From: Planctomycetota bacterium
GTDB lineage: Bacteria; Planctomycetota; Phycisphaerae; SM23-33
NCBI GenBank assembly: GCA_024275995.1
Contig: JAJRYB010000044.1
Location: 13,041-77,040, forward strand
DNA length: 64,000 nucleotides
Direction of reading: 5' to 3'
Shown here: piece after piece, positions 1-64,000 of the stretch
Numbering within the stretch: position 1 is the stretch's first letter
Layout of the letters: the number at the start of each line of letters is the position of its first letter
Made by a program: the position numbers and the translations under genes
The notes under the pieces: model-generated
Told to the model about the DNA's origin: nothing
What the model saw: the letters and a program-made list of their open reading frames with translations, nothing else
Database searches by the model: none

Positions 1-11
1 GATTGAAAGAT

Positions 12-47
12 CGGGCGGGGTCCGTAGCGGCCTCGCCCGTTTTTTTT
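12..47 (+). terminator. Rho-independent terminator of an upstream gene outside the window
   Basis: Stem cgggcgggg (12-20) / cctcgcccg (31-39) followed by T8. Confidence 0.75.
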
Positions 48-200
48 CGTCGTCACAGTCTTTCCGGACGCCTATCGCAGCGGTCGTTTGACAATTTGGG
101 CCGCGATGGTGACAATGCCCGTCTAGAGTACTGAACGATTGAGATGCAACATGTCCTGCGTAGCCGAAGCAAGGCAGGCAAGGAAGGAATACGAGGCATA

Positions 201-217
201 TTCGGAAATATTCCGAA
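201..217. promoter_or_regulatory. Palindromic putative operator TTCGGAA-ATA-TTCCGAA upstream of the sugar operon
   Basis: Perfect 7-bp inverted repeat with 3-bp spacer, ~95 bp before the ROK start. The regulatory role is inference. Confidence 0.4.
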
Positions 218-311
218 GTATTTCTGATGCAGCCGGCCGCAGATGCAGGCAGCAGGGATGTTGCAGATCGAGAGTGAATTGCTCTTAATAATCCGGAGCG
301 TGAGAGAGCAT

Positions 312-1286
312 ATGTCCGAGACCCAAAAGTATTGCGTCGGAATCGACCTGGGTGGAACGTTCATCAAGTTCGTCGCCTTGGGGCGTGACTTCAGGCCGGG
401 CCCCACGCTCCAACTGCCGACACCGGTTCAGGAAGGCCCCGACGGCGTGGCGAAGCGGATGGTGGCGGGACTTGAGCAGCTCATGCAGTCGCAGCGGCTG
501 TCGCGCGAGGACGTGCTCGGCGTCGGGATAGGCGCGCCGGGTCCGCTGAACCTCGCGGATGGCATCGTTGTCGCCATGCCGAACATACCGGGAATGGAAA
601 ACGTTCCATTGAGGGATCTTGTATCCGAAGGCGCCGGTATTCCCGCGGTTCTCGAGAACGACGCCAACGCCGCCGCCTACGGCGAGTTCCTCTGCGGTGC
701 GGGACTCGGCGCCAGGCACATGGTCCTTGTCACGCTCGGGACTGGTATCGGCGGCGGGATTATTATCGATGGGAAGATATACCACGGCGCAAACACGTTT
801 GCCGGCGAGATCGGGCACATTATCGTCGATCCGGAGGGCGAAGAGTGCGGCTGCGGACAGAAAGGCTGCCTCGAACGGTATTGCTCGGCGACTTATATCG
901 CCAAGCGGGCGGAACGAATGATCCGGCAGGAAGGTCGCACCGGGAAGCTCGCGGAACTGTTGAGAGATAACGGCGCCATAACCGCCAGGGACGTCCAACT
1001 GGCGGCAGAAGACGGCGATAAGTTTGCCTCCGAAGTGTGGGACAGCGGGATGTACTTTTTGGCGCTGGGATGCGTAAACATCTGCCGGCTGCTGGACCCG
1101 GACAGGATCGTATTCGCCGGTGGAATGGCCAAGGCGGGAGACGGGCTTCTCGGTCCCGTACGGAAGCACTTCAAGCAGTTGCACTGGTCGCTGACGGACA
1201 TTCTCACGAAAATCGAAATCGCCGGTCTTGGTAACGACGCCGGCGTGATCGGTGCTGCCGGCGTCGCATGGAACGCTTTCGATTGA
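312..1286 (+). CDS. ROK-family sugar kinase (glucokinase / N-acetylhexosamine kinase)
   Basis: GIDLGGT, LENDANAAA, LGTGIGGG, GEIGH and Zn motif CGCGQKGCLE. Start placed at ATG 312; the track ORF begins at 243. Confidence 0.92.
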   Translation: MSETQKYCVGIDLGGTFIKFVALGRDFRPGPTLQLPTPVQEGPDGVAKRMVAGLEQLMQSQRLSREDVLGVGIGAPGPLNLADGIVVAMPNIPGMENVPLRDLVSEGAGIPAVLENDANAAAYGEFLCGAGLGARHMVLVTLGTGIGGGIIIDGKIYHGANTFAGEIGHIIVDPEGEECGCGQKGCLERYCSATYIAKRAERMIRQEGRTGKLAELLRDNGAITARDVQLAAEDGDKFASEVWDSGMYFLALGCVNICRLLDPDRIVFAGGMAKAGDGLLGPVRKHFKQLHWSLTDILTKIEIAGLGNDAGVIGAAGVAWNAFD

Positions 1287-1333
1287 GCGTGTGGGACGTG
1301 TGAGACGGGGACGTAAGAGAAGGAATAATTGCA

Positions 1334-2536
1334 ATGAAGTTGAAGGGAAACGCACTGCTGGGACAGTCCGGCGGTCCGACGGCGGTTATCAACGCGAGTC
1401 TCGCCGGAATTATCGAGGGCGCGGAGAAATTCGACGGCATCGACAGGGTGCTGGGGATGCGGTTCGGGATCGAAGGTTTCATGTCCGACGAGGTGGTGGA
1501 CCTCTCGGCTGAATCTCCGGAGACGATTTCGGGCTTGAAGAACACGCCGTCCAGCGCGCTGGGGAGCTGTCGTCACAAACTTTCGGATGAGGACTTTCCG
1601 CGCATCCTGGAAATGTTTCGCAGGTACTACGTGCGATACCTGTTCCTGATCGGCGGAAACGACACGATGGACACGATCCATCGCATCGGGGCCTATGCCG
1701 CCGGGCAGGACTACGAGTTGTGTGGTATCGGCGTTCCCAAGACGGTCGATAACGATCTGTTCGGCACGGACCACACGCCGGGCTACGGCAGCGCCGCAAG
1801 ATACGTTGCACTCTCGGTCATGCAGGCCGGCCTGCTCGCGCGTGACATGCAGCGCGTAGACCAGTTCGTCATTTTCCAGGCGGTCGGGCGCGACGCGGGT
1901 TGGCTGGCGGCTGCGTCGGCACTTGCGTCTCAGTGCGTAGCGGGCGCGCCGCACCTGATCTACGTTCCTGAGCGTCCCTTCGAGATGGAACAGTTCCTCG
2001 CGGATGTCGAGCAGGTCCAAAAGCGTGAGGGCTGGGTGTCCATAGTTGTCGGCGAGGGAATCGCCTACGCGGACGGGACGCCGGTCTCCGCCTCGCAGAC
2101 GGCGGACAAATTCAGGAATATCGAGTTCGGCGCGATGGGCGGCACGTCTGCTGCGATGATGCTGCACAAGGTGCTCTCCGAAAAATTCGGCTGGCGGGGC
2201 GAGTTCCAGGTGACCGAATCGCTCCAGATGTGCGCCTCCGATCGGACGAGTGAAACGGATGTCGATGAGGCCTACCTCGCCGGTCGCGCAGCCGTCGACG
2301 TGGCAGCGGCCGGGGCAAGCGGACTGATGGTGACGCTTCAACGAGAAAACGGCGCGGCGTACAGGTGCATCACTGCAACTGCGCACCTGTCGGAAGTAGC
2401 GGTCAAGTCCAGGCCCATGCCGGATGAGTTTATCAACGCCGAAGGTAACGGCGTTACCGGCGCGTTCCTGGACTACCTGCGGCCTTTGGTCGGCGAGCTG
2501 CCGACCTGCACGTCGCCGGCGCTCGAGCATGCGTAG
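1334..2536 (+). CDS. pfp: Phosphofructokinase, PPi-dependent type
   Basis: GQSGGPTAVIN; GGNDT (Asp at the PPi-determining position); PKTVDNDL (Lys); good RBS (aaggaa). Confidence 0.88.
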   Translation: MKLKGNALLGQSGGPTAVINASLAGIIEGAEKFDGIDRVLGMRFGIEGFMSDEVVDLSAESPETISGLKNTPSSALGSCRHKLSDEDFPRILEMFRRYYVRYLFLIGGNDTMDTIHRIGAYAAGQDYELCGIGVPKTVDNDLFGTDHTPGYGSAARYVALSVMQAGLLARDMQRVDQFVIFQAVGRDAGWLAAASALASQCVAGAPHLIYVPERPFEMEQFLADVEQVQKREGWVSIVVGEGIAYADGTPVSASQTADKFRNIEFGAMGGTSAAMMLHKVLSEKFGWRGEFQVTESLQMCASDRTSETDVDEAYLAGRAAVDVAAAGASGLMVTLQRENGAAYRCITATAHLSEVAVKSRPMPDEFINAEGNGVTGAFLDYLRPLVGELPTCTSPALEHA

Positions 2537-2559
2537 CTTCGCGTGCCGATGGAGAAAAC

Positions 2560-3570
2560 GTGAACCGGACGGATGAAAAATACGCGAAGTTCGCATTGAC
2601 TCGCGAAATGCTGGAATCGCCCGGCATACTGGCTGGGTTTGACGCGCTCCAGGCCGGACGCGCCGCCGATGCTATCCGTTCGACCGGAAGGCTTTTCATG
2701 ACGGGTGAAGGTTCCAGCCGGATTTTCCCCGCAAAGAACGCCGTCGCAACCGCCCGGATCGCCGGGATGGACGTGTCGGTGGAAAGCGAGGCGAGCTGCC
2801 AGGCCGGGCGGTACGACCTTTCCGGGCACGTTGTTTTCGCCGCAAGCAACAGCGGACGCACGCAGGAAGTGATATCGGTAGTCGAGAAACTCAAGGCGGC
2901 CGGGCACGCGAATTGTTTCGCCCTGACCGCCACTCCCGCAAGCAGGCTGGAAAGCATTGCGGACGAGACGTACGTCCTGACGTGCGGCGGCGAGAAGGCG
3001 GTCGCGGCGACCAAGAGCCTCATGGAGCAGGCTTGGTTTTACCAGGCGATGCTTTCGCTTGTGGCGGGCGAACCGCTGGACGGGCTGGACGCGCTCGCCG
3101 AAAAGGTGGAAGCTGCGCTGACGATGAACGTTCCGGACGAGTTGGTCGACGCGCTCGGCCGGGCGAACATTATCTACTTCCTGGGATTCAACGACGGCGT
3201 GGCAGAAGAGTTGACGCTCAAGGCGAACGAGGTCGTCCGCAAAAAGAGCGCCTTCATGGAAGGCACGTACGCCTTCCACGGCGCACAGGAAGTGATGGAC
3301 GCCGGCGACGTCGTCATTATCGTCGATCCTATCGCCGGCCAGGAATCGCGATATCGGAAAATCCTCGGCGACGAGGCGGGCTTGAAACTGTTTGCGATTT
3401 CCTCGCGCGAAACGGAATTTCCGACGCTGCGGATTCCCGACGCCGGTGCATTCGACACGTACGTTCAGCTGGCTGCGGGCTGGAATGTGCTGGTAGAGGC
3501 GGCGATCTCGTTGGAGATCGATCTGGACAAGCCCAAACGCGCCCGGAAAGTCGCCGACGACGCCGGGTGA
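2560..3570 (+). CDS. Double-SIS-domain sugar-phosphate isomerase/deaminase (GlmS C-terminal-like; possible glucosamine-6-P deaminase)
   Basis: GEGSS, SNSGRT, ATKS, ELTLKANE and FHG motifs; no glutaminase domain. Confidence 0.8.
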   Translation: MNRTDEKYAKFALTREMLESPGILAGFDALQAGRAADAIRSTGRLFMTGEGSSRIFPAKNAVATARIAGMDVSVESEASCQAGRYDLSGHVVFAASNSGRTQEVISVVEKLKAAGHANCFALTATPASRLESIADETYVLTCGGEKAVAATKSLMEQAWFYQAMLSLVAGEPLDGLDALAEKVEAALTMNVPDELVDALGRANIIYFLGFNDGVAEELTLKANEVVRKKSAFMEGTYAFHGAQEVMDAGDVVIIVDPIAGQESRYRKILGDEAGLKLFAISSRETEFPTLRIPDAGAFDTYVQLAAGWNVLVEAAISLEIDLDKPKRARKVADDAG

Positions 3571-3598
3571 CGGACGGATCAATTAATAAGAGGATATC

Positions 3599-5104
3599 AT
3601 GAAGCATTACAATCCGAATTTTGATGAATTTCTGGGTCTGACGAAACAGGGAAATACGATTCCCGTCTATCGCGAACTTCTCGCGGACGCCCTGACGCCG
3701 GTGACGGCGTACCGTCGGCTGTCGATGCCGGCAGGGTTCGCCCCCTCGGAACATTCGTTTCTTCTGGAGAGTGTCGTCGGCGGCGAGAGGATCGCGCGGT
3801 TTTCATTCGCGGCATGCGATCCGGAAGCGACGTTCGTCGCGCGCGGCCGGGAGATAACCATACGGCGCGGGCGCGAGTAACAGATAATCGAGAGCGACGA
3901 TCCGCTGGCCCAGCTCAGCGGCATGCTGGACGCCTACAAGCCGGTGCATCTTCCTTCCCTGCCGCGATTCACGGGCGGAGTGGTGGGCTACGCTTCGTAC
4001 GACATGGTGCGGTACTACGAGAACCTTCCCGATTGCCCGCCGGACGATCGGAACCTGCCCGACCTGTGCTTCGGGCTGTACCGGACGATGGTGATCTTCG
4101 ATCACGTTTCCAAGACGATCAAGGTGGTCGCCAACGCGCACGTGACGGACGATCCGGGCGATGCCTACGCCCGCGCGACCGAAGCGATCGAGCGTACGAT
4201 AGATCGCCTGCGCCAGGGCGACGGTAATGCCGTCGGGGAGATTACGCTCGAGGGCGCTCCGCAGAAGCCGTACAAGAGCAACTTTTCGCCCGAGAAGTAC
4301 ATGGAAGTGGTCGAGGCGTGCAAAGAATACATTCGCGCCGGCGACATTTTCCAGGTCGTCCCCTCGCAGCGTCTGACGGTGGAGACCACCGCCCGCCCGT
4401 TCGACATTTACCGGGCGCTCCGTGTCGTGAACCCCTCGCCGTTCATGTTTCTTCTGAACTCTCCGGACGTGACGCTGGTGGGTTCCAGCCCGGAGATTCT
4501 CTGCCGCGTGGAAGACGGGATCGTAACGAACCGTCCGCTCGCCGGCACGCGCCCCCGCGGTAAAACGCCGCAGGAAGACAGGGCGCTCGAGGAAGAGTTG
4601 TTAGCCGATCCGAAAGAGCGTGCCGAGCACATCATGCTGGTGGACCTGGCGCGGAACGACGTCGGCCGGGTTGCCGAGCCGCAGACGGTCGAGTTGGCGG
4701 ACGTGATGAACGTCGAGCGTTACAGCCACGTCATGCACATCGTTTCCGACGTGAAAGGCAGGCTCGCCGACGGAATGACGGCGTTCGACGCGCTTCGTGC
4801 GGCCCTTCCGGTCGGGACGGTTTCCGGCGCTCCGAAAATACGCGCGATGGAGATCATCGACGAATTCGAACCGACCAAGCGCGGGCCTTACGCCGGCGCC
4901 GTGGGGTACGTGGACTTCTGCGGGAACATGGATACGTGCATCACGCTGCGAACCATGGTGATCAGCGGGGGGAAGGTTCACATTCAGGCGGGCGGCGGGG
5001 TGGTGGCCGACTCCGATCCCCAGGCGGAGTACCAGGAAACCATCAACAAGGCCAAGGCGCTGCTGCGGGCAATCGAAATCGCCGAAGCGGGCTTCGAGGA
5101 ATAG
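3599..5104 (+). pseudogene. trpE: Anthranilate synthase component I interrupted by an in-frame TAA at 3878-3880 (pseudogene or sequence error)
   Basis: ORFs 3599-3880 (FLLESVVGGE..RFSF) and 3923-5104 ([32 protein letters not shown]) share one frame, joined by TAA-CAG-ATA-ATC-GAG-AGC-GAC-GAT-CCG. Confidence 0.85.
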
Positions 5105-5106
5105 TC

Positions 5107-5514
5107 TTATCCCGCGTCGAGGCGATTCTTCCGGGCTGCCAGCAGAAATACGATCGTTTCGACAATCGCTGCCGCCGCCACGACGCCGAGAAGATCGAAA
5201 AACCAATCGCTCCATGCGGCGGTTCTTGCGAACCAGGGTTGGCTCAGCTCGTCGATACCGCCGTAGATGGGCATTACGACGGTGACGAGCGACGTGCGAA
5301 CGCGCCTTCCAAGCCCATGCGAGATCAGCGTCACCAGGAAAATCGCCGTCAGGCTGAAATACCCCACGAAGTGCAGCAGTTTGTCGCCGACCCCGAGTCC
5401 CGCTGGCGCTATGGCCGGCAAGTGCGTCGCGACGAACGCGCCGACCCACGCCGTAACACAGAGAACGAGCAGTATTCGCCTGGCGAGGCGCGAAGTGGGG
5501 GGCGCAGTGCTCAT
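5107..5514 (-). CDS. VanZ-like family membrane protein
   Basis: DKLLHFVGY, GGIDELSQ, R...SDWFFDLLG motifs with hydrophobic helices. Confidence 0.8.
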   Translation of the reverse strand: MSTAPPTSRLARRILLVLCVTAWVGAFVATHLPAIAPAGLGVGDKLLHFVGYFSLTAIFLVTLISHGLGRRVRTSLVTVVMPIYGGIDELSQPWFARTAAWSDWFFDLLGVVAAAAIVETIVFLLAARKNRLDAG

Positions 5515-6497
5515 GACGGGTTCGATTCGTCGGACGGTTCGGTGTCCGGCTGTCTCTGGACCGGCTGCACGTCCGGTGCTGCGACGGCGTCCGGATCGAC
5601 CTGTGCGGGGACCGGCTGGGCTTGCACCGGCGCGTCATGGCCTGCCTGCCCGTCCAGTTCGCCCGGTTCCTCCGGCGCGGGCGCGGAAGGTTCCGTCTGC
5701 TCCATCGCTGCGAGAATTTCTCCAGCCAGCGCGTTGTAGTCTTCGGCGCCGGCGCAGTGCGGCTCGTACTCGAAGATCGTAACGCCGTATGACGGGCACT
5801 CGGCAAGCTTGATGTTTCGTCGAATGACCGTTTCGAAGATCCTCGTACGCGCCCAGGGGCTTGGCGTGTTGCACGCCGCCTGGAAGAACGCTCTCAGGTC
5901 GGCGAGCACTTCGCCGGCTAGGCGCGTCGATGTTTCGTACATGCAGAGAATCACGCCGGAGACTTTCAGCTTCGGGTTGATGCGCTTCTGCACGAGCGAG
6001 ACGGTGTCCAGCAGTTTGCCGAGTCCGTGCAGCGCCAGGAAGTGCGGCTGAAGCGGGATGAACACCTCGTCGGCGGCGGCGAGAGCGTTAAGCGTGAGCA
6101 GTCCGAGGCTTGGCGGGCAGTCGATGAATACGTACTCGTAGGGTAGAGGCCTGGCGGCGAGGCTATCGCGAAGGATCTGCTCTCGTCCGACGGTGGAGAC
6201 GAGTTCGACTTCGGCGGCGGCGAGGTCGATTATCGACGGTACCACGGACAGGCCGGGCGCGACCGTCGTGGAGGCGCCGACGATTTCGCTCCCGCGCGCC
6301 ATGACGTCGTAAATCCCGGTTTCATATGTGCCTGGCTCGATACCGAAATGCAGCGTAAGGTGGGCTTGTGGGTCCAGATCGATCAGCAGCGTCTTGTGCC
6401 CCATCGCGGCGATCGCGGAACCGAGATTCGCGACCGTGGTGGTCTTTCCGACGCCACCTTTCTGATTGATAACCGCTATCGTCTTCACGGCAAGCAT
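5511..6497 (-). CDS. parA: ParA/Soj-family ATPase with acidic Pro/Gln-rich C-terminal tail
   Basis: NQKGGVGKTTT, DLDPQAH, IDCPPSLGLLT, IRRNIKLAECP. Alternative GTG start at 6488. Confidence 0.9.
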   Translation of the reverse strand: MLAVKTIAVINQKGGVGKTTTVANLGSAIAAMGHKTLLIDLDPQAHLTLHFGIEPGTYETGIYDVMARGSEIVGASTTVAPGLSVVPSIIDLAAAEVELVSTVGREQILRDSLAARPLPYEYVFIDCPPSLGLLTLNALAAADEVFIPLQPHFLALHGLGKLLDTVSLVQKRINPKLKVSGVILCMYETSTRLAGEVLADLRAFFQAACNTPSPWARTRIFETVIRRNIKLAECPSYGVTIFEYEPHCAGAEDYNALAGEILAAMEQTEPSAPAPEEPGELDGQAGHDAPVQAQPVPAQVDPDAVAAPDVQPVQRQPDTEPSDESNPS

Positions 6498-6705
6498 TAT
6501 AGGAGGCTAATCGTCCGTTACAAGGGCGCAAAAAAGCTGCAACGAATTGAGGGGCTGGTCTTCTTCTGGAGCACCTTGGAATACAAGGTGTTCAAAAAGC
6601 TGCGGCAGATGTCGCCGTGGCGTTGACACCTGCCGCATGTATCTCATCTTGCACCTCCGGCAGCCGGCCGGAGACTCCCCGCTGAAAATCCATCAGCGGG
6701 TTGCG

Positions 6706-6921
6706 CTATTTTTTCTTCTTGGCTGTTTTCTTCTTGGCCTTTTTCTTCGCCACTTTCTTCTTGGCCGGTTTCTTCTTCGCTACTTTCTTCTTCACGACCT
6801 TCTTCTTGGCGACCTTCTTCTTGACTACTTTCTTCTTGGCCGGTTTCTTCTTGGCGACCTTCTTCTTCACGACCTTCTTTTTCTTCGCGACTTTCTTCTT
6901 AGCTGCTTTCTTCTTCGCCAT
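6706..6921 (-). CDS. Histone H1-like lysine-rich protein (71 aa, 44 Lys, pentapeptide xxKKK repeats)
   Basis: Strong RBS (gaggaggtg) before the ATG; 15-bp periodic repeats; hairpin cccgctga/tcagcggg just after the stop. Confidence 0.8.
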   Translation of the reverse strand: MAKKKAAKKKVAKKKKVVKKKVAKKKPAKKKVVKKKVAKKKVVKKKVAKKKPAKKKVAKKKAKKKTAKKKK

Positions 6922-7407
6922 CTGATATCACCTCCTCTCGATTCGGCGGTTAGGATTTCTGTTACAGCTAGATTACTCTTAACTTTGTACTACCGTTTTG
7001 CACCATGATGCAAGGAGTCATGAAACTTTTCGCGATAAATTTTTCTCGTCCGGTTTCATGTTACTTCGTCGTAACGAAATCGATTCGTTCAACAATTATT
7101 CCACGCGCGATTCGTGTTTGCGTTCGACGCGCACTTTTTGATTTTTTAAAAAGCAAACGTAACGCCTGTTCGTCGGATTGTCCCGGTTCCACAACCAACC
7201 CGTCCCGATCGGGTTTGCATTGGCGATTCGGAAGTCGATGAAAGATTGCTCGACCGGTACGGCGACAGAAATGAATTGCTCCGAGTCGCGATTTGCGCGG
7301 CCCGGAGCCGGCGGCGAATTTTCCTCGGCGCAAAATTGGCTTTTGCCGGGTAACGAATTTATGTAGGCTACGGAACCTCGCGACCCGCGAGATGAGAGAT
7401 CGAGAGC

Positions 7408-8181
7408 ATGAAGACAGTCGAGTTCAACAGATATTCTGCTGCGGCGCTGGTACTTGGGGTTTCGGCGGTACTGTCGGGATGCGCAGTAACCCAGCCCCAG
7501 AACACGCCGGTCTGGCAGAGGCTTGAGGTAGACCCGGTATCCGGGCGTCCGTATTACATCTACGTTCCGAGCACGTACACGCACGACCGCCCGGCCCCGT
7601 TGATCGTAACCTGCCACGGTACACCGCCTTACGACGTGTCAGAACATCATATTCGGGAATGGAAGTGGCTGGCGGAGCAGAACGGATGCATCGTGGTCGC
7701 GCCTTCGCTGAAAGCGACGGACGGTCTGCTTGGCGACGGCCCGGTCGTCGGAATGTACGATTGCGAGCGCGTGATCCTCAGCCTGATCAGCCATCTGCAG
7801 TATCGTTACAATATCGACCGGGCGAATATCATGATCACCGGTTTCTCCGGGGGTGGGTTCCCGACGTACTGGGTGGGCTTGCGAAATCCGGACATTTTCA
7901 GCGTTGTCGTCGCGCGAAGCTGCAACTTCAGCGAGCGTAACCTCGACGGGTGGTATCCGCCCGAAGCGCTCAAGTTGGCCGTGATGGTCTACTACGGATC
8001 GAACGATCCTGGAACTATCAGGAGCCAGTCCAAGAACGCCATTCGGTACTTGCAGTCCAAGGGTTTCAACCTTGCGACGGCGGTGATACCCGGCGCCGGA
8101 CACGAACGACACCCGGAAGTGGCGATGGAATTCTTCCGCAAGAACTGGCGAACGCCCATGCCGTCCCTGCCGTCGAATTGA
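7408..8181 (+). CDS. Lipoprotein alpha/beta-hydrolase (PHB-depolymerase/LpqC-like esterase)
   Basis: Lipobox VLSGC; CHG; nucleophile GFSGGG; G..D; GAGH. Confidence 0.75.
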   Translation: MKTVEFNRYSAAALVLGVSAVLSGCAVTQPQNTPVWQRLEVDPVSGRPYYIYVPSTYTHDRPAPLIVTCHGTPPYDVSEHHIREWKWLAEQNGCIVVAPSLKATDGLLGDGPVVGMYDCERVILSLISHLQYRYNIDRANIMITGFSGGGFPTYWVGLRNPDIFSVVVARSCNFSERNLDGWYPPEALKLAVMVYYGSNDPGTIRSQSKNAIRYLQSKGFNLATAVIPGAGHERHPEVAMEFFRKNWRTPMPSLPSN

Positions 8182-8200
8182 GACCTCAACCCGCATCGCG

Positions 8201-8239
8201 AAAGAAAAACCCACGGGCAAATCCCCGTGGGCTTTTTTT
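8201..8239. terminator. Bidirectional terminator between the esterase and the ATPase operon
   Basis: A-run, cccacggg / cccgtggg stem, T7 run, located between convergent genes. Confidence 0.85.
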
Positions 8240-8302
8240 GTCGACATTTCTTCGGCGCGCAGGCAACTCGCGATGTTGCCGTGCGGCGTCGCGCGGAAGC
8301 GG

Positions 8303-8767
8303 TTACGCCGGCATCATCATGAACATGAACACGAAGGACAGGATACCGACCGTTTCGGCGATGCCCATCGCGATGATGGTGAACGTGAAGGGTTTTCCGT
8401 CGGCCTCGCACATCGCACGGACGCCGGCGGCGCCGATCACTCCCTGCATCCACGCGCTGAACATCTCGCCAAGCCCGACCGCCAGGCCGATGCTGAAAAT
8501 CGCCCCGGCGTTTGCGGACATGAACTGGGGCGTGTAGACGTTGTCTTTCAGAATGATCAGCATGACCAGGAAGCCGTAGATCGTCTGCGAAAGGGGCATG
8601 CCCGTCAGCGCGACGTAGAGGAAGTTCATCGGCTTTCCTTCCTTGGCTTCCTTTGCCCATGCGCCGGCGGCTGCTCTTCCGGCGGCGCCGATTCCCAGCG
8701 CGCTTCCGATCGCACCGAGCCCCAGCGGCAGTGCGAAACCAATTTGACCTAACCATGTCATATCCAT
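8303..8767 (-). CDS. ntpK: V/A-type ATPase subunit K (4-helix proteolipid)
   Basis: LGAIGSALGIG..G.AAAGAW, PLSQTIYG, SAWMQG, GIAETVG; last gene of the operon. Confidence 0.92.
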   Translation of the reverse strand: MDMTWLGQIGFALPLGLGAIGSALGIGAAGRAAAGAWAKEAKEGKPMNFLYVALTGMPLSQTIYGFLVMLIILKDNVYTPQFMSANAGAIFSIGLAVGLGEMFSAWMQGVIGAAGVRAMCEADGKPFTFTIIAMGIAETVGILSFVFMFMMMPA

Positions 8768-8768
8768 C

Positions 8769-10616
8769 TCAAGCGTCTCCTTCGTTTCTCGCAGTGACTG
8801 CGAAGGGGGTATAGGGATATCCGGTCCATTGCACGCCGGCGTTGCTGGAGAACTCCAGCATGTTCAGACGCACGCCGTGTGCGAAAATTGCGATAAGGCA
8901 CAGGGTGATGTTCATCGCGTGGGCGAGCAGCAGGATGATTCCCGCCGGAACCCACAGAATGGCGTCGCCGCCTCCGGCGACGCTCATCGCCAGTCCATTG
9001 AACGCCACGGCGATGTAGTAGCTCGCCAGTCCGACCGCCATCAGGCGGATGTAGCTGATGGTGTCGCCGAAAGTATTCAGCATCGGCATGATGTTGCACA
9101 GCAATCCCAGCCCGAGGCGTTTGAACACATTTCGGCTGGGGATCGAAAACAGTACGACCAGAAATGCGCCGGCGCCCATCAGCGCCACGATTCCCGACGG
9201 TGGGATAATCGGTTCGCTCGGCGAAAACATTATCCAGACCAGGCCGCACATGCCCGTAAGGAAGGAGCACCATCCCGCCTCGGAGAGAAACTTCTGGTTC
9301 GGGAACAATCCAATCGCCTGGCGCAGGTGCGAGGTTACCAGATGCACGACGGCAAGGATGAAACTGATCTTGATCAGCAGCAGCCTCGATACATTCGGGT
9401 CGGAGCGGTACAGCAGCGCCGCCGGTTCCAGTATTTGACCCGGATAGGCCCACACGCCTCCGGCAGAGACCATCTGTGCCGGCGAGACGCCGAAGTAGTT
9501 GCCCGTCAGCATGCCCCATATAACCGTCGCGATCCCGAAAACGAGAATGAGGTTCGGCGCCGACCTTCCACCGAGTGAAGATAGCTTGCGATAGCCAAGC
9601 GCCCCGGCAATGACGAACAGCCAGCCGTACATCGCATCGCCCACGAGCATGGCCGTGAAAATCGGCATGGCGATCATGAAGAACGGCGCAAGGTCGAACT
9701 CGCGATAGCCCGGCGTGGTACCGAGGATTTTGAACAGCGCCTTGATAGGGCTGACCCAGCGGGGATAACGGATGAGCGTGGGGGGTTCTTCGTCTTCGTG
9801 AGGCTCGGACACCCGCACCGCGGCGTCGATGCCCGCGGCTGAGAGGTCTTCCCCCAGCGTCTCGGCGGCGTCGACGGGCGAGAACCCCTGAACGGCGAAC
9901 AGCGCCTCGTCGTCCAACCCGCTGCGCTGCGCGACGGTGTACTCCGCCGTCTTGCGGAGCTCGTCCAGTGCCGCCCGCATCCCGTTTACGTGATACGCAA
10001 GCTGCCCAAGGCGCCGGCTGTGCTCTTGCAGTGTCTCGTCAATTTCCGCAGCCTCCGCGCGAAGCGAGGGTCGGTCACGCTCCGGAAGCTCGACCGGCTC
10101 GGCGTCCGGGGGGATATTCGCCTCGCCCGATCGGACCACTACCGCTACCAGGACCTTTCCGGACCTTCGATCGCCGAACGCCTGGACACATTCAGCGTCG
10201 ATATCGCCAAGCTGGTCGGCGTCCACCCTGTAGAACCGCATGTCAACGCCCGATTGCCGGATCTGCTCGAACTGTTCCAGACGCGCCTCGCCCCACATCT
10301 CCAACTGGTCGATCTTGTGCGCCAGCGTAGAGAGGCGGTTTCGCAGTTCGATCGATTCGCGTTGAATCCGGCAGGCGTCGGCGGCGGCGTCGACGGGGGA
10401 GATATCTTCGTTCACACCGGCAGGTTCGATCGTCGAGAGCAGCTGCGACGCCCGCTGGAGCTGCCTGATGGACTCGAGCGTTTGTTCTTCCGCGACGGCC
10501 TGATCCGGGTGCACGGGCGCAAGGTGCACCACGCCCAGGTTACCAAGCGCGTCCAGCAGGCGATCCTTTTGCCCTTGCCGGCACACAACGTAGACCTTTT
10601 GCATCTTGACGATCAT
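8769..10616 (-). CDS. ntpI: V/A-type ATPase subunit I
   Basis: Soluble N-terminal half; PGYREFD, MLVGDAMYG, DTISYIRLMAVG, HGVRLNMLEF. Confidence 0.93.
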   Translation of the reverse strand: MIVKMQKVYVVCRQGQKDRLLDALGNLGVVHLAPVHPDQAVAEEQTLESIRQLQRASQLLSTIEPAGVNEDISPVDAAADACRIQRESIELRNRLSTLAHKIDQLEMWGEARLEQFEQIRQSGVDMRFYRVDADQLGDIDAECVQAFGDRRSGKVLVAVVVRSGEANIPPDAEPVELPERDRPSLRAEAAEIDETLQEHSRRLGQLAYHVNGMRAALDELRKTAEYTVAQRSGLDDEALFAVQGFSPVDAAETLGEDLSAAGIDAAVRVSEPHEDEEPPTLIRYPRWVSPIKALFKILGTTPGYREFDLAPFFMIAMPIFTAMLVGDAMYGWLFVIAGALGYRKLSSLGGRSAPNLILVFGIATVIWGMLTGNYFGVSPAQMVSAGGVWAYPGQILEPAALLYRSDPNVSRLLLIKISFILAVVHLVTSHLRQAIGLFPNQKFLSEAGWCSFLTGMCGLVWIMFSPSEPIIPPSGIVALMGAGAFLVVLFSIPSRNVFKRLGLGLLCNIMPMLNTFGDTISYIRLMAVGLASYYIAVAFNGLAMSVAGGGDAILWVPAGIILLLAHAMNITLCLIAIFAHGVRLNMLEFSSNAGVQWTGYPYTPFAVTARNEGDA

Positions 10617-11278
10617 ATCGCCGGCGCCTCCTCCAGACCGTTCTGGACCATGCCGTCCGCGCCTATTCCGAACGCCTCGGCCGACTTTATCTTCGACTTG
10701 GCGATCTTCGCCCTCCCGACCGCAGCCGTCATCTCGTCGCCCAGTAGAATCCGGATAACGCGGATCGACTCGCGGGATTCGGGGATTTTGACTTTTTCAA
10801 ACAGATTAACACGTTGTGTTATCTTGGTCAGTTCGCGTCGGAGAAGTTCGTATTGCCTGTCAATCACTTTTACTTCCGCCTGGCGCCGGCTGATCTCTCG
10901 CAGGTCCGCCAGCGCAGCGTCCACCCATGCGGGCGTCGCGAACAGGCTGTAATCAGCCTGCGGGAACGAAAGGTCTTCGAAAACCGGAACGTTAACGCCG
11001 GCTACGTTCGTCGTGGTGGTGTGGATTTCATCGGGTTTTGCAAGCCCGCGCACATCCACGCCGGCGCGATCGGCGAGCAGGTGTTCGTACGGAGAGAATT
11101 TTTCCTCCGCGTCGCGCAGGGCCAGACGCACCTTCCTCCGTGCGGACGACACGTCGCGCATGGTGATCTGGAGTTGCTGCTGCTTGAGCTTCAGCATCGG
11201 CAGGTACCGCTCGAAGCGCTGCAACATGTCGCGATGCCGCTTCAGCTCAGGTCGGGTTAGCTTGATCTTTTTCGCCAT
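10613..11278 (-). CDS. ntpD: V/A-type ATPase subunit D
   Basis: LPMLKLKQQQL, TQRVNLFEKVKIP. Confidence 0.93.
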   Translation of the reverse strand: MAKKIKLTRPELKRHRDMLQRFERYLPMLKLKQQQLQITMRDVSSARRKVRLALRDAEEKFSPYEHLLADRAGVDVRGLAKPDEIHTTTTNVAGVNVPVFEDLSFPQADYSLFATPAWVDAALADLREISRRQAEVKVIDRQYELLRRELTKITQRVNLFEKVKIPESRESIRVIRILLGDEMTAAVGRAKIAKSKIKSAEAFGIGADGMVQNGLEEAPAI

Positions 11279-11283
11279 CGTTC

Positions 11284-11331
11284 CATTTCAAATCTCAAAT
11301 CTGAAATTTCAAATCTCAAAGTTCCAATCTC
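11284..11331 (+). repeat. 7-bp tandem repeat array (AAATCTC / AAATCTG / AAATTTC / CAATCTC)
   Basis: aaatctc aaatctg aaatttc aaatctc aaagttc caatctc at 11290-11331, between ntpB and ntpD. Confidence 0.9.
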
Positions 11332-11348
11332 CCTCCGTCGCTCTTAGG

Positions 11349-12689
11349 TTACGCCGTCGCCTCCGCGGGTTCGGGCGTTTCCTCTTCATCGGTAAGTTCC
11401 TTCGGCCAATGTTGTTCGATAATCGTCCGACGGATTCCGGTTTCGACCGGTTCGAAACACTCGGCGAGGATTTTCCAGCAGCGATCGAGCGCTTCTTCCA
11501 GCGGGATATTTACGGCAAGGTCCATGATCTCCTGTTCGAACATGTCGCCGTATCGCAGAAGCTTTTCGTCCCATTCGGACATTTCGAAGCCCATATCGCG
11601 TTTCTCCCGGCTTTCGCGGCACAGGGCGTACCGCTGGAGGCATCCGTCCATGATCGCGCGGTGATCGTCGCGCGTATCGCCGTTTACCTGCTGCTTGAGA
11701 CGCGACAGCGATCCGAATGGTTCGATCCGCCCGCCACGCAGGTAGAACTGCCCCTCGGTGATGTACCCGGTGTTGTCCGGAACGGGGTGGGTAACGTCGT
11801 CGCCGGGCATGGTAACGCACGCCAGCAAAGTCATCGAGCCGGCCCCGTCAAAGTCTACTGCCTTCTCATACCGTCGGGCCATCTGCGTGTAGAGGTCGCC
11901 GGGATATCCGCGGTTGGAGGGAATCTGCTCCATCGTAATGGCGATTTCCTTCAGTGCGTCGGCAAAGGCGGTCATGTCCGTCAAAAGCACCAGTACTCGC
12001 TTGCCTTGCAGGGCGAACTGCTCCCCGACCGCGAGGCACAGGTCCGGAACCAGCAGACATTCAACGACCGGGTCCGCGGCGGTGTGGATGAACATGATGG
12101 TCCGTCCCAGCACGCCGCCTTCCTCGAACGTCTTACGGAACGTCAGGTAATCGTCGTGGCGAAGTCCCATTCCGCCCAGGATGATCACGTCCGCCTGCGC
12201 CTGGAGGCCGATCCTCGCCAGCAGCGGGTTGTAAGGTTCGCCCGCGACGGAGAAGATCGGCAGCTTCTGCGATTCCACGAGCGAATTGAAGATGTCGATC
12301 ATCGGGATTCCGGTGCGGATCATGAAGTCGGGCCTGCGCCGTTTCACCGGGTTGACGGCAGGGGTTCCGATATCGACCGGTTCGCCCTTGACCTCGGGAC
12401 GATCGTCGCGAGGCAGGCCCGATCCGTCGAACACGCGCCCGAGCAGGTCGTCGCAGAAGGGCACCTGCATGGGGCGTACCAGGAAGCGGACGCGGTCGCC
12501 CGTGGATACTCCCTGGGTCCCGGCGAATACCTGGAGACTCACGCGGTCGCCTTCCAGGCGGATTACCTGCGCCAGCGACTGGCCGCGACGGGTGTTGACA
12601 ATCGCCAACTCGTCATATCCAACGTTCCGGGCGATCACCGTCACCACGTTTCCGGCGATCCGAACGATTCGATCGTAATAAGTTCTCAT
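11349..12689 (-). CDS. ntpB: V/A-type ATPase subunit B
   Basis: [44 protein letters not shown] 12689 overlaps the subunit A stop (ATGA). Confidence 0.95.
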
Positions 12690-14431
12690 TGTTTTGTGAC
12701 CTCTTGCGCCTTGCCGCCCCTGGTTGCGATGAACTCGTCGATTTTCCCGAGCGAAAGTTTGTATTTCTCGCTGTCGTCGGGTTCGTAGTTCCACGTACGG
12801 AACATGTCCTGCGCCTCGAACATGACACGCCTGGCGGTGTCCTTGTCGTCTAAGTCGAAGTCCCGGTCGACCACTTCAAGGATCTTGTCGAACACGAATT
12901 GCTGGCGTTCGGCCGGCGTGGCGCCGTCCACGTCGTCAAACGCGTTCTGCTGTAGATATACGTTGTCGAAGAACTCCGACTTGAGCATGATCGTGAAGTC
13001 CTCGATGTGCGTGCCTTCCTCGCCTACAACGGTCATCATCTGCTTGACCTCGCTTCCGCGGCGCAGAAGTTCGCGCACTTTCTCGACTTTTTCCGGCTCG
13101 ATTATTCCGGCGTACTTGCTCCACGACTCGAGCGGGTCGATGGCTGGATACCTGCGCGCGTCGCTGCGCGCCCGCGACAGGCCGTGGAACGCGCCTACGA
13201 CCTTCAGCGTACCCTGCGTTACGGGTTCTTCGAAGTTTCCACCGGCCGGGCTTACGGTCCCTCCGATAGTCACCGACGCGACGCGCCCATCGTTCAATTC
13301 CAGTGCGCCTGCGCGTTCGTAGAAGCCGGCAATGCGACTTTCCAGGTATGCCGGGAAGGCTTCCTCGCCGGGGATTTCCTCCAGCCGGCCTGACACCTCG
13401 CGCATCGCCTGCGCCCATCGCGAGGTCGAATCCGCCAGAAGCAGAACGTGCAGGCCCATCTGCCGGTAATACTCCGCGAGCGTCACGGCTGTGTATACCG
13501 ACGCCTCCCGCGCCGCGACGGGCATTGCGGAGGTGTTGCAGATAATGATGGTCCGCTCCATGAGGCTCTTTCCGGTCCGTGGATCGATAAGTTCGGGGAA
13601 CTCACGGATCGTCTCGACGACCTCTCCGGCGCGCTCGCCGCAGGCTGCGACGATAACGATATCGACGGCTGCGTGCCGCGACGTGATCTGCTGAAGGACC
13701 GTTTTTCCTGCGCCGAACGGTCCGGGAATGCAGTAAGTTCCGCCTCGTACGACGGGGAACATCGAGTCGATGATACGCACGCGGGTCAGCAGTGGTTCGG
13801 AGGGCATCAGTCGCCGCTTGCAAATTGCCAGTGGTCGCTTGACGGGCCAGTCCTGCTGCATCGTGACGGAGATCTTCTCGCCGGATTGTCCAGCCAGCAC
13901 CGCTATCTCCTCGCCGACCGTGTGTGATGACGCCTCGACGATGCTCTCCACTTTGCATTCGCCCTTGAGGGTGAACGGCGCCATGATGTGATGTTCGAAC
14001 ATGGTTTCCGGAACGGTCCCGAGCGTATCGCCGGCGCGAACGGTATCGCCCACGCTTACTTTTGGCGTGAAGTCCCACGTGCGCTGCTCGTCCAGGCCGT
14101 GCACGTACACCCCGGGCGTCAGAAAGAAGCCCGTCTTCTCCGCCACCCTCGGCAGGGGGTTCTGAAGCCCATCGTAGGTCTGCCCGAGCAATCCCGGCCC
14201 GAGCGTCACCGAGAGCATTTCGTCGCGCAGCTCGACAATATCGCCGACGCGCAGGCCACGGGTCTCCTCGAAGACCTGGAGGTCCGCCAGTCGTCCTCGG
14301 ATGCGGATCACCTCGCTCAACAGCTTCGCACCGTCCCGACGGCAGCAGTAGCCTATCGAGTTCTGTACGATCTTTCCGTCGGTTTCCGCGATCACCATGT
14401 TTCCGAATACGGAGACAATTCTACCGTTCAC
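12686..14431 (-). CDS. ntpA: V/A-type ATPase subunit A
   Basis: Walker [35 protein letters not shown] start. Confidence 0.96.
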
Positions 14432-15174
14432 TATTTAGCCTCTTTCTTCGTTGCCGTATCGCCCGCCTGTCCGGTTTTACTCTCGCCCGTCGGTTTTTCG
14501 GCAGGCGTGAGTCGCTGCCATCTGTGCAGCAGCACGAGTTTTGCGGCGTAGGCGGCCAGTTCGTCGCTTGTGAAGGAATACCAGTTGTCGTTTTCTTCCA
14601 TCCATTTCCAGCGTGCCGTATCGAGCAGGCGCAGACCCGCAAGCGGGTTTGGCGCCCTGGACCACTCGCCGAGCAGGCCGGTGAAATCCTCGTCGCCCGA
14701 GGCCAGTTCCGTCGCGGCGGTGTATTCCCTCGGTTCCAGTCCGAGCGCTGCGGCGCGCGATTCGGCGATGGCGTTTCGAAGCGCTACCTCGAAGCTCACC
14801 CAGTCTTTCAGGAATCCGCAATCGTGCTGCCTCGCCACGTCGGAGGCGTGACGGAAGTATGCCGTCCACGTCGCCTCCGCGACCACGCGGGGGACGGAAG
14901 TTCCGGAACTCTCGGCGAACAGGTATTCCGGCAGCGGCTTTTCGCCGCGCACCTGATCGGCCGTCAGCACCGCAGGCAGCACGTCCTGTGTTTCTCCGGC
15001 GATAAAACCGTCACGCTGGAGCAGGTCGTCCGACAGGAGAACCATCGCCACGGGCTCCCGCGCATCGCAGGGCGAAACGTGCTCCAGCAGCGCCGCCGGA
15101 GACAGCGGCGCCGATGCGCCCAGCTGCCCCAGTGACGGAAGCGACGTTACGTAGTAATAATGGCGGTTCGTCAT
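14431..15174 (-). CDS. DUF2764-like protein (subunit C position of the V/A-ATPase operon)
   Basis: N-terminal YYYVTSLPSL, C-terminal AYAAKLVLLHRW; lies between subunits E and A. Confidence 0.75.
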   Translation of the reverse strand: MTNRHYYYVTSLPSLGQLGASAPLSPAALLEHVSPCDAREPVAMVLLSDDLLQRDGFIAGETQDVLPAVLTADQVRGEKPLPEYLFAESSGTSVPRVVAEATWTAYFRHASDVARQHDCGFLKDWVSFEVALRNAIAESRAAALGLEPREYTAATELASGDEDFTGLLGEWSRAPNPLAGLRLLDTARWKWMEENDNWYSFTSDELAAYAAKLVLLHRWQRLTPAEKPTGESKTGQAGDTATKKEAK

Positions 15175-15818
15175 TGCTCGGATTGCTGTCTATCGGCAGC
15201 GATTGCGTTTTCGACAAGCTCACGAAGGGACGGGCTTACCAGGTCCGACAACGTCTCCACGACCGATGGAAGCGTTACGTCCACGGTGGCGCCGCAGACC
15301 GTGTACTCGAAACCCGCTTCGGTGAGCGTGCCCTTGAGATCCAGCGAGATATCCAGTTCGTCGATCTTTTTTTGTCCCACTTCCCTCAGGGCCCAGTCCA
15401 CCAGCTTCTCGTGCTGCTCCTGGGAGACGTTGATCTTGATCGCATCTGTACCGTCCATGCGGCTCTTGGCGTGCGCGATGATCAACTCGTGCAGGAGCTT
15501 GCCGATGAAATCGACGTCCCTGAGCTTTTCCTTCGCTCCTGCCGCGAGCACCGCTTCGATCACCTTGCCGAGTGTCTCGCGGAGACGCAGCACAACGTCT
15601 CTTGCGGCAAGAGATAATTCGCTTTGCGCGCGATTCACGATCGCCTCGCCTTGTGCCTTGGCGTCGGCAACGATCTTTTCCGCCTGCTCGTTGGCTTCGG
15701 CGAGAATGCGTTCAGCCTGTTTTTCCGCTTCTTCGCGGAGCTTTTGTGCTTCCTGCCTGCCGGCCTGAACACCCTCGGCTTGCAGCTTGGCGACGAATGA
15801 TTCAATAGTTTCGGGCAT
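15171..15818 (-). CDS. ntpE: V/A-type ATPase subunit E
   Basis: Helical KLQAEGVQAG...A..IVA.A N-terminus; first gene of the operon. Confidence 0.85.
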   Translation of the reverse strand: MPETIESFVAKLQAEGVQAGRQEAQKLREEAEKQAERILAEANEQAEKIVADAKAQGEAIVNRAQSELSLAARDVVLRLRETLGKVIEAVLAAGAKEKLRDVDFIGKLLHELIIAHAKSRMDGTDAIKINVSQEQHEKLVDWALREVGQKKIDELDISLDLKGTLTEAGFEYTVCGATVDVTLPSVVETLSDLVSPSLRELVENAIAADRQQSEQ

Positions 15819-16052
15819 TCCGGGCTCTCCAAACTGGTTCTGATCGGACCTTTCCTACCGGCAAACCGGCAGGAAAGGTTCCCCCACCCTGTCATTGCTA
15901 ATTATCGGAGGAACAAGCCGATACATTAGTCTTCTCTTTCAGGAAGGTATCCGCTTGGCGGCGCAACGCACGCCGCATTATTCCTGTCGCAGCCCGGTAG
16001 GCGGGTATGCCGGGAGGCGATTCTGCGATCATGGAGGAAGGAGTATCCGTGT

Positions 16053-16745
16053 CTAAAGGCAGTTTTTCATCTTCATCAGGTTCGCAACGCTCTGGGCGAT
16101 CTGCGTCAACGAGAAAACGGAGCAGTCGTACATGACGTTGAAGGCCGGCTTCCGTGGAAATTTCGCCTCGTAGATTTTACGCAGGTAACTCCTTTCCTGT
16201 TCCTTGGATTGGATTTGCAACTTCGCTTCGATTTCGCTGAGCCCCTCGCGGAAGGCAATCTGTTTGACGCGCCATTCCAGCGGCGCCTCCAGGCGAACGG
16301 AAATCCCATTCGGGAGATCCTGCGTGGCCCCGGCGCTTCCCTGGCCAACGAAAATCGCATGCCCCTCGGACGCCAGGGCACGAATGACCGACGTTATCTT
16401 CCTGCGGATTTCGAACCCGGAGGGCAAGCGATCCTTCTTGCCCTTTCCCAGCGATCGGAAAAATTCGGCCAGAAGTTTCGGCTTGCTGCGGCGCTGATTG
16501 TCCAGGATATCCGTTGCCGTGTTCGTGTCGGATGCCAGGCGGTCCAGGATTTCCTTGTGGTAGATTTTCCAGACGGTATCCGGATCGACGTTATCGTTCA
16601 GGATTTCCAGCAGCAGCAAGCCCAGCGAGAATCCCCAGCAGCCGTACTGGCGGGAGATCGTGACGAACGGACCGCTACTGTCCGGTTCGTCGCCGGTCTC
16701 GTCGTGCTTCTCCTGCATATGATCTGATAGCGACACCTTGGCCAT
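16053..16745 (-). CDS. Cytidylate kinase-like family protein
   Basis: VTISRQYGCWG, IFVGQGSAG, VRLEAPLEWR. RBS aggag before ATG 16745. Confidence 0.8.
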   Translation of the reverse strand: MAKVSLSDHMQEKHDETGDEPDSSGPFVTISRQYGCWGFSLGLLLLEILNDNVDPDTVWKIYHKEILDRLASDTNTATDILDNQRRSKPKLLAEFFRSLGKGKKDRLPSGFEIRRKITSVIRALASEGHAIFVGQGSAGATQDLPNGISVRLEAPLEWRVKQIAFREGLSEIEAKLQIQSKEQERSYLRKIYEAKFPRKPAFNVMYDCSVFSLTQIAQSVANLMKMKNCL

Positions 16746-16863
16746 CAGCACACTCCTGTCGCTTTTGCCGAAAAGAAACTCTTGTGGAGAACTTTGCGAT
16801 TTCGAACGGCGATTGTCAATGTTCTTTTGGCGGGCAGATCGGAACGGGACGGCGCGATCGGCG

Positions 16864-18039
16864 TCAAACCTTGCGATCGCGCTTCGTGAATGACTTATCG
16901 GCGTCCAGTTTGCCGAAGATCATTCGACCGGCCGAGGTCTGCAACACGCTTGTTACGATGATTGTGATCTCCCGGCCGATAAAATCGCGACCCTGTTCCG
17001 CGACGATCATCGTTCCGTCGTCCAGGTATCCGACGCCCTGTCCGGATTCTTCGCCTGGTTTGATGATCTTTACCGACATGTTCTCACCGGGAAGCACGAT
17101 CGGTTTCATCGCGTTGGCGAGGTCGTTGATATTGACGACCGTTACGCCGCGGAGTTGGGCAATCTTGTTGAGATTGTAATCGTTCGTGGCGATACGCCCG
17201 CCGAGGTGTTTCGCCAGCGCCACCAGCTTGGCGTCCACGTCGCGCGCCTGCTCGACGTCGGGAATCTGGAGGTCCAATATCTGGATATCCACCTTGTCCG
17301 AACTCTGAAGGCGATTCAAAATGTCCAGGCCGCGACGTCCGCGATTGCGCCTCAGCTTGTCTTCGGAATCCGCGATCGCCTGGAGTTCTGCAAGGATGAA
17401 ACGCGGCACGACCAGGTCAGATTCCAGAACCCGCGTGTCCACGATGTCGGCGATGCGCCCGTCGATGATTACCGAGGTGTCCAGCAGCATCGGGCGCGGA
17501 CCCTTGCTCTCCTTGGCGAACTCCACGTAGGGAATCACGAAGCGGAACACGTCCTTGGTCTGCAAGACGAACGTTACGCACAGAAAAACCGCCGCGGCGC
17601 CCATGAGCAGCTTTATGAGCTGGACCATTCTTTCGTGGGCGACGAAGGTCCGCCAGGCTGTCATTTCGTTATCGTACTTCTTCTGAATGGCGGCGACCTG
17701 GGCGGCCTTGGCGTCGTGAGGAATCTGGATTTCCGCCGGCCTGTCTGCGGGGTCCGGACCCGGGAGGATCTCGACCACCTTGTCAACGATAAGAGAGAGC
17801 ATGATCGCGATGACCAGACCCGCCAGAAGACCGAAAAATACGCCGCTGAGCGTTGCAAGACGCTTTCTCTTCCAGAGCATGTCGATCATGACCACGGCGA
17901 ACGCAAGTGCCGCCGGAATCAGGATGTACAGCGTTGCGTAAATGCTGCCCCGACCGATAACGTCATGCTGGAAAGCAAAAGAAATGGTGACCGCGAGAAC
18001 TACCAGGAGGAAAATAATACGCACCAGGTGAAGTACCAT
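16864..18039 (-). CDS. Membrane PIN/TRAM-domain protein (YacL-like)
   Basis: N-terminal TM helices; LLDTSVIIDGRI, RRNRGRRGLDIL, TNDYNL; TRAM motif GVGYLDDGTMIV..VLQTSAGRMIF. Confidence 0.92.
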   Translation of the reverse strand: MVLHLVRIIFLLVVLAVTISFAFQHDVIGRGSIYATLYILIPAALAFAVVMIDMLWKRKRLATLSGVFFGLLAGLVIAIMLSLIVDKVVEILPGPDPADRPAEIQIPHDAKAAQVAAIQKKYDNEMTAWRTFVAHERMVQLIKLLMGAAAVFLCVTFVLQTKDVFRFVIPYVEFAKESKGPRPMLLDTSVIIDGRIADIVDTRVLESDLVVPRFILAELQAIADSEDKLRRNRGRRGLDILNRLQSSDKVDIQILDLQIPDVEQARDVDAKLVALAKHLGGRIATNDYNLNKIAQLRGVTVVNINDLANAMKPIVLPGENMSVKIIKPGEESGQGVGYLDDGTMIVAEQGRDFIGREITIIVTSVLQTSAGRMIFGKLDADKSFTKRDRKV

Positions 18040-18166
18040 AATGATCCGCCCTTTCTACCTTATGATATTGAATGACTCCTATGACGGCCTGAAGTATAAC
18101 ACCTCACGGCTTGGTGATGGTAGGGGGATTTTTCGCAAAATGGTTTCGGGCGATTATCTGCCGTTT

Positions 18167-21100
18167 TCAGGCTTCGCATATTCGACGGTAAGGGCACCAG
18201 CGGCAATATATACCTGTTTTGCGTGCGAATTGCCCGCTTCGACGTGCGGCGATCAACTCCTCGGCAAGCGACGATGCCTTCTCGCATCCGTCATGCAAAG
18301 CCTGCTCGGAAATTTCGAGACGGTGCGTCACAGAAGGTCTGAGGAAATACACCTCCGCCTCGACGGACCCGGCCTCGAAATACCGCACCATCGCCGCGGC
18401 GTAAAGGAGCAGTTGAAGCTCGTATCTGCCTGCCCGCTCGGCGGCGCGATCAGGTGGAATTTGATCCGACTTGTAATCTATTATTTTTACATGACTTGCG
18501 CTAATGACGCACGCGAGATCGACCTGCCCACGCAGCGTGGCGACCCCTGCGTCCATTATGAAGTCCAACTCGCGATAGACTCTCTCAGCCGATGTAACAT
18601 CTTTGAATAACTGACTTTGCAGGAATTTGCCCAGGAGTTTTTCCCAGACGCCGTCAAGCGTCGCTGCCGAGGCGAGTTCATCCAGGCCCAGTTCGGAAAG
18701 GGCGGCGGCGAGAATGGCGTCCGCTGACTGTGGATGATCGAAGTCCAGTAATTCCAGGCACTTGTGAAGTATGCTTCCAAGTGTCAGCGGGTCGATTACC
18801 GTTTCGCCGCGATTTTTCGGCTCATTCGGCGCGCCGTCCCGCAGTTCGGGCGATTCCGGCAGTGCGCGAAGCTCATGCCGCCACCGGTAGAGTGTCGGGC
18901 AGTGCGCGAAATCGCCCAATGCCGTCACGCCGATCTCGACGCGCCCGAGCGATTTGGGCAGCGGGCCTGTCAGCGGACACGTTGCGCCGCCCGAATCGTC
19001 CGACGCGGTTATTATTTTGCGGGCGATTTCTCCGGTAGAACCAGCCTCGCGCAGGATGCGCCTGCCGTTCCGGCCGGTTGATCTGTCCTTCCGCTGCGCC
19101 GACGGTTGAACGCGCCGGACGATCAGCTCGTATTTTCCGTCGGCGTAAGCAATCGGCTTTTCGTCCGTCGGCATCGGAAGAATGCCCAGCGCTTCGTTCA
19201 GCAGCGAAAGATAGCTTCCCTTCATTTGGAAATCGTCCGGTTCTTTTTGCTTTTCCTTCTTGTGCCACTCTGCGCCCACGAAGATCAGCCGGTCCATGTG
19301 TATCGTCACGGCTACGTACAGCTTGCGTATGTCCTCACGAAGCTGGTCTTTGTTTTCATGGCGCAGTGCCGCTCGATAGGCTGAACTTTTATCTTCCTCG
19401 CCGTTTTTTTCGGCATTTTTCGCGAACAGTTTGCAGGTCCATCCCCAGTCGGCGCGGTACAGCAGCGGCACGGACCTAACTTCGTGTGCGACGTTCAGAT
19501 CCGGCAGGATAACGACGGGAAACTCCAGGCCCTTGGCCTTGTGGATCGTCATGAGACGAACGACGCTGTCGTTTTCGTCCGCAACGTCGGCCTGCTCGAA
19601 ACGCGACTCGTCCATCCGGACTTCTTCCATCTGCGTCAGGAAATCCGCCAGCGCGGCGTATTCATCGGACGCGGCGCGGGCCATTTCCATCAGCCGGCGT
19701 ACGTTTGCGACCATTCGCTTGCCGTCAGGTTGCGCCAGGAGGACGGCCTCATATCCGGTAATCTCTAATACGCGCCGGATAAGCTCGTCGATCGGCAGCG
19801 CGTCCTTGCAGGCCCGAAGCGTGTCGATCATGTCGACCGCCATCTCCAGCGCACTTCGATCCGCATCCGGAATCGCCGTCGCCTCGCCGCTTGCGATCAT
19901 CTCGCGCAGCACCGGCAGGTAAGGCTTCTCGCACGCCTGCGATATCCGCATGAGCGTTTCGTCGTCGATCCCCACCATGTCGCTTCGTAGAACGCCGAAA
20001 AGCGCGATATCGTCGAACGGGTTGTCGATCGCCGCCAGAACCGTTGCGATGTCGTATATTTCCTGCCGGTTGAAGAAATCCGCTCCACCGATGACGTAAT
20101 ACGGCACGTTACGATCCGCGAGATGCCGCTCGTACCGCGAGCTTTCCGTCATGCGTGAAAACAGAATTGCGATATCGCCGTATTCTGCCGCTCGCCACGT
20201 TTTCGCCGAGGCATCCCATACAGTGCGCTCGCGAGATTGGACCATTTGCCGGATACGCTCTGCCGTGACGGCGGCCTGGAGATCGGCAGCCTCGGCTGCG
20301 CTGCCGACCCGCTCGTCGCCCGGCGCATCTGCGAGAAGAATCTCGACCGACGGCCCGGAAGGCGATTCGCCGCGGTGCGCTCGGAGAGGTTCGTAATTAT
20401 CGCCCAGAAGCTTCGGCTTCGAGAAAAGCTCGTTCACGAACTCTATGCCCGCCTCGTGCGTACGGAACGACGTATCCAGCGATTCCTGCCGGGCCGGAGA
20501 AAGGTCGTCGCAAAGGTCCTCGAAAACTTCCACCTGCGCGCCACGAAAGCGGTAGATGCTCTGCTTGGCGTCGCCGACGATGAACAGCCGTCCGTCGTCA
20601 TTGGCGATGTTGCCGTCGGGAAAGATCAGCCCCAGCAGCATCTTGAGCTGGAAGGCGTCGGTGTCCTGCGCTTCGTCGATAAGCAGCTGGTCGATCCGCT
20701 CGCGAAGGTTCCGGGCGATTTCCGGGCGCGTCGCGAGCAGTTGAGCGGCGTAGTACAGCAGGTCGGTGAAATCCAGCATCCCACGCCGGCGTTTGGCGGA
20801 CGAGTATGCGTCGCAGGACAATATCGCCAGGCGCGCCAGCGCTGCCAGCGTCCCGGCTGAGAGGCGATCCGCATCGCCCAGCGGCTGGAAGTAAAACAGC
20901 ACATCTTCCAGTTGAGCGGCGATGTCCTTGATTCGATGGCGAACCGCCGTTGCGCCGCCTTCCCACGCTTTTCCACCGACACGCCCCGGCTGGAAGGCGA
21001 TCGCTTTTTCCAACGCCGCCGGAAGCTCTTGTTCGGAAGCGACGAAGACCGCGCCGACCGCCTCGACGAAACCGTCGCGAATCGGCAGGAGCTTATCGGC

Positions 21101-21820
21101 CGGATCGTCGCATTTGATACGTTTCAGTTCGTCGAATTTTTCGCGCAGTTCGTCGTCCGCCTTCAATTTCCCGATTTCGCGTTTCCGCTGCTCCAGCCAG
21201 AGTTTTTCCCAGCGGTGGAAAATCACGTCCGCGTCGGCGTATGCCGTCAACGGATCGTTGGTGCGGTTATCCACGAGCGTTATGGTCCGCCGGAGGATTT
21301 CATCGTACGATGCCTGCGAGAGAAGATTCATCGCGTCGGAGTTTTCCGATTTGATCGCGCTCAGTAGAGTTTCGTCGGCAGCCTGGCGGCGAAGGGGCTT
21401 CATGGTCACATCGTCCGGGCAGACGGCGAAATTCGGGTCCACCCCGACCAGCACCCCATGAGCTCGCAGCAGCGACGCGCAAAAACTGTGGATCGTGCTG
21501 ATCTGCGCGTCGGGAAGTTCCTGAACCCACCGGATGAGACGCCGTCGGTCTTCGCCTTTGCTCACGGCGACGCGCTCCAGGAGCATTCGCCGAACGCGGT
21601 CGGACATCTCGATCGCCGCCTTGTCCGTGAACGTCAGCGCCACGAAGTGCGACAGCGGGTCCTCGGCGTCCGGGTGGTTCATCAGCAGTTCCGTGAAGCG
21701 GCGCGCCAGCACGTAGGTCTTTCCGGAACCTGCCCCGCTGCGAACTGCGAGGTTCTCGCCAAGGCGCTGGACCGCGGCGCGTTTCTGGGCTTTTGTCAGT
21801 GTCAGGCGGATATCGCTCAT
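18167..21820 (-). CDS. addA: AddA/AdnA-like UvrD helicase-nuclease
   Basis: AGAGSGKT, IDEAQDT, GDAKQSIYRFRGA, MTIHKAKGLEF, IIDYKS, C-terminal CRWCPYRRIC. Motif VI reads YVAVTIH. Confidence 0.9.
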   Translation of the reverse strand: MSDIRLTLTKAQKRAAVQRLGENLAVRSGAGSGKTYVLARRFTELLMNHPDAEDPLSHFVALTFTDKAAIEMSDRVRRMLLERVAVSKGEDRRRLIRWVQELPDAQISTIHSFCASLLRAHGVLVGVDPNFAVCPDDVTMKPLRRQAADETLLSAIKSENSDAMNLLSQASYDEILRRTITLVDNRTNDPLTAYADADVIFHRWEKLWLEQRKREIGKLKADDELREKFDELKRIKCDDPADKLLPIRDGFVEAVGAVFVASEQELPAALEKAIAFQPGRVGGKAWEGGATAVRHRIKDIAAQLEDVLFYFQPLGDADRLSAGTLAALARLAILSCDAYSSAKRRRGMLDFTDLLYYAAQLLATRPEIARNLRERIDQLLIDEAQDTDAFQLKMLLGLIFPDGNIANDDGRLFIVGDAKQSIYRFRGAQVEVFEDLCDDLSPARQESLDTSFRTHEAGIEFVNELFSKPKLLGDNYEPLRAHRGESPSGPSVEILLADAPGDERVGSAAEAADLQAAVTAERIRQMVQSRERTVWDASAKTWRAAEYGDIAILFSRMTESSRYERHLADRNVPYYVIGGADFFNRQEIYDIATVLAAIDNPFDDIALFGVLRSDMVGIDDETLMRISQACEKPYLPVLREMIASGEATAIPDADRSALEMAVDMIDTLRACKDALPIDELIRRVLEITGYEAVLLAQPDGKRMVANVRRLMEMARAASDEYAALADFLTQMEEVRMDESRFEQADVADENDSVVRLMTIHKAKGLEFPVVILPDLNVAHEVRSVPLLYRADWGWTCKLFAKNAEKNGEEDKSSAYRAALRHENKDQLREDIRKLYVAVTIHMDRLIFVGAEWHKKEKQKEPDDFQMKGSYLSLLNEALGILPMPTDEKPIAYADGKYELIVRRVQPSAQRKDRSTGRNGRRILREAGSTGEIARKIITASDDSGGATCPLTGPLPKSLGRVEIGVTALGDFAHCPTLYRWRHELRALPESPELRDGAPNEPKNRGETVIDPLTLGSILHKCLELLDFDHPQSADAILAAALSELGLDELASAATLDGVWEKLLGKFLQSQLFKDVTSAERVYRELDFIMDAGVATLRGQVDLACVISASHVKIIDYKSDQIPPDRAAERAGRYELQLLLYAAAMVRYFEAGSVEAEVYFLRPSVTHRLEISEQALHDGCEKASSLAEELIAARRSGQFARKTGIYCRWCPYRRICEA

Positions 21821-24800
21821 GGCGAATCCTCCCGAGCTGTGACGGTAAGTTTCCGCTCGGCCCGGGGCGGACTGTGACGGCAGATCAGACGGTACGGGCA
21901 GTAGCTCGGGCATTTGTCGCTGCTGGGAAGCACGTCGAACCGCCCGGAGCGGATATCCGAGACGAACCGGCCCATCAGCTCGCGTGTTCGCTCCCGGTTT
22001 TCCGCGAAATCGACGACCGTCCGATACTCGTCGCCATATCGTTTTATCGCTGCGAACATTACGGATTTGTTGCTGCGCGTCTGGTGAAACGCGCCTCCGA
22101 CGATGTCTTCGTCGAAGAGTTTCGCCATCGCCTCGATGTAGACGGGCAGCTGCAGGTCGCGACCGGCGAGGATATCATCTTTTTTTGAGATGCCTCCGGT
22201 TTTGTAATCGACGGCGAGCAGGCCGGACACCGCTTCATATTCGATCCTGTCGAGGCGGTCGATTTTTCCTCTCAGCAGAATCTCGCCCACGGCGTCGGTG
22301 CTTATGGCGACAGGTGCGCTCCCGGCGTCCTCGCCGCTGTCGTCTTGGCCTGCGCCGCCGAAACCCAGCTCGAAGTGCAGGCTCTCGACTTTCATTGCGG
22401 TGTTTTTGCGCTGATCGGTCAGGTATTCCATCAATTCGTCATGTATTCGCTCTTTTTGAATTTTCCACAGGCCGGGGTACAGCGGGTGTTGTCGCTCGAC
22501 CTCCTCGCCGGCAGAGGCAATTGCACCGTCCAGCGCGGTGATAATCTGCTCATGCTCAATGTCCGCCAGGCGAACCGACTCGCCATCCGTATCGTCGCGC
22601 AGGCGGACCATCGTTCTGTACAGCACGTCGTGGATGAATATCCCACGCGAGACCGCCTCCAGGCGGCGTTCGGGCGACTCGATGCGATCCAGGTCGAGCA
22701 CGTACTTCGCGAAGAACCGCCACGGGCACTGGCCGTAGGCGCTTAACATGCTGGCTGAGAATATCGCTTCCGGACCGAATTTCCGCGACAGGGCGGAAAG
22801 GAGCTCTCCGCTTCCGATGCGCCCGTCGAAGGAATCGCAGGGCCGGTATCGCCATCGCCGATACGAAGATAACAGTCCCCGTGCGGTGCGTTCGATCATC
22901 TGCGGGACGTGTCCCGCCGCCCATGCCAGCGCGAACCCACGCGGGTCGATCTTCGTGTGGAACATGCCCGCCACGGCAGCGTTCAGGGCGTCGGTGGGCG
23001 AGGCGATTTCGTCGCAGGGCGGCACGATTTCGCCCGGCGCCACCCGTCGAAAAGCGCCTGCCTTGCGAGCGCTATCCAATCCACCAAAGGCATCCAGCAG
23101 GGAAAGCAGAAAACTGCTCGGAGCGCCCGAATCGTTCGCCGCGCCGCGATCCTGGAAACTGATCGTAACGCTCTTGTCCGCACGTCCCAACGCTACGTAG
23201 AACAGCAGCATCTCACGCGCGGTAAGGTCGCCCTTGCGATCGAGCGAAAGTCCGCTTTGCGACCATGCTGCCCGGTCGGTCTCCGTGATAAGCCCGCCGC
23301 TGCGACCTCGCTGCGGGAAAATATGCTCGCTGACGCCTAGGAGGAAAACGTGATCGTATCTCAGCGCGCGGGCGTCCAGGACGTCCATAACGTCCACGAG
23401 CGTTTCGGTTCGTGCGGCAGGGCAATTGACCGCCTCCAGCGCGGAAGCAAGACGCGCCGGCGAAACGCCCCGTTCGCCCGCTTCCTCCAGGGCGCAATTA
23501 AGCGTCTCCAGCGCACGCAGATCGCGCGCGATCAAATCGGGATCGCCATGGCGGATGATGGCTTCGCGAAGCCCCAACGCCTCGATGAGAGCGGCGATTC
23601 CTTCGCATCCGGCGTCGGGCCGATAAGCTTCGGAAATAATTTGAAAAAGCGCATCCAGCATGTCCGCGGCGCGGGCGAGCATCGGCGGCGAGGAAACCAG
23701 CGATGCGAACGAGGCCGGCTCGTCCGTCTCCTCGTCGTCCGACGAATTGCGCCTGGCGAGGCGCCCCGCTGCGGCGCGATACGCATCCCGACCTTCGAAA
23801 ACGTTACCGTTGCGTATGATCATTTCCGCCGTCGCGACGACGTCCTGGTCAAACTCGCCCAGCGCCTGCGGGCGGAAGTAGCAGCTCTTGATGACGCCAA
23901 GCACGCCGGCGAAGTCGAAACGCGGCGCGATTCCGATCGCGTTGAAAATGTAACGCACGATCGGCGTTTCGGAGAGCGGCTGGGATATCGGGGCAACGGG
24001 AACGTCGTGGGCGGCGAAGAGGCGCTCGATCACCGGACCGAACGCGTCCATGCTGCGCGCCAGGACGGCTATCGATCCTGCTGCCGCTCCGTCGGCGAGC
24101 AGTTTTTTGACGCGCCTTGCGACGGCGGCGACTTCGGCGGACGTGTCCGCCGCGGCTATTACGTGGAATCCGTCGGGCCAGTCCCGCTCCTTCGCGTCGA
24201 TGTCGAACACTGCCCGGCAGAGCGTCCCGCCGACGTGGTGGCGCCTGGGCGGTGTGAGTTCGATTTCCGTAAGGTTCCCCCCGAACGCACGTCGGACGTT
24301 CTCCAGCGTTCGCCCCGTCCATCGCCACATGCGCGGTCGGCTGTCCTCTGCGAAGGCCAGCGTCACCACGACGCGGCCGATCTTCTCCGCCAGGCGAACG
24401 AGTATCTCCAGTTGCGTCGGCGTGAAATCGGTGAATCCGTCCACGATAATCGCCGCGACATTCTCCACGCCCGCTATCGCTGCGCCGCCTTCGTCGGAGA
24501 GCAGGCAATCGCGCGCCAGCCACATTCTGCCCTCGACGTCGCAGGCATTTTCCGCCAGCAAGTGCCGCTGGTATTCCTGGTAGACCGCCAGCACGTCGCG
24601 GGTCCTTCCCGGAGCGTCGCCGATGATTTCGGCAAGTCGCTCCGGTTCGACCGCCGCCCGCTTGAGTTCGGAGATCGTACGATCGAGTGAAACGATAAGT
24701 CCGGGCGTATCGACCACGCTGGAAAGCACGCCGAATTTGCCGGCCCGGTTGAGTTCGTCTACGATCCGCTGGAGAAGCAGGCGCCTGCGAAATGGCGAGA

Positions 24801-25110
24801 GCAGTCTTCCCCTCCCACCGGCCGCGGCGATAATCCGCCCGCCCAACGCTGAAAACGTCATGACTTTCGCCGAGACCAGGACCCCCGACGGCGAGCGACG
24901 CAGCAGAAGGCGCTTCGTCGCTTCGACGGCGCGTGAGTTCGGGCAGACGATCACGCATCCGCCCGGGCGGGCGTCGCCGGCCAGACGCTCATAGACGCCA
25001 AGCGCCGCGGATGTCTTGCCGGTCCCCGCTTCTCCGCGCAGCACGATGACCGGCTGCGTTGCGGAGAGGATCCGCTCCGTGAGATCGGCATGTTCGCCCG
25101 GAAGTTCCAT
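21817..25110 (-). CDS. addB: AddB/AdnB-like PD-(D/E)XK nuclease subunit
   Basis: GEAGTGKT, VDGFTDFTPTQ, QCPWRFF, RGKIDRLD, VDYKTG, CPSYCPYRLIC. Overlaps the addA start. Confidence 0.88.
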   Translation of the reverse strand: MELPGEHADLTERILSATQPVIVLRGEAGTGKTSAALGVYERLAGDARPGGCVIVCPNSRAVEATKRLLLRRSPSGVLVSAKVMTFSALGGRIIAAAGGRGRLLSPFRRRLLLQRIVDELNRAGKFGVLSSVVDTPGLIVSLDRTISELKRAAVEPERLAEIIGDAPGRTRDVLAVYQEYQRHLLAENACDVEGRMWLARDCLLSDEGGAAIAGVENVAAIIVDGFTDFTPTQLEILVRLAEKIGRVVVTLAFAEDSRPRMWRWTGRTLENVRRAFGGNLTEIELTPPRRHHVGGTLCRAVFDIDAKERDWPDGFHVIAAADTSAEVAAVARRVKKLLADGAAAGSIAVLARSMDAFGPVIERLFAAHDVPVAPISQPLSETPIVRYIFNAIGIAPRFDFAGVLGVIKSCYFRPQALGEFDQDVVATAEMIIRNGNVFEGRDAYRAAAGRLARRNSSDDEETDEPASFASLVSSPPMLARAADMLDALFQIISEAYRPDAGCEGIAALIEALGLREAIIRHGDPDLIARDLRALETLNCALEEAGERGVSPARLASALEAVNCPAARTETLVDVMDVLDARALRYDHVFLLGVSEHIFPQRGRSGGLITETDRAAWSQSGLSLDRKGDLTAREMLLFYVALGRADKSVTISFQDRGAANDSGAPSSFLLSLLDAFGGLDSARKAGAFRRVAPGEIVPPCDEIASPTDALNAAVAGMFHTKIDPRGFALAWAAGHVPQMIERTARGLLSSYRRWRYRPCDSFDGRIGSGELLSALSRKFGPEAIFSASMLSAYGQCPWRFFAKYVLDLDRIESPERRLEAVSRGIFIHDVLYRTMVRLRDDTDGESVRLADIEHEQIITALDGAIASAGEEVERQHPLYPGLWKIQKERIHDELMEYLTDQRKNTAMKVESLHFELGFGGAGQDDSGEDAGSAPVAISTDAVGEILLRGKIDRLDRIEYEAVSGLLAVDYKTGGISKKDDILAGRDLQLPVYIEAMAKLFDEDIVGGAFHQTRSNKSVMFAAIKRYGDEYRTVVDFAENRERTRELMGRFVSDIRSGRFDVLPSSDKCPSYCPYRLICRHSPPRAERKLTVTAREDSP

Positions 25111-25258
25111 CCCGTGCTATTCTGACAGGCATCGGTCGCCATGACAACCGCTCGTCAGGGCGACGGAATTCGCGAAACTGCTGGCGGCGTCTTTACCTCG
25201 CAGGTAAAACCTGCCGATAGGGATTGGATAAGTCCCGTTTTTTTTTCAGGAGCATCGT

Positions 25259-28021
25259 ATGGCGAAGGGCTACTCCCTTCAGACAGTCAAAGAGCTTCAA
25301 GCGGCGTTCGATCAGGCGGACGTCCTGCGCCCCATGCGCATCGAGCGTTACGAGGACGGAGACGAGCTTGAATATGACGTTACGGGTGTCGCGCCCAGCC
25401 ATCCCGGCCGGGTGAAACTGCGGATCGAGCGATTCGTCGGCGGGGGGTTCGCCGGGCAGGTCTACCGCGTGAAGGTGCTGGAGCTTGAGTGCCCCGACGG
25501 CGATATCGCCGGTCTGACCGTCGGTGGCGCATACGCGGTGAAGATACTCCTGCCGCCGTCGAGTTTTTCCGAGCGGTTTCGCAATGCGATTTACGCGATT
25601 GGCTTCCAGGGGCCGTTCTCCCTCCAGGTGAACCCGGATGCAGCACGCGCCGGAGCGCTGTGGCAGAAATTTATCCGCCGTGCGGCGGGGATACGTTTGG
25701 GGACCTCCCGGGCCGTTACGGACATTCTGGCGACGTTCGTTGACCGGCGGATGGGAAGCTGCGGCGAAATCAGCGAGTGGATCGAGGGTCGCAACTGGCG
25801 TTTCGAGGTGGACGACAATCTCACCGAACGCAAACGCTGGAGGCCCGGTGACCCGGACGACGCTCTCAGCTCGCCGGAATATCGCGCAAAACGGACGTTC
25901 ATGAAGGATCTCGTCGATCTTCTGCACGAACTGGGCGCGCCGGAACTTGCCCGGCAGTACGAATGGAGCACCTGCAAAAGCCAGCCCAACGTGCTCAAGC
26001 GGCTGGACTGTGAGGACGATCCGGACCCCGCAGCCGGTCTGACGGCTGTGGATTTCCGCGCGGGTTTGGCGCTGCTTCCGCTGCTGCCGATGAGTCCGGG
26101 CGACTTCCGCCTGATCTTTCGCGGACTGATCCACGGCAGGCTTGTCCAGTTCGATCGCGGCGACCTGGACAAGCTCGAACGTTTCGTGGACGCACACGCC
26201 GAGACCTTCGCCGACATGCGGGATTCACTGGCGGAACTTCGCCGCTGCGACGCGGCCTATCGAGAATCGCTGCCGGACGTGACGCATCATCATGTTCGCC
26301 TTTTGTGCAGCCCGCGTTTGTGGAGAGGCCTGATCGGTAGCGCACGAACCGGCTGGGAGGTCCGCGGACTTGTCGATGATCGCTCGGCTGCGACGCTGCG
26401 AAAGAGCACGCTTGCGACGCTTATTTTCGGGTTGTTGGGGCTGGTTCAGGCCCTTGCGCCGCTGGCGGCGATAACGCTGGCGATGGCGCACTGGATTCCT
26501 CCGGGCTTCTGGGCTTACCCGGCGTGGTTCTTCGCGGCATGTTCACTGCTGGTCCCGCCGCTGATGCCTCTCGTCGCGGCGACCCTTGCCGCTGCGGGTT
26601 GGGCTTTCGGCGCGCTTTCGCCACCTGTGGCCGTAACTGTTCTGTGCCTGGCGCTGATCGCGCCGAAGGCTGCGAAGCTGCTCCGCCGCGTGTGGGGTCG
26701 CGGCGATTACCGGCGTCATTACGGGCGAATGCTCGTCAGCCCGTCGTACGCTCTTCATGCCGTAAGGGCGCGAATCGCGGAGTTGCTGATCAGATGGCAT
26801 CGCGCCGGGCGCGTCGGCGAAAAACGCGCGTTACTTCTGATGCGCCGTCCATGGCGGCTTATCTTCCATGCGCCGTTCGCGGTCCTGCCGGCCGGTATCC
26901 ATCGGGCCGTTACCGATTGGGGATTTTTCCTCGATCGCCTGCATTACATCGTGGTTCGACCGGTGCGATTGTATTTCAACGCGCCGATGCGCGAGCAGTG
27001 GTTGCGCGACATGCTTGCCGAGGGCAGGCGAAAACACATGCTCTCCGAGGACGACGCCCGCCTGATCGAGAAGCGAATGGACGAGCCGTTCATTCAGAAA
27101 TATCTCAAGAGCCTCGCCGTACACGTCTGCACGCTGCCCATCACGCAGATAGTCTCGGTGGCGATCGCGACGATCTATTATTTTCTCAATCGGGACGATC
27201 CGAACGCCTGGGCGAAGGGGCTGGGTATCATCGCGCTGTTCCAGATAACGCCGATCTCGCCAGGTTCGCTCGCACGGGGTCTTTACACGCTTCAACTGGT
27301 GATACGCGAGCGGAACTTCAAGGATTACAACATCGCGGTGTTCATGAGTTTCTTCAAGTACATCGGGTACCTGGCGTTTCCGATACAGATGGCCTACCGC
27401 TACCCGGCGCTGGCGCGTTTCATGGCCGGGCATTGGTCGACCGAGGCGGTGCACGTCGTGCCGGTTTTCGGGGAGCACGGAGCGCTTCTGGAACACGGCG
27501 TGTTCGACCTGTTCTACAATCGCCCGTTGACGATCCGCCGTTCGATGCGCCTGCGTCAGGAGGCGCGAGCGGGCAGGCGGGCGCGATCGTGGCACGTCCT
27601 GCCGTGCGTGCTGGTCGCGGCTGCGGTATTAATCGCCCTGAAAGCGGCGTATCTGGAATGGGCTGGATACGTGCCGGGTTTGGACCGGATATGGTGGATC
27701 GCGTTTTTCCCGCCGATGCTGGCAGGGGCTGCGATCGCCGTCTGGGCGGGTGGAATGTCGCTGGGCGGAAGGATAGCCCTGTCCGTCGCGGGCGGGCTGG
27801 CAGTGGCGATGGTGGACGGCGGGGTGCATCTGTGGATGGACCACGTTTACACGTTCGCCAAACCCTGGCCTCCCGAGATCACCGCGAAGGTCGTGTGGGA
27901 CTCCTCGGCGGTCGTCCTGTGGCGGGTGCTCTACTTCACGCTCGCAGCGACGATAGGCGCGCTGATAGCCGAGACCAGGCCTTTCAAATCCCAGCCAGGC
28001 GAAGCGCGAGTTGAGCGGTGA
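25259..28021 (+). CDS. Large hypothetical membrane protein with an N-terminal protein-kinase-like domain
   Basis: GGGFAGQVY (Gly-rich loop), YAVKIL, AVDF; multiple TM segments in the C-terminal half; RBS aggag. Confidence 0.7.
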   Translation: MAKGYSLQTVKELQAAFDQADVLRPMRIERYEDGDELEYDVTGVAPSHPGRVKLRIERFVGGGFAGQVYRVKVLELECPDGDIAGLTVGGAYAVKILLPPSSFSERFRNAIYAIGFQGPFSLQVNPDAARAGALWQKFIRRAAGIRLGTSRAVTDILATFVDRRMGSCGEISEWIEGRNWRFEVDDNLTERKRWRPGDPDDALSSPEYRAKRTFMKDLVDLLHELGAPELARQYEWSTCKSQPNVLKRLDCEDDPDPAAGLTAVDFRAGLALLPLLPMSPGDFRLIFRGLIHGRLVQFDRGDLDKLERFVDAHAETFADMRDSLAELRRCDAAYRESLPDVTHHHVRLLCSPRLWRGLIGSARTGWEVRGLVDDRSAATLRKSTLATLIFGLLGLVQALAPLAAITLAMAHWIPPGFWAYPAWFFAACSLLVPPLMPLVAATLAAAGWAFGALSPPVAVTVLCLALIAPKAAKLLRRVWGRGDYRRHYGRMLVSPSYALHAVRARIAELLIRWHRAGRVGEKRALLLMRRPWRLIFHAPFAVLPAGIHRAVTDWGFFLDRLHYIVVRPVRLYFNAPMREQWLRDMLAEGRRKHMLSEDDARLIEKRMDEPFIQKYLKSLAVHVCTLPITQIVSVAIATIYYFLNRDDPNAWAKGLGIIALFQITPISPGSLARGLYTLQLVIRERNFKDYNIAVFMSFFKYIGYLAFPIQMAYRYPALARFMAGHWSTEAVHVVPVFGEHGALLEHGVFDLFYNRPLTIRRSMRLRQEARAGRRARSWHVLPCVLVAAAVLIALKAAYLEWAGYVPGLDRIWWIAFFPPMLAGAAIAVWAGGMSLGGRIALSVAGGLAVAMVDGGVHLWMDHVYTFAKPWPPEITAKVVWDSSAVVLWRVLYFTLAATIGALIAETRPFKSQPGEARVER

Positions 28022-28475
28022 TATTCGCGTAGACGCCGGCTACGAGATCGTCGGCGAGTATTCCCCATCCGTGGGGCAATTTTTCCATCTGGCGCGCGGG
28101 GGGCGGCTTGAGGATGTCGAACACGCGGAACGCGACGAACGCCGCACCCGTCGCTATCAGCAGGCCTGCCCAGCCCTCGCCCATCGGAAGGGCGATAAGC
28201 GCGATCGCCTGTCCCGCCCATTCGTCGCAGGTGCAGTAGGACGGGTCTTTCCCGCCGAACGTCCGCTCGGCGAATGGTCCCAGCGCGACGCATCCGAGAG
28301 ACGCGAGTACCGCAAGTGCTATCGTCGCGCCGGTAGTCCACGCGGAGCTGCCGGAAAAACCACGCGCCGCGGCGAGGAACACCAGGCACGCCGCCAGCGA
28401 ACCCCACGTACCCGGCGCTATCGGCAGGTAGCCCGTTCCGAGACCCGTCACGAGGAGTTTGCGCAGCGAGTTCAC
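27984..28475 (-). CDS. pgpA: Phosphatidylglycerophosphatase A
   Basis: APGTWGS, DP...DEWAG, FRVFDILKPPP, GILADDLVAG. Confidence 0.93.
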   Translation of the reverse strand: MNSLRKLLVTGLGTGYLPIAPGTWGSLAACLVFLAAARGFSGSSAWTTGATIALAVLASLGCVALGPFAERTFGGKDPSYCTCDEWAGQAIALIALPMGEGWAGLLIATGAAFVAFRVFDILKPPPARQMEKLPHGWGILADDLVAGVYANITAQLALRLAGI

Positions 28476-29119
28476 TTTTTGTCACTCCGCAGAAGCGCCC
28501 TGGACCGTCCTATGTAGACAAGCCCGCTCAGCACGGTGACGATCACCGCCAGCCAGACCAGGGCGATCTTGATTGCCGCCGCCCACGCGGAAAATCGCAG
28601 GTTCGCCAACTGGAACAGGGCGAAGCAGATCGCCAGCGACTGGACGAACATCTTGATCTTACCGACGGAGGTGGCGGGGAACTTTTCGCCCTGCGATTCG
28701 CTGTATCCGCGCACGGCTGAGATGATGAACTCGCGCGCGAGGATGACGACCACCATCCATGCCTGGACACTCGTACACATTCCGCCCGTCAGCCAATGAG
28801 GCCAGTCGGACTCGACGAACTTGCCGTCAGCCGTCATCGCGAAGTTCGAACCGGTCAGCATCACGAACGCTCCCACCACCAGCACCTTGTCCACGAACGG
28901 GTCCGCGATTCGACCGAACGCGCTGGTCAGGTGATACCGTCGGGCGATCCATCCGTCGAGCACGTCCGTGATGCCGGCGACGATATAGATCGCAAAGGCG
29001 GCGTTCAGCAACCACTGCGCGCCGGGGCTGGATTGTTCATACATCCCAAGCAGCACGAAGAACGCCCCGGCAAGGGCGATCCGTCCGACGGTGAGTTGGT
29101 TGGGCAGCTTCCAGTTCAT
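28472..29119 (-). CDS. pgsA: CDP-diacylglycerol--glycerol-3-phosphate 3-phosphatidyltransferase
   Basis: LPNQLTVGR; CDP-alcohol motif TDVLDGWIAR...G..ADPFVDK; GKIKM. Confidence 0.92.
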   Translation of the reverse strand: MNWKLPNQLTVGRIALAGAFFVLLGMYEQSSPGAQWLLNAAFAIYIVAGITDVLDGWIARRYHLTSAFGRIADPFVDKVLVVGAFVMLTGSNFAMTADGKFVESDWPHWLTGGMCTSVQAWMVVVILAREFIISAVRGYSESQGEKFPATSVGKIKMFVQSLAICFALFQLANLRFSAWAAAIKIALVWLAVIVTVLSGLVYIGRSRALLRSDKK

Positions 29120-29121
29120 TT

Positions 29122-29163
29122 CGATTGACGATTTTCAATTGACGATCGTCAATTGTCAATCAT
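29122..29163 (+). repeat. 7-bp tandem repeat array (CGATTGA / CAATTGA / CGATCGT / CAATTGT)
   Basis: cgattga cgatttt caattga cgatcgt caattgt caatcat at the rimO-pgsA junction. Confidence 0.8.
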
Positions 29164-30570
29164 TCCGGCGATCAGGTCGTAATTATCGAAACCGACGATC
29201 TTCGCGCTCACAATCGAACCGATGGGTCCTGGTTCGGCGAGATAACACACCCCGTCGATCTCCGGGGCCTGTGCGAAAGTTCGTCCGACGCATCGTCCCT
29301 CGCCGTCCGTAGCGTCGATCAGCACTTGAACGCGCTCGCCGGCGGCTGCCTTCGCGGCGTTGGCGTCGAAGACGATCTTCTGCTGGGCGAGCATCAGTCG
29401 CTCGGCTCGCCGGGCCTTTACCTCGTCGGAAACGGCGCCGTCCAGCATCGCAGCCGGCGTACCTCCCTCCGGCGAATACTCGAACGCGCCCATCGCATCG
29501 AAGCGGAATTTTTCGACGAAGTCCAGCAGTTCGGCAAATTCCCCGTCGCTTTCGCCGGGAAAGCCCACGATGAACGTCGTGCGGATTGCGATGCGGGCGA
29601 TCCGGCTTCGCATTTTATCCAGCAGCGTTTCGATTTCGCTGCGGGTCGTTTGCCGCCCCATGCGCTTGAGCACGCCGTCCGAAATGTGCTGAAGCGGAAT
29701 GTCCACGTACGGAATGAGACGCTCGCATTCGGCGATCGTGTCGATCAGTTCGTCGTCGAAGCGGCGTGGGTAGGCGTACATCAGGCGAATCCATCGCGCG
29801 CCGTCCAGCGAGTCGAGCTGCCGCAGCAGGCGGGCGAGGTTCCATCCCCCGGGCAGGTCGCGTCCGTATCCGGTGGTGTCCTGGGCGATTATGTTCAGTT
29901 CGATTGCGCCGTCGGCTATCAGTTCGCGCGCCTCGTCGAGAATGAGATCGGGGCTTTTCGACCGGAACGGTCCGCGAATGGACGGGATTGTACAGAACGT
30001 GCATTTCTGCGAGCAGCCCTCGGAGATGCGAAGGTAGGCGGTGTGCCGCGGCGTCAGGCGAAACCTTCCGGCGTCAGAATGGATTTTGAATTTGAATTTG
30101 AAATTCGAAATTTGAGATTTCAGACCGTCGGTGTCGGATTTGAAATTTGAGATTTGAGATTTGAAATTTTCGGAAATATCGTCACATCGCGTGAATCTCG
30201 CGTTTCCGGTGACGGCTGCGAGTATTTCCGAGCGGTTGTTGACCCCGACGATCGCGTCGATTCCTTCCGCCTGTTCGTAGAGCGACGTTCCATCGCGGTT
30301 GACCACGCACCCGGCTACGACGACGCGCTTTGCCGAACCGCGGCGCTTGTATTCCAGCGCCTCGGCGAGGACGTCCATCGACTCGGCGCGGGCCGCTTCC
30401 ACGAAGCCGCACGTATTGATAACGATCACATCCGCTTCGTCCATAGGCGCGCCGACAACGCAGCCGCCCTCGGCGAGCATCGCAAGCATCCGCTCGCTGT
30501 CGATAAGGTTCTTCGAACAGCCCAGCGACACCAGGGCGACGCGCAGAGATTTTTCGGGGTCGGGTTCCAT
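29149..30570 (-). CDS. rimO: Ribosomal protein S12 methylthiotransferase, with a repeat-derived insertion
   Basis: SLGCSKNLIDSE, VINTCGF, VAGC, radical-SAM CSQKCTFC, TRAM ..GRTFAQAPEIDG. Alternative start 30597. Confidence 0.93.
   Translation of the reverse strand: MEPDPEKSLRVALVSLGCSKNLIDSERMLAMLAEGGCVVGAPMDEADVIVINTCGFVEAARAESMDVLAEALEYKRRGSAKRVVVAGCVVNRDGTSLYEQAEGIDAIVGVNNRSEILAAVTGNARFTRCDDISENFKSQISNFKSDTDGLKSQISNFKFKFKIHSDAGRFRLTPRHTAYLRISEGCSQKCTFCTIPSIRGPFRSKSPDLILDEARELIADGAIELNIIAQDTTGYGRDLPGGWNLARLLRQLDSLDGARWIRLMYAYPRRFDDELIDTIAECERLIPYVDIPLQHISDGVLKRMGRQTTRSEIETLLDKMRSRIARIAIRTTFIVGFPGESDGEFAELLDFVEKFRFDAMGAFEYSPEGGTPAAMLDGAVSDEVKARRAERLMLAQQKIVFDANAAKAAAGERVQVLIDATDGEGRCVGRTFAQAPEIDGVCYLAEPGPIGSIVSAKIVGFDNYDLIAGMIDN
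30083..30177 (-). repeat. 7-bp repeat array in-frame within rimO, encoding (KSQISNF)-type peptide
   Basis: Minus strand: aaatttc aaatctc aaatctc aaatttc aaatccg ... aaatctc aaatttc gaatttc aaattc aaattc. Confidence 0.9.
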
Positions 30571-30636
30571 TTCCGAATCATAAGCGGAAAATCTCAATCG
30601 CCCAAATGCTTTTGATTATTGGTTATACTTTCCACG

Positions 30637-31629
30637 ATGATAAAGAAACTTACACCCCTGCGTATCGGCGAGGTTCGCGTGGACTTTCCCGTGGTGCTTG
30701 CGGCGTTGGCGGGGTATTCGGACCTTGCCTACCGGCTTATCTGCCGGCGCCTGGGGGCTGGGTACTGCGCCACGGAGATGATGCTCGATCGCCTGCTGCT
30801 GATCGAAGGCAAGCTACGCCGCCGGCTGGTGAAGATAACGGACGAGGACCATCCCGTGGCGGGGCAGTTGCTCGGTAACGCCCCTGCCGTCATGGCGCGG
30901 GCGGCGGTGGTGCTGTGCGAGATGGGTTTCGACGTGGTGGACCTGAACTTCGCCTGCCCGGTGCGCAAAACACTGCGCCGCCGGCGGGGGGGGTACCTTA
31001 TGTGCCGGCCGGACCTGGCGCTGGAAATAGTCCGGGCGGTCATGGCAGTTTCGAGCAGGCCCGTTACGCTCAAACTCCGCCGCTCGTTCGACGAGGCGGA
31101 CCGCGATAACGAGGCGTTCTGGGAAATCGCTTCCGGTGCGTTGGAGGCGGGGGTAGCGGGGTTGTGCGTGCACGGCCGCAGCGTGGAGGCGAAGTATACC
31201 GGCCCGGCGGACTGGAAATTCATCGCCTCCGTCAAGCGGAAGTTTCCCGATGCGACGATTATCGGTTCGGGCGACCTGTTCGCCCCGGCAGACGCGCTGC
31301 GCATGCTGGAGGAGACCGGCGTTGACGGTGTTGCCGTCGCGCGCGGTGCTATCGGGAACCCGTGGTTCTTCCGCCAGGTGCGCGATATCGCAGCCGGGCG
31401 GGAGGCGTACAAGCCAGGCCTTGCCGAGCAGAGGGAGGTCATCGCGAGTCATTTCGACCACGTATGCGAGCTTTACGGGCCGAGACGAGGACCGCGAGCG
31501 ATGCGGAAGTTCGGCATAAAGTACGCGCGCATACACCCGCACCCGCGGGAAGTCCGCAACGCCTTCGTGGACGTGAAGAACGCCGGGCAGTGGCGGGACG
31601 TGCTGGAGAAGTATTACGCCGACCGATAG
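30637..31629 (+). CDS. dusB: tRNA-dihydrouridine synthase (DusB-like)
   Basis: LAALAGYSD, DLNFACPV, PVTLKLR, VHGR, GSGD, RGAIGNPW. Confidence 0.88.
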   Translation: MIKKLTPLRIGEVRVDFPVVLAALAGYSDLAYRLICRRLGAGYCATEMMLDRLLLIEGKLRRRLVKITDEDHPVAGQLLGNAPAVMARAAVVLCEMGFDVVDLNFACPVRKTLRRRRGGYLMCRPDLALEIVRAVMAVSSRPVTLKLRRSFDEADRDNEAFWEIASGALEAGVAGLCVHGRSVEAKYTGPADWKFIASVKRKFPDATIIGSGDLFAPADALRMLEETGVDGVAVARGAIGNPWFFRQVRDIAAGREAYKPGLAEQREVIASHFDHVCELYGPRRGPRAMRKFGIKYARIHPHPREVRNAFVDVKNAGQWRDVLEKYYADR

Positions 31630-31693
31630 GATGATGGACGAAACGCCATGCCTTGCAAGGCGTGGGCATTGAAAGTACGGAAAGGAATTCACC

Positions 31694-33208
31694 ATGCGTT
31701 TAAGGAATATTTTCGCAGCCTTCACAGCCTTGTTGACAGTGATGATTCTCGCAGCCCCCTCCTCGGCGAGGGTAATCGAGAAGGTCCAATACGTAGCCGT
31801 CATGATGGACGGAAAAAAGATCGGCTACGGCAAGATGACGCGCGAGGTTGTCGGCGACAAAGTGAAGACGTCGGAGTACATGAACCTGACCATCACGCGC
31901 GGGGACGTGTCGATTCAAATGAAGATTACCGAGGCGTTCGAGGAAACGGTGGACGGGAAACCGCTGTCGTTCCGGGTGGTCCACGATATGGGCGTGATGG
32001 CGGCGACGATAGTCGGAAAGATTAACGCCGGTGGTAAGATCGACGTCGAAACGAGTGCCGGCGGGAAAGTGATAAAAAAGACCGTCACCTGGCCTGAGGG
32101 CGCCATGATGCCCGAAGCGCTTCGCGTTCTCGCAAAGCGCAACGGGCTGGTCGAAGGCACGAAGTACGCGGTGAAAGTCTTCAGCGCAGCCGACCAGAAA
32201 GCGATGGACGCCGAGATCAGCGTCGGAAAAACCGGTCCGGTGGACCTGTTCGGGCGCGTCGTGACGCTCACCCGCGTTAACGTGACAATAAAATCGTCGT
32301 CGGGTGCCATCACCGCTACGAGTTACGTCAATGCCGATCAGGACGCGCTGAAAACGGTCGTCCCGATGATGGGCATGAAGCTTGAGTTGATCGTGTGCAG
32401 CGAGCAGTTCGCCAAAAGCCCGAACCAGCCGGTGGACTTTTTTGACAAGCTTTTCATCAAGAGTCCCAAGCCGTTCAACCCTGCCGGGGCGTCGGCGATT
32501 TCCTATACGCTGGAGCCTCTTGCCGGCAAGGGCAGGAAACTCCGGATTCCCGAGACGGGCCATCAACGTGTCCACCGGAGGAAGGACGGAAATATCCAGG
32601 TAACGGTCAGCCGAGTCAAGGCGCTCGCGGGTCAGCCGTTACCGTACAAGGGTAAGGACGCCCAAGCCATTTCAGCCCTGAAACCAACCCGGTATATCCA
32701 GTCCGACGACGCTGCCGTGATCGCCCTGGCGAAACAGGTCGTCGGCGATACCAAAGATGCCGCCGAAGCGGCGAGGAAGATCGAACAGTACGTTCACAAG
32801 TACATCAACAAGAAGGATCTGAGCATAGGTTACGCCTCGGCGGCGGAAGTCGCCAAAAGCAGGCAGGGCGATTGTTCGGAGCATGCCGTTCTGACGGCGG
32901 CGCTTTGCCGGGCGGTCGGCATCCCGGCGCGGATCGTCATGGGCGTGGCCTACGTCAAACGGTTTGGCGGGGCCAAGGACATCTTCGGGCCGCACGCGTG
33001 GAACAGCGTCTATATCGGAGGCAAGTGGGTCGATCTGGACGCCACCTTCGGGCGGTTCGGTCCGGGGCACATCGCGCTGGCCGGTGGCGACGGTGGCGAT
33101 CCGGGCGATTTCTTCGGAATGATCAACACGCTGGGCTATTTCAGGATCGTACGAGTCAGCGTCGTCCGGGAAAAAGGTTCGCCGACGCCCTCGATGAAGC
33201 AGAACTGA
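31694..33208 (+). CDS. Secreted transglutaminase-like domain protein
   Basis: Signal peptide; Cys-His-Asp triad in GDCSEHA, HAWNSV, DLDAT. Confidence 0.85.
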   Translation: MRLRNIFAAFTALLTVMILAAPSSARVIEKVQYVAVMMDGKKIGYGKMTREVVGDKVKTSEYMNLTITRGDVSIQMKITEAFEETVDGKPLSFRVVHDMGVMAATIVGKINAGGKIDVETSAGGKVIKKTVTWPEGAMMPEALRVLAKRNGLVEGTKYAVKVFSAADQKAMDAEISVGKTGPVDLFGRVVTLTRVNVTIKSSSGAITATSYVNADQDALKTVVPMMGMKLELIVCSEQFAKSPNQPVDFFDKLFIKSPKPFNPAGASAISYTLEPLAGKGRKLRIPETGHQRVHRRKDGNIQVTVSRVKALAGQPLPYKGKDAQAISALKPTRYIQSDDAAVIALAKQVVGDTKDAAEAARKIEQYVHKYINKKDLSIGYASAAEVAKSRQGDCSEHAVLTAALCRAVGIPARIVMGVAYVKRFGGAKDIFGPHAWNSVYIGGKWVDLDATFGRFGPGHIALAGGDGGDPGDFFGMINTLGYFRIVRVSVVREKGSPTPSMKQN

Positions 33209-33341
33209 ACCCTCTTGACTCGTCGATATGCGCGAAGGCTTGCTGTCGGGCGGGACCTGTGGTAATCTTCGTCGATTTTGAAGCGGGTCTTTGTGCGCAC
33301 AGGGCGGCGGGTCCGCGCAGGCATGACGAAAAGAGAGCCAC

Positions 33342-36300
33342 ATGCCACGAAGGGATGACATTCACACGATCCTGATCATAGGTTCCGGCCCGATCATCAT
33401 CGGGCAGGGCTGCGAGTTCGATTATTCCGGTACGCAGGCGTGCAAGGCGCTGAGGGAAGAGGGCTACCGCGTTGTGCTGGTGAACTCCAACCCTGCTACC
33501 ATCATGACCGATCCGGAGTTTTCCGATCGTACGTACATCGAGCCGATCACGCCGGAGTGCGTCGCCAAGATCCTCCAGGCTGAATCGACCGGGCCGCATC
33601 CGATCGATGCGCTGCTTCCCACGCTTGGCGGCCAGACGGGCCTGAACACCGCCGTCGCCGTTGCCGATTCCGGCGTGCTGGATAAGTTCGGGGTGGAGAT
33701 GATCGGCGCTACGCGCGAGGTGATCCACCGGGCTGAGGATCGCACGGAATTCAAGAATATCTGCCTGTCGATAGGACTGGACGTGCCTCGCAGCGGGATT
33801 GCCCACACCATGGACGAGGCCCGGAAAATTATCCTGGACGTCGGGCTTCCCGTCTGCATACGGCCGGCCTACACGCTGGGCGGAACGGGCGGGGGGTTCG
33901 CCTTCAACCGCGACGAGTTCGAGGAAATCGTCGCGCGCGGGCTGGACTACTCACCCGTCAGCGAGGTCCTGATCGAGGAATCGGTGCTGGGCTGGAAGGA
34001 ATACGAGCTTGAGGTGATGCGCGACAAGGCGGACAACGTGGTGATAGTCTGCTCCATCGAGAACTTCGACCCGATGGGCGTGCACACGGGCGATTCGATT
34101 ACCGTCGCGCCCGCCCAGACGCTGACCGACAAGGAATACCAACTCATGCGCGACGCCGCCATCGCGATTATTCGCGCGATCGGCGTGGAGACCGGAGGCA
34201 GCAACATCCAGTTCGCCGTGGACCCGCAGACCGGGCGCATGATCGTGGTCGAGATGAATCCCCGAGTCTCACGAAGCAGCGCCCTGGCGTCCAAGGCGAC
34301 GGGTTTCCCCATCGCCAAGATAGCTGCAAAGCTCGCGGTGGGATATACGCTGGACGAAATACCCAACGACATCACGCGAGAGACGCCGGCCTGCTTCGAG
34401 CCGACAATCGATTACGTGGTGACGAAAATTCCACGCTGGACGTTCGAAAAATTCCCCGATGCCGACGAGACGCTCACCACGCAGATGAAATCGGTCGGCG
34501 AAGCGATGTCGATCGGACGGACCTTCAAGGAGAGTCTCCAGAAGGGCATCCGATCGATGGAAGTCAAGCGATACGGGCTTGGGTTGGACGGAAACGACAA
34601 GTGGCTGGTGAAGGATGCAGACTGGCCGATCGAAAAAACGAAACTGCACCGCAAGCTTTCCGTACCCTGCCAGGGACGCATCTATTACATCCGCTACGCC
34701 TTCAAGATGGGCTGGTCCGTCGAGCAGGTCTTCGAGCTGACCAAAATCGACCCCTGGTTCCTGACGCACCTGAAGGAACTGGTTGATTTCGAGACTTGCC
34801 TGGAAGAATTCAGCCGCCTTGGCGGCGTGCCGGAGGAGCTGCTCCGCAAGGCCAAGCAGCTTGGCTATTCGGACATCCAGCTTGGTCACATATGGAACGC
34901 CGGCCCCGATGACGTGCGAAAACGACGCAAGGAACTATCCATCGAGCCGGTCTACAAGCTCGTGGATACCTGTGCCGCGGAGTTCGAGGCCTATACGCCG
35001 TATTATTATTCCACTTACGAAAATCCGATCGCCCGGATCTCCGGAAGCGATTCGAAAAATCTCAAATCTCCAATCTCAAATCTCGAATCGTTTGTCGACG
35101 ACGAAATTCGAGTCAGCGACAAGAAAAAGATCGTCATCCTGGGTGGCGGCCCGAACCGGATAGGCCAGGGTATCGAGTTCGATTACTGCTGCGTGCACGC
35201 GGTCTTCGCCGCCAAGGAGCTTGGCTACGAGGCCGTCATGATCAACTCCAACCCGGAAACGGTCTCGACGGACTACGACACGTCCGACCTGCTGTTCTTC
35301 GAGCCGCTGACGCTCGAAGACGTGCTGAATATCTGCGAGAGACTCAACGGGCGACCGTTGGTTGCCAAATCTGAAATTTCCGATTCCGAATCTCGAATGG
35401 AGTCCGAAGGGCTTCTTCACGGCGTGATTGTCCAGTTTGGCGGACAGACGCCGCTGAACCTCGCACGCGGGCTGGAACAGGCGGGCGTTCCGATTATCGG
35501 CACTTCCCCGGAATCCATCGACCTGGCGGAGGATCGCAAGCGATTCGGCGAGGTGCTCGACGATCTGAAGCTCAAGTGCCCACAAGGCGGTACGGCGTTT
35601 TCCGTGGAACAGGCACGCGCCGTCGCCCAGCGGATCGGGTATCCCGTGCTGGTGAGGCCCAGTTACGTCCTGGGCGGCAGGGCGATGGAGATCGTCTCCG
35701 ACGAGCAGCAGCTCGACACGTACATGGCCCGCGCGGTGGACGCCTCGACAGTGGGGCGGGATCACCCGATACTCGTGGACAAGTTCCTTTCCGCCGCTAC
35801 GGAAGTGGACGTGGACTGCATCGCGGACTTCGGCCCGCGACCCGACGGTACGGACACTCCATCGCCCCGGGCGATCGTCTGTGGCGTAATGGAGCATATC
35901 GAGGAGGCGGGCATCCACTCCGGAGACAGCGCATGCGCGCTCCCGCCGTTTTCACTGTCGGAGGCCGTCGTCAAGGAGATTCAACGCCAGGCGAAGCTGC
36001 TGGCCGAGCGCTTGAAGGTGCGCGGGCTTATGAACGTGCAATTCGCCGTAAAAGACTCCGAGGTGTACATTCTCGAGGTCAACCCGCGAGCGTCGCGGAC
36101 CATTCCGTTCGTCTCCAAGGCCACCGGCGTTCCCTGGGCGAAACTCGCTGCGAAGGTAATGGCCGGGAAAAGCCTCGCGGAACTCGGCGTCGTCGAGGCG
36201 CCGCGACCGGCGCAGACCTCCGTCAAGGAAAGCGTTTTCCCGTTCACCAAGTTCCCCGGCGTCGACGTGATACTCGGTCCGGAGATGCGATCGACCGGCG

Positions 36301-36806
36301 AAGTGATGGGCGTCGACATGAGTTTCGCACTGGCGTTCGCCAAGGGACAGATAGCGACCGGTCTTGCCCTGCCCGTCGAGGGAACGGCGTTCCTGAGCGT
36401 TTGCGATGCGGATAAACGCCAGATCGTTCCCATCGCGCAGCGGTTGGCGGCTATGGGTTTCGAACTGTTCGCGACCACCGGCACGTATAACGTGCTTCAC
36501 GACGCGTCCATATGCGCGGTCAGGCTTCCCAAGCTTGCCGAAGGACGTCCCAACGTAGCCGACCTTATCACCAATAACGAGGTCGGTCTGATCATCAACA
36601 CCCCGACCCGACGCGGACCGACGAGCGACGAAGGAAAAATTCGTGCGATGGCAACGCTGCACCGCACGCCCATCATCACTACAATCACAGCCGCCAGTGC
36701 GGTAGTGGGCGCCATAGCGGCGCTGCGGGCCGCCGCAGGGGAAAATGTCTCTCCGCAGGACGCGTGGTCAGTCAAACCGCTCCAGGAATACTTTCCTCCC
36801 AATTGA
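33342..36806 (+). CDS. carB: Carbamoyl-phosphate synthase large subunit, with repeat-derived insertions
   Basis: [60 protein letters not shown]-terminal MGS domain. Confidence 0.97.
35057..35091 (+). repeat. 7-bp repeat array in-frame within carB (insertion 1)
   Basis: aaatctc aaatctc caatctc aaatctc gaatcgt, encoding [11 protein letters not shown]. Confidence 0.9.
35367..35401 (+). repeat. Degenerate 7-bp repeat array in-frame within carB (insertion 2)
   Basis: aaatctg aaatttc cgattcc gaatctc gaatgga, encoding [12 protein letters not shown]. Confidence 0.75.
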
Positions 36807-36834
36807 CAATCGCCGATCGCCAATCGACAATTAC
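36800..36834 (+). repeat. 7-bp tandem repeat array overlapping the carB stop
   Basis: caattga caatcgc cgatcgc caatcga caattac. Confidence 0.8.
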
Positions 36835-36837
36835 CCT

Positions 36838-37737
36838 ATGGCCTTGACGGTTGAGGAATATCTTCGCCCGGACGTTATCCAGCAGGTCCAGCGTCTGGAC
36901 CTCAAGGCCCGCTTTATCGTGCAGGGGTTCATCTCCGGGCTGCACACCTCGCCGTTTCACGGGTTTTCCGTCGAGTTTTCCGAGCATCGCAAGTACGAAA
37001 TCGGCGACGATCTGCGGCTGATCGACTGGAACGTCTACGGCAAGACGGACCGGTTCTACATCAAGAAGTACGAGGCCGAGACCAACCTGGACTGCTACCT
37101 GCTGGTCGACTGCTCCAAGAGCATGGACTTCGCCACCTCGGGGCGCATGACCAAGATGGATTATTCCATCTGCCTTGCCGCTGCGCTGGGGTACATGATG
37201 ATCCATCAGCAGGATTCGGTAGGTCTGCTGACGTTCGACGAGAAGGTTCGCGCGTTCCTTCCGCCGAAGACCAAGCGATCGCACCTGATGAACATTCTCG
37301 GCACGCTGGCGCGGACCAGGCCCTCCGGCGAGACGAACATCGCAGCCGCCCTGCACGACGCCGCCTCCCGTATAAAAAAACGCGGGCTTGTTATTCTGCT
37401 CAGCGACCTGTTGGGCGATCAGGAGCAAATTATCCGTGCGCTGCATCACCTGCGATATCGCGGCCACGACCTTATGGTCATGCAGGTGCTGGACCACAGC
37501 GAGCTGGCGTTCGAGTTCGACGGGCAGGTGCGCTTCGAGGACCCCGAGACTCGCGAGCACGTGGACGCCAACCCCCAGTCGATCCGGGCGTCGTACATGG
37601 AGGAGATCCAGGCCTTCATGGACGAATACCGCCGACAGTGCCAGGCCGTCCGCGCGGACTTCACCACCGTTGACAATTCCATGACATTCGACAAGGCGCT
37701 GATCGAATTCCTCATCCAGCGGCAATCAAGGTTCTGA
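36838..37737 (+). CDS. DUF58 (VWA-like) domain protein
   Basis: G.H.SPFHGFSVEFSEHRKY..GDDLRLIDW, LLVDCSKSM, ILLSDLL. Confidence 0.9.
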   Translation: MALTVEEYLRPDVIQQVQRLDLKARFIVQGFISGLHTSPFHGFSVEFSEHRKYEIGDDLRLIDWNVYGKTDRFYIKKYEAETNLDCYLLVDCSKSMDFATSGRMTKMDYSICLAAALGYMMIHQQDSVGLLTFDEKVRAFLPPKTKRSHLMNILGTLARTRPSGETNIAAALHDAASRIKKRGLVILLSDLLGDQEQIIRALHHLRYRGHDLMVMQVLDHSELAFEFDGQVRFEDPETREHVDANPQSIRASYMEEIQAFMDEYRRQCQAVRADFTTVDNSMTFDKALIEFLIQRQSRF

Positions 37738-37942
37738 GCAATCGGCCGGGCGCAACGCGTTTTTCACAAGATGGGGGATTTTGCCTGTTTTGAGCCTTCG
37801 GTTTCGCTACGATTATTTGTGAACAATCGCCGAGGTTCAGTAAAATAGGCGTCACCTTTACCGCGGTGGCAGGTTCAAGTGAGATAGACGCCCAAGGTAG
37901 GCGCATAGGCTCGTGGCGTAAACAGCACAAAGGAAATGCATC

Positions 37943-38818
37943 ATGAAACGGCTAACGATTGTTCCGGCGGTGTGCCTTCCGGTTTTCGTGGTCGCCCTGG
38001 CATACGCAGGGGTGGAGAAGACAAAACCCAAGAGTACCCGCCCGGCAGTGTCCACGGCTCCTGCTGCCGCCCCGTCCGCAGGGCTTATCTACAAAGGCGT
38101 GGAGATTGACGAGAAGTGGATCAGCAGGGCCTACCAGTGGAACAAGGACAAGATACTCCGGAACTCCAAGGGGGAATTCGTAGTCTGCCAGAGGTATCGT
38201 CCTCTTTCCCCCCTTCTGTCCCGGCCGGGAACCGTTTACTTCATACCCAAGGCGACAATTCCGGGCAGCAGCCGGACATATCCGTTTACGGTCACTCCCG
38301 GCGCTCCTAGGGAACTGGACCCCAAAAGCGAGATGCTTGTCGAGAGGCAGGCGTTCCGCTACGGACAGAAAAGGAACAACACGATCTACTGGATAAAAGA
38401 ACCGAAAATCACAATACATATCAAGACCGTCGAGGGGGGGAATTTTGGCGGTGGAACGATTGTGCCTGAAGGAACACTCCTTCTGCCCCGCGGAACCTTT
38501 GTTTACTCGCGGAAAATAGTAAACAGCTACGAGCTGCTCACGCGGATCGACAAGGAACAGTTCGTAGAATATCTCAAGTCCGGTAAAGACCTGCCCGTTC
38601 CAGTCTTTCTGCCAAGGGCCATGCAGCCGTTGGCGACATCACAGCCGGTGATTTCCGAAGGCTCCGAGAAGGACCTGAACGGTCGGATCGGGATGGCGGA
38701 GAATTACATCCAGAATAATTTGCCGAAAAAGGCGCGAGCTATCCTCGAAAAGCTCATAAAAAAGTACCCGAAGTCCGAGCAGGCGGAAAAGGCCAGGGAA
38801 CTCCTGTCGGAATTGTGA
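37943..38818 (+). CDS. Hypothetical exported protein with a C-terminal TPR-like helix pair
   Basis: Signal peptide; RBS aaggaa; C-terminal MAENYIQNN..KARAILEKLIKKYPKSEQAEKA. Confidence 0.7.
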   Translation: MKRLTIVPAVCLPVFVVALAYAGVEKTKPKSTRPAVSTAPAAAPSAGLIYKGVEIDEKWISRAYQWNKDKILRNSKGEFVVCQRYRPLSPLLSRPGTVYFIPKATIPGSSRTYPFTVTPGAPRELDPKSEMLVERQAFRYGQKRNNTIYWIKEPKITIHIKTVEGGNFGGGTIVPEGTLLLPRGTFVYSRKIVNSYELLTRIDKEQFVEYLKSGKDLPVPVFLPRAMQPLATSQPVISEGSEKDLNGRIGMAENYIQNNLPKKARAILEKLIKKYPKSEQAEKARELLSEL

Positions 38819-38981
38819 TCCCGGAATCGTGAACACTGGCTCGCTTGTGGTGCGGGCAAATATAATAACCATCCCGAGTAAATCGTCCCGATTAAACTCG
38901 CAAATCAACCCTGAAAGTAAGCCTGTCCCCATTTCCCGGACAATTGTTCGCACACTGATTCCTGTTGTTTGTTGTTGGGGC

Positions 38982-39010
38982 TTGACCGCGGAAGGGCGCA
39001 GTTCTACCAT
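38982..39010 (+). promoter_or_regulatory. Sigma70-type promoter
   Basis: TTGACC-17 bp-TACCAT, 14 bp before ATG 39025. Confidence 0.55.
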
Positions 39011-39024
39011 GCTTGCGGCAGCTC

Positions 39025-39888
39025 ATGAAACCCCGGCCTTACATACTGTCGCAGTTGGATATGGGCGAGTTCACCATCGCGGGCTACTCGGTGGCGGGGG
39101 AGGAGTCCGTATTCATAACTCCTGAACTCGACTGCTGTTTCGATATCGGCAAGTGTCCGCGTGAGGCCCTTACGGTCAATAACGTCCTGCTGACGCACGG
39201 GCACATGGATCACGTAGCCGGGCTGCCGTACTACTTCTCGCAGCGCGATTTCCAGGGTATCGCCAACGGAACGGCGTTTGTCCCCGTGCCGTTGGTCGAT
39301 CCACTGGAAGACCTGATGCGTGCGATCGGTCGCGTCGAGGGCCACGTCCCGCCGCACCGATTCGTCGGCGTAAAGGACGGTGAGGACGTCGAGATTCGCC
39401 GCGGGTTGGTTGCGCGGGTTTTCGCGACGCGGCACATTCGCGGCTCGGTGGGTTTTACGCTGATTGACGTGCGTCGCAAGCTCAAGGAGGAATACCTCGG
39501 ACTTTCCGGCCCGCAGATCGTCGAGTTGAAAAATAAAGGCGTGGAGATAACGCGTCGTGAGGAATATCCCCTGGTTTCGTACCTCGGCGATACGGGAGAG
39601 GCGGATTATTCCCGCCTGGACCATGTAGCCAATGCGAGGGTGCTGCTGGTCGAGTGCACGTTCTTCGAGGAAGAGCACATGGATCGCGCCCGGAACGGAA
39701 AGCACATTCACGCTCGCAATCTTCCGGCGGTCCTGGAAGGCATGAACAACGAAAAGATCGTCATAGTGCACGTGACACGCCGGACAAACATGAGCCTGGC
39801 ACGGAGAACGCTCCGCAAGACCCTGCGCAAAGACATCCTGGATCGCGTGACATTCCTGATGAGCCGGAAGTACATCGAGGCTGACTGA
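39025..39888 (+). CDS. Metallo-beta-lactamase-fold hydrolase, RNase Z-like
   Basis: THGHMDH (HxHxDH), FDIG, YLGDT, VECTF, H...H. Confidence 0.8.
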   Translation: MKPRPYILSQLDMGEFTIAGYSVAGEESVFITPELDCCFDIGKCPREALTVNNVLLTHGHMDHVAGLPYYFSQRDFQGIANGTAFVPVPLVDPLEDLMRAIGRVEGHVPPHRFVGVKDGEDVEIRRGLVARVFATRHIRGSVGFTLIDVRRKLKEEYLGLSGPQIVELKNKGVEITRREEYPLVSYLGDTGEADYSRLDHVANARVLLVECTFFEEEHMDRARNGKHIHARNLPAVLEGMNNEKIVIVHVTRRTNMSLARRTLRKTLRKDILDRVTFLMSRKYIEAD

Positions 39889-39920
39889 TTTTGCCGCCCA
39901 GGACACGTGATATTCCCGGC

Positions 39921-40808
39921 GTGAACAACCTTGCGTTTCACTGTGTCGGCGGCGCGGCGCTGATCCTTCGGCGCCTGCTGCGGATGGTTCGTCCGTACCG
40001 CAGGCCCAGAGACTTTCCCGCTTCTGACGTCGCGCGATCGGTGGATTACGATTTTTCCGTGGTTGACGGATGGTCCGGGTTGCTCGCCGAGTACAAACAG
40101 GGGGCGTTCGACTTTTCCGGCAGGACGATACTGGAATTGGGGCCTGGCCCGGACCTTGGGACCGGGCTGATTATGCTTTCCCGCGGAGCGAGCCGATACC
40201 ACGCCCTGGACGTCAACCCGCTGCTGAACCTGACGGGCAGCGGCTTTTACGAGGCGCTGCTGGAACGCCTCTCGGACGATCCGCACCGTCGCGTGGAGGT
40301 CGAGGATCTTCGCGCGGAATTATCGGCAGTCCTCTCCGGCGAAGGGAACCGCCTGCGGTATAAGTGCAGCCGGGATGGCGAGGTCTCCGGACTGCGCGGA
40401 CAGGGTGTGGATCTCGTTCTCAGCCAGGCGACGCTTGAACACATAAGCGATTTCCGCCGCCTCGCGGGACAACTCGCAGAGGTCGTTTCGCCGGGCGGGA
40501 TCATGCTGGGTGTCGTGGACCTGCAAACGCACGTCCGGTTTCTTCGCAGCCGTGATCCGCTGAACATATATCGCTACCGCGACTGGTTCTACCGGCTTGT
40601 CCGTTTCCCAGGCGCGAGCAACCGCCTTCGCGGCGGCGATTATGAGCGGATTCTCCGCGAGACCGGCTGGTCGGATATCCGAGTAGTTCCGCTGGAGACG
40701 GTGGGGCGCGAGTACCTCGGCGCGGTTGCGCCGCACCTTGCCGGGCGCTTTCATGATGGCGATGAGATGAAGATATTGAGTATGGCGCTTCTGGCGAGCA
40801 GGTCCTGA
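39921..40808 (+). CDS. Class I SAM-dependent methyltransferase
   Basis: ILELGPGPDLG motif I; VDLVLSQATLEH; SPGG. Confidence 0.8.
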   Translation: MNNLAFHCVGGAALILRRLLRMVRPYRRPRDFPASDVARSVDYDFSVVDGWSGLLAEYKQGAFDFSGRTILELGPGPDLGTGLIMLSRGASRYHALDVNPLLNLTGSGFYEALLERLSDDPHRRVEVEDLRAELSAVLSGEGNRLRYKCSRDGEVSGLRGQGVDLVLSQATLEHISDFRRLAGQLAEVVSPGGIMLGVVDLQTHVRFLRSRDPLNIYRYRDWFYRLVRFPGASNRLRGGDYERILRETGWSDIRVVPLETVGREYLGAVAPHLAGRFHDGDEMKILSMALLASRS

Positions 40809-40960
40809 CGCCACGTCCACTCGATTTTCCGATGCGTGTATTCAGGTCGGCGCTTGTTTTTTTCGTAGAATATCGTTCCACTGATGCGAGGAGATGTAGC
40901 CGGATCAGGCCGGAAGGCGGCCGTCCCCGTATTTCTATAACACCAGTAAGGAATCGATTG

Positions 40961-42724
40961 ATGTCCGATAAGTACAAAGTCGTAGATGAAGCCCTCGGCA
41001 GGATGGACCTGGCCCAGAAAGTCGGCCAGTTGTTCACGCAGTCGTTCTACGGGTCGCTCATAACGCCGGACGTGGTGAACATGATCCGGAACATGCATTG
41101 CGGGGGTCTGCGCGTGACGCAGTTCTACCGCCAGTTCCGCCATTACGCCCGTCCCGGTCAGAAGCGCGAAGCGTTCGACAAGTCTTCTCCCTCCGATATT
41201 CCGCCCGATCAGTTCAACGACATCCAGGACACGCTGTGCAAGCCGCCGTACCTGGACATCGACGAATACACCGAAGTGCTCAACCGCCTCAAGGAGATAG
41301 CCTCCGAGCGCCCTTACGACGCGCCGCTTCATCTGTGCCTCGACCAGGAAGGCGACGGCAGCGCAGACTTCGTGCGCGGCGGGGTTCACTTCTTCCCGTC
41401 GCAATGGGGCCTGTCCCGCACGGGCGATACGGACCTGGTGTACCAGTCCGCCAAGGCGATCGGCGAGCAGCTCGCAGCCGTCGGGTTCAACGTTATCCAC
41501 TCGCCGGTGCTGGACGTGGTGTTGTACCCGGATTCGACCTATATCGGCACGCGGGCGTTCAACGGTAGTCCACAGCAGGTGACCGAAATGGCCAGGGCGT
41601 TCATCCGCGGTTTTACGGAAGCGGGCGTCATGTGCTGCGGGAAGCATTATCCCGGCAGGGGGTCCACCGACGTGGACGACCATCACGACCTCGCGGAAAT
41701 CAAGCGCAGCGAGGAGGAGCTCTGGAACGTCGAGCTGTATCCGTATCGGAAGCTCGCCGAGGAAAATCTGCTGTCGATGATCATGGTGGGACACTCCATC
41801 TATCCCGTCTGGGACGCGGAAAACCCAGCCAGTTGCTCCCGCGCCGTTGTTACCGACGTCACACGCGGGCAGGTGAGGTTCAAGGGAATCGTGACGACCG
41901 ATTCGATGATCATGAAGGCGATCGCCAAGAAGTATGGCGGCATCCCTCAGGGTTGCCTGATGGCCGCCAAGGCGGGAGCGAACCTGATCCTGATGAAGGA
42001 AGTCGGACCGATCCGCGACGAGTCGTATCGCCTGGTGCTGGAAGCGGCCAAGGCTGGTGAAATACCAGAAAGCCAACTCGACGAGCAGATAGCCACGACG
42101 CTCCGATGGAAGGTCGATTTCGGACTCTACGGCGACAATTACATGAAGGATCCACGCCGGGCGGTGCAGACCATTCGCGGTGGGAAGTTGGACGAAATCG
42201 AGCGGCGTGCGGCGGAATCAGCCGTCCACGTTGTCCGCGATACCGACGGCGTGCTTCCGTTGAAGACGGACCAGCGCGTGCTCCTGGCCGAGCAGATCGC
42301 CGGCGCGCACCTCAACGCCAACGATCGATACGTCCATCCGGGCATATTCTGGGAGCAAATGCTTCAGCGCAGCCGGAATGTCTCGCTACTGGAATTGCAC
42401 AGCGAACCGACCGAAGACGACCGCGCGAAACTTTTCGAGTACGCCGGGTATTACGACGTGCTGGTGATCACCCACTATTCGGGACGCTCCAGCGCGAGCA
42501 CGCGAAAGCTGATCGACGAGGCGCTCGATAAGTTCAAATCTACCGACGCTCCTGGCGTGGTTGTCGTCGCCAACTCACCGCTACCCTACAACACGCCGGA
42601 AAACTGGCCGACCGTCGTGTGCACGTACAGCCCGATGCCCGCGGCGCTTGAAGCCGCTTCTTCGTTGTTGTACGGCGAGTTGGAGGCGCGTAAACCCGCC
42701 ACGTCGAAACCGTTCGATCCGTAG
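40961..42724 (+). CDS. Glycoside hydrolase family 3, NagZ-like beta-N-acetylhexosaminidase
   Basis: QKVGQL, LDQEG, SPVLDV, KHYPGRG....DDH (D-x-H dyad), VTTDSM nucleophile, GH3 C-terminal domain; no signal peptide. Confidence 0.85.
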   Translation: MSDKYKVVDEALGRMDLAQKVGQLFTQSFYGSLITPDVVNMIRNMHCGGLRVTQFYRQFRHYARPGQKREAFDKSSPSDIPPDQFNDIQDTLCKPPYLDIDEYTEVLNRLKEIASERPYDAPLHLCLDQEGDGSADFVRGGVHFFPSQWGLSRTGDTDLVYQSAKAIGEQLAAVGFNVIHSPVLDVVLYPDSTYIGTRAFNGSPQQVTEMARAFIRGFTEAGVMCCGKHYPGRGSTDVDDHHDLAEIKRSEEELWNVELYPYRKLAEENLLSMIMVGHSIYPVWDAENPASCSRAVVTDVTRGQVRFKGIVTTDSMIMKAIAKKYGGIPQGCLMAAKAGANLILMKEVGPIRDESYRLVLEAAKAGEIPESQLDEQIATTLRWKVDFGLYGDNYMKDPRRAVQTIRGGKLDEIERRAAESAVHVVRDTDGVLPLKTDQRVLLAEQIAGAHLNANDRYVHPGIFWEQMLQRSRNVSLLELHSEPTEDDRAKLFEYAGYYDVLVITHYSGRSSASTRKLIDEALDKFKSTDAPGVVVVANSPLPYNTPENWPTVVCTYSPMPAALEAASSLLYGELEARKPATSKPFDP

Positions 42725-42757
42725 TGTCCCGCCCGATCAATTGGGTGCGAGCGAAGG

Positions 42758-44158
42758 TCACTTTGCGACGGGTTCCGGCGTTGCGACCATCACTCGGTTT
42801 CGCCCGTTGCGTTTTGCTTCGTACAGCGCCGTGTCGGCGCGTCGGAGGATGTCTGCCGCCGTGTCGGACTTATCGCCGGAGAAGTCGGCGATACCGCAAC
42901 TTATGGTCACCGCTCGCTTTTCGTTGCTGAGCCTCGCCGCCACCAGCGGGCGCAATCGTTCCAGAACCTGCCGCGCCTGGCGGAGCGGCGTCTCCGGCAT
43001 GAGGAGCACGAATTCGTCGCCGCCGTAACGTGCGAGCACGTCGGTCGTGCGTATTTCCTGGCTCATTATTTCCGCGAGCTGTCGTAGCACCTCGTCGCCG
43101 ACTGCGTGCCCGTAGGTGTCGTTGATCGTCTTGAACTTGTCTACGTCGAAGATCGCCGCGCAAAACGGATGATGGTAGCGGGCGGCGCGTTCGTACTCCC
43201 TGGCGAACTGCTCCTCGAACACCCGCCTGGTGGCGATTTTGGTAAGCGGATCGATCTGGCTGTCGCGCCGGGCGCGATCGAAGAGCTTGGCGTTCATCAG
43301 GTTCACGGACAGAATCTGTTGCAGCAGGGACGCCTTGTAATCCAGGAGCTCGCGCGAATTCGCGATAGAGGAGTTCAACTGGCACATGCACACGTATGCG
43401 TGGTCCGTATCGATGTCGCCGGAATCGTTGGTATCGTTGTATATCGGAAGGTGCAGGATCATCCGAGGCGCCGTTCCCTGCACTGCGCTGCATGCCTTCG
43501 GGAGATCGTGAAACGTGATCGTACCGGTCGGATCTTTTACGAGATCGTTGCAGAGGTTTCGCTCCGAGCAGGGACATTGATTACGGCTGATGACCCGCAG
43601 ATCGTCCGGGTCCTGCGAGTGTCCGGGAAAACAAAGCACACCACGCTGGGAACCGAAAATTCGCGGCACCTCGCGCGTCACCAGTGCGAGTATCTCATCG
43701 TAGCCGAGATTCCTGAAACACTTGGAGATCATCGCAACCTGTTCCGCGGCTGCCTGCATCGCCTGGTTCGCCGATTTCTGGTGTGTCACAATATCGCGGC
43801 TGGATAGCATTCCGACCGGTGCGCCGTCCTCAAGAATAGGCAGGTGCCGGATGCCGTTGGAGATCATCAGTTCCTGGGCTTCCTCGATTGGCGTGGACAT
43901 TGTGCACGAGACGATATTTGTACTCATGATGTCGCGGACGCGCACGTTTTGTGGCCCGGGCTCACCGGCCAGGCCTCGCACGACGTCGCGCTCCGTGAAT
44001 ATCCCAGCCGCTCGTCCGTCATCGGAAACCACGATCAGGCAGCTCACGCACCGTTCGCTGAGATTACGCGCTGCGACCGTAATCGACTCCTCGCCGTCAA
44101 TTGTTGCTATCTTGCCTACACCGCGAGCGATGTGTCCGACTGACTTGGCGTCCAGCAC
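42758..44158 (-). CDS. Diguanylate cyclase with an N-terminal CBS pair
   Basis: CBS pair (GIFTERDV, IRHLPI..GMLSSRDI); FDVDKFKTINDTYGHAVGD; I-site RTTD; YGGDEF. Confidence 0.9.
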   Translation of the reverse strand: MLDAKSVGHIARGVGKIATIDGEESITVAARNLSERCVSCLIVVSDDGRAAGIFTERDVVRGLAGEPGPQNVRVRDIMSTNIVSCTMSTPIEEAQELMISNGIRHLPILEDGAPVGMLSSRDIVTHQKSANQAMQAAAEQVAMISKCFRNLGYDEILALVTREVPRIFGSQRGVLCFPGHSQDPDDLRVISRNQCPCSERNLCNDLVKDPTGTITFHDLPKACSAVQGTAPRMILHLPIYNDTNDSGDIDTDHAYVCMCQLNSSIANSRELLDYKASLLQQILSVNLMNAKLFDRARRDSQIDPLTKIATRRVFEEQFAREYERAARYHHPFCAAIFDVDKFKTINDTYGHAVGDEVLRQLAEIMSQEIRTTDVLARYGGDEFVLLMPETPLRQARQVLERLRPLVAARLSNEKRAVTISCGIADFSGDKSDTAADILRRADTALYEAKRNGRNRVMVATPEPVAK

Positions 44159-44382
44159 TAATACTCTCCTTCTTTACGAGTATGGCTGGGCGGGATACAC
44201 CGTGAACCCGACCCGGTTTTTTCCATCGGCAAGTCGATGAAATGGCTGAACTAAGGAAATAGTAGATTTCGCGTTTTCATGAAGCCTTTCGATATCGTCA
44301 CCACGGTTTTTTCCCTTTCCGCGAGGTCGATATGCGTATTTGTACTGGAACGTCGGCGATTCCGATGGTGTAATATGCTGGA

Positions 44383-44955
44383 ATGCTCGGTAGAGTCCGG
44401 AAAACCTCGGGCCTGGACGTCGGACTTGCCCTTACCTTTGCGGGTCTGGCGTACCTTGTATGGGCGTTGGTTGCGGGCGTGACCCGCGCGCTCGTCCAGC
44501 AGGCGATCTATGTAACCGCCGATAAGTCCGAATCGCTACCGGCGGCTGCGAAATTCGTGCAGGTGCTGTTTGTCGACGGCGGGTTCGCAATCGATATGGT
44601 CGGGCTGGCGTGGCTGGTAGTCTCGATGTACCTGATCCTTCGAAGCGCGCATCAGAGGATCAGCATTTCCTGGGCGTGGATGTCGTCGGTGTTGCAGGGC
44701 TTTCTTGCTTCGCTGGGCGGTATCTGGGTGCTCTGGGCAAACTCCGCGGCGTTCGCCCAGCCGACGAGTACCATCGGGCAGAGTCCGACAACGCTCGGGC
44801 GGGTCAGCCAAATCTCGCTTCCGGTTATCCTGACCCTTGCGGTGCTGATATGGGTTACGTTCCTGGTCTGGCTGCTCGTGAGACGAACCCAATGGGCCAG
44901 GCGAGGACTGGGACCGTCGCTTTCCGATAGCCTGCGAACGCATAGCTATAAATAA
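44383..44955 (+). CDS. Hypothetical integral membrane protein (about 4 TM helices)
   Basis: Hydrophobic helices; fills the gap between flanking genes; no family recognised. Confidence 0.6.
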   Translation: MLGRVRKTSGLDVGLALTFAGLAYLVWALVAGVTRALVQQAIYVTADKSESLPAAAKFVQVLFVDGGFAIDMVGLAWLVVSMYLILRSAHQRISISWAWMSSVLQGFLASLGGIWVLWANSAAFAQPTSTIGQSPTTLGRVSQISLPVILTLAVLIWVTFLVWLLVRRTQWARRGLGPSLSDSLRTHSYK

Positions 44956-44963
44956 AAGCAGGT

Positions 44964-45012
44964 TTCAGACTTCAGGCTTCAGACTTCAGGCTTCAGACTT
45001 CAGGCTTCAGGC
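44964..45012. repeat. 7-bp tandem repeat, 7 copies (TTCAGAC / TTCAGGC)
   Basis: ttcagac ttcaggc ttcagac ttcaggc ttcagac ttcaggc ttcaggc between convergent stop codons. Confidence 0.95.
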
Positions 45013-45019
45013 ATGGGTA

Positions 45020-47608
45020 TCACACCAACCCCTTGCGTTTTCGCACGGACCATTCCACGCACAGCAGGGCGATCAGCACGATTATCAGCGGTATCGCCAG
45101 GTCCCTGGTCAGTTCCTGACGATGGGGGATCGGGACTATTTTCGGCCGCGCGGCGATCCTGATCTTTCCGATCATTTCGGAAAGGGAGGCGATAGGCGCG
45201 AACTCGCCGCCGCTGGCTTCGGATATCTGTTTCAGCACGTCGAATTTCGCCAGGACATCCATCGCTTCCAGGTCCCGCTTGAGAACTTCGAACCTGTGCT
45301 CGGCTGAGAGATTCTTTCCGTCGACGCTCGCCTCGATCCTGAGTGTGTAGACGCCCGCCTCGGTGGCCATGCGGGCCGAGAGCATCCCCTGCCGCATCAT
45401 CTTGTCCGAACTCAGGGCGAGTGGGATCGGGCTTTGGCGTTTCGTGTCCGATGGTCGGAACAGGCTGACCTTGACGGGCGTTTTCGACATGGACCGGCCT
45501 GAAGCGTCTTCCACCCCGGCCTCGATCCGGATCGACTCGGCGCCGGTCACGAGACGCCGATGATCGTAGCTGGTTCTGTCCGTGACGATCCAGACGTTTC
45601 CCTTCGGGGCTGTAAGGTACAGGCCCACCTGTCGCAAGAAGCGCCTCTGCGCCTCGGCGGTGTCCTTCTGCGAAAGTACCCACCGCCAGGTCGTGTCGAA
45701 GGCGATCGCCAGCGTCCGTCCCTTTCCATATCGTTGGGCGACGATCAGCGGCTTGCGGTCGGACGTCTCGGCGAGCACCGTGGCGGCGGGTTTTACCCCC
45801 GCAAGAAGGTTGCAGCCGGAAAGCTTTCGCAGAGATGCCCACGTCTCGGCGTTCTTGCCGTTTACGGCGATGTTCATGATCTCATTCGCCAGGCCGTCAC
45901 GAGTGGGAATCACGCGGATCATCTCGTCCCTTTGCCCTTTCGAGGCGCCAAGGTCCACGGGCATCATCTTTGCGATGGGGGTCTTGTCCCATCCGCCGCG
46001 CCCGAAACTATTCCGCCCTCCGATCATGCAGAAGCCCTTGCCGTACTCGCCCACGAGCTTTCGGACGATTTCGAGCTGCTCGTTTGTGAACTGCGACGCG
46101 GAAACGTCTCCGAAGATCACCGCGTGGTACGTCATCCAGTCGGCCAGCTTGTCGCCGATGGGCGGTGGACTGTCCACCCGGAGCGGCTGGAGCAGAACCC
46201 TCCGATCGAGACGGAACCTCCGCCCCCCGGCAAAGGCGCGGGCGATGTACTTGCTCTCGAAGCGGAACTTGCCCTCCACGTACAGTATCCGCATGTCGCG
46301 GTCCACCACGCGAACCAGCTTGCCTTCGCTGGGCTTGCCCGCGAGGTCGCGAGGTTTTTTCCCGACGATTTCCGCCGAAACGCGCAGGCGGTGATAGCCC
46401 GGTAAAAGCGGAACGTGCACGAACCGCACCGTCCGGGAAACCTGCCGATCGCGGATTTCAATTTCCTTTTTGCCGATGACCTGCTCGCCGAAGCGGCATA
46501 TAACCTTGACGGCGCGTATCCCCGGCGTGTCAAGCCCGATCGCCTCGATGGTGGCGGTGATCGGAAGCTTGTTGAACGCCTGGACTTCGTCCTCCGCGCC
46601 CAGGTTCTTCACCGTCAGCGTTCGTGTCGATCCGGTAACGGTCTGCGAACCCACGCCGATCGTGTAGATCCCGATACCCTGCGAACCCTTGATTTCCGCC
46701 AGGCGCTCCGGCGTGAAAATGTCCGACGTGTTGTTGCAACCATCGGAAATCAGCAGGATCGCCCCGACGTCCCTGGCATTCGCCGTGTGCAGATCGGTCC
46801 GGCGCGCGATGACGTCGCCGATGGCTGTGACCTGTCCGCTCGCTGTGAGCGCGGGGAAAGGCGCCTCGGGATCCTTACCGGTCAGTTCGGCGCTTCGGAT
46901 CACCTCGCCGTCGAAGGTGAACACGTCGATATCGTTCTGCCGGATGAGCTGTTCGATCTGGCGTCGATTATCGTTCAGCGCGTCGCGAACGGAACTGACG
47001 CGGCTTACGGGCTCTTCTCCCTCGCGCAGTTTCTTGTCCGTGTAGACTGCCGGCATGTCGCGTCTGTTCATCGAGGCGGAATCGTCCACGGCTATCAACA
47101 GCCAGCGGCGAACCTTCTCGTGAGTTACCCGCTCGATGGCGGGACGGACGGACCACGCCGCCAGGAGAAGCAGAACGATAATCCGCAAAGTCAGCAGAAG
47201 CGCCTTGAGAGGCCGTCGGAGGGGGCTGGTCGTACGCCGGTACGCGCGGAACACCCACGCCAGCGCGCAGGTCATAATCGCGAGAATAGCGCCGCCGTCG
47301 GGCAGGAAGAATACCAGGCACGCGGCGAAATGGATGAGCGTTCCCCACAGCCCGGCCCGCACCATCGCACGCGTGCGTTCGGAAGTTCCAGCCATCGCAC
47401 CGTAAATCAACGCGATAACCGCACCCGCCATGCCCGTCAGCAGCGCCACCAGCGTAAGGGAGATGGCGAAAGACGGCCTGCGATTATTCCACACCCAGTG
47501 CAGAAGCGAGACGACTTCCCAAAGCAGCGCCAGGGACGCCGCGGACCAAAGCAGCCACTTCAATTGGCCGGGCGGGTCAAACAGAAGCGTCATGCCGAGA
47601 AAGTTCAC
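45020..47608 (-). CDS. Membrane-anchored VWA + GATase1-like domain protein
   Basis: N-terminal TMs; DDSASM...T.IGD...LLISDG (MIDAS); RILYVEG..RFE, VIFGDV, MIGGRNSF, DTTWRW; C-terminal TM. Confidence 0.8.
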   Translation of the reverse strand: MNFLGMTLLFDPPGQLKWLLWSAASLALLWEVVSLLHWVWNNRRPSFAISLTLVALLTGMAGAVIALIYGAMAGTSERTRAMVRAGLWGTLIHFAACLVFFLPDGGAILAIMTCALAWVFRAYRRTTSPLRRPLKALLLTLRIIVLLLLAAWSVRPAIERVTHEKVRRWLLIAVDDSASMNRRDMPAVYTDKKLREGEEPVSRVSSVRDALNDNRRQIEQLIRQNDIDVFTFDGEVIRSAELTGKDPEAPFPALTASGQVTAIGDVIARRTDLHTANARDVGAILLISDGCNNTSDIFTPERLAEIKGSQGIGIYTIGVGSQTVTGSTRTLTVKNLGAEDEVQAFNKLPITATIEAIGLDTPGIRAVKVICRFGEQVIGKKEIEIRDRQVSRTVRFVHVPLLPGYHRLRVSAEIVGKKPRDLAGKPSEGKLVRVVDRDMRILYVEGKFRFESKYIARAFAGGRRFRLDRRVLLQPLRVDSPPPIGDKLADWMTYHAVIFGDVSASQFTNEQLEIVRKLVGEYGKGFCMIGGRNSFGRGGWDKTPIAKMMPVDLGASKGQRDEMIRVIPTRDGLANEIMNIAVNGKNAETWASLRKLSGCNLLAGVKPAATVLAETSDRKPLIVAQRYGKGRTLAIAFDTTWRWVLSQKDTAEAQRRFLRQVGLYLTAPKGNVWIVTDRTSYDHRRLVTGAESIRIEAGVEDASGRSMSKTPVKVSLFRPSDTKRQSPIPLALSSDKMMRQGMLSARMATEAGVYTLRIEASVDGKNLSAEHRFEVLKRDLEAMDVLAKFDVLKQISEASGGEFAPIASLSEMIGKIRIAARPKIVPIPHRQELTRDLAIPLIIVLIALLCVEWSVRKRKGLV

Positions 47609-47770
47609 GTTGGCGATGGCTCCTTTCGTCCGCCCCTTCCGTTACGGAACAACCCAGTCCGGATAGTGTAAAGTATTGTCCAAAGGTATCGGAACTCCAA
47701 AAAGATAACGCCGGGTGGCTTGCCGGGAAATCGGGTCGCTCACTTTTCTTCGGACTTGGGAGTGAATGTC

Positions 47771-47799
47771 TTGACAGGCTGCCGACGCTTGCGTATAAA
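47771..47799 (+). promoter_or_regulatory. Sigma70-type promoter of pckG
   Basis: TTGACA-17 bp-TATAAA, ~75 bp before the ATG. Confidence 0.65.
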
Positions 47800-47873
47800 G
47801 GTTCCGCTGTTATCGTGAGAATCGTGAAAATCCCCGGCTGAGACCGAACCGTTTCCCCTAAGCGAGAAAAACA

Positions 47874-49739
47874 ATGACCGATGAATCCCTCGACGTACTG
47901 AAGAGTAAAATGGACGCCGCGAGCTTCGAGAAACTCTCCGCACTGAATAATGACGAAGTCAACGCCTTCGTCGCCGAGGCGATAGAACTGTGCAGCCCGC
48001 AGCGCGTCGTCGTCTGCGACGACTCGCCGGAAGACGCTGCCTGGATTCGTCAGCAGGCGATAGACAACAAGGAGGAACGCCCCCTGGCGATCGAGGGGCA
48101 CACGGTCCACTTCGACGGGTACTTCGATCAAGCCCGCAAGAAGGACGTTACCAAGTACCTCGTGCCGGAGGGCGAACACCTGGATTCCAAGCTCAACCAG
48201 GTGGCCCGCGACGAGGGTCTGAAGGAAATGTGCGACCTTCAGCGAGACGCCTACGCCGGAAGGACCATGTACGTGCGTTTTTTCTGCCTGGGACCGACGA
48301 ATTCGATATTCGCGATTCCGTGCCTTCAGGTTACGGATTCAGCCTACGTCGCGCACAGCGAAGACCTGCTGTACCGCGGAGGATACGAACAGTTCAAGCG
48401 CCTTGGCGAAGGGGGCGAGTTCTTCAAGTATCGCCACGCCACCGGCGAGGTTGACGAGCGGATGATCTCTAAAAATCCGGACCTCAACCGCGTATACATG
48501 GACTACACGCGCAATACCGTGCTTTCCGTGAATACGCAGTACGCGGGTAATACCGTGGGCCTGAAAAAACTCTCGCTTCGCCTGGCGATTCGCAAGGCCG
48601 ATAACGAGGGATGGCTCGCCGAGCACATGTTCATCATGCGATGCAACGGTCCTCAAGGGCGGAAGACGTACTTCTGCGGCGCCTTCCCCAGCGCATGCGG
48701 AAAAACCGCCACCGCCATGCTTCCGGGCGAAAATATCGTCGGCGACGACCTGGCGTATTTCCGCGTCATAGACGGCCGGTTCCGCGCGGCGAACGTCGAG
48801 AACGGAATCTTCGGAATCATCGCCGACGTCAACGCCCAGGACGATCCGGAGATCTTCGACGTGCTTACCAGCCCAGGCGAGGTGGTCTTCTCGAACGTGC
48901 TCGTCAAGGACGGTAAACCCTACTGGATCGGGATGGGACAGGAGATTCCCTCCGAAGGCGAGAACTACTGTGGGAAGTGGGAAAAGGGCATGAAAGGCCC
49001 GGACGGTAAAGACACCACGCCCAGCCACAAGAACGCACGCTACACCGTGCGGATGAACGACCTGTCCAACAGGGACCCGGACTGGGATAATCCCAATGGC
49101 CTGCCGATCAGCGGGATTATCTACGGCGGACGGGACAGCGACACGCTCGTTCCCGTGCAGGAAGCGTTCAGCTGGGAGCACGGTATCTGCACGATGGGCG
49201 CCATGCTGGAAAGCGAAACCACGTCCGCGACGATCGGCGCCGAGGGCGTCCGCACGTTCAACGTGATGAGCAATATGGACTTCCTGTCGATGCCGATCGG
49301 AAAGTACATCCGGAACAACCTGGATTTCGCCGCGGACATCGACCGGCCCGATGTGTTCGGGACCAACTACTTCCTGAAGAAAGACGGGGTGTACCTCAAC
49401 GGAAAGCTGGACAAGAGCGTCTGGCTGAAGTGGATGGAACTTCGCGTCCACGGCGATGTCGAGGCGATCGACGTCCCGACCGGTCGGATCCCAAAATACG
49501 AAGATCTGCGCAAGCTGTTCGAGCAGGTGCTGGGCAAGGATTACACCGAGGCCGAGTACGTCGAACAGTTCACGATCCGTATTCCGCAGTGCCTGGCGAA
49601 ACTCGCCCGCATGGAAAAAATATACGCCACGGTTTCCGATACGCCCCCGGCTCTGACGCGCGAGCTGGTGGCACAGAAACAGCGCCTGGAAAAACTCCAG
49701 GCCGAGAAGGGCGATTACATTTCACCGCTGGATTTGTAA
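47874..49739 (+). CDS. pckG: Phosphoenolpyruvate carboxykinase (GTP)
   Basis: QYAGNTVGLKK, WLAEHM, GAFPSACGKT, VGDDLAY, HKNARYT, YGGRD. Confidence 0.95.
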   Translation: MTDESLDVLKSKMDAASFEKLSALNNDEVNAFVAEAIELCSPQRVVVCDDSPEDAAWIRQQAIDNKEERPLAIEGHTVHFDGYFDQARKKDVTKYLVPEGEHLDSKLNQVARDEGLKEMCDLQRDAYAGRTMYVRFFCLGPTNSIFAIPCLQVTDSAYVAHSEDLLYRGGYEQFKRLGEGGEFFKYRHATGEVDERMISKNPDLNRVYMDYTRNTVLSVNTQYAGNTVGLKKLSLRLAIRKADNEGWLAEHMFIMRCNGPQGRKTYFCGAFPSACGKTATAMLPGENIVGDDLAYFRVIDGRFRAANVENGIFGIIADVNAQDDPEIFDVLTSPGEVVFSNVLVKDGKPYWIGMGQEIPSEGENYCGKWEKGMKGPDGKDTTPSHKNARYTVRMNDLSNRDPDWDNPNGLPISGIIYGGRDSDTLVPVQEAFSWEHGICTMGAMLESETTSATIGAEGVRTFNVMSNMDFLSMPIGKYIRNNLDFAADIDRPDVFGTNYFLKKDGVYLNGKLDKSVWLKWMELRVHGDVEAIDVPTGRIPKYEDLRKLFEQVLGKDYTEAEYVEQFTIRIPQCLAKLARMEKIYATVSDTPPALTRELVAQKQRLEKLQAEKGDYISPLDL

Positions 49740-50003
49740 AAAGAAACAGCGTAAAGGTAAATAGCCGAACGGCAAGCCGCATTGCAACTCGTGCCATTAT
49801 CCGGACGTTGCGCCAATTGCCTTAAAACGGCGCGCCGAATATTCGTCCATAGCTTACATCTCGGCTTGCCGATCGGCTGTGTTTACCGGTTTTTTGCCGG
49901 TTTGTAAGTCCTGGCGTCCCCGAATTATCCCTCACGGCTCGATTTGTCCCTGCCGGGATTTTTTTTTGCGCACACCCCTGATACATTATTTTATAGAATT
50001 CCC

Positions 50004-50041
50004 TTGACATATCATGACAACGCACGCCATAATACGTCATG
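50004..50041 (+). promoter_or_regulatory. Promoter (TTGACA-18-CATAAT) overlapped by direct and inverted repeats
   Basis: TGACA at 50005 and 50015 (10-bp period); CATGAC-N17-GTCATG at 50013-50041. Confidence 0.5.
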
Positions 50042-50091
50042 TAGGTACATGCAGCGACAAGAATACTATTTGCCGCTATCGGGAGCATTTT

Positions 50092-50817
50092 ATGCCGATA
50101 TCCAGGCCAAATACCGACAAGCCTGCGTCCGCATTGTTTACCCTGGAGGAGCTTGCGACCCACCTGAAAGTCTCTCCGCGAACTATTCAGAGGATGGTGC
50201 AGGCAGAGGAGATCCCCGCGATAAAAATCGGGGGGCAGTGGCGATTCCTGCAGAACGTCATAGCCGACTGGCTTGCAATTCGAACCCAGCTGTCCGGAAA
50301 GGACAGTCTGACGCAGATGATAGCTACCGCCCCGAAGATCGTACCTCTCAGCCGGCTGATTACTCCAGAGCGAATTGTCCTTGGCATTGCCCCGGGGTCG
50401 AAACGCGACGTGCTGGCTCCTATCGTCGATACACTGGTAAACTCGGGGATCGTGGAGGATCGGGAAGCTTACATCCAGCGGCTTCTTGCGAGAGAGGAGA
50501 TGGTGACCACGGCAGTAGGAGCGGGGGTTGCGTTCCCGCATGTTCGTGAACCCGAGCAGACGGCAGTGGTGCGGCCGTGCATCGCTATCGGGATATGTCC
50601 CGACGGGACGGATTTCCAGTCGCTCGACGATGAACCCACCTACGTCTTCACAATCTGCTGCAGTGCGTCGGAAGTCGTTCACTTGCGGTTGCTGGCGAAG
50701 CTGTCTCTGCTTTTCCGGCAGCAGCATGTCGTACCGGCGATGCGAGCGGCAGTGGACAGCCGGGACGTGATGCGTCTTCTCATTAAAGCGGACTCCGATC
50801 TGACAGCGTCGTTCTGA
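50092..50817 (+). CDS. Excisionase-like HTH + PTS EIIA (Ntr/Fru-type) protein
   Basis: TLEELATHLKVSPRTIQRM...PAIKIGGQWRF; REEMVTTAVGAGVAFPH; DFQSLDDEP. Confidence 0.88.
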   Translation: MPISRPNTDKPASALFTLEELATHLKVSPRTIQRMVQAEEIPAIKIGGQWRFLQNVIADWLAIRTQLSGKDSLTQMIATAPKIVPLSRLITPERIVLGIAPGSKRDVLAPIVDTLVNSGIVEDREAYIQRLLAREEMVTTAVGAGVAFPHVREPEQTAVVRPCIAIGICPDGTDFQSLDDEPTYVFTICCSASEVVHLRLLAKLSLLFRQQHVVPAMRAAVDSRDVMRLLIKADSDLTASF

Positions 50818-50845
50818 CACTTCTCCAGCAAAGGAACGAATCCCA

Positions 50846-51658
50846 ATGAAACTGACTGAAACAATCCGAACGGAATGCCTGAAGCCGAGGATGACCTTGC
50901 GGAACAAAGCGGACGCCCTGGCTGCGGTTGCGGCCGCAGCCAAGCAGTGCCGGGTCCTGGATGGCGTATCCGAGGAGGAAATATTGCGCAGGCTCAGGGA
51001 GCGGGAGTCCCTGTGCAGCACGGGCCTGGGCGATGGCGTGGCGATCCCTCACTGCAGGCTTCCAGGCATCGAGGAATTTGTTGTCGGAATGATCACTGTC
51101 GATAAGGGGATCGATTTCGATGCCGCCGACGGAAAGAAGGTGCGCATCATCGCCTTTATCATCGGTCCGGAGTCGGACACCTCCGACCACCCGCGGATTC
51201 TGTCCGGGCTTTCGCTCAGGCTGAGCACGCCGGCACAACGTGAGCAACTGATTGCGGAAACCACTCCGGAAGGCATGTTCAACGCGATGAAGTTCGTGCC
51301 CCCAAGGGACGTGAACACGAAGGAACACACCGAAAAGCGACTCGTCCAGATCGTCGTTCAGGAGGAAAACCTATTTTATCGCATTCTCGAGGCCATCGAA
51401 AGTCTCGAGGGCACGGCGGCTACGGTTCTTGAAAGCAGAAACACGAGCGAGTACCTGACGAAGCTCCCCGTCTTCGCCAGTTTCCTTACGGACAGCAAGA
51501 GCCGGTTCTGCCGGGTGGTTATCGCCACGGTGCCCAAATCCCTCACGAACGAAATCCTTCGTCGCATCGAGGTCGTCTCGGGGGGAATTGCGGGCCGGAG
51601 CGATATTCTGGTGATTGTCCAGGACGTATTCCTGGCCGTTGGCGCATTGAGCATTTAA
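50846..51658 (+). CDS. PTS EIIA domain fused to a P-II-like C-terminal domain
   Basis: RESLCSTGLGDGVAIPH, DFDAADGKKV; C-terminal LVQIVV..E...I...GTAATVLES...PVFASF...VVIATV. Confidence 0.78.
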   Translation: MKLTETIRTECLKPRMTLRNKADALAAVAAAAKQCRVLDGVSEEEILRRLRERESLCSTGLGDGVAIPHCRLPGIEEFVVGMITVDKGIDFDAADGKKVRIIAFIIGPESDTSDHPRILSGLSLRLSTPAQREQLIAETTPEGMFNAMKFVPPRDVNTKEHTEKRLVQIVVQEENLFYRILEAIESLEGTAATVLESRNTSEYLTKLPVFASFLTDSKSRFCRVVIATVPKSLTNEILRRIEVVSGGIAGRSDILVIVQDVFLAVGALSI

Positions 51659-51678
51659 ATCGGCATGGAGATCATACA

Positions 51679-52917
51679 ATGAGTGCTCAGGCGATACTGA
51701 TTTGTGCTGCGGGCCTGTCCGCCGGGCTGGGTCTCTATGCGGGTAAACTCGCCAGGCGGTTTCGCCTGCCGTCCCTTATCGGCTACATGCTCCTGGGTGT
51801 AACCCTTGGCGTCTCCGGGTTGCGGCTGTTGGATGGTCAGGCTTTGGAGAGTATGGCCTTCATCACTAAAGTGGCGCTTGGTTTCGTCGCATTCGCCATC
51901 GGATCGGAACTGAGCTTTGCATGGCTGAAAAAGCAGGGCGTCGGCGTTATCGCCATCATCCTGACCGAGTCCTTCGGAGCGTTCCTGGTCGTCTTTGCGG
52001 GGGTGTATTTTCTGACGGGCAACCTTCCAATGGCGATTATGTTTGCCGCCGTAGCGCCGGCAAGCGCCCCGGCGGGGACGGTCTCGGTCATCCAGGAATA
52101 CAGGGCCAAGGGCCCGCTCACCAGGATACTGTACGCCGTGGTCGGGTTTGACGACGCGCTGGCGATTTTCATCTATGCCTTCGCCGCAGCCATTGCCAGA
52201 AGCCTTCTAGCCGCGGATGCGGGTTTGGCCGGTGGAGGCGGGAGCGAACTGCTTTTGGTCGCAGGTAAGGAAATCGGCGTGAGCCTTTTGATAGGTCTTG
52301 GTTGCGGTTTCCTGTATAACGCATTGGCGCCGCGGCTGACCAAGCCTGCCGAGGTGTTAGTCCTGACATTCGGCATTGTGGGGGTCGGTGTCGGGCTGGC
52401 GGAAATGTTCCATGGATCGCTGATCCTGTCGAACATGATCGTCGGACTCATCCTGGCCAACACTCGCAGCGAGGACACCGTCCGCCGCGTGACGTCTCCT
52501 CTCGGTGGGATAATGCCTTTGATATTTGTCCTGTTCTTCTGCCTGGCGGGGGCTCACCTGGACGTCTCGATGCTTTCCCGGATCGGGCTTGTCGGCGTGG
52601 TCTACGTTGTGTGCCGGTCCGTAGGGTTGGTAGGTGGTTCCTGGCTTGGCGCGTCTATCGGAAAGATGGACAGGAAGATCAGGAACAACGTCGGGCTTGG
52701 CATCCTCTCCCAGGCCGGCGTCGCGATAGGTTTGGCGCTCGTTGCCAAGGAACAATTCGATGCCATGGGTATACCGGAAGCCGGCAGGATTGGAAGCGAA
52801 CTCATTGTCGCCATTACCGCCACAAGCATTATCTTCGAAGTCGTAGGACCGATATTGACCAAGATCGCCCTGTCCAGAACCGGTGAAATCAACCGCGACG
52901 AAACCCTCGTACGCTGA
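51679..52917 (+). CDS. Cation:proton antiporter (Na+/H+ exchanger superfamily)
   Basis: About 12 TM; LPSLIGY, FAIGSEL, ASAPAGT, GFDDA, FFCLAGA.L, LSQAGVAIGL. Confidence 0.9.
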   Translation: MSAQAILICAAGLSAGLGLYAGKLARRFRLPSLIGYMLLGVTLGVSGLRLLDGQALESMAFITKVALGFVAFAIGSELSFAWLKKQGVGVIAIILTESFGAFLVVFAGVYFLTGNLPMAIMFAAVAPASAPAGTVSVIQEYRAKGPLTRILYAVVGFDDALAIFIYAFAAAIARSLLAADAGLAGGGGSELLLVAGKEIGVSLLIGLGCGFLYNALAPRLTKPAEVLVLTFGIVGVGVGLAEMFHGSLILSNMIVGLILANTRSEDTVRRVTSPLGGIMPLIFVLFFCLAGAHLDVSMLSRIGLVGVVYVVCRSVGLVGGSWLGASIGKMDRKIRNNVGLGILSQAGVAIGLALVAKEQFDAMGIPEAGRIGSELIVAITATSIIFEVVGPILTKIALSRTGEINRDETLVR

Positions 52918-53068
52918 GCGCGACGCGACCGCCGAAGGGGCAAGGGAATGGTTTATGCCCGATACCCAATGGAGGCGCCCGGTCTTGCCTGGGCGGCGCT
53001 ATGAACGCATCATTCCAAAGGTCGTGACGCAATATCGACAGAAAGCGAGTTTTGCTGAAGTTATTTCT

Positions 53069-53430
53069 TTACGAGTCCATTAGTCGCTTCATCACACTGA
53101 AGTAATCTCTATCATTAGCAGAAGGAGCATTCCCCTGATGTCCAACGGTTACAACATGTCCCCAGCCATATGGCTTTTCATGCCCAAGATACATCTTCAT
53201 CCAGGGACAGTAATTTTCGAAACATTCTTTTAACCAAGCATCAATTGGACTCTGATCCATTGAACAGATAAAATCATAATGGTAATAGTTCATAGCCGCC
53301 ATTAATAAACTTGCATTATATGAGCCATTCCGAAACCAGTGGTCATGAAAGCCGCCGATTAAAACCTGCTTGTTCCCGATGCTTATCAGTCTTCAATACC
53401 TTTTTGATAACGTTTTGAAAACGATAGCAT
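53069..53430 (-). pseudogene. Frameshifted, truncated gene fragment, possibly a PHP-like metallohydrolase N-terminus
   Basis: ATG 53430 gives MLSFSKRYQKGIED then TGA (53388-53386); an overlapping frame continues ISIGNKQVLIGGFHDHW...YDFICSMD and stops at the GC boundary. Confidence 0.3.
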
Positions 53431-53481
53431 ATTCTTATGCGTATCCTGTTTTCAAGTTTCAGGTGCAACTTATATTAAAGG

Positions 53482-56400
53482 TTAATTTTTACCGGGAATA
53501 CTTTTCAGTTTTATGAACATGTTTCCCAGCAGTTGTTTTGCTTTTTCCGGTTCAATTTTCGGTAAAATAATATAGACCAAATCCCGGCCAACCAGAAAAC
53601 GATTATTTTTTACCGGAACCTGGTTGCCATAAAGATTAAATACTTTCACATTGGTAATTGTTTTCGGTAAGGTAATCTCCACGGGGCCTGCATAATTCAC
53701 ATCTTTGGTCCATAAAGCAATAAGCGTCAATGGCATTTTGGATAATGATTTTGGTGGATAAGAACCCTTCGGGATATCAAAAAGGTAAGCGACATAATCA
53801 GTACTGGTTTTGAGTTTCCCAACAGGTTTTGCGTTGTTAAGCAGAGTTGCCATAGTATGGATAGCCGCAAGCCCGAGGCTGGGAGCCATGTTGCTGTCGC
53901 GGAACAATTCGTGATGACGGAAATAGGAGGCACAATTTTCTCCGAGAGCTCTGACATACATCCGGGCTAGATTATTGGCTTCATTTTTCTCCTGTCTGCT
54001 GCTGTAGTCAATCATAGGGGGACCAGATTCCCGAAATTCTTCGGTAAGGGCTATTCTGTACTTGCTGCCGATCTTTTTCAGGTCTTCCTGAGCTATTTTC
54101 AAATTCTTAGGGAAACCTCCATAAAAGGGGTTGCTGAGTCCGAAGCGGTAAGGATGATATGAGAATTGATCAAAATATGCATTTCCTTCCGAGATGGTTT
54201 TATTCCATATTGGTGTTCTGAAAGCATTCACCAGGCTGCCCCCTATAATAACAGCATCGGGAGCGATCTTTCGAATAATCGGAGAAGTTCTTTTTAGAAT
54301 TTTCAGATATTCCTCCGCGTTTAGATAAGTGTTCGGCTCATTGCAGATTTCCCAATATTTAACTTTTCCTTTATATTTTTTTACCAGAGCTGCTACCCAT
54401 GCTTCCCAGAGCTTGAACTGTTTTTCGGTCAGGCGCCCTTTGTCCAGATCATTTACCTGAATTTGTCCGTTAATCATCTCTCCCAGATTTCCGGGACCGG
54501 GAGCTAATGCCAGTTTTCCGGTAAAAAGTTTAGAGTTCTGGAGAGTCCACAACCACTCAATTCCTGCCTCATTGGCAGCGTCAACCATTTTTTCCACCCA
54601 AGGTTCTTCGCAAGCCGATTTCATCCGTTCAATATTCAGATAATAGTGCCATGTCCCAATTCCGAGATCTGCGGCTGTTTTATATTTCTTTTTAAGATCC
54701 TCTAATTCGGCTGGATTTCTCATACTGGGAATTGGATTGACACCGAAAAAATCTTTATTTCTTCCTGCGGGAGCGGGTTGCCCGATAATCAGACGATAGA
54801 TACCGTTGGCAACAACATGCGAATTCTCAAATATTTTTATTCTCAACAGCGCTGCACCTGTCAAAGTTCCGGGCAAAGGAATTACAATATACTTTGTTTC
54901 TTGATTGATTGTCAGTTTGAGATTCTTAGTTTTAGCAAATTGTCCATTGGGGGTGGCAAATGAGTATTCAACCTTTAAATCATGTGATTGAATTCCTAAG
55001 CTGGTTACGGCAATCTTAATTTTTTTCCCACTCACCAGTGATCCTGGAATTTCTTTGGCAAGATCGACAGTGATTTCAGATTTTGAATTACTGGTGTCCG
55101 TATGCTGACTCAGAACAACATCATCGACCCAAACTCTGCCAGCGCCTCGTACCTGAAATGTGGCGGCAACAATATTGGGATAATAGTCTTCCGGTTTCAG
55201 AGTAGCCTTGTAATCCTTCCATTGATCAGTAATATTGAATCCAGCACTTGCACTGTATGAACCATAGTGCCAGCTGGGGACCAGTAATGAGGCATTTATA
55301 AATACGGATTTATTTTTATTCGTTGTGTCGGAACTTTTTGCTCTGAATGACAACGTCACCGGATAGCCTCGGTCAATTCTTACAAAGTTGCTGCTTACTC
55401 TAGGTTGAATTTGATCTTTTGGGGGGAAGTGAAAGATTTCCAGGCATTTCCTTCCTGTTTGACCGGGAGTTGAAACAATTCTCCAGCCAGCCTGACCGGG
55501 CTTGAAAGGTTGCCATGCTGAACCACTCCAACCATTCCAGCCATTTTCAAATCCCTGATTGATAACTAGATTGTTATTTTTCAATGCCAGGTTAACCGGG
55601 TATTTGTTAATTACTTTTCCTGCCCCGATTATCCCTGTTTTTGTGGCACAGGGACTGTTTTTTGTGATATCCATAAAGTATGGTGAGTCCGGGTCAAAAC
55701 TGATAATTCCGGGATCTTCATATAGATCATTTGGGGTGAATTTCAAGCCCTTATAATAATCAATACCCTCTTTTTTCTGTGCAACCCTTCCAAGCCAGGT
55801 AACTTTTCCCAGATTCCAAAGGCAATTTTCTTTTACATTTTCCGCTTTCAGATTTACATCCTTAGTGACATTAATTCCAGATCGGCAGCGGGTGATTATA
55901 TTCTTTTCTATTCTGAAATCGGCTCCGGTTTTATCAAAAATACTTATTCCTGCACGTGATGACAATGCAATTGTATTGTTATGGACATAGTAGTTGTTCC
56001 CTTTACCTAACGAAATGGGAGAAGTTGTCCAGGCACCATGAAAATCATAAAATTGATTGCCGGCAATTTCCACATTGTCAGAATATCTGACGCTTAGACC
56101 TTGTCGTCCTTCATGAATTCTAGAGTTGAGAATTTTGATCCCTGAAGACTGCCAGATTAATACACAGTTTCTTCTGATATCAAAACCGTCGAAAACAACA
56201 TTATGAACATTATTTAACGATAATGCGTAAGCCAGATGCCGTCCATCAAGCACTGGCATGTCACCAAGGTGGCTTTTTACACCGCCTTTTGGGGGGGATT
56301 TTGAATTTACTTCAACGTTGGCAGTGAAAATTACTGGATTTTCTACTGTTCCTCCGGAAGTTATTGAAACTGCATACTTATGAAGGCCTTTTTCTTCAGG

Positions 56401-56823
56401 CCAATTGTTCAATGCATAATAAACGCCGGGATGAACAATGACCGTATCCCCTGCCTGTGGAGGCCGCCAATTACTGCTGACAATGGTTCCGTTTCTGGCC
56501 TTAGGCGTTCCTTTACATCCTGTCAGAGTAAAGTTGGTTCGTCCTGTATATTGAACTTCTACTTTGCCGATCATGGCCGTGCCTTTCATGGGAAACTGCA
56601 CTGCCCTCGCGACTTTGATTTCTGTCTGGCCTTCTTTTATTGCTTCAATCAGGCGAGTCGGTTGACCTCGGTCAATGGTGCGCCATGCATCCTGGGGAGT
56701 ATTTTTCAAACCGGAATTATTGTTGTTTCCATCCGGTCTGACATGGAAAGTTGCAGCAAATATGGTTGAATTTATTAATGATATTCCTATTATCAGGCCC
56801 AATAGTGAAGCTTTATTATTCAT
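53482..56823 (-). CDS. Secreted modular carbohydrate-active protein: parallel beta-helix + CBM-like + clan-A glycoside hydrolase
   Basis: Signal peptide; FHVRPDGNNNNSG..AWRTI and AGDTVIVHPGVY; beta-helix repeats; NQGFENG..VWVDDVVL; WEICNEPN, FSYHPY, IALTEE. Confidence 0.78.
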   Translation of the reverse strand: MNNKASLLGLIIGISLINSTIFAATFHVRPDGNNNNSGLKNTPQDAWRTIDRGQPTRLIEAIKEGQTEIKVARAVQFPMKGTAMIGKVEVQYTGRTNFTLTGCKGTPKARNGTIVSSNWRPPQAGDTVIVHPGVYYALNNWPEEKGLHKYAVSITSGGTVENPVIFTANVEVNSKSPPKGGVKSHLGDMPVLDGRHLAYALSLNNVHNVVFDGFDIRRNCVLIWQSSGIKILNSRIHEGRQGLSVRYSDNVEIAGNQFYDFHGAWTTSPISLGKGNNYYVHNNTIALSSRAGISIFDKTGADFRIEKNIITRCRSGINVTKDVNLKAENVKENCLWNLGKVTWLGRVAQKKEGIDYYKGLKFTPNDLYEDPGIISFDPDSPYFMDITKNSPCATKTGIIGAGKVINKYPVNLALKNNNLVINQGFENGWNGWSGSAWQPFKPGQAGWRIVSTPGQTGRKCLEIFHFPPKDQIQPRVSSNFVRIDRGYPVTLSFRAKSSDTTNKNKSVFINASLLVPSWHYGSYSASAGFNITDQWKDYKATLKPEDYYPNIVAATFQVRGAGRVWVDDVVLSQHTDTSNSKSEITVDLAKEIPGSLVSGKKIKIAVTSLGIQSHDLKVEYSFATPNGQFAKTKNLKLTINQETKYIVIPLPGTLTGAALLRIKIFENSHVVANGIYRLIIGQPAPAGRNKDFFGVNPIPSMRNPAELEDLKKKYKTAADLGIGTWHYYLNIERMKSACEEPWVEKMVDAANEAGIEWLWTLQNSKLFTGKLALAPGPGNLGEMINGQIQVNDLDKGRLTEKQFKLWEAWVAALVKKYKGKVKYWEICNEPNTYLNAEEYLKILKRTSPIIRKIAPDAVIIGGSLVNAFRTPIWNKTISEGNAYFDQFSYHPYRFGLSNPFYGGFPKNLKIAQEDLKKIGSKYRIALTEEFRESGPPMIDYSSRQEKNEANNLARMYVRALGENCASYFRHHELFRDSNMAPSLGLAAIHTMATLLNNAKPVGKLKTSTDYVAYLFDIPKGSYPPKSLSKMPLTLIALWTKDVNYAGPVEITLPKTITNVKVFNLYGNQVPVKNNRFLVGRDLVYIILPKIEPEKAKQLLGNMFIKLKSIPGKN

Positions 56824-56903
56824 AGATCTTATTTCCTTAATGGATTTTATAAAACAATTTTACACTGGAGCCAATTGCAAAAGTCTTTGACTCATTTTAG
56901 TTA

Positions 56904-57172
56904 GGGTTTGCTGAATAAGCTATTCTTTCGCGGTTTGGTTTTTCGGTGGGTTATCGTGGCCGGGATTCAGGCTGCTATTTTCATGGATAGCGTATTGGGA
57001 TGTTGATTTCGGCTTGCCTTGGCGGGCGCAGAGAGTATAAGGCAGGATAAGGTCCAGAGTGAATCGCCGCTTGCCCTGGCCAAGCTTGCCCTCAATCGGA
57101 ATCCGATCTGTCTCGTCCTGCCTAGCAAGTTTCCGCTGTTCTTTCAACACCTCGGCATTGGTTTCTGCTGCC
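56904..57172 (-). mobile_element. IS5-family remnant: transposase C-terminal fragment plus probable right terminal repeat
   Basis: RQDETDRIPIEGKLGQGKRRFTLDLI resembles the IS5 DDE C-terminal motif; end GGTTTGCTGAATAAG preceded by TTAG/TAG. No left end seen. Confidence 0.65.
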
Positions 57173-58942
57173 TTTCATATACTCCTTCACCTTCGGATTG
57201 CGATCCACATAATCATCAAGCAATATTTTTAATTGCTTATAGTCATCTTCAGTGTAGACATGACCGTCACCATTAAAACGCAGCAAGTTAAAGATCATGT
57301 GAGGTCCCAACTCTACTCCCTCCTTGATATATCTGAAGAAATTCTGGTAGTACACATGCTCATCTAACACCGGAACCATGCCTGGGCACAATGCCTTGAT
57401 ATATCGAGCGCGTTCTAAGTGTATTGTTGGGTCAAAGGTTGACACGTCGTATGTACGTATGACATCCTGCGTATCCTGGAAGAAGGGATGGGGAGACACT
57501 CCGATGATAAGAGCATCATGTTTGGCAACTTTGGCCGCATCATAGACCAACTTCTGAGTGTTGTAAATCGTCTTTTCCTTACCAACCCAATCACGATTTG
57601 AAAAAGCGTAATCGTGAGGCAAAAGGAAAGGCCAGTCGAATTTAATCCCATCCAAATTGTAACACTCGGGCTTGTCAGAAAGAAGGCGCCCCATCAGTTC
57701 GCTAAGATATGGCCCAGCTATTTCTGGGTCTGAATAATCCAGATTTATAATATCACCAGACTCGGAATACACATTACGATCATAGTGATGTATCAGGAAC
57801 CATTCCGGATGCGTTTGAAAAACCTCACTGTCCTTTTCAAACTGGTAAAGGCTTGCCCAGGCCATAATTTTGTATCCTCTGGCGTGGAGATCATCGACCA
57901 TACCTCGTAAATCAGGGAATTTATTGGTATCAACGCGCATATCTCCCTGCTTTGTATACCACCGATCGTCCAAAATCAAAGTTCTGATAGGAAGCTGGTG
58001 TTCTTCAATTACACCAACGACCTTGTTTACCATTTCGGCGGTAATGTTATGTACTGCTCGTCCTCTCTCTTCCTGAGTGTAAGCTGTACCTATGGGATCA
58101 CTATCAAGACAGACATGCTGATCTCCCCAACTGCACCACATCGGACCTAGCCACCAAGGCTCAATGTCTGCATCTGTTTTGGCTTTTGTTCGGCCTTCCC
58201 TGACAAGGATATCCGTATACTGTGCCAATGTCCCATATACGTCCTTGTTGGCTGAAAGCATTATCATAAAATGAGGGGATTCGAGCTCTTCACCTTCGTC
58301 TAGCCAATATAGGTTTTCACCAATACGAATGTGAAAGTCGTTTATTATAGTCGAGCCTTTATCCATCTTGACATGTAGACTCTCGGCAGCAACCAACTCC
58401 ATGGGCGCAATCAGGAGCTGATTTTGAAGGTGCTTAAAAATAAATAGCATCGGGTGAGGCGCAAACATCAAATCAGAATCTTCCGTATTGGCATCCAACC
58501 CGATAGTGCCGAGTTTACGCCTGCCAAGAATTGTCTGCCGGACCTCGTATGCACTTGGCGAGTTTATATGAGATCTGAAATCAATGCACTCGATAGCCTT
58601 TATTTCCGAACCTCTATTTAGAAGATACCATTTATGCAGCGGCATTCTACGTTTTACGGTTGCCTCAAAGTAGAATTCGATATGATCAGGTCTGCACTCC
58701 AAAACAACCCGTGGGCAATCATAGAGACAATTGGAAGGTAGATGGTAAGTAACGATTTCTATTCCCTCTTTGGTCTCAACTTCGACCTCAGGTGTTCCCC
58801 AGGTCGTCGCACGGTTTGTGACAGGCAAAAAGGGGATACCACTACTTTTCAGAAACATCAACTCACCATCTACCGTGTAAATCTGAAAATCTGCGTTGTC
58901 TTCAATTATAAGTTGATAGTTAGGGTTCTGGATGTTCACCAT
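57122..58942 (-). CDS. TIM-barrel glycoside hydrolase, GH36/GH31-like, cytoplasmic
   Basis: WCSWGD, LILDDRWY, FPDLRGMVD.LH..G, DGIKFDW (nucleophile), IRTYD; no signal peptide. Confidence 0.72.
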   Translation of the reverse strand: MVNIQNPNYQLIIEDNADFQIYTVDGELMFLKSSGIPFLPVTNRATTWGTPEVEVETKEGIEIVTYHLPSNCLYDCPRVVLECRPDHIEFYFEATVKRRMPLHKWYLLNRGSEIKAIECIDFRSHINSPSAYEVRQTILGRRKLGTIGLDANTEDSDLMFAPHPMLFIFKHLQNQLLIAPMELVAAESLHVKMDKGSTIINDFHIRIGENLYWLDEGEELESPHFMIMLSANKDVYGTLAQYTDILVREGRTKAKTDADIEPWWLGPMWCSWGDQHVCLDSDPIGTAYTQEERGRAVHNITAEMVNKVVGVIEEHQLPIRTLILDDRWYTKQGDMRVDTNKFPDLRGMVDDLHARGYKIMAWASLYQFEKDSEVFQTHPEWFLIHHYDRNVYSESGDIINLDYSDPEIAGPYLSELMGRLLSDKPECYNLDGIKFDWPFLLPHDYAFSNRDWVGKEKTIYNTQKLVYDAAKVAKHDALIIGVSPHPFFQDTQDVIRTYDVSTFDPTIHLERARYIKALCPGMVPVLDEHVYYQNFFRYIKEGVELGPHMIFNLLRFNGDGHVYTEDDYKQLKILLDDYVDRNPKVKEYMKGSRNQCRGVERTAETC

Positions 58943-59067
58943 TCTTTGGTTCCTTCTACAATATCTCGATTATCTGGATCCTGTGCAAGCACTGGTCACC
59001 ATCCATGCTTATTGACACAGTTTCATACCAACAGGGATGATCCCGATAACTCAATGCCTCTATTCAA

Positions 59068-60957
59068 CTAATGACCGGACACTACTGATTCTCGAAGCTT
59101 TATGTATCTCGGATTAATATCGAGGGAGATCGTGACCTTGCCGTCGACGCCGACGCGCAGTTTGCGGACATTTCGCCCAAACATGTCGAAGGTTTCGACT
59201 CCAAAATCTACCGGATTGAGCTTCAGAGCCTTGAGGTTGAATACGAATTCCATCGGTTTGATGTCCCGTGCATGACCGAGCTGGTAACTTTTCTTTTCCT
59301 TCGGGTCTAAGTACGCGATCAGAAGCCGACCCTCTGGCGTAGGCATTTGCCAAACACGGACAAGCTGTTCCCTTTTGTCCGGCACAAGCCCTCGGACAGA
59401 ATCAATGCGTTTCAACTGCTTCCAGCCGTGCTTCATCCGATAGGCGAGTTCCGCCACCGCCAGGTAGTCCAAGGTAGGACGACCATTCGCCCAGACGAAG
59501 CTATACTTGCCCGCTCTGAGACGATAGAGAAAAATGTTACTGGCCTTCAGTTCGATATTCTGCAGGATCCCGCGGACATATATTGCGGCCGCCCTTTGCT
59601 CACTGCACTGGCGCCACTTGCCGTTGATGAGCTTCTGCGGGGCCTTCGGGTTGATGATGCCCTGTTTCTCATAGTATGCCTGCACTTCGGCTTGGGTCAT
59701 AATATGCGGGCTGCCATCCCATTTGATCTTGCCAGTGCCGGCTTCAGTATTCCACATTGGCAGCCCGTGGGCGCCGCGCTTCTCGGCCAGTTTCCACATT
59801 GGCAGAAACTGCCCAGCCATGTTATTGCCTGGTCCGATCTGAAGCATCTCGGCATACGTGTGCGAGCTCAGGGCGTCAATCATTTGCAACGTACTTTTGC
59901 CATTTCGGGCGACGCCGTCCATCAGATACTTCATTCTTTCGTAGTGCTGTCCCGAGGACATTGACAGGCCGATAATTTTTGCGTGCGGTGCTTTGGCCCT
60001 TGTGATCTCGTAAATGTCCTGCACAAGATTAGCGTAGTCTCTGCCCATCTGCTTAGGCTTGGACCAGTCGTACGTCCATGTCTCTACGTTGGTTTCGTTC
60101 CAAACCTCAATCGCATCGATAGTTCCTGGGTATACCGTGCCATTGGGCCCGTAGCGGTCCCAGAAGGCATTGAGAAATCGCCGGAAGGCTAGGCGGTTCT
60201 TATTATTGACCATATTAGCCAGACTATTCTTATCATGGCTAATGGGCTTGCGGTCCTCCTTTGGCAATGACCAGACGGGCGGGCCTTGCACCACCCAAAG
60301 CACCTTTCCGCCCAGATCGTGCACTTGTTGCACTACCTTATCCATTTTTGACCATTTGTATTTCCCGGGTTCGGTTTCTATCCTGCTCCAATGCCTGAAG
60401 ACACGATATCGTTTGAAGCCATCGGGCATCACGCCGTAGCCCAACTCATCGGGATGAACATGGAAGCAGATCGGCCAGTCATCCGGTAACTCGTCAGGCC
60501 AAGGCGCCCGGCTGTAACCGAAGTCGAACTTCACCGACGAAACACTCACGCCTTTGATGGGTGAAACGGTGAATCTATATACACCGGGTTGCGGGGGCGT
60601 GACAGTGATCGTCTCCTTATAGTTTGTGATCCCAGCAGGCAACTCTGTTGTCCGCAACTCAGTTACCCAGTCCTCGGACAGATAGTCCCAGAGCTTCTGA
60701 GTCCATTGAATGGTCCGCCTCTGCTTCGAAGGATTCTCCCAACTCAGCGTAAATTTCAGCGGGTGCTTGGGTGTATAGGTTGGCACGCCGCGAATGCCTG
60801 CGTGGGTAAGATTGATTTCCGGCTTCGCTGCCATAGCACCATCGGAATTCAAAGAGGCTATCAGCAGAAAAACAAGCATTGCTATGATGGATGGCATTCC
60901 GTGAGAAAAGCCTGCGAAGTCAATCATCGTTTTCACCTTTCTAAATATCGCCACCAT
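59068..60957 (-). CDS. Exported clan-A glycoside hydrolase, GH39-like
   Basis: Hydrophobic N-terminus (alternative start 60927); WSRIETEPGKYKW..MD, IEVWNETN, SSHTY, MWNTEAG. Confidence 0.75.
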   Translation of the reverse strand: MVAIFRKVKTMIDFAGFSHGMPSIIAMLVFLLIASLNSDGAMAAKPEINLTHAGIRGVPTYTPKHPLKFTLSWENPSKQRRTIQWTQKLWDYLSEDWVTELRTTELPAGITNYKETITVTPPQPGVYRFTVSPIKGVSVSSVKFDFGYSRAPWPDELPDDWPICFHVHPDELGYGVMPDGFKRYRVFRHWSRIETEPGKYKWSKMDKVVQQVHDLGGKVLWVVQGPPVWSLPKEDRKPISHDKNSLANMVNNKNRLAFRRFLNAFWDRYGPNGTVYPGTIDAIEVWNETNVETWTYDWSKPKQMGRDYANLVQDIYEITRAKAPHAKIIGLSMSSGQHYERMKYLMDGVARNGKSTLQMIDALSSHTYAEMLQIGPGNNMAGQFLPMWKLAEKRGAHGLPMWNTEAGTGKIKWDGSPHIMTQAEVQAYYEKQGIINPKAPQKLINGKWRQCSEQRAAAIYVRGILQNIELKASNIFLYRLRAGKYSFVWANGRPTLDYLAVAELAYRMKHGWKQLKRIDSVRGLVPDKREQLVRVWQMPTPEGRLLIAYLDPKEKKSYQLGHARDIKPMEFVFNLKALKLNPVDFGVETFDMFGRNVRKLRVGVDGKVTISLDINPRYIKLRESVVSGH

Positions 60958-61145
60958 ATTTTACGACGGCCTCTAATTGTGCCGGCTGATGAGCCGCTAT
61001 CTTTAGTCAATATCACATAGGAGTCTTACCCATATGGTACTTCGTAGTGTTTCTCGACAGATAAAACAATCACAACATTCTTATCTGGTCTTAGTAATCG
61101 CATAATCTTTGAGACTCCCGAATGTTCAATAACGGCTCAACGCAA

Positions 61146-63998
61146 TCAGACAGAGTTTGTCCGCGATGGCCTGGCCACTTCTCTATTATCAAGTTCCAAT
61201 AACACTATTTCCAGTTGGTTGACCCGTTTAACGCACTGCTTTAGCAGTACTTCCTGCTTCACTAGAACTGCTGTTATGTTATCTGTCTGCGGCACGAAGT
61301 CTATCTCCTCACCGTTCATTGTAATATGGCCGATGCGATAATACTCCCAGTCTAATTGCTTCTGGTTTACGTAGGTGACTTCTATCCGCTTTCCGAGAAA
61401 TGTGAAGCTGACACCGACTAGCCCCTCACGGTCGAACTGCTGCTTGAGCAATTTGGGCTGAATATAAAGATCACCCTTCTTCCCTCGCAAACCGGACATC
61501 TGTGTCAATGCAGCAAGCACAAACCATGTTGCCGCTCCGGTCAGATAGCTGTATCCCCCACGCCCGGATTTATCGAAAAACGAGGGGACACAAGGCATAA
61601 TTTTTGAAGTGCCCGAATCCATGATTAGTTTAAGCACATCATTGAAGACATCAAATCCTTCACGAACAAAACCACGTTTATATAGTCCATACATGAACAT
61701 CGCATTCTGTTGGTTCCATATTGCCCCATGTTCTTTATAACCGTACACGAATCCAGTAACCCTGCCGAAATCCAGTTTGATCTCCTTAAAGTCCGAGCAA
61801 AGTCGTAGTCCTCCCGTCTCGGGATTGCGAAGGTAATGAATAACGGATTCGTAGAGGCTCTGAACGTGTTTCTCCGTAGCTGTTCCGAACATGGTCGGTA
61901 ATACCTGTGAAGTTAAATCAATGCGAACACCATTAGGATGATCACCGTGAACCCGTTGCGACTTATTGTCATAATGTCCGTTGAAAAACTCTTTGTTATC
62001 TTCAGTTTTCAACCATTCATTCCGACGTAGGTGTTCAAATAGAAAATCCGCTTTGGCCCATAAATCTGCAGCAATCTCACTGATTGTGACCTTTGACCGT
62101 TTCCCGGAGACTTCATGATAAACACTTTGCATATATTTGTCCAGATGTTGCTTCTTAGTCTTAGGACACTTGTAGTCAATATCTTGCTGACCTGGAACAC
62201 GATCCAGCAGCACCAGCATTTCATCCAGAAGCTCAATTTCCTTTACACCTTTCTGTTCATCAAGCCATTTCAATAAGGCCCCAAGTTCTCGCAGATTCCA
62301 TGCATACCAATGCGTAAAACATACAGATTCTCCCTCTTGTCGTGCATTATCGTAGGTATCGTTCCAGTCGCCGCCTTCCAGAAGAATATTGTTGTGTTTG
62401 CCAACATTGTAGAACGATGACAATACTTGAACAAGAATATGCTCCAACACTGTTCCCCTGTAGACCTGGCCGGAACGTGTCTGTTGTTCGTTCCCGCTTT
62501 TGTCATTCCACTCCTTGTCGTTAGACTGGCACCGCATGGACAGATGGTCCTTCCAATATGGTAGTTCTTGGAACAAAATCTCAACATCTCCTGATTGCTC
62601 AATATAAAATTTCAATACAAAGAACGGCCATGCTGCATGGTCACTCCATACTCGGACAATATTGTTGCGATCCGCTTTGAACTCACCTGGGTTTGCCCCA
62701 ATAATTGTTGCATTGGTTCCATCGACACGGCATCCGCAAACAATGTTCAACATTTCCTTTCTCGTTCCGGACGGGTCAATAAGAAACAGTGAAAGCAGGT
62801 CTGACCACAAATCCCTCCACCCACGCCCCCCTCGACCATATCCAAAATCAGCTAAATAAGAATTACCGTACACTTTTCGGTAGACAAGCTGGGCGTTCAT
62901 CCATCGCATAATGTTATTAAAATCTGAATCGGCTGTTCTAAACTCGACACCACTGGTGAGTTCTTGCCAGCGGGCAACTGTGTTTCCCAAAGCGATATCT
63001 GTCTTTACTACAGTCCCGAAACGTTCTTCCCAGAGTTTCATATTGTCAAGGTCTTCTGTGATGCCGTGCAGGATTACATATGCAGCAGTTCGGCCTGGTG
63101 CAAGCGTAATTGTAGAAAAACGCATTGCGCCTATTGCCTCCAAACCGCTCAGATCATTGGTACAACGCTTTGGAGCAGAAAGATGTTTAAACACCGCTTC
63201 GGGATTTTCAAGAGTACCTCCTTCCCCAACAAAATCGCGCAAATTGCCCCATATTTCCATTGGAGCCATTCCGTGTTCTTCAAACCCAAGTACTGCATAT
63301 TGGGTGGCATTCTCCGTGTGCCCATTTTCATCATGCTGGATTCGGGGTTTGACTACCACTCCATGCTCACATATCCTTACTATATTGAACATAGTGGTCA
63401 CGTGACGATGGTCTCGTAAATGATCGCAAGACCGACCAAAGATAGGAGTGGCTGCTGTAGGAGAAAAACGCATATCACAACTACCTATATTGGTAATCTT
63501 CACTTTCATAACTTCTACCTGTTCTCCACTGGAGGGTACAAACACTGTTATGCCGGCTTTAAGTTGCAAATCGGAATTAATAGTTTCCAAGTGGAACCAA
63601 CCTGGCCCTGCTTGTACAGCAGCTTGTTCACAACTATTCCAGTGCTCGGCTCTTGCAAAAGCGCTAACGCCAGTTATAGACCAAGGCTTGTGGCCTTCCA
63701 CATATACCCAAACATTTCGACTGGCGTTGGAGCGATGTAGATCTTCTTTTACGACAGGGATAGTCAAGTAGTGATTAAAGTCGGAACATATATCCCCTTT
63801 CAACTCTGGCGTGACAAAACTTTTCATACTTTCCTCGTTACATAGGGGAAAATAGAGTCCTGAAATGTCTCGTGGATCAGGCATGCAAAAGGAGCCATCA
63901 CTTTTGTCTGTGAATTTCCATAATGGCCCAGTCTTGTTCCGAGCGGCTCGCCCCCCATATTCCCCATTAACTTTATTCAAATCTTCTCGTATATCCAT
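61146..63998 (-). CDS. GH94 glycoside phosphorylase
   Basis: GRGWRDLWSD, SDHAAW, EGGDWND (catalytic Asp), EHGAIWNQ..MF, YLTGAATW. The ATG lies 2 nt from the window edge, so the N-terminus could extend. Confidence 0.88.
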   Translation of the reverse strand: MDIREDLNKVNGEYGGRAARNKTGPLWKFTDKSDGSFCMPDPRDISGLYFPLCNEESMKSFVTPELKGDICSDFNHYLTIPVVKEDLHRSNASRNVWVYVEGHKPWSITGVSAFARAEHWNSCEQAAVQAGPGWFHLETINSDLQLKAGITVFVPSSGEQVEVMKVKITNIGSCDMRFSPTAATPIFGRSCDHLRDHRHVTTMFNIVRICEHGVVVKPRIQHDENGHTENATQYAVLGFEEHGMAPMEIWGNLRDFVGEGGTLENPEAVFKHLSAPKRCTNDLSGLEAIGAMRFSTITLAPGRTAAYVILHGITEDLDNMKLWEERFGTVVKTDIALGNTVARWQELTSGVEFRTADSDFNNIMRWMNAQLVYRKVYGNSYLADFGYGRGGRGWRDLWSDLLSLFLIDPSGTRKEMLNIVCGCRVDGTNATIIGANPGEFKADRNNIVRVWSDHAAWPFFVLKFYIEQSGDVEILFQELPYWKDHLSMRCQSNDKEWNDKSGNEQQTRSGQVYRGTVLEHILVQVLSSFYNVGKHNNILLEGGDWNDTYDNARQEGESVCFTHWYAWNLRELGALLKWLDEQKGVKEIELLDEMLVLLDRVPGQQDIDYKCPKTKKQHLDKYMQSVYHEVSGKRSKVTISEIAADLWAKADFLFEHLRRNEWLKTEDNKEFFNGHYDNKSQRVHGDHPNGVRIDLTSQVLPTMFGTATEKHVQSLYESVIHYLRNPETGGLRLCSDFKEIKLDFGRVTGFVYGYKEHGAIWNQQNAMFMYGLYKRGFVREGFDVFNDVLKLIMDSGTSKIMPCVPSFFDKSGRGGYSYLTGAATWFVLAALTQMSGLRGKKGDLYIQPKLLKQQFDREGLVGVSFTFLGKRIEVTYVNQKQLDWEYYRIGHITMNGEEIDFVPQTDNITAVLVKQEVLLKQCVKRVNQLEIVLLELDNREVARPSRTNSV

Positions 63999-64000
63999 GA

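Follow-up and report, generated by a model that had tools for sequence, protein, structure and literature searches.

The STRR of cyanobacteria were reportedly described by Mazel et al. in 1990, and Elhai et al. are said to have noted in 2008 that small dispersed repeats lie nested in the heptamer arrays of Nostoc. Rickettsia palindromic elements (RPEs), reportedly documented by Ogata et al. in 2000, are said to be palindromes of 100-150 bp with a defined sequence. TAACTGA direct repeats occur in marine Beggiatoaceae, some Cyanobacteria and Bacteroidetes, according to MacGregor (2015; PMC4679880). As described there, the forward strand of the TAACTGA repeat has stops in all three frames and is found mostly just upstream of starts or overlapping gene ends, and the reverse strand is translated in ORFs as LSVISYQ, both in surface loops and at the ends of proteins. 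Heptanucleotide long SSRs (LSSRs) were regarded by Mrazek, Guo and Shah (2007), in the secondary accounts given in PMC4679880 and PMC4692102, as slippage products without a partner gene; by the same accounts, LSSR units that are not a multiple of three are reportedly rare in coding DNA. The GGGAATC / GGGGAYT repeats of Xanthomonas and Nostoc are G-rich and quadruplex-forming (Rehm et al. 2015, PMC4692102). In the 23S rRNA intervening sequences (IVS) of Coxiella and Leptospira, an S23p ORF is enclosed by terminal inverted repeats whose pairing forms a stem, which in Coxiella is 28 bp long and is cut by RNase III; the S23p IVS is viewed as a selfish element acquired by horizontal transfer (Warrier et al. 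2016, PMC4990558). REP/REPIN systems with RAYT couple a single gene lineage to numerous short, non-coding copies of the repeat that flanks it (Bertels and Rainey 2011, PMC3116915).

Here we examined a 64,000-nucleotide stretch of a planctomycete draft genome (contig JAJRYB010000044.1), referred to below as the window, in which an original prediction had pointed to a heptamer DNA repeat translated in frame inside RimO. The gene concerned, at 29149..30597 on the minus strand, is an intact rimO (30S ribosomal protein S12 methylthiotransferase), as judged from the ORF list, the TIGR01125 model (446 bits against a cut-off of 357), the precomputed Pfam domains of its cluster (PF00919, PF04055 and PF18693), its alignment to T. 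maritima RimO (4JC0) and an AlphaFold model; its true start likely lies slightly 3' of the first TTG. The repeat is present and is read as described, with bounds that we refined to 30082..30171 (minus strand): a 90-bp insert of 30 codons, corresponding to RimO residues 143-172 (peptide ENFKSQISNFKSDTDGLKSQISNFKFKFKI), in the linker that joins the N-terminal MTTase domain to the radical-SAM domain, with neither a stop nor a frameshift in the ORF across it. It comprises two heptamer arrays that run in the same orientation. The 5' array (30136..30171, minus strand; sequence and TRF) has TCAAATY units with the stop-free strand as sense, GAAAATT TCAAATC TCAAATC TCAAATT TCAAATCC, and the 3' array (30082..30122, minus strand; sequence and TRF) reads TGAAATC TCAAATT TCGAATT TCAAATT CAAATT CAAAATC in the sense direction, with a single TGA unit that is out of frame and with decay into hexamers (CAAATT). 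Between them, at 30123..30135 on the minus strand, lies a 13-nt G+C-rich spacer, GACACCGACGGTC, which codes for a DTDG turn. This spacer weakly resembles the flank downstream of the insert, TCTGACGCCGG, a likeness that we did not treat as significant. TRF assigned period 7 to positions 30085-30120 and 30138-30169, with 92% matches in the 5' array, and the G+C content is 30% in the insert against 59% in the gene. Because three heptamers make 21 bp, the peptide has a period of seven residues (ISNxKSQ), again as predicted.

The AlphaFold model has a mean pLDDT of 91.9 overall and of 56-64 in the insert, where it places two short, low-confidence helices (141-150 and 156-165) joined by the DTDG turn. 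We rejected a hairpin or palindromic-element reading of the block, since the insert DNA folds no better than shuffles (-10.4 against -10.7 kcal/mol, z = 0.13). The RPEs, cited as a precedent in the original prediction, are for this reason a weak analogy: like them the repeat sits in frame within housekeeping genes and gives surface loops on translation, but in RimO it is a tandem array of variable extent that shows no significant fold. Neither a target-site duplication nor fixed ends or a fixed length could be assigned to the block, and an Rfam search of window positions 28500-36000 returned nothing at E <= 1. When duplications or inverted copies of neighbouring coding sequence were sought at the in-frame inserts, only single matches of 9-11 nt were recovered, a number too small to be told apart from chance; one of them, at the left RimO junction, is TCGGAAATA, which is inverted and lies 53 nt upstream. 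Unlike MITE or REP/REPIN elements, the arrays have fuzzy ends and lengths of 21 to 119 bp, and the RimO junctions showed no duplication apart from 9-nt matches of the kind that chance would give.

Alignment of RimO orthologues, proposed in the original prediction as a way to define the empty site, gave a median linker length of 30 aa among 89 orthologues compared with 57 aa here; against T. maritima RimO (4JC0) the same linker measures 17 aa there and 46 aa here. The closest orthologues are without the insert, and it is conserved in none of 119 RimO homologues. The nearest other RimO is only 64-67% identical, close relatives not having been found. Heptamer arrays were nevertheless observed at the same linker in two other lineages, each with its own unit (AAATCCG in P0013 of L141, CAATCCG in P0109 of L142) and each from an independent assembly (a JGI contig and a Logan contig), indicating repeated hits on this linker in separate lineages.

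The unit family T[CG]A[AG]AT[CT] (TSARATY) occupies about 48 loci in this 2.6-Mb, 60% G+C genome. A genome-wide scan returned 48-64 loci against 0 in the shuffled genome, a reversed-pattern control gave 0 matches, and a 16-mer of the repeat, allowing <=2 mismatches, had 10 matches in the window where 0.02 were expected. Chance does not account for the RimO repeat. Head-to-tail 7-nt arrays beyond chance (TRF period 7) are a property shared with LSSRs and STRR, which the family also resembles in consisting of over-represented, dispersed and mostly intergenic tandem heptamers with lineage-specific units and a very patchy occurrence among relatives. With gene positions taken from a custom codon-usage ORF caller, 40 loci fall outside genes and 8/48 inside, though 86% of the genome is coding (p = 3e-27). 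The stop-free strand is sense in 7/8 intragenic loci. At the 22 loci between co-directional genes the TGA-bearing strand is sense at 19 and opposite at 3 (p = 8.6e-4), and intergenic arrays often touch start or stop codons with that strand as sense. The array at 11283..11331 of the window is intergenic, has the TGA-bearing strand as sense and is separated by 4 nt from the start of the minus-strand gene that it precedes. On the RATYTGA strand TGA recurs every 7 nt, and hence once per 21 bp in each reading frame. Unit number and unit sequence differ between loci, and most orphan loci are one-directional arrays without paired arms. Several arrays contain G+C-rich mini-hairpins, a likeness to the Nostoc arrays.

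Translation of the family is not confined to RimO. In-frame copies were also found in CarB (twice), AlaRS, ValRS, the C-terminus of a glycosyltransferase and a four-helix-bundle (4HB) gene. The two carB copies lie in the window on the plus strand: one at 35057..35089, belonging to an addition of 23 residues between positions 549 and 557 of E. coli CarB, and a degenerate one at 35365..35387, belonging to an addition of 22 residues between positions 630 and 636. Relative to solved structures the additions amount to +45 aa in ValRS (1GAX), +23/+22 aa in CarB (1BXR) and +33 aa in AlaRS (3HTZ), at sites that are loops of 1-7 residues in those structures. The proposal of a dispersed repeat family that inserts into tolerant linkers of proteins and generates new peptide sequence was thus borne out, and short AT-rich repeats can lengthen essential enzymes (RimO, CarB, AlaRS, ValRS) by 20-45 residues in a G+C-rich bacterium. 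Such translated repeats bear on annotation, on alignment quality and on the origin of new protein loops.

In many respects the family is of the TAACTGA type. Both consist of 7-nt tandem units at many loci in sets interrupted by related 7-mers, with a patchy spread across phyla that suggests transfer. In both, the stop-bearing strand is sense in intergenic copies near starts (19 against 3 here) and the opposite strand is translated inside ORFs, and TAACTGA agrees with the AATCTGA variant found here at five of seven bases. The present repeat differs in its unit, RATYTGA (TCARATY on the other strand), in its hosts, which are Planctomycetota and other phyla, and in its inserts, which lie mid-protein in the essential enzymes RimO, CarB, AlaRS and ValRS; the passages of MacGregor (2015) consulted name no associated gene, unlike the case described below. 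With the GGGAATC / GGGGAYT repeats the family has in common intergenic arrays that follow strand and distance rules relative to neighbouring ORFs, a location mostly between co-directional genes, about 10% intragenic copies and a preference for about four units (PMC4692102), but its AT-rich unit cannot form G4. Since oriented heptamers, including translated ones, have been published (TAACTGA, heptanucleotide LSSRs, STRR; MacGregor 2015, PMC4679880; Mrazek et al. 2007, cited through that paper and PMC4692102), the repeat class is not new, and the suggestion in the original prediction of an undescribed system does not stand in that form. In the literature searched, no paper mentioned the repeat's exact DNA strings or its peptides (TCAAATCTCAAATC and KSQISN, for example), and none dealt with heptanucleotide repeats in Planctomycetes.

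A search for genes consistently flanked by the arrays, likewise proposed in the original prediction, gave one clear match, a PF05635 4HB gene (P0121; TIGR02436, 77 bits) at 36417-36935 of contig C121 of the same genome and therefore outside the window, where the original prediction had supposed a partner might be. PF05635/TIGR02436 is the family of the S23p proteins found in 23S-rRNA intervening sequences and has the DGR protein Avd as a relative. The S23p/Avd-like four-helix-bundle protein forms a pentameric ring, and we know of no enzymatic activity for four-helix-bundle proteins. P0121 has a TSARATY array 18 nt upstream and another in frame inside the gene; among its orthologues, too, the heptamer often makes up an internal segment. 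Orthologues with arrays were identified in the relatives G009, G011, G013, G020, G026 and G034, and in a comparison of array content the gene was present in 6/8 array-rich but 1/33 array-poor relatives (Fisher p = 4e-5, in a test that ignores phylogeny). The contrast is seen within genera: G020 has 55 matches and the gene and G025 has 0 matches and lacks it, while in a second genus G335 has 22 matches and the gene, and G232 (5) and G278 (1) are without it. Only 5/301 Planctomycetota genomes carry an orthologue, and all five have arrays inside or beside it; in G034 and G089 the arrays at this gene are the only ones in the genome. Among 50 array-bearing genomes of other phyla, 11 have an orthologue (47-60% identical), with TSARATY arrays upstream, inside or downstream in 10 of them. 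Arrays at P0121 orthologues are thus known from six relatives, four further Planctomycetota and 10 genomes of other phyla, the groups represented being Planctomycetota, Acidobacteriota, Verrucomicrobiota, Kiritimatiellia, Lentisphaerae and Desulfobacterota.

The arrangement extends to PF05635 loci more generally. Period-7/8 arrays lie on both sides of the gene at 16/26 such loci, and at 14 of these 16 the unit downstream reads as the reverse complement of the one upstream. Within 300 bp of the gene there are 3.0 arrays per kb, compared with 0.18 per kb at greater distances. The second of the two PF05635 genes in our genome (C74) has octamer arms, and 15 more arrays of that octamer are scattered through the genome. 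These cassettes share with the S23p IVS the layout of an ORF between inverted arms, but they lie between or inside protein-coding genes rather than in rRNA and have arms built of tandem 7-8-nt units. The block in RimO has the repeat unit of the cassette arms, and unlike an IVS it has neither an ORF of its own nor a stem, and its arrays are in the same orientation. The combination of one 4HB gene lineage with many scattered copies of its arm repeat is reminiscent of REP/RAYT, with the differences that the 4HB partner is not transposase-like and that the orphan copies form tandem arrays which vary in length. The array-rich genomes G001, G114, G173 and G274 have no P0121 orthologue; of the four, G173 alone has a different 4HB gene whose arms match. 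Orthologues are likewise absent from array-bearing Bacteroidota, Cyanobacteria and CPR genomes, although three Bacteroidota genomes have other 4HB subfamilies carrying the same arms. Across many phyla a P0121-like gene was found within 8 kb of arrays at 1/120 loci, and the link between array and gene is therefore at the level of the genome and not of the locus. A protein tree of the 4HB gene, built to look for proof of horizontal transfer, is too poorly resolved to give it; the Acidobacteriota form one clade, and the planctomycete copy of G089 groups with Verrucomicrobiota at 89/85 support only.

We consider it probable (about 0.7) that the RimO insert is a translated passenger of the dispersed heptamer family and that the scattered arrays derive from the arms of 4HB cassettes. 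The TSARATY heptamer is the flanking arm of one 4HB gene lineage, an association that we observe directly, and the scattered arrays, RimO's included, would be solo copies or derivatives of such arms that were later resized by slippage. They would not be simple cassette remnants, because most orphan loci are one-directional and not paired arms. The copy in RimO may have survived through the variable length of the interdomain linker, the stop-free TCAAATY strand as sense and a length that is a multiple of three; it is a passenger without a demonstrated role in RimO, and for the enzyme the loop would be tolerated and of little consequence. Selection would mostly keep the family out of genes, leaving intragenic copies in readable orientation and the remainder filling intergenic gaps.

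An alternative is that the arrays are long SSRs born by slippage, which grew in place from chance seeds, 7-nt units being prone to slip in replication, with no copying between loci, those beside 4HB genes being more of the same or existing arrays into which cassettes landed. In the secondary accounts of Mrazek (2007; via PMC4679880 and PMC4692102) heptanucleotides make up the most frequent class of long SSRs in many bacteria, with slippage of the polymerase proposed as their cause. The variation of unit number and unit sequence by locus, the other units at the RimO linker of L141 and L142, the presence of many other period 7-10 arrays in this genome and the three array-rich genomes without a matching 4HB gene all fit this reading. 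It is harder to reconcile with the same degenerate unit at about 48 loci of a 60% G+C genome, even within G+C-rich coding DNA where AT-rich seeds are unlikely, or with a reversed control pattern that has 0 matches. Array presence also follows a single gene lineage, both within genera and across six phyla, and G034 and G089, with arrays only at the gene, suggest that arrays arrive together with it. The cassette arms, moreover, are inverted and not direct, which argues against a cassette merely splitting an existing array. On balance we regard growth in place as unlikely.

A function for the RimO block seems considerably more improbable, either as an adaptive coiled-coil or linker module or as a phase-variation switch. 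The heptad periodicity, the two predicted helices and the placing of hydrophobic residues at positions a and d of ISNLKSQ would suit a module, and gain or loss of one unit would shift the rimO frame because 7 is not a multiple of 3, by analogy with the H. influenzae hmw genes, which phase-vary through heptanucleotide SSRs. The insert is, however, conserved in 0/119 RimO homologues and modelled with low confidence, its arrays are short and imperfect, and the same peptide occurs in loops of the unrelated essential ValRS, AlaRS and CarB, where an off-state would be lethal. A chimeric join, or foreign AT-rich reads assembled or binned into rimO, might be suspected in a 134-contig draft genome from a block whose composition is so sharply unlike that of the gene. 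Yet the block is exactly 30 codons long and in frame, with collinear RimO sequence on either side. Since four more genes, on three contigs, contain the family in frame, and independent assemblies have arrays at the same RimO linker, we consider such an error hardly credible.

What appears to be novel is the assignment of the heptamer as the arm repeat of a specific PF05635 4HB gene lineage, of which no description was found. This pairing of gene and repeat makes two questions testable, namely the origin of heptamer repeats and the function of the widespread S23p 4HB genes. More speculatively, bacterial heptamer arrays in general might be non-autonomous solo arms of cross-phylum 4HB cassettes, each gene lineage recognising its own 7-8-nt arm repeat and, directly or via a host polymerase or reverse transcriptase, causing copies at new sites, including coding DNA. 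We hold this broader idea to be doubtful; if true, it would give the PF05635 family a function, and STRR/LSSR-type heptamers and the translated heptad loops of housekeeping proteins in many phyla would have a common origin.

Other short-period arrays were noted. The GxxExxY / PDDEXK_3 genes (PF13366), of which there are five in this genome, were rejected as partners of the TSARATY heptamer, all five being flanked by nonamer arrays, which are CAGAG-rich. Downstream of the RimO insert, a second and different heptamer array of ATTGACA / ATCGTCA units lies at 29119..29160 (minus-strand read, TRF and gene calls); it supplies the last four rimO codons and the TGA stop and spans the entire gap that separates rimO from the ATG of the following gene, which encodes a CDP-alcohol phosphatidyltransferase.

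The rimO gene of the window (minus strand, 29149-30597; TIGR01125, 446 bits; Pfam UPF0004, Radical_SAM and TRAM_2) is intact and carries on the same strand a 90-bp block, 30082-30171, with a G+C content of 30% in a window of ∼60% G+C. Its sense strand reads GAAAATT TCAAATC TCAAATC TCAAATT TCAAATCC in the 5' part, GACACCGACGGTC in the middle and TGAAATC TCAAATT TCGAATT TCAAATT CAAATT CAAAATC in the 3' part, and is translated as ENFKSQISNFKSDTDGLKSQISNFKFKFKI, RimO residues 143-172. The original prediction of a heptamer repeat read in frame inside RimO was correct, apart from a slight adjustment of the coordinates, since TRF found period 7 in both halves of the block and a repeat 16-mer has 10 matches in the window, with 0.02 expected. 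The block belongs to a dispersed family of heptamers and keeps the reading frame. It matches no family in an Rfam search, and its DNA folds no better than shuffled sequence (z = 0.13). An AlphaFold model of RimO built from 120 sequences (mean pLDDT 91.9; insert 56-64) renders the insert as two short helices, 141-150 and 156-165, separated by a turn that the spacer encodes.

Comparison with other RimO proteins defined the empty site. The closest homologue among 19 relatives (67% identity) has 12 residues where there are ∼42 here, and the interdomain stretch, taken from the end of the N-terminal domain (query residue 131) to the start of the radical-SAM domain (178) in an alignment to T. maritima RimO 4JC0, measures 46 residues against 17 in that structure. 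The two anchor motifs could be located in 89 homologues, whose median linker is 30 aa (quartiles 30 and 34 aa); the present one is 57 aa. Two other homologues carry heptamers at this place. P0013 (57% identical, JGI contig L141) has a linker of 88 aa, encoded by (ATTTCGG)n, then a G+C-rich centre, then (AAATCYS)n, and translated as ...NPKSEIPNLESEMPNLKSGISNPKSGIPNPKS..., and the linker of P0109 (Logan contig L142) includes NPKSEIQ and RQSAIHNSQSAIA, from AAATCCG and CAATCCG units. Since such arrays occupy the RimO linker in other lineages also, it is a permissive insertion site that has been used repeatedly.

In G000, the genome under study (a 2.64 Mb draft in 134 contigs), AAATCTC is the most frequent period-7 unit. 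The unit T[CG]A[AG]AT[CT], here called TSARATY, forms arrays at ∼48 loci and at none in the shuffled genome. TCARATY and TGARATY are opposite strands of one repeat: the TCARATY strand is free of stops in all frames, and its complement, RATYTGA, has one TGA per frame every 21 bp. With genes called by an ORF finder of our own, based on codon usage (2221 genes; 86% of the genome coding), only 8 of the ∼48 loci are intragenic (p = 3e-27), and the stop-free strand is the sense strand in seven of these. Of the arrays between co-directional genes, 19 have the TGA-bearing strand as sense and 3 the other strand (p = 8.6e-4, same gene calls); many of them reach the stop codon of the gene before or the start codon of the gene after. 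The orientation and length of the arrays fit a simple selection filter. When in-frame copies were judged by comparison with solved structures, they added 23 and 22 residues at two sites of CarB (where the loops of E. coli 1BXR have 7 and 5 residues, respectively), 45 to ValRS (loop of 1 residue in 1GAX) and 33 to AlaRS (loop of 3 residues in 3HTZ); a glycosyltransferase has a C-terminal extension made of the repeat. Several long “ORFs” across arrays were rejected as antisense artefacts, one of them running through a tRNA gene.

This strand logic is the same as that of the TAACTGA repeats of Beggiatoaceae, Cyanobacteria and Bacteroidetes, which, according to MacGregor 2015 (PMC4679880), have stops in three frames on the forward strand and lie before start codons, are translated on the reverse strand within ORFs at termini or surface loops, and show a distribution suggesting inter-phylum transfer. 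Among the long SSRs of many bacteria, heptanucleotides are the commonest, and polymerase slippage was proposed as their cause (Mrazek 2007, as summarised in PMC4679880 and Rehm 2015, PMC4692102). Oriented heptanucleotide repeats were therefore already known as a class, to which the RimO phenomenon belongs. The original interpretation is right in part, but its proposal of an undescribed system is not supported. Our literature search found no paper on the TSARATY unit or its hosts.

Arrays of at least 3 units are present in 16 of 41 relatives of the same class, with counts of 1 to 148 that differ even inside one genus (55 in G020 vs 0 in G025), and in 31 of 301 Planctomycetota genomes. Some other Planctomycetota are rich in a different heptamer matching our reversed control pattern; two genomes of one genus, G077 and G334, gave 318 and 184 matches to it (YTARACT units) and none to TSARATY; they hold a different, very abundant family. 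A cross-phylum scan (one genome per species, arrays of at least 4 units) was positive in Planctomycetota, Acidobacteriota, Bacteroidota, Verrucomicrobiota, Kiritimatiellia, Cyanobacteria, Patescibacteria and a few others, many of the arrays being in frame within large ORFs; among the first 80 matches listed, Proteobacteria were almost absent and there were none from Firmicutes or Actinobacteria. Leucyl-tRNA-synthetase-like ORFs of two different Patescibacteria (CPR; L090 and L103) have a four-unit array at the identical position (…APEH(K/E)(Q/L)(I/V)-SN[FL]K[FS]QISN-W…), either an old common insert or a second recurrent site.

The original prediction had proposed a search for a gene flanked by these arrays, and one was found. 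G000 has two genes of PF05635, the four-helix-bundle (4HB) family of 23S-rRNA-IVS/S23p/Avd-like proteins, and that for P0121 (contig C121, 36417-36935; TIGR02436) is preceded by a TSARATY array at a distance of 18 nt and contains a second one, translated in frame as HLKSEISNLKS. Six other genera of the class have orthologues (48-76% identity) with arrays as well, located upstream, at the same point within the gene, or at its stop codon or beyond. As a rule the upstream arrays show the TGA-bearing strand and the downstream ones the stop-free strand. An orthologue is present in 6/8 array-rich vs 1/33 array-poor relatives (p = 4e-5, not corrected for phylogeny), and in the sole array-poor genome that has one, G034, the only two array matches fall inside the gene. 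Only 5 of 301 Planctomycetota genomes have an orthologue, with arrays inside or adjoining it in all five. In G335 and G248 an ordinary helix stands in place of the internal array, so this copy is secondary. In other phyla a 47-60% identical orthologue was found in 11 of 50 array-bearing genomes (Acidobacteriota 7/12, Verrucomicrobiota/Kiritimatiellia/Lentisphaerae 4/6, and one Desulfosudis), with arrays at 10 of the 11. In three Bacteroidota genomes, TSARATY arms belong to other 4HB subfamilies, and G173, where TCAAATT arrays are numerous, carries a distant 4HB gene whose arms are (ATTTCAA) and (AAATTTG). G001, G114 and G274 have arrays, and no matching 4HB gene was found in them. The TSARATY family thus co-occurs with, and physically decorates, one 4HB gene lineage across phyla; the resolution of the 4HB protein tree was too poor to establish transfer between them.

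Such arms are widespread at PF05635 loci. Of 26 with full flanks, searched within 300 bp, 16 have period-7/8 arrays on both sides, and in 14 of these the upstream and downstream units are reverse complements of one another. The unit differs for each gene lineage, and array density is 3.0 per kb beside the genes vs 0.18 per kb farther off. The second 4HB gene of G000 (contig C74) has octamer arms, YYRGTTRA, with 15 more arrays of this unit dispersed in the genome. This layout matches that of S23p-bearing 23S rRNA intervening sequences, viewed as selfish and horizontally acquired, whose terminal inverted repeats pair into a stem that RNase III cleaves (PMC4990558); S23p forms a pentameric ring of four-helix bundles and is a relative of the DGR accessory protein Avd (PMC10053308, PMC4990558). 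In G248 the 5' end of ruvC holds a cassette in which two heptamer arms enclose the 4HB gene (locus L184, contig C6, ∼1440-2080 in the locus). A stretch of ∼33 bp from the start of ruvC (MKILGIDPGLR) is directly duplicated on either side, the array supplying the stop of the upstream copy; this fits a cassette that inserted as a whole.

We infer that the dispersed (orphan) arrays descend from the arms of 4HB cassettes and would afterwards have lengthened and shortened by slippage. The main rival, slippage in place at unlinked loci, is weakened by the pairing of gene and repeat but keeps some probability, since some array-rich genomes are without a matching 4HB gene and the gene-to-repeat statistics are not corrected for phylogeny. 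We found no description in the literature of a link between heptamer arrays and 4HB cassettes, and this link is the most worth testing.

Other repeats were noted. A different heptamer array at 29119-29160 (ATTGACA, ATCGTCA and ATTGAAA units) provides the last four rimO codons (MIDN) and the TGA stop and continues unbroken up to the ATG of the CDP-alcohol phosphatidyltransferase gene that follows; it is unlike the insert family, so rimO has two unrelated heptamer families. At 36799-36831 an array of this same type (ATTGACA/ATCGCCA) spans the carB stop (…PPN-TGA) and the 31 nt that lie before the following gene, and both repeat-bearing genes of the window therefore end within such an array. At 44959-45012, ∼7.7 units of CAGGCTT/CAGACTT (97% regular at period 14) occupy the entire gap between convergent genes (44383-44955, plus; 45020-47608, minus). 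A minus-strand ORF of 71 codons at 6706-6921 is nearly all lysine AAG/AAA, with a 15/45-nt period (TRF 6712-6920).

Cyanobacterial heptamer arrays contain nested small dispersed repeats. These are resembled by G+C-rich mini-hairpins, such as ACCTGCCTGCCGGCAGGCAGGT and GCCTGCCCTCCATAGCCCGCAGGGCGACGGAGGG, within or abutting TSARATY arrays at many G000 loci outside the window (contigs C1, C6, C42, C48, C51, C86, C94, C121 and C122); in the C42 glycosyltransferase, array and hairpin are translated through as the C-terminal tail. Also outside the window, all five GxxExxY/PDDEXK_3 (PF13366) genes that G000 has (C44:21516, C61:32697, C31:33396, C81:27002 and C31:10976) are bordered by inverted arrays in which a 9-nt unit is repeated three times, as in AACGCAGAG / CTCTGCGTT. 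These flanks look like CAGAG-rich nonamers, suggesting that the nonamer family of this genome is also paired with a gene.

Follow-up and report, generated by a model that had tools for sequence, protein, structure and literature searches.

A heptanucleotide repeat array translated in frame at a domain boundary of carbamoyl-phosphate synthase in a Planctomycetota bacterium

The carB gene of a Planctomycetota bacterium of the class Phycisphaerae contains five tandem heptamers of the AAATCTC type, read in frame at the junction between two domains of the encoded enzyme. We consider it likely that this array (insertion 1) is a neutral heptanucleotide repeat, translated within a loop that permits it, that it is one copy of a mainly intergenic family, and that it is resized in 21-bp steps. 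Because relatives carry their own versions of the repeat at the same spot in carB, insertion 1 looks, on sequence comparison, like a passenger that the enzyme tolerates, not like a part of its design.

RESULTS

An in-frame heptamer array in an intact carB gene

We analyzed a 64,000-nucleotide stretch of DNA (the window), in which carB is intact (Table 1). Its product scored 1619.6 bits against NCBIfam model NF003671 (cut-off 599) over residues 1-1129 and 1423.9 bits against TIGR01369 (cut-off 1027). In a phmmer search, residues 1-1134 aligned with residues 1-1060 of Escherichia coli carbamoyl-phosphate synthase (CPS; 1bxr_A, E = 0). The two proteins are colinear, each with two ATP-grasp halves, an oligomerization domain, and an MGS-like allosteric domain, and the precomputed Pfam set for CarB includes PF25596, PF02786, PF02787, and PF02142. 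A single carB match, and so a single copy, was found in the genome that contains the window (G000), which is 97% complete.

Read directly from the window, insertion 1 consists of AAATCTC (35057-35063), AAATCTC (35064-35070), CAATCTC (35071-35077), AAATCTC (35078-35084), and GAATCGT (35085-35091). These are the heptamers that a first-pass annotation had named, in the positions it gave (35057-35091). The last unit, GAATCGT, corresponds to ancestral E/S-F codons. TRF placed the array at 35057-35089, with a period of 7, 4.7 copies, 88% matches, and a score of 52. With up to two mismatches allowed, the dimer AAATCTCAAATCTC matched 13 times in the window, compared with 0.55 matches expected from 100 dinucleotide shuffles, the largest count among which was 3. 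Stop codons are absent from all frames of the AAATCTC strand; the complement, GAGATTT, has TGA in every frame.

Other arrays lie in the same window. Insertion 2, also within carB, shares 81% identity with insertion 1 over 32 nt. Its site, loop 2, is 36 amino acids long here, against a clade baseline of 23 to 24, and at the same position the relative P0002 has a clean AAATCCG array of 4.6 copies (TRF). The rimO product, which includes translated arrays of the AAATCTC family, scored 446 bits against TIGR01125.

Table 1. Features of the window discussed in the text, with positions counted from the first nucleotide of the window
Feature	Position	Strand	Basis or remark
carB, carbamoyl-phosphate synthase large subunit, 1154 aa, intact	33342-36806	+	ORF, translation, NCBIfam, phmmer
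Insertion 1, five tandem heptamers	35057-35091	+	In frame in carB
Repeat-encoded peptide K572-S583, 12 residues	35055-35090	+	Translation; predicted disordered coil
Imperfect inverted repeat, 11 nt, AAGCGATTCGA / TCGAATCGTTT	35045-35093	.	Flanks insertion 1 on both sides; 91% complementary (repeat search)
Insertion 2, degenerate array AAATCTG, AAATTTC, CGATTCC, GAATCTC, GAATGGA	35367-35401	+	In carB; encodes part of a 16-residue peptide
Third array, CAATTGA, CAATCGC, CGATCGC, CAATCGA, CAATTAC	36799-36831	+	Overlaps carB stop codon 36804-36806; TRF period 7, 4.7 copies
Two arrays of the AAATCTC family, in frame in rimO (29149-30570, -)	30085-30169	-	Translated as ...ENFKSQISNFKSDTDGLKSQISNFKFKFK...
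Intergenic array of the AAATCTC family, between two minus-strand genes	11288-11331	+	TRF; gene calls made here

The encoded peptide lies in an inter-domain linker

Insertion 1 falls where the oligomerization domain meets the second ATP-grasp half, the carbamoyl-phosphate half of CPS, at about A553/N554 of the E. coli enzyme (between residues 553 and 556). The spacer from YSTYE to GGGPNRIG is 40 residues long in this CarB and 17 in E. coli, so that alignment with 1bxr_A gives 23 extra residues. This agrees with the figure of roughly 20 in the first-pass annotation, whose quoted peptide also matches the translation exactly. Its reading of the insertion as derived from heptamers is supported, with one refinement. 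About 12 of the extra residues, K572-S583, come from the repeat, and the remainder is a conserved Phycisphaerae extension, TPIxR...FVDDEVRVSDKKK, present in essentially all CarBs of the class, for which the baseline spacer is 27 to 33 amino acids. Since only these 12 or so of the 23 are repeat encoded and the rest is class-wide, the lineage-specific gain is 7 to 13 residues.

The repeat-encoded peptide is hydrophilic. The AlphaFold2 model of CarB (pTM 0.87) has pLDDT values below 50 and no secondary structure at residues 569-580, and the peptide is predicted to lengthen the linker as a disordered loop. It might be supposed that selection on the protein favored the extra residues as a longer, flexible linker suited to the CPS of Phycisphaerae, as the class-wide length and the conserved FVDDEVRVSDKKK motif could suggest. 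However, the repeat-encoded part is hypervariable and missing from close relatives, its peptide follows the DNA repeat unit and not a residue pattern, and its AT-rich codons are disfavored by the gene (GC and GC3 are both 33% in the insert but 60% and 77% in carB). We therefore give this explanation very little credence.

Relatives differ in array length and in repeat unit

The array is absent from the nearest relatives or present there as only two units. P0006, the nearest, has two units where five are found here, and the alignment contains a single 21-bp gap, equal to three units or seven codons. The P0045 loop exceeds that of P0014 by 21 residues (63 bp), and TRF found a 21-bp unit, in 4.2 copies, in the P0045 array. 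Both comparisons bear out the earlier suggestion that insertion lengths step by 21 bp. In G037 (L014), a baseline relative, GAATCGTTTGTCGA is likewise present and the array is absent. No database protein more than 77% identical to CarB around insertion 1 was found.

Such changes in length bear on the idea of a contingency locus, in which slippage by single units would switch carB off and on or split it into its two halves. Loci of this type classically have, within an ORF, a repeat unit whose length is not divisible by three, and the site is the boundary of the two homologous halves of CarB. Nevertheless, carB is a single-copy biosynthetic gene, the observed length differences come in 21-bp steps, and we found no frameshift at the site in roughly 150 homologous CarBs. 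On the evidence of these homologues, we regard a contingency locus as very improbable.

Loop 1, the site of insertion 1, is hypervariable throughout the class Phycisphaerae, and sister pairs differ. Heptamer-type peptides were present there in 30 of 115 full-length Phycisphaerae CarBs, and at least 16 changes of state, gains or losses, map onto the tree. Loop 2 shows similar turnover. We rejected a single ancient insertion followed by slow divergence because the tree requires these 16 or more changes and because P0014 and P0015, whose genes are about 91% identical, carry different units at loop 1. In a control set of homologues from genome contigs, mostly of distant phyla, period-7 arrays inside carB occurred, among the matches listed, only in a Tepidisphaeraceae MAG and in one weak case.

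Tandem repeats are a known source of assembly error (PMC6868369), and the genome is metagenome assembled, which raises the question of whether insertion 1 is an assembly artifact or chimera. Yet it preserves the reading frame of a gene that is otherwise intact, its 35 bp are shorter than any read, and arrays occupy the same codon position in independent assemblies from other samples. Of an artifact we see hardly any chance.

The repeat unit follows the genome

AAATCTC and its near variants form a repeat family with about 84 loci in the genome. Runs of two or more units number 94, compared with 4 to 8 in shuffled sequences, and 7 is the top period, accounting for 58 of 182 arrays with at least three copies. 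By a crude gene caller made for this analysis, on which the division into coding and intergenic arrays rests, 49 of 62 period-7 arrays fall between genes, although intergenic DNA makes up only about 13.5% of the genome. Intergenic arrays showed no evident orientation bias relative to flanking genes. Inside genes, AAATCTC is on the sense strand in all seven clear arrays, and further in-frame copies lie in rimO, alaS, valS, and a four-helix-bundle gene. Loss of mismatch repair was considered as the cause of the proliferation and rejected, since the genome has intact MutS (960 bits) and MutL (554 bits).

Exact dimers of AAATCTC and AAATCCG number 15 and 5, respectively, in this genome and 0 and 125 in G004, and the CarB array unit is AAATCTC here and AAATCCG in G004. 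G006 has a CGACCTT array in CarB and 24 matches to the CGACCTT dimer genome-wide (at most one mismatch). Judged from such sequence comparisons, the array unit tracks the genome's own repeat flavor and not a protein-level constraint. The first-pass annotation had named a peptide conserved while its 7-bp period was erased as the pattern that would contradict a repeat origin; instead, the relatives' peptides keep a 7-bp DNA period built on the unit of their own genome.

We rejected the broader proposition that all arrays in CarB loops are copies of genome-wide families. It fails in G007, whose CarB unit, CCTGGGA, is almost unique to carB and has no genome-wide family, and in G027, which carries AAATCCC arrays, the unit in the CarB loop matches the genome family only approximately. 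Because the G007 array has no such family, there is more than one route of origin.

[quoted passage not shown] Both points would suit a role for the carB array as nucleic acid, either as a binding site for a protein that recognizes single-stranded heptamers or as a translation pause aiding the folding of the two halves. Against such a role, the array is missing from the nearest relatives, the units are wholly different between genomes (AAATCTC, CGACCTT, CCTGGGA), the AAATCTC family also occurs in unrelated genes and in intergenic copies without orientation bias, and insertion 2 is decaying. We judge the idea improbable.

DISCUSSION

Origin and persistence of the array

The array of insertion 1 is tolerable because the AAATCTC strand is free of stops, the length difference from the nearest relative is 21 bp, and the loop is permissive, being hypervariable. 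As a passenger, it would have arisen on a preexisting unit-like seed, GAATCG in the E/S-F codons; candidate seeds for array growth include GAATCG and GAAATCTC. The array may have formed by replication slippage, by template switching to other arrays, or through the insertion of a hairpin with heptamer arms, of which the stop-bearing one was then lost. Slippage would afterwards resize the array, with selection letting only three-unit changes survive. The array would have no function of its own, a neutrality that we infer, and insertion 2 would have come about in the same way at an earlier time and be decaying. In situ slippage alone from a GAATCG seed would not yield AAATCTC units.

Insertion 1 could also be the surviving arm of a small mobile hairpin with heptamer arms, similar to a MITE or a Rickettsia palindromic element (RPE), in which case the GAGATTT arm was lost and slippage was secondary. 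P0120 has a full hairpin in frame at exactly loop 1, (GATTGCG)x5, a spacer, and (CGCAATC)x4-5, with a fold energy of -83.7 kcal/mol. In the genome studied here, arrays on both strands lie within 150 bp of each other at 10 of 84 loci, and the alaS and rimO copies fold (-35 and -27 kcal/mol). The different units at one site in P0014 and P0015 also fit an inserted element, as does the 11-nt inverted repeat on either side of insertion 1, which may be chance or a leftover hairpin arm. On the other hand, insertion 1 is a plain direct array whose RNA fold is not significant (z-score of -1.0), and we rejected a significant hairpin or RNA structure for it on that score. Neither a target-site duplication nor terminal inverted repeats nor a transposase was found for insertion 1, slippage alone explains the exact three-unit difference from P0006, and the CCTGGGA array of G007 is local. 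We hold this origin as a tentative possibility. It concerns the origin of the array only and is compatible with a tolerated passenger.

Five units is a length common to three distant genera, those of the present genome, P0005, and G004. Together with the recurrence at one loop, this might indicate that the process at work is targeted or functional and goes beyond mere tolerance. A bolder proposal is that coding arrays, including those in essential genes, are continually rewritten by an active process with a 7-nt unit that keeps them matched to the genome's current unit. Arrays might be rewritten by gene conversion or by template switching between one another, or a putative enzyme might lay down or mobilize hairpins with heptamer arms. 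Candidate genes for such a writer or mobilizer would include TIGR02436 four-helix-bundle genes with arrays on their flanks, Y1/RAYT-type transposases, and specialized polymerases. We think this rather unlikely. If it were true, the linker loop of CarB would serve throughout the class Phycisphaerae as a conserved landing pad, and orthologous CarB arrays would form a natural time series for asking why bacteria produce such repeats.

In many bacteria, no class of long simple repeats is more abundant than the heptanucleotide repeats. To our knowledge, why the period is 7 and how heptamer arrays arise and spread have never been settled. Since both CarB loops collect heptamers across a class, they offer an orthologous, frame-constrained reporter locus that could separate slippage, gene conversion, and element insertion. 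Close relatives display rapid array turnover there, with changes of length in 21-bp steps. The carB array also shows how much junk peptide an essential multidomain enzyme can accommodate where two domains meet. For annotation, low-complexity stretches of Planctomycetota proteins such as NLKSQIS, NPKSEIR, and NPQSAIR should be read as translated DNA repeats and not as protein motifs.

Comparison with known repeat systems

In the literature searched, we found no publication on heptamer repeats in Planctomycetota, and the closest comparisons come from other bacteria. Mrazek, Guo and Shah (2007), as cited in PMC4679880 and PMC4692102, found that heptanucleotides are overrepresented among the periods of tandem LSSRs, that most of these heptanucleotide repeats lie between genes, and that their phylogenetic distribution is scattered. 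As relayed by the same two papers, they attributed LSSRs to polymerase slippage, and units within genes were mostly multiples of three. LSSRs are defined as head-to-tail units of 5 to 11 nt, and insertion 1 consists of such units, with copies above chance by the window and genome counts. The present genome resembles these LSSRs in having 7 as its top period and mainly intergenic arrays, and the whole-unit length changes between relatives (P0006; P0045 versus P0014) are also alike. Unlike the LSSRs of that study, so far as the citing papers describe them, the 7-nt repeat here is read through in single-copy carB, alaS, valS, and rimO, and it recurs at one CarB loop class-wide with genome-specific units.

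TAACTGA direct repeats occur in marine Beggiatoaceae, cyanobacteria, and Bacteroidetes (MacGregor 2015, PMC4679880). They form genome-wide sets of two to six heptamer copies, mainly just upstream of start codons and in one orientation, and strains differ by indels in 7-nt increments (PMC4679880). Both families form genome-wide heptamer sets that are occasionally inside an ORF, and in both one orientation is stop rich and the other translatable. The repeats described here differ in their unit, AAATCTC, in the inconsistent orientation of their intergenic copies, which places them outside the TAACTGA family, and in having in-gene copies in essential enzymes.

Rehm et al. (2015, PMC4692102) described GGGAATC/GGGGAYT heptamers in Xanthomonas and Nostoc that are intergenic rich, are found as inverted pairs, and are variable in copy number. 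The shape of the unit is similar, in that the complement of AAATCCC/AAATCCG is GGGATTT/CGGATTT. Heptamers of their G-quadruplex-forming GGGNATC type have a G-tract of at least three per unit, which lets four units form a G-quadruplex. Unlike their GGGNATC heptamers, the GAGATTT complement here has no G-tract and does not qualify as a G-quadruplex heptamer.

RPEs, at about 150 bp, are palindromic and encode a conserved peptide (reviewed in PMC10969869). RPEs and intragenic MITEs are noncoding repeats that lie in frame in unrelated metabolic and housekeeping genes and add a peptide compatible with the fold (PMC10969869). The repeats described here are likewise inserted in frame in the unrelated genes carB, rimO, alaS, and valS, and the carB loop is predicted to be disordered. 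Unlike RPEs, insertion 1 is a 35-bp direct array with neither a palindrome nor terminal inverted repeats; the hairpin form, as in RPEs, is found only in some relatives, such as P0120.

A heptamer array is translated within carB

The heptamer units that the first-pass annotation had read in carB are present as five consecutive copies (insertion 1), in frame with a 1154-aa ORF. The window at about 35030 to 35110 reads ...gat tcg aaa AAT CTC AAA TCT CCA ATC TCA AAT CTC GAA TCG ttt gtc gac..., and Tandem Repeats Finder (TRF) reported a period of 7 at 35057 to 35089, with 4.7 copies and 88% matches. With up to 2 mismatches allowed, the dimer AAATCTCAAATCTC has 13 matches in the window, where dinucleotide shuffles predict 0.55. 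The ORF encodes CarB, scoring 1619.6 bits against NCBIfam NF003671 (cutoff, 599) and matching the E. coli CPS structure 1bxr_A over nearly its full length (E = 0). The genome (G000), which is 97% complete, yielded no other CarB match.

Two further arrays touch the gene. Insertion 2, in a later CarB loop (loop 2), shares 81% identity with insertion 1 across 32 nt, and the homologous protein P0002 has a clean AAATCCG array at the same position; from these two observations we infer that insertion 2 is probably an older, decaying product of the process behind insertion 1. The third array overlaps the end of carB: the TGA stop codon (36804 to 36806) falls inside its first unit, placing the CarB C terminus within a repeat.

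Coordinates of the repeat features and associated loci (window positions unless a locus or contig is named)
Feature	Position	Unit or peptide	Remarks
carB ORF	33342-36806
Insertion 1, unit 1	35057-35063	AAATCTC	loop 1
Insertion 1, unit 2	35064-35070	AAATCTC	loop 1
Insertion 1, unit 3	35071-35077	CAATCTC	loop 1
Insertion 1, unit 4	35078-35084	AAATCTC	loop 1
Insertion 1, unit 5	35085-35091	GAATCGT	loop 1
Insertion 2	35367-35401		loop 2
Third array	36799-36831	CAATTGA CAATCGC CGATCGC CAATCGA CAATTAC	overlaps carB stop codon
Other heptamer array	44959-45012	CAGGCTT/CAGACTT, 7.7 copies	intergenic
15- and 45-bp-period repeat	6712-6920	TTTCTTCTTGGCSNC, ~14 copies
alaS copy	G000 C15:15472-15531	AAATCTC family; SNPESQISNFKSENPKSEIRNSES	in frame
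valS copy	G000 C89:12382-12428	AAATCTC family	in frame; valyl-tRNA synthetase
P0120 hairpin	L119:3858-3990	PIADCGLRIAEPGALPEPSDRLGSGNPQSAIRNPQF	carB loop 1, in-frame peptide
P0015 arrays	L117:4262-4293 and 4803-4834	ATTGCGG and CAATCCG	two carB loops: near residue 421, loop 1
L117 array	L117:2739-2791	AGGCTTC, 7.6 copies	upstream of carB
L006	G018:C96:10954-14373		carB orthologue

About 12 residues at a domain boundary are heptamer encoded

By alignment, YSTYE and GGGPNRIG are 40 residues apart in this protein versus 17 in E. coli CarB, with the gap bounded by E. coli residues 553 and 556. In E. coli CarB, the oligomerization domain reportedly spans residues 404 to 553 and the carbamoyl-phosphate synthetic component residues 554 to 936 (Thoden et al. 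1997). By these limits, we take insertion 1 (in loop 1) to sit where the former ends and the latter starts. In an AlphaFold2 model of CarB (89 homologues; pTM, 0.87; mean pLDDT, 82), the repeat-encoded peptide at residues 569 to 580 lacks secondary structure and has a pLDDT below 50, as do residues 682 to 687, within insertion 2, for pLDDT.

The first-pass annotation had put roughly 20 heptamer-derived extra residues at this boundary. There are indeed 23 extra residues relative to E. coli, but the heptamers encode only about 12 of them (K572 to S583), because the baseline spacer in CarBs of the same class (relatives' genomes plus 119 proteins from a homologue search) is already 27 to 33 aa, longer than that of E. 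coli, and holds a conserved motif, ...F-V-D-D-E-V-R-V-S-D-K-K-K. The insertion 1 tract has a GC content of 33% and a GC3 of 33%, against 60% and 77% for the gene, which looks like repeat DNA unshaped by carB codon usage.

Array lengths step by 21 bp among relatives

The closest CarBs have a shorter array than insertion 1 or none; G024 (protein P0041), the closest genome without the insert, reads ...DEDGNAQPFTDDE at loop 1. P0006 carries two units there (AATCCGA AATCCTT), and DNA alignment with insertion 1 opens a single clean 21-bp gap in P0006, equal to seven codons or three units. P0014 and P0045, from another clade and with about 92% DNA identity, differ by 21 residues (63 bp), and a 21-bp TRF unit made of three degenerate heptamers occurs there in 4.2 copies. 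The suggestion that insertion lengths step by 21 bp is thus borne out.

The complete genome of G037, related at class level, reads ...GGC GAA TCG TTT GTC GAT..., sharing GAATCGTTTGTCGA with the 3' end of insertion 1. The last unit is therefore unit-like coding sequence of ancestral origin and could have seeded the array. G024 seems to have its own, different heptamer family: AATCNNNAATCNNNAATC gave 1 match, versus 57 for the backwards control pattern (CTAANNN)x2-CTAA. Locus L006 has one in-frame TAA in an otherwise full-length carB orthologue.

The heptamer family is spread through the genome

By the names attached to its CarB homologues, G000 (2.64 Mb in 134 contigs, 59.9% GC) belongs to the Planctomycetota and is of Phycisphaerae type. 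It contains 94 AAATCTC-family runs of at least two units, clustering into about 84 loci, versus 4 to 8 runs in shuffled genomes. Seven is the leading tandem period (58 of 182 arrays with at least 3 copies), trailed by 9 and 6. According to our own simple gene caller (2164 genes, 86.5% coding), 49 of the 62 period-7 arrays fall between genes and 8 within them. All seven clear in-gene arrays have AAATCTC on the sense strand, because its complement bears stops: (AAATCTC)n is stop-free in every frame, while (GAGATTT)n brings TGA into all three frames within 21 nt. Further in-frame copies, identified via NCBIfam, lie in rimO (also in the window), alaS, valS, and a four-helix-bundle gene; the copy in alaS (alanyl-tRNA synthetase) forms a hairpin at -35 kcal/mol. 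Loss of mismatch repair as the source of the repeats was ruled out, since MutS and MutL are intact.

The window also holds an intergenic CAGGCTT/CAGACTT array, and a near-identical unit recurs on L117, a metagenome contig of another Phycisphaerae lineage. A separate repeat with 15- and 45-bp periods would encode, on the minus strand, a Lys/Ala-rich repeat protein segment.

CarB loops 1 and 2 are recurrent sites across the class

Heptamer-type peptides occupy loop 1 in 30 of 115 full-length Phycisphaerae CarBs, for example, NPKSEIRNPKS (from AAATCCG), NPQSAIRNPQF (from CAATCCG), NLKSEI..., and NRQSPIVNRQF, for which a CAATCGN-type unit was deduced from the peptide alone. On a CarB tree from which the loops were left out, the presence of such peptides changed at least 16 times, and the well-supported sister pairs P0008/P0018, P0047/P0092, P0010/P0031, and P0069/P0103 differ in it. 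Loop 2 shows the same pattern. Synonymous divergence, which the first-pass annotation had considered as a possible eraser of the 7-bp period, has not removed it from any array with DNA available. In a control set of 80 CarB loci from the matches listed, which came almost entirely from other phyla, the flanks contained period-7 arrays, and carB itself had them only in a Tepidisphaeraceae (Phycisphaerae) MAG and one weak case.

The unit in CarB tracks the genome's own. By exact matches, G000 has 15 AAATCTC and 5 AAATCCG dimers and an AAATCTC loop-1 array; G004 has 0 and 125, respectively, and an AAATCCG/AAATTCG array. Loop-1 units unlike AAATCNN are CCTGGGA (four copies, G007), CGACCTT (three copies, G006), and a GCAATCG-like unit (G027). 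The G006 unit has 24 dimer matches (up to 1 mismatch) in its genome versus 0 to 4 in the others searched. G007 is the exception: the near restriction of its array to carB suggests a local expansion. The P0005 array, also of five units, equals insertion 1 in length and position and is spelled AATCCGA/AATCCAA versus AATCTCA/AATCTCC. The P0014 and P0015 genes, only about 91% identical, differ in the unit found at one site. P0015 carB has two near-perfect arrays of 4.6 copies each, in opposite orientations about 510 bp apart.

Four other readings have to be weighed here: that the extra residues are a selected linker, that the array has an RNA- or DNA-level function inside carB, that it is a phase variation locus, or that it is an assembly error. 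All are disfavored, because the nearest relatives lack the array, the unit changes completely between genomes, no frameshifted homologue was seen, and independent assemblies have arrays at the same codon position.

Loop 1 of P0120 contains a complete in-frame hairpin of (GATTGCG)x5, a spacer, and (CGCAATC)x4-5 (-83.7 kcal/mol). Palindromic REP-like elements also lie in frame in these loops, in loop 1 of L028 and in loops 1 and 2 of P0037, P0113, P0018, P0028, P0059, P0079, P0087, and P0112, with peptides including ...GVSPV...HGRDAHAT... and ...EKGDRHRETAAEPVPVF.... The loops therefore gather several kinds of repeat DNA. In the Phycisphaerae CarB P0076, a 148-residue segment without obvious repeat character replaces the usual 23 to 24 residues of loop 2 and might be an inserted domain.

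Origin of the array and relation to known repeats

The data fit a permissive linker loop in which insertion 1 is a translated heptanucleotide repeat, and we infer that this repeat is functionless. Selection would act as a filter, retaining an array only in its stop-free orientation, with a net length that is a multiple of three, and confined to a loop. Slippage could account for lengths that step by 21 bp and for the array in G007. The match between unit and genome, the fast switching of units between close relatives, and the P0120 hairpin point to the array having entered the CarB loop either as a copy of other arrays, through template switching or conversion, or by insertion of a heptamer-armed element, whose stop-bearing arm would then be lost.

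Heptanucleotide repeats are described as an abundant bacterial class (Mrazek et al. 2007, in the summary given by PMC4679880); known examples are TAACTGA (PMC4679880) and the GGGAATC and GGGGAYT repeats of Xanthomonas and Nostoc (PMC4692102). A literature search turned up no publication about such repeats from Planctomycetota. What is new is the combination: a unit length indivisible by three, read-through within essential genes, recurrence at the same two CarB loops across a class, and use of each genome's own unit. In-frame insertion of repeats into housekeeping genes is likewise a property of the Rickettsia palindromic elements (PMC10969869).

Follow-up and report, generated by a model that had tools for sequence, protein, structure and literature searches.

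A fused EIIA–PII-like protein as a putative regulatory subunit of an adjacent CPA2-type antiporter in Planctomycetota and other bacterial phyla

In a 64,000-nt stretch of a Planctomycetota genome (hereafter, the window), a gene for an EIIA domain fused to a PII-like domain (P2) directly precedes a gene for a CPA2-type antiporter (P3); a gene for a helix-turn-helix protein with another EIIA domain (P1) lies upstream. With moderate confidence, we propose a two-component ion exchanger made up of P2 and P3, in which P2 is the detachable cytoplasmic regulatory subunit of the bare P3. The pairing of an EIIA-PII-like protein with an antiporter probably links the carbon and energy state of the cell to ion and pH balance. 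The features of the locus are listed in Table 1.

Table 1. Features of the P1-P2-P3 locus and its upstream region (window coordinates)
Feature	Coordinates	Strand	Description
Terminator-like hairpin with T8 run	49946..49967	+	3' of pckG; boundary with the upstream transcription unit
Sigma-70-like promoter	50004..50033	+	TTGACA-18-CATAAT; 11/12 matches; predicted, for the three-gene operon
Perfect palindrome	50038..50051		CATGTAGGTACATG; just 3' of the -10 hexamer; candidate operator only
P1 ORF	50092-50817	+	241 aa; alternative ATG upstream at 50014
P1 domains	50092..50817	+	HTH_17, residues 15-62; EIIA_2, residues 89-231
P1 His150 in GVAFPH	codon 50539-50541	+	Phospho-acceptor position, by sequence
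P2 ORF	50846-51658	+	EIIA plus 107-aa C-terminal domain
P2 EIIA domain, Ntr/fructose type	50846..51295	+	Residues 1-150
P2 His69 in GVAIPH	codon 51050-51052	+	Putative phospho-acceptor, by sequence conservation
P2 PII-like domain	51335..51655	+	Residues 164-270; predicted order beta-alpha-beta-long loop-beta-alpha-beta
P2 T-loop-like beta2-beta3 loop	51440..51505	+	Residues 199-220; family motif YLxxxPLFAxFWxD; proposed partner-contact surface
P3 ORF	51679-52917	+	412 aa, Na_H_Exchanger; membrane protein
P3 DD motif	52150-52155	+	D158 D159

Conservation of the P2-P3 gene pair

Outside one clade discussed below, a P3 orthologue (46-62% identity) is encoded directly 3' of the P2 homologue in 23 of the 25 informative loci, drawn from Planctomycetota, Kiritimatiellota, Hydrogenedentota, Fidelibacterota and Fermentibacterota. 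The same gene order was found in a Spirochaetota MAG, and the gaps between the two genes are tight (12-25 bp) across the five named phyla and this MAG. The reciprocal search agrees: in 401 genomes of the phylum, every P3 match with at least 48% identity adjoins a gene with a PII-like C-terminal domain. The genes for the EIIA-PII-like protein and for the antiporter are thus strongly conserved together in this synteny survey, a check that the preliminary description had called for. The pairwise identities of P2 and P3 are strongly correlated (r = 0.87; Mantel, 0 of 2000), although some of this correlation would arise from shared ancestry alone. Locus L105 is syntenic with L103 except that exactly the P2 and P3 genes are missing, and gain or loss affects both genes together.

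Several variants of this arrangement were identified. At locus L110, the module exists in a split form, with an EIIA gene followed by a stand-alone PII-like gene and then the antiporter gene, so that the two halves of P2 are separate, translationally coupled genes. One P2 variant, P0138, has an N-terminal receiver domain. In one Phycisphaerae clade, the P2 homologue is encoded beside a T2SSF membrane protein in 10 of the 11 members, the eleventh locus being cut by a contig end; this clade switched partner once. A few close relatives of P3 have no EIIA neighbor. Because of these antiporters and the T2SSF clade, the P2-P3 partnership is not obligatory.

A divergent, PII-like C-terminal domain in P2

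On their own, the C-terminal ~120 residues of P2 yielded no Pfam match even at E <= 10, and the profile of the domain produced only noise against PDB sequences. In Foldseek, the full-length P2 model matched mainly EIIA and the cytoplasmic domains of band 3, which was uninformative for the C-terminal domain; this domain was therefore folded separately. Modelled alone (AF2; pLDDT 84, pTM 0.76), this domain has the PII-type topology, and nearly all of its top 50 Foldseek matches are PII proteins (GlnB/GlnK; E 8e-6 to 2e-4), GlnK from the AmtB complex among them, with TM-scores of about 0.45-0.55 only. The profile of the domain matches a 143-aa stand-alone protein (E 6.5e-9) which itself passes the cut-off of the Pfam P-II family (PF00543; 28.3 vs 25 bits); this intermediate, matching both, links the P2 domain to P-II transitively. 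An hhalign comparison of the P2 domain with a stand-alone PII-like protein gave a probability of 95.5%. The PROSITE signatures for the B-loop (PS00638) and for T-loop uridylylation (PS00496) were found in none of the 72 family members, whereas GlnB of E. coli, the control, has both, so that the P2 domain appears to be a diverged relation of PII and not a canonical member. Judging by its predicted fold and the transitive link to P-II, the domain is PII-like, in agreement with the preliminary description. Short matches (about 119-125 aa) were rejected as candidate stand-alone PII-like genes; in L106 and L107, the fused gene is present as a frameshifted copy.

The long loop between beta2 and beta3 corresponds in position to the T-loop of PII, and we propose, from the pattern of its conservation, that it is a partner-contact surface, with conservation tracking the identity of the partner. 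Four residues, K206, W214, D216 and F221, stay conserved throughout the deep antiporter-linked group in an entropy comparison but are lost in the shallow T2SSF-linked clade, in which the rest of the P2 protein is more conserved than in the antiporter-linked group. A search for strictly group-specific residues distinguishing the antiporter-linked and T2SSF-linked clades, in which L38C alone passed, was less informative than the entropy comparison.

The EIIA domain of P2 and the PTS of the genome

The N-terminal part of P2 (residues 10-147) matches PTS_EIIA_2 with 78.7 bits (cut-off 27), and its model aligns structurally with 3urr and 1a6j, two EIIA-Ntr structures (Foldseek; target-normalised TM-score 0.86-0.92). 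Among 36 homologues, His69 and R53 never vary and H115 almost never does, and these three residues align with the PtsN active site (PtsN motif in 2a0j); 69 of the 72 family members have the IPH motif.

The genome encodes one EI, one HPr and eight EIIA domains. The genes for EI and HPr form one cluster on contig C36 with a 155-aa PtsN-like gene that is separate from that of P2. No EIIC (PF02378, PF03611) or EIIB (PF02302) was detected anywhere in the 97%-complete genome, which extends to the whole genome the lack of an EIIB or EIIC permease reported for the locus in the preliminary description; HPr kinase is likewise absent from the genome. By its gene content, the PTS of this bacterium looks purely regulatory, that is, a signalling system rather than a permease.

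The EIIA domains considered here might be structural or ligand-binding modules instead of PTS phospho-acceptors, comparable to the cytoplasmic domain, resembling EIIA, of the SLC4/band 3 anion exchangers. The cytoplasmic domains of band 3 and AE2 indeed also match the P2 model (Foldseek, E about 1e-6), a single HPr would have to serve all eight EIIA domains, and the score of P2 falls short of the PtsN equivalog cut-off (TIGR01419; 73.5 vs 138.7 bits). However, the conservation of the three active-site residues, complete for His69 and R53 and nearly so for H115, in homologues from several phyla (about 36-72 sequences) is hard to explain without phosphotransfer, and the genome encodes intact EI and HPr, so that we consider such a role unlikely.

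The antiporter

P3 matches Na_H_Exchanger (PF00999) over almost its entire length (residues 20-395; 96 bits vs a cut-off of 26.2) and has no cytoplasmic regulatory domain, with about 19 residues following the last hydrophobic segment. The D158-D159 pair is retained as DD in 22 of the 23 orthologues, and this paired motif presumably assigns P3 to the CPA2 type. Conceivably, P3 carries another substrate and is not a monovalent cation/proton antiporter, in which case the output of the module would not be Na+, K+ or pH homeostasis: no solved CPA structure matches P3 at E <= 0.01 in a search of PDB sequences, and its sole NCBIfam match is weak (27 bits). Given the full-length Pfam match, the conservation of the ion-binding motif and the location of the module next to V-type ATPase genes in the Spirochaetota locus, this possibility appears improbable.

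Operon organization, P1 and the upstream gene

The three genes are co-oriented, with spacers of 28 and 20 bp in the ORF listing, and both EIIA domains keep the histidine of the GVAFPH or GVAIPH motif, as originally described. For P1, the start at 50092 is favored because a GGGAG site is located 8 nt upstream and the predicted promoter lies inside the longer ORF; RBS-like sequences precede P2 (AAGGAA) and P3 (GGAGA). The palindrome next to the promoter has no matching motif in other phyla, and no conserved operator for P1 was found across phyla, the only candidate being this local palindrome in the window. ATTGTMC repeats are present in the L102/L103/L105 group. An Rfam scan of 49600-53500 detected no RNA family.

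P1 consists of HTH_17 (51 bits) and PTS_EIIA_2 (89.1 bits; PF00359 cut-off 27) and, unlike PTS-controlled regulators of the MtlR/LicR type, has no PRD domains in Pfam searches. The same two-domain architecture is common to all 47 P1 homologues from other genomes (E <= 1e-9). The three-gene form with the HTH-EIIA protein recurs in other phyla, with P1 as an optional member that does not belong to the core of the module. It could be a transcription factor that reads the same phosphorelay as P2 and would probably control the operon via the promoter at 50004-50033.

The gene upstream of P1, on the same strand, encodes a GTP-dependent PEPCK (pckG; 620 bits), and the preliminary description had drawn a connection between this PEP-forming enzyme and the module. 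Such a functional tie, which would make the module a local PEP-sensing unit, was suggested by the direct adjacency of co-oriented genes, but the intervening 352-nt spacer contains both the terminator-like hairpin and a separate strong, near-consensus promoter, and no PEPCK match was obtained in any of the 30 related loci or in L102-L105. We therefore reject the connection as highly improbable; the adjacency of pckG is coincidental.

Proposed mechanism

In the mechanism that we favor, His69 of P2 would be phosphorylated by the only HPr of the genome, through the chain PEP to EI to HPr. Because its EIIA domain would be phosphorylated via this relay, P2 would report the PEP/pyruvate (carbon and energy) state. 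The PII-like domain would provide the output, with the long, conserved T-loop-like loop contacting the cytoplasmic face of the antiporter and gating exchange. By analogy with PtsN-YcgO, GlnK-AmtB and SbtB-SbtA, unphosphorylated P2 might bind and inhibit P3, and phosphorylation would release it, the direction of this switch being a guess. A three-fold plug of the GlnK kind is unlikely as such for P3, because CPA antiporters are dimeric and the transporters plugged by the trimeric PII proteins are trimers themselves.

Alternatively, P2 could be a general, multi-target PTS output protein, similar to PtsN, that is merely co-expressed with the antiporter and whose PII-like domain senses a small molecule (an adenylate, 2-oxoglutarate or a cyclic dinucleotide) without touching P3. 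PII-like proteins often bind nucleotides or second messengers, as exemplified by the c-di-AMP receptor PstA (PMC4316997), and PtsN itself has many partners (PMC13104625); the pairing with a T2SSF protein in one clade and the receiver domain of P0138 also fit this possibility. We nevertheless regard it as rather unlikely: the P2 and P3 genes are tightly adjacent in all of the phyla listed above, with agreement from the reciprocal search, and are gained or lost together; the PII nucleotide-binding signature is absent throughout the family; and the conservation of the loop follows the identity of the partner.

A broader and more tentative generalization of the proposed P2-P3 exchanger is that EIIA-PII-like fusions might comprise an undescribed class of portable signal adaptors that join, within one polypeptide, the PTS and PII, the two major systems of metabolic signalling in bacteria. 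In such adaptors, the EIIA domain would report PEP/pyruvate, and the T-loop-like loop would clamp membrane proteins lacking a regulatory domain, the usual partner being a CPA2 antiporter, replaced by a T2SSF platform protein in one clade of Phycisphaerae.

Cation/proton antiporters set the cytoplasmic pH, the Na+/K+ content and the cell volume, and little is known about the switching of many CPA2 proteins that have no RCK/KTN domain. If the proposed mechanism is valid, a regulatory PTS gates ion exchange outside Proteobacteria, in PVC bacteria and candidate phyla without a PTS sugar permease. The PII superfamily would gain an output domain, and PII-type transporter plugs would gain an input, histidine phosphorylation via a fused EIIA domain. 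A function would also become apparent for many proteins annotated as "PTS sugar transporter subunit IIA" where there is no PTS sugar transport. The P2-P3 pair is a compact, testable two-protein system.

Comparison with known systems

No characterization of this gene combination was known to the preliminary description. This stands insofar as we found no description of an EIIA-PII fusion or an EIIA-CPA2 fusion in the searchable literature, but two of its elements have precedents: antiporter inhibition by PtsN is known, and the fusion of EIIA with Na_H_Exchanger (PF00999+PF00359) is an abundant annotated architecture, with thousands of members. One of these, a 918-aa Na_H_Exchanger fused to two EIIA domains, is encoded on contig C132 of the same genome. 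Like the P2-P3 pair, these fusions bring EIIA together with a CPA2-type exchanger and occur in the same phyla and in this very genome, but they do so within a single polypeptide, which has one or two EIIA domains and lacks a PII-like domain. Together with the split form at L110, they count as Rosetta-stone evidence in favor of the proposed link between P2 and P3. A literature search recovered no experimental study of such fusion proteins.

In E. coli, unphosphorylated PtsN directly binds and inhibits the K+/H+ antiporter YcgO (PMC11808508; bioRxiv 10.64898/2026.08.14.744764). Both systems include an Ntr-type EIIA on a permease-less phosphorelay, and the P2-P3 pair is proposed to resemble PtsN-YcgO also in the control of the antiporter by direct contact and in a small cytoplasmic regulatory domain bearing on the transport helices. 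However, YcgO is a CPA1 protein with RCK and CorC domains of its own, whereas P3 is a bare CPA2-type protein with the DD motif, and the regulatory domain is CorC in YcgO but PII-like in the module. Furthermore, the gene for PtsN lies elsewhere and its product is a free protein with a single domain, whereas the EIIA domain of P2 is fused to the regulatory domain and its gene is located directly upstream of that of the antiporter.

The GlnK-AmtB and SbtB-SbtA pairs share with P2-P3 the PII-type fold, the long beta2-beta3 loop, the adjacency of the regulator and transporter genes and, as proposed here, direct gating. The input differs, being uridylylation or the binding of nucleotide and 2-oxoglutarate in these pairs and, putatively, the fused EIIA phospho-domain in P2. 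In addition, the PII signatures are missing in the P2 family, and the partner is a trimeric channel or transporter for GlnK and SbtB but a (normally dimeric) CPA antiporter for P2.

CPA2 antiporters with separately encoded regulatory subunits are represented by KhtSTU of B. subtilis and KefFC/KefGB of E. coli, whose regulators belong to the RCK/KTN or the flavodoxin-like proteins and respond to c-di-AMP or glutathione adducts. As is generally known of these systems, one or more genes for soluble regulators are followed by the CPA2 antiporter gene, the same layout as in the P2-P3 pair; their regulators, in contrast to P2, are neither of the PTS nor of the PII type.

Organization of the locus

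The three genes P1 (HTH_17 plus EIIA), P2 (EIIA plus a C-terminal domain, CTD, at residues 164-270) and P3 (a 412-aa antiporter) are co-oriented, and the ORF positions bear out the preliminary description, with gaps of 28 bp between P1 and P2 and 20 bp between P2 and P3. Both EIIA domains keep the phospho-accepting histidine claimed for them, in the motifs GVAFPH (His150 of P1) and GVAIPH (His69 of P2). P1 likely starts at 50092 rather than at 50014, because the promoter falls within the longer ORF and a GGGAG ribosome-binding site lies 8 nt 5' of the ATG at 50092. By their arrangement, P1-P2-P3 look like one operon; P2 and P3 each have a ribosome-binding-like site upstream, and no terminator was found between the three genes. 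An Rfam scan of the three-gene region matched no family. Right after the antiporter gene, G+C drops from ~0.60 to 0.41-0.50, and the first gene in this low-G+C stretch, read from the minus strand, encodes a secreted protein of 1113 aa.

The gene upstream of P1 does encode a GTP-dependent PEP carboxykinase (Pfam and a second domain search), but its proposed link to the module did not hold. pckG ends 352 nt from P1, with a hairpin and T8 run and then the promoter of P1 in between, and neither the first 30 related loci surveyed nor L102-L105 gave a PEPCK match. A functional tie was therefore set aside, and the adjacency is treated as coincidental.

Features of the window, of related loci (L) and of other contigs of the same genome (C)
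Feature	Position	Strand	Remarks
Hairpin and T8 run	49946		between pckG and P1
Promoter	50004-50033		near-consensus TTGACA-18-CATAAT, inside longer ORF starting at 50014
Palindrome	50038-50051		perfect, just 3' of the -10 hexamer, window only
P1	50092-50817	+	HTH_17 + PTS_EIIA_2 (Pfam)
P2	50846-51658	+	PTS_EIIA_2 at residues 10-147 (Pfam)
P3	51679-52917	+	Na_H_Exchanger along full length (Pfam)
Low-G+C stretch	53000-64000		after P3
EIIA-antiporter pairs, second type	L005:2292-3999; L020:2337-4028; L098:2374-4146
Module with V-type ATPase neighbours	L104:6787-8702		Spirochaetota MAG
Stand-alone PII-like genes	L108:1611-2892
	L109:1036-2274	-
Antiporter-EIIA fusion	C132:8917-11673	-	918 aa
Permease-EIIA fusion	C119:1499-3418	+	AA_permease_2
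HTH_17-EIIA paralogue, divided	C103:1-651	-	contig end
	C2:4-327	+	contig end

The C-terminal domain of P2

Pfam recognized no family in the last ~120 residues of P2, even at E <= 10. In an AlphaFold2 model of the whole protein (36-sequence alignment, pLDDT 85.6), the CTD has the order beta 164-171, alpha 174-185, beta 191-198, long loop 199-220, beta 221-230, alpha 231-245, beta 254-261. Foldseek searches with this model were dominated by EIIA-Ntr structures (3urr and 1a6j; target-normalized TM-score 0.86-0.92) and cytoplasmic domains of band 3, and the CTD was therefore folded by itself. With SLC4 anion exchangers (band 3, AE2, NDCBE), P2 aligned over their cytoplasmic domains at E about 1e-6; in eukaryotes, too, the EIIA fold acts as a regulatory domain of transporters.

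The isolated CTD model (29 sequences from related loci; pLDDT 84, pTM 0.76) matched PII proteins almost without exception among the best 50 PDB hits, including GlnB, GlnK, GlnZ, plant and algal PII, GlnK from the AmtB complex (2ns1_B) and the PII-like DUF3240, with E-values from 8e-6 to 2e-4, although TM-scores were just 0.45-0.55 and identities 7-19%. The CTD profile recovered no PII among PDB sequences, and the PROSITE B-loop and T-loop signatures were found in 0 of 72 family members, with a GlnB control positive for both. A transitive sequence link exists: the profile detects a 143-aa stand-alone protein of another genome (G006; E 6.5e-9), which itself scores 28.3 bits against Pfam P-II, above the gathering threshold of 25. 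In addition, hhalign pairs the CTD with a 122-aa stand-alone protein (G020) at a probability of 95.5%, with the loop covered (PLFAxFW / PIFAGFR). We conclude from the model and these profile links that the CTD belongs to the PII superfamily but has diverged, and is not a canonical GlnB/GlnK, in agreement with the PII-like C-terminus first proposed for P2.

Scanned exhaustively with HMMER, 1.84 billion representatives yielded 234 CTD clusters at E <= 1e-3, nearly all of ~270 aa with the CTD at residues ~155-270; thus, as far as length and position tell, the domain is almost always fused to EIIA. Two short matches that resembled stand-alone genes were ruled out as frameshifted copies of the fused gene. 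Stand-alone PII-like proteins of 141-143 aa do occur in L108 and L109, adjoining a membrane protein of DUF748/AsmA-like type; neither EIIA nor an antiporter is encoded in the neighbourhood. The copy of G006 is the one that exceeds the P-II threshold of Pfam. A 432-aa metagenome protein (P0138) carries an N-terminal receiver (Response_reg) before EIIA and the CTD. This adaptor may also take its input from two-component phosphorylation. The CTD is present in 15 of the 401 sampled genomes of Planctomycetota, the phylum of the window. Its class was inferred to be Phycisphaerae, since L088, a locus of the same class, has match statistics identical to those of L019, which is from an Anaerohalosphaeraceae MAG.

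Co-conservation of P2 and P3

For P2 and P3, the synteny anticipated for the module was found in both directions. When the proteins of the window were compared by tblastn with 39 loci bearing a P2 homologue, an antiporter orthologue (46-62% identity) lay directly downstream in 23, a T2SSF membrane protein in 10, the contig end in 3 and something else in 2, one of which (L096) has a more distant antiporter directly upstream. Reciprocally, among the 401 genomes, all P3 matches of at least 48% identity adjoin a CTD gene; of three matches at 44-47%, one is preceded by a single-domain EIIA, whereas the other two lack an EIIA upstream, and those at 30-38% lie in 560-650-aa frames and are probably paralogues with their own C-terminal domains. 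The linkage is kept in Planctomycetota, Kiritimatiellota (Pontiella), Hydrogenedentota, Fidelibacterota and Fermentibacterota, and also in a Spirochaetota MAG. Pairwise identities of P2 and P3 are correlated (r = 0.87; Mantel 0/2000), as is partly expected from shared ancestry. The syntenic loci L105 and L103 (~70% DNA identity) differ in that L105 lacks precisely the P2-P3 pair; the two genes thus behave as one unit when gained or lost. In the Spirochaetota MAG, V-type ATPase genes (vATP-synt_AC39, V_ATPase_I) directly follow the three-gene module, a hint that both take part in ion energetics.

In the maximum-likelihood tree, the T2SSF-linked copies form a single clade (100/100) nested within the antiporter-linked ones, so that, on this topology, antiporter linkage is ancestral. 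These loci (L012, L014, L017, L019, L021, L089-L092, L094) belong to Phycisphaerae (Anaerohalosphaeraceae-like) and show a ~585-aa lipoprotein-like gene upstream, the T2SSF protein and an MlaD-domain protein downstream, and no antiporter. This shallower clade is more conserved than the antiporter-linked group everywhere but in the loop, as mean column entropies indicate (EIIA 0.91 vs 1.58; CTD core 1.05 vs 1.61; loop 199-220 1.64 vs 1.74). The antiporter-linked group conserves K206, W214, D216 and F221 (position 214 is L in the P2 of the window), which are replaced or variable after the partner switch, a pattern suggestive of the T-loop-like loop as a partner-specific contact.

P1 is, by its distribution, an optional yet recurrent third component: the three-gene form recurs in several phyla, but P1 is missing at most other loci. 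A P1 homologue lies directly 5' of P2 in the window, L006 (Hydrogenedentota), L026 (Fidelibacterota), L086 (Planctomycetota), L103 and L104 (Spirochaetota), precedes it in part in L024 (Fidelibacterota), and occurs without the pair in L102 and L105. It belongs to a distinct two-domain family: all 47 homologues from other genomes (E <= 1e-9) combine HTH_17 with EIIA, and none has a PRD domain. No operator motif common to P1 loci of different phyla was found.

A phosphotransferase system probably wired to transporters

The 2.64-Mb assembly, 97% complete, encodes one HPr and one EI, both beside a 155-aa PtsN-like gene (C36), and eight EIIA_2 domains; HPr kinase was not found. As noted for the locus, and here genome-wide, EIIB (PF02302) and EIIC (PF02378 and PF03611 types) were unmatched. 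Besides P1, P2 and PtsN, three further proteins carry EIIA: a Na_H_Exchanger with an unassigned ~130-aa middle domain and two tandem C-terminal EIIA domains, His kept in both (C132); an amino-acid permease that ends in an EIIA domain (C119), by its architecture a further transporter wired to this permease-less PTS; and a second HTH_17-EIIA paralogue divided over the ends of C103 and C2, which overlap with nearly identical sequence and probably adjoin. With EI, HPr and EIIA present without the EIIB and EIIC sought, and EIIA domains on transporters and HTH proteins, the PTS appears purely regulatory, with these proteins as outputs.

The C132 fusion has 4119 homologues at E <= 1e-3, and the best 120, from Planctomycetota, Kiritimatiellia, Verrucomicrobiota and Thermodesulfobacteriota, all combine PF00999 with PF00359. 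In a split form (L110), a 157-aa EIIA gene overlaps that of a stand-alone 122-aa PII-like protein, followed by a 410-aa membrane protein and a 445-aa Na_H_Exchanger. The occurrence of fusions in some lineages and of neighbouring genes in others is an argument that EIIA, the PII-like domain and the antiporter function jointly. In a second type of pair, near the main module or by itself, a single-domain EIIA (about 150 aa) immediately precedes a same-family antiporter that shares about 31-37% (L005, L020) or 47% (L098) identity with P3.

Proposed mechanism and comparison with known systems

We propose that phosphoryl groups would flow from PEP through EI and HPr to His69 of P2, and that the PII-like domain, via its loop, would bind the cytoplasmic face of P3, a bare CPA2-type antiporter whose DD motif is kept in 22 of 23 orthologues, gating exchange; phosphorylation of EIIA would alter this contact. 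The preliminary description knew of no characterization of the combination. This stands for an EIIA-PII-like fusion dedicated to an antiporter as its subunit, of which we found no description in the searchable literature, but not for PTS-Ntr control of a cation/proton antiporter, PII-type transporter plugs or the annotated fusion of EIIA to Na_H_Exchanger, all already known. Since CPA antiporters are normally dimeric, a PII-style plug with three-fold symmetry would fit them awkwardly, and this mismatch is evidence against a literal GlnK-AmtB mechanism. A close analogue is PtsN-YcgO: PtsN, when unphosphorylated, binds to CorC, a domain in the YcgO tail, and reinforces its inhibitory hold on the transport helices (PMC11808508; bioRxiv 10.64898/2026.08.14.744764). 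In YcgO the regulatory domain sits on the transporter, whereas here, by analogy, it seems to have shifted to the EIIA protein.
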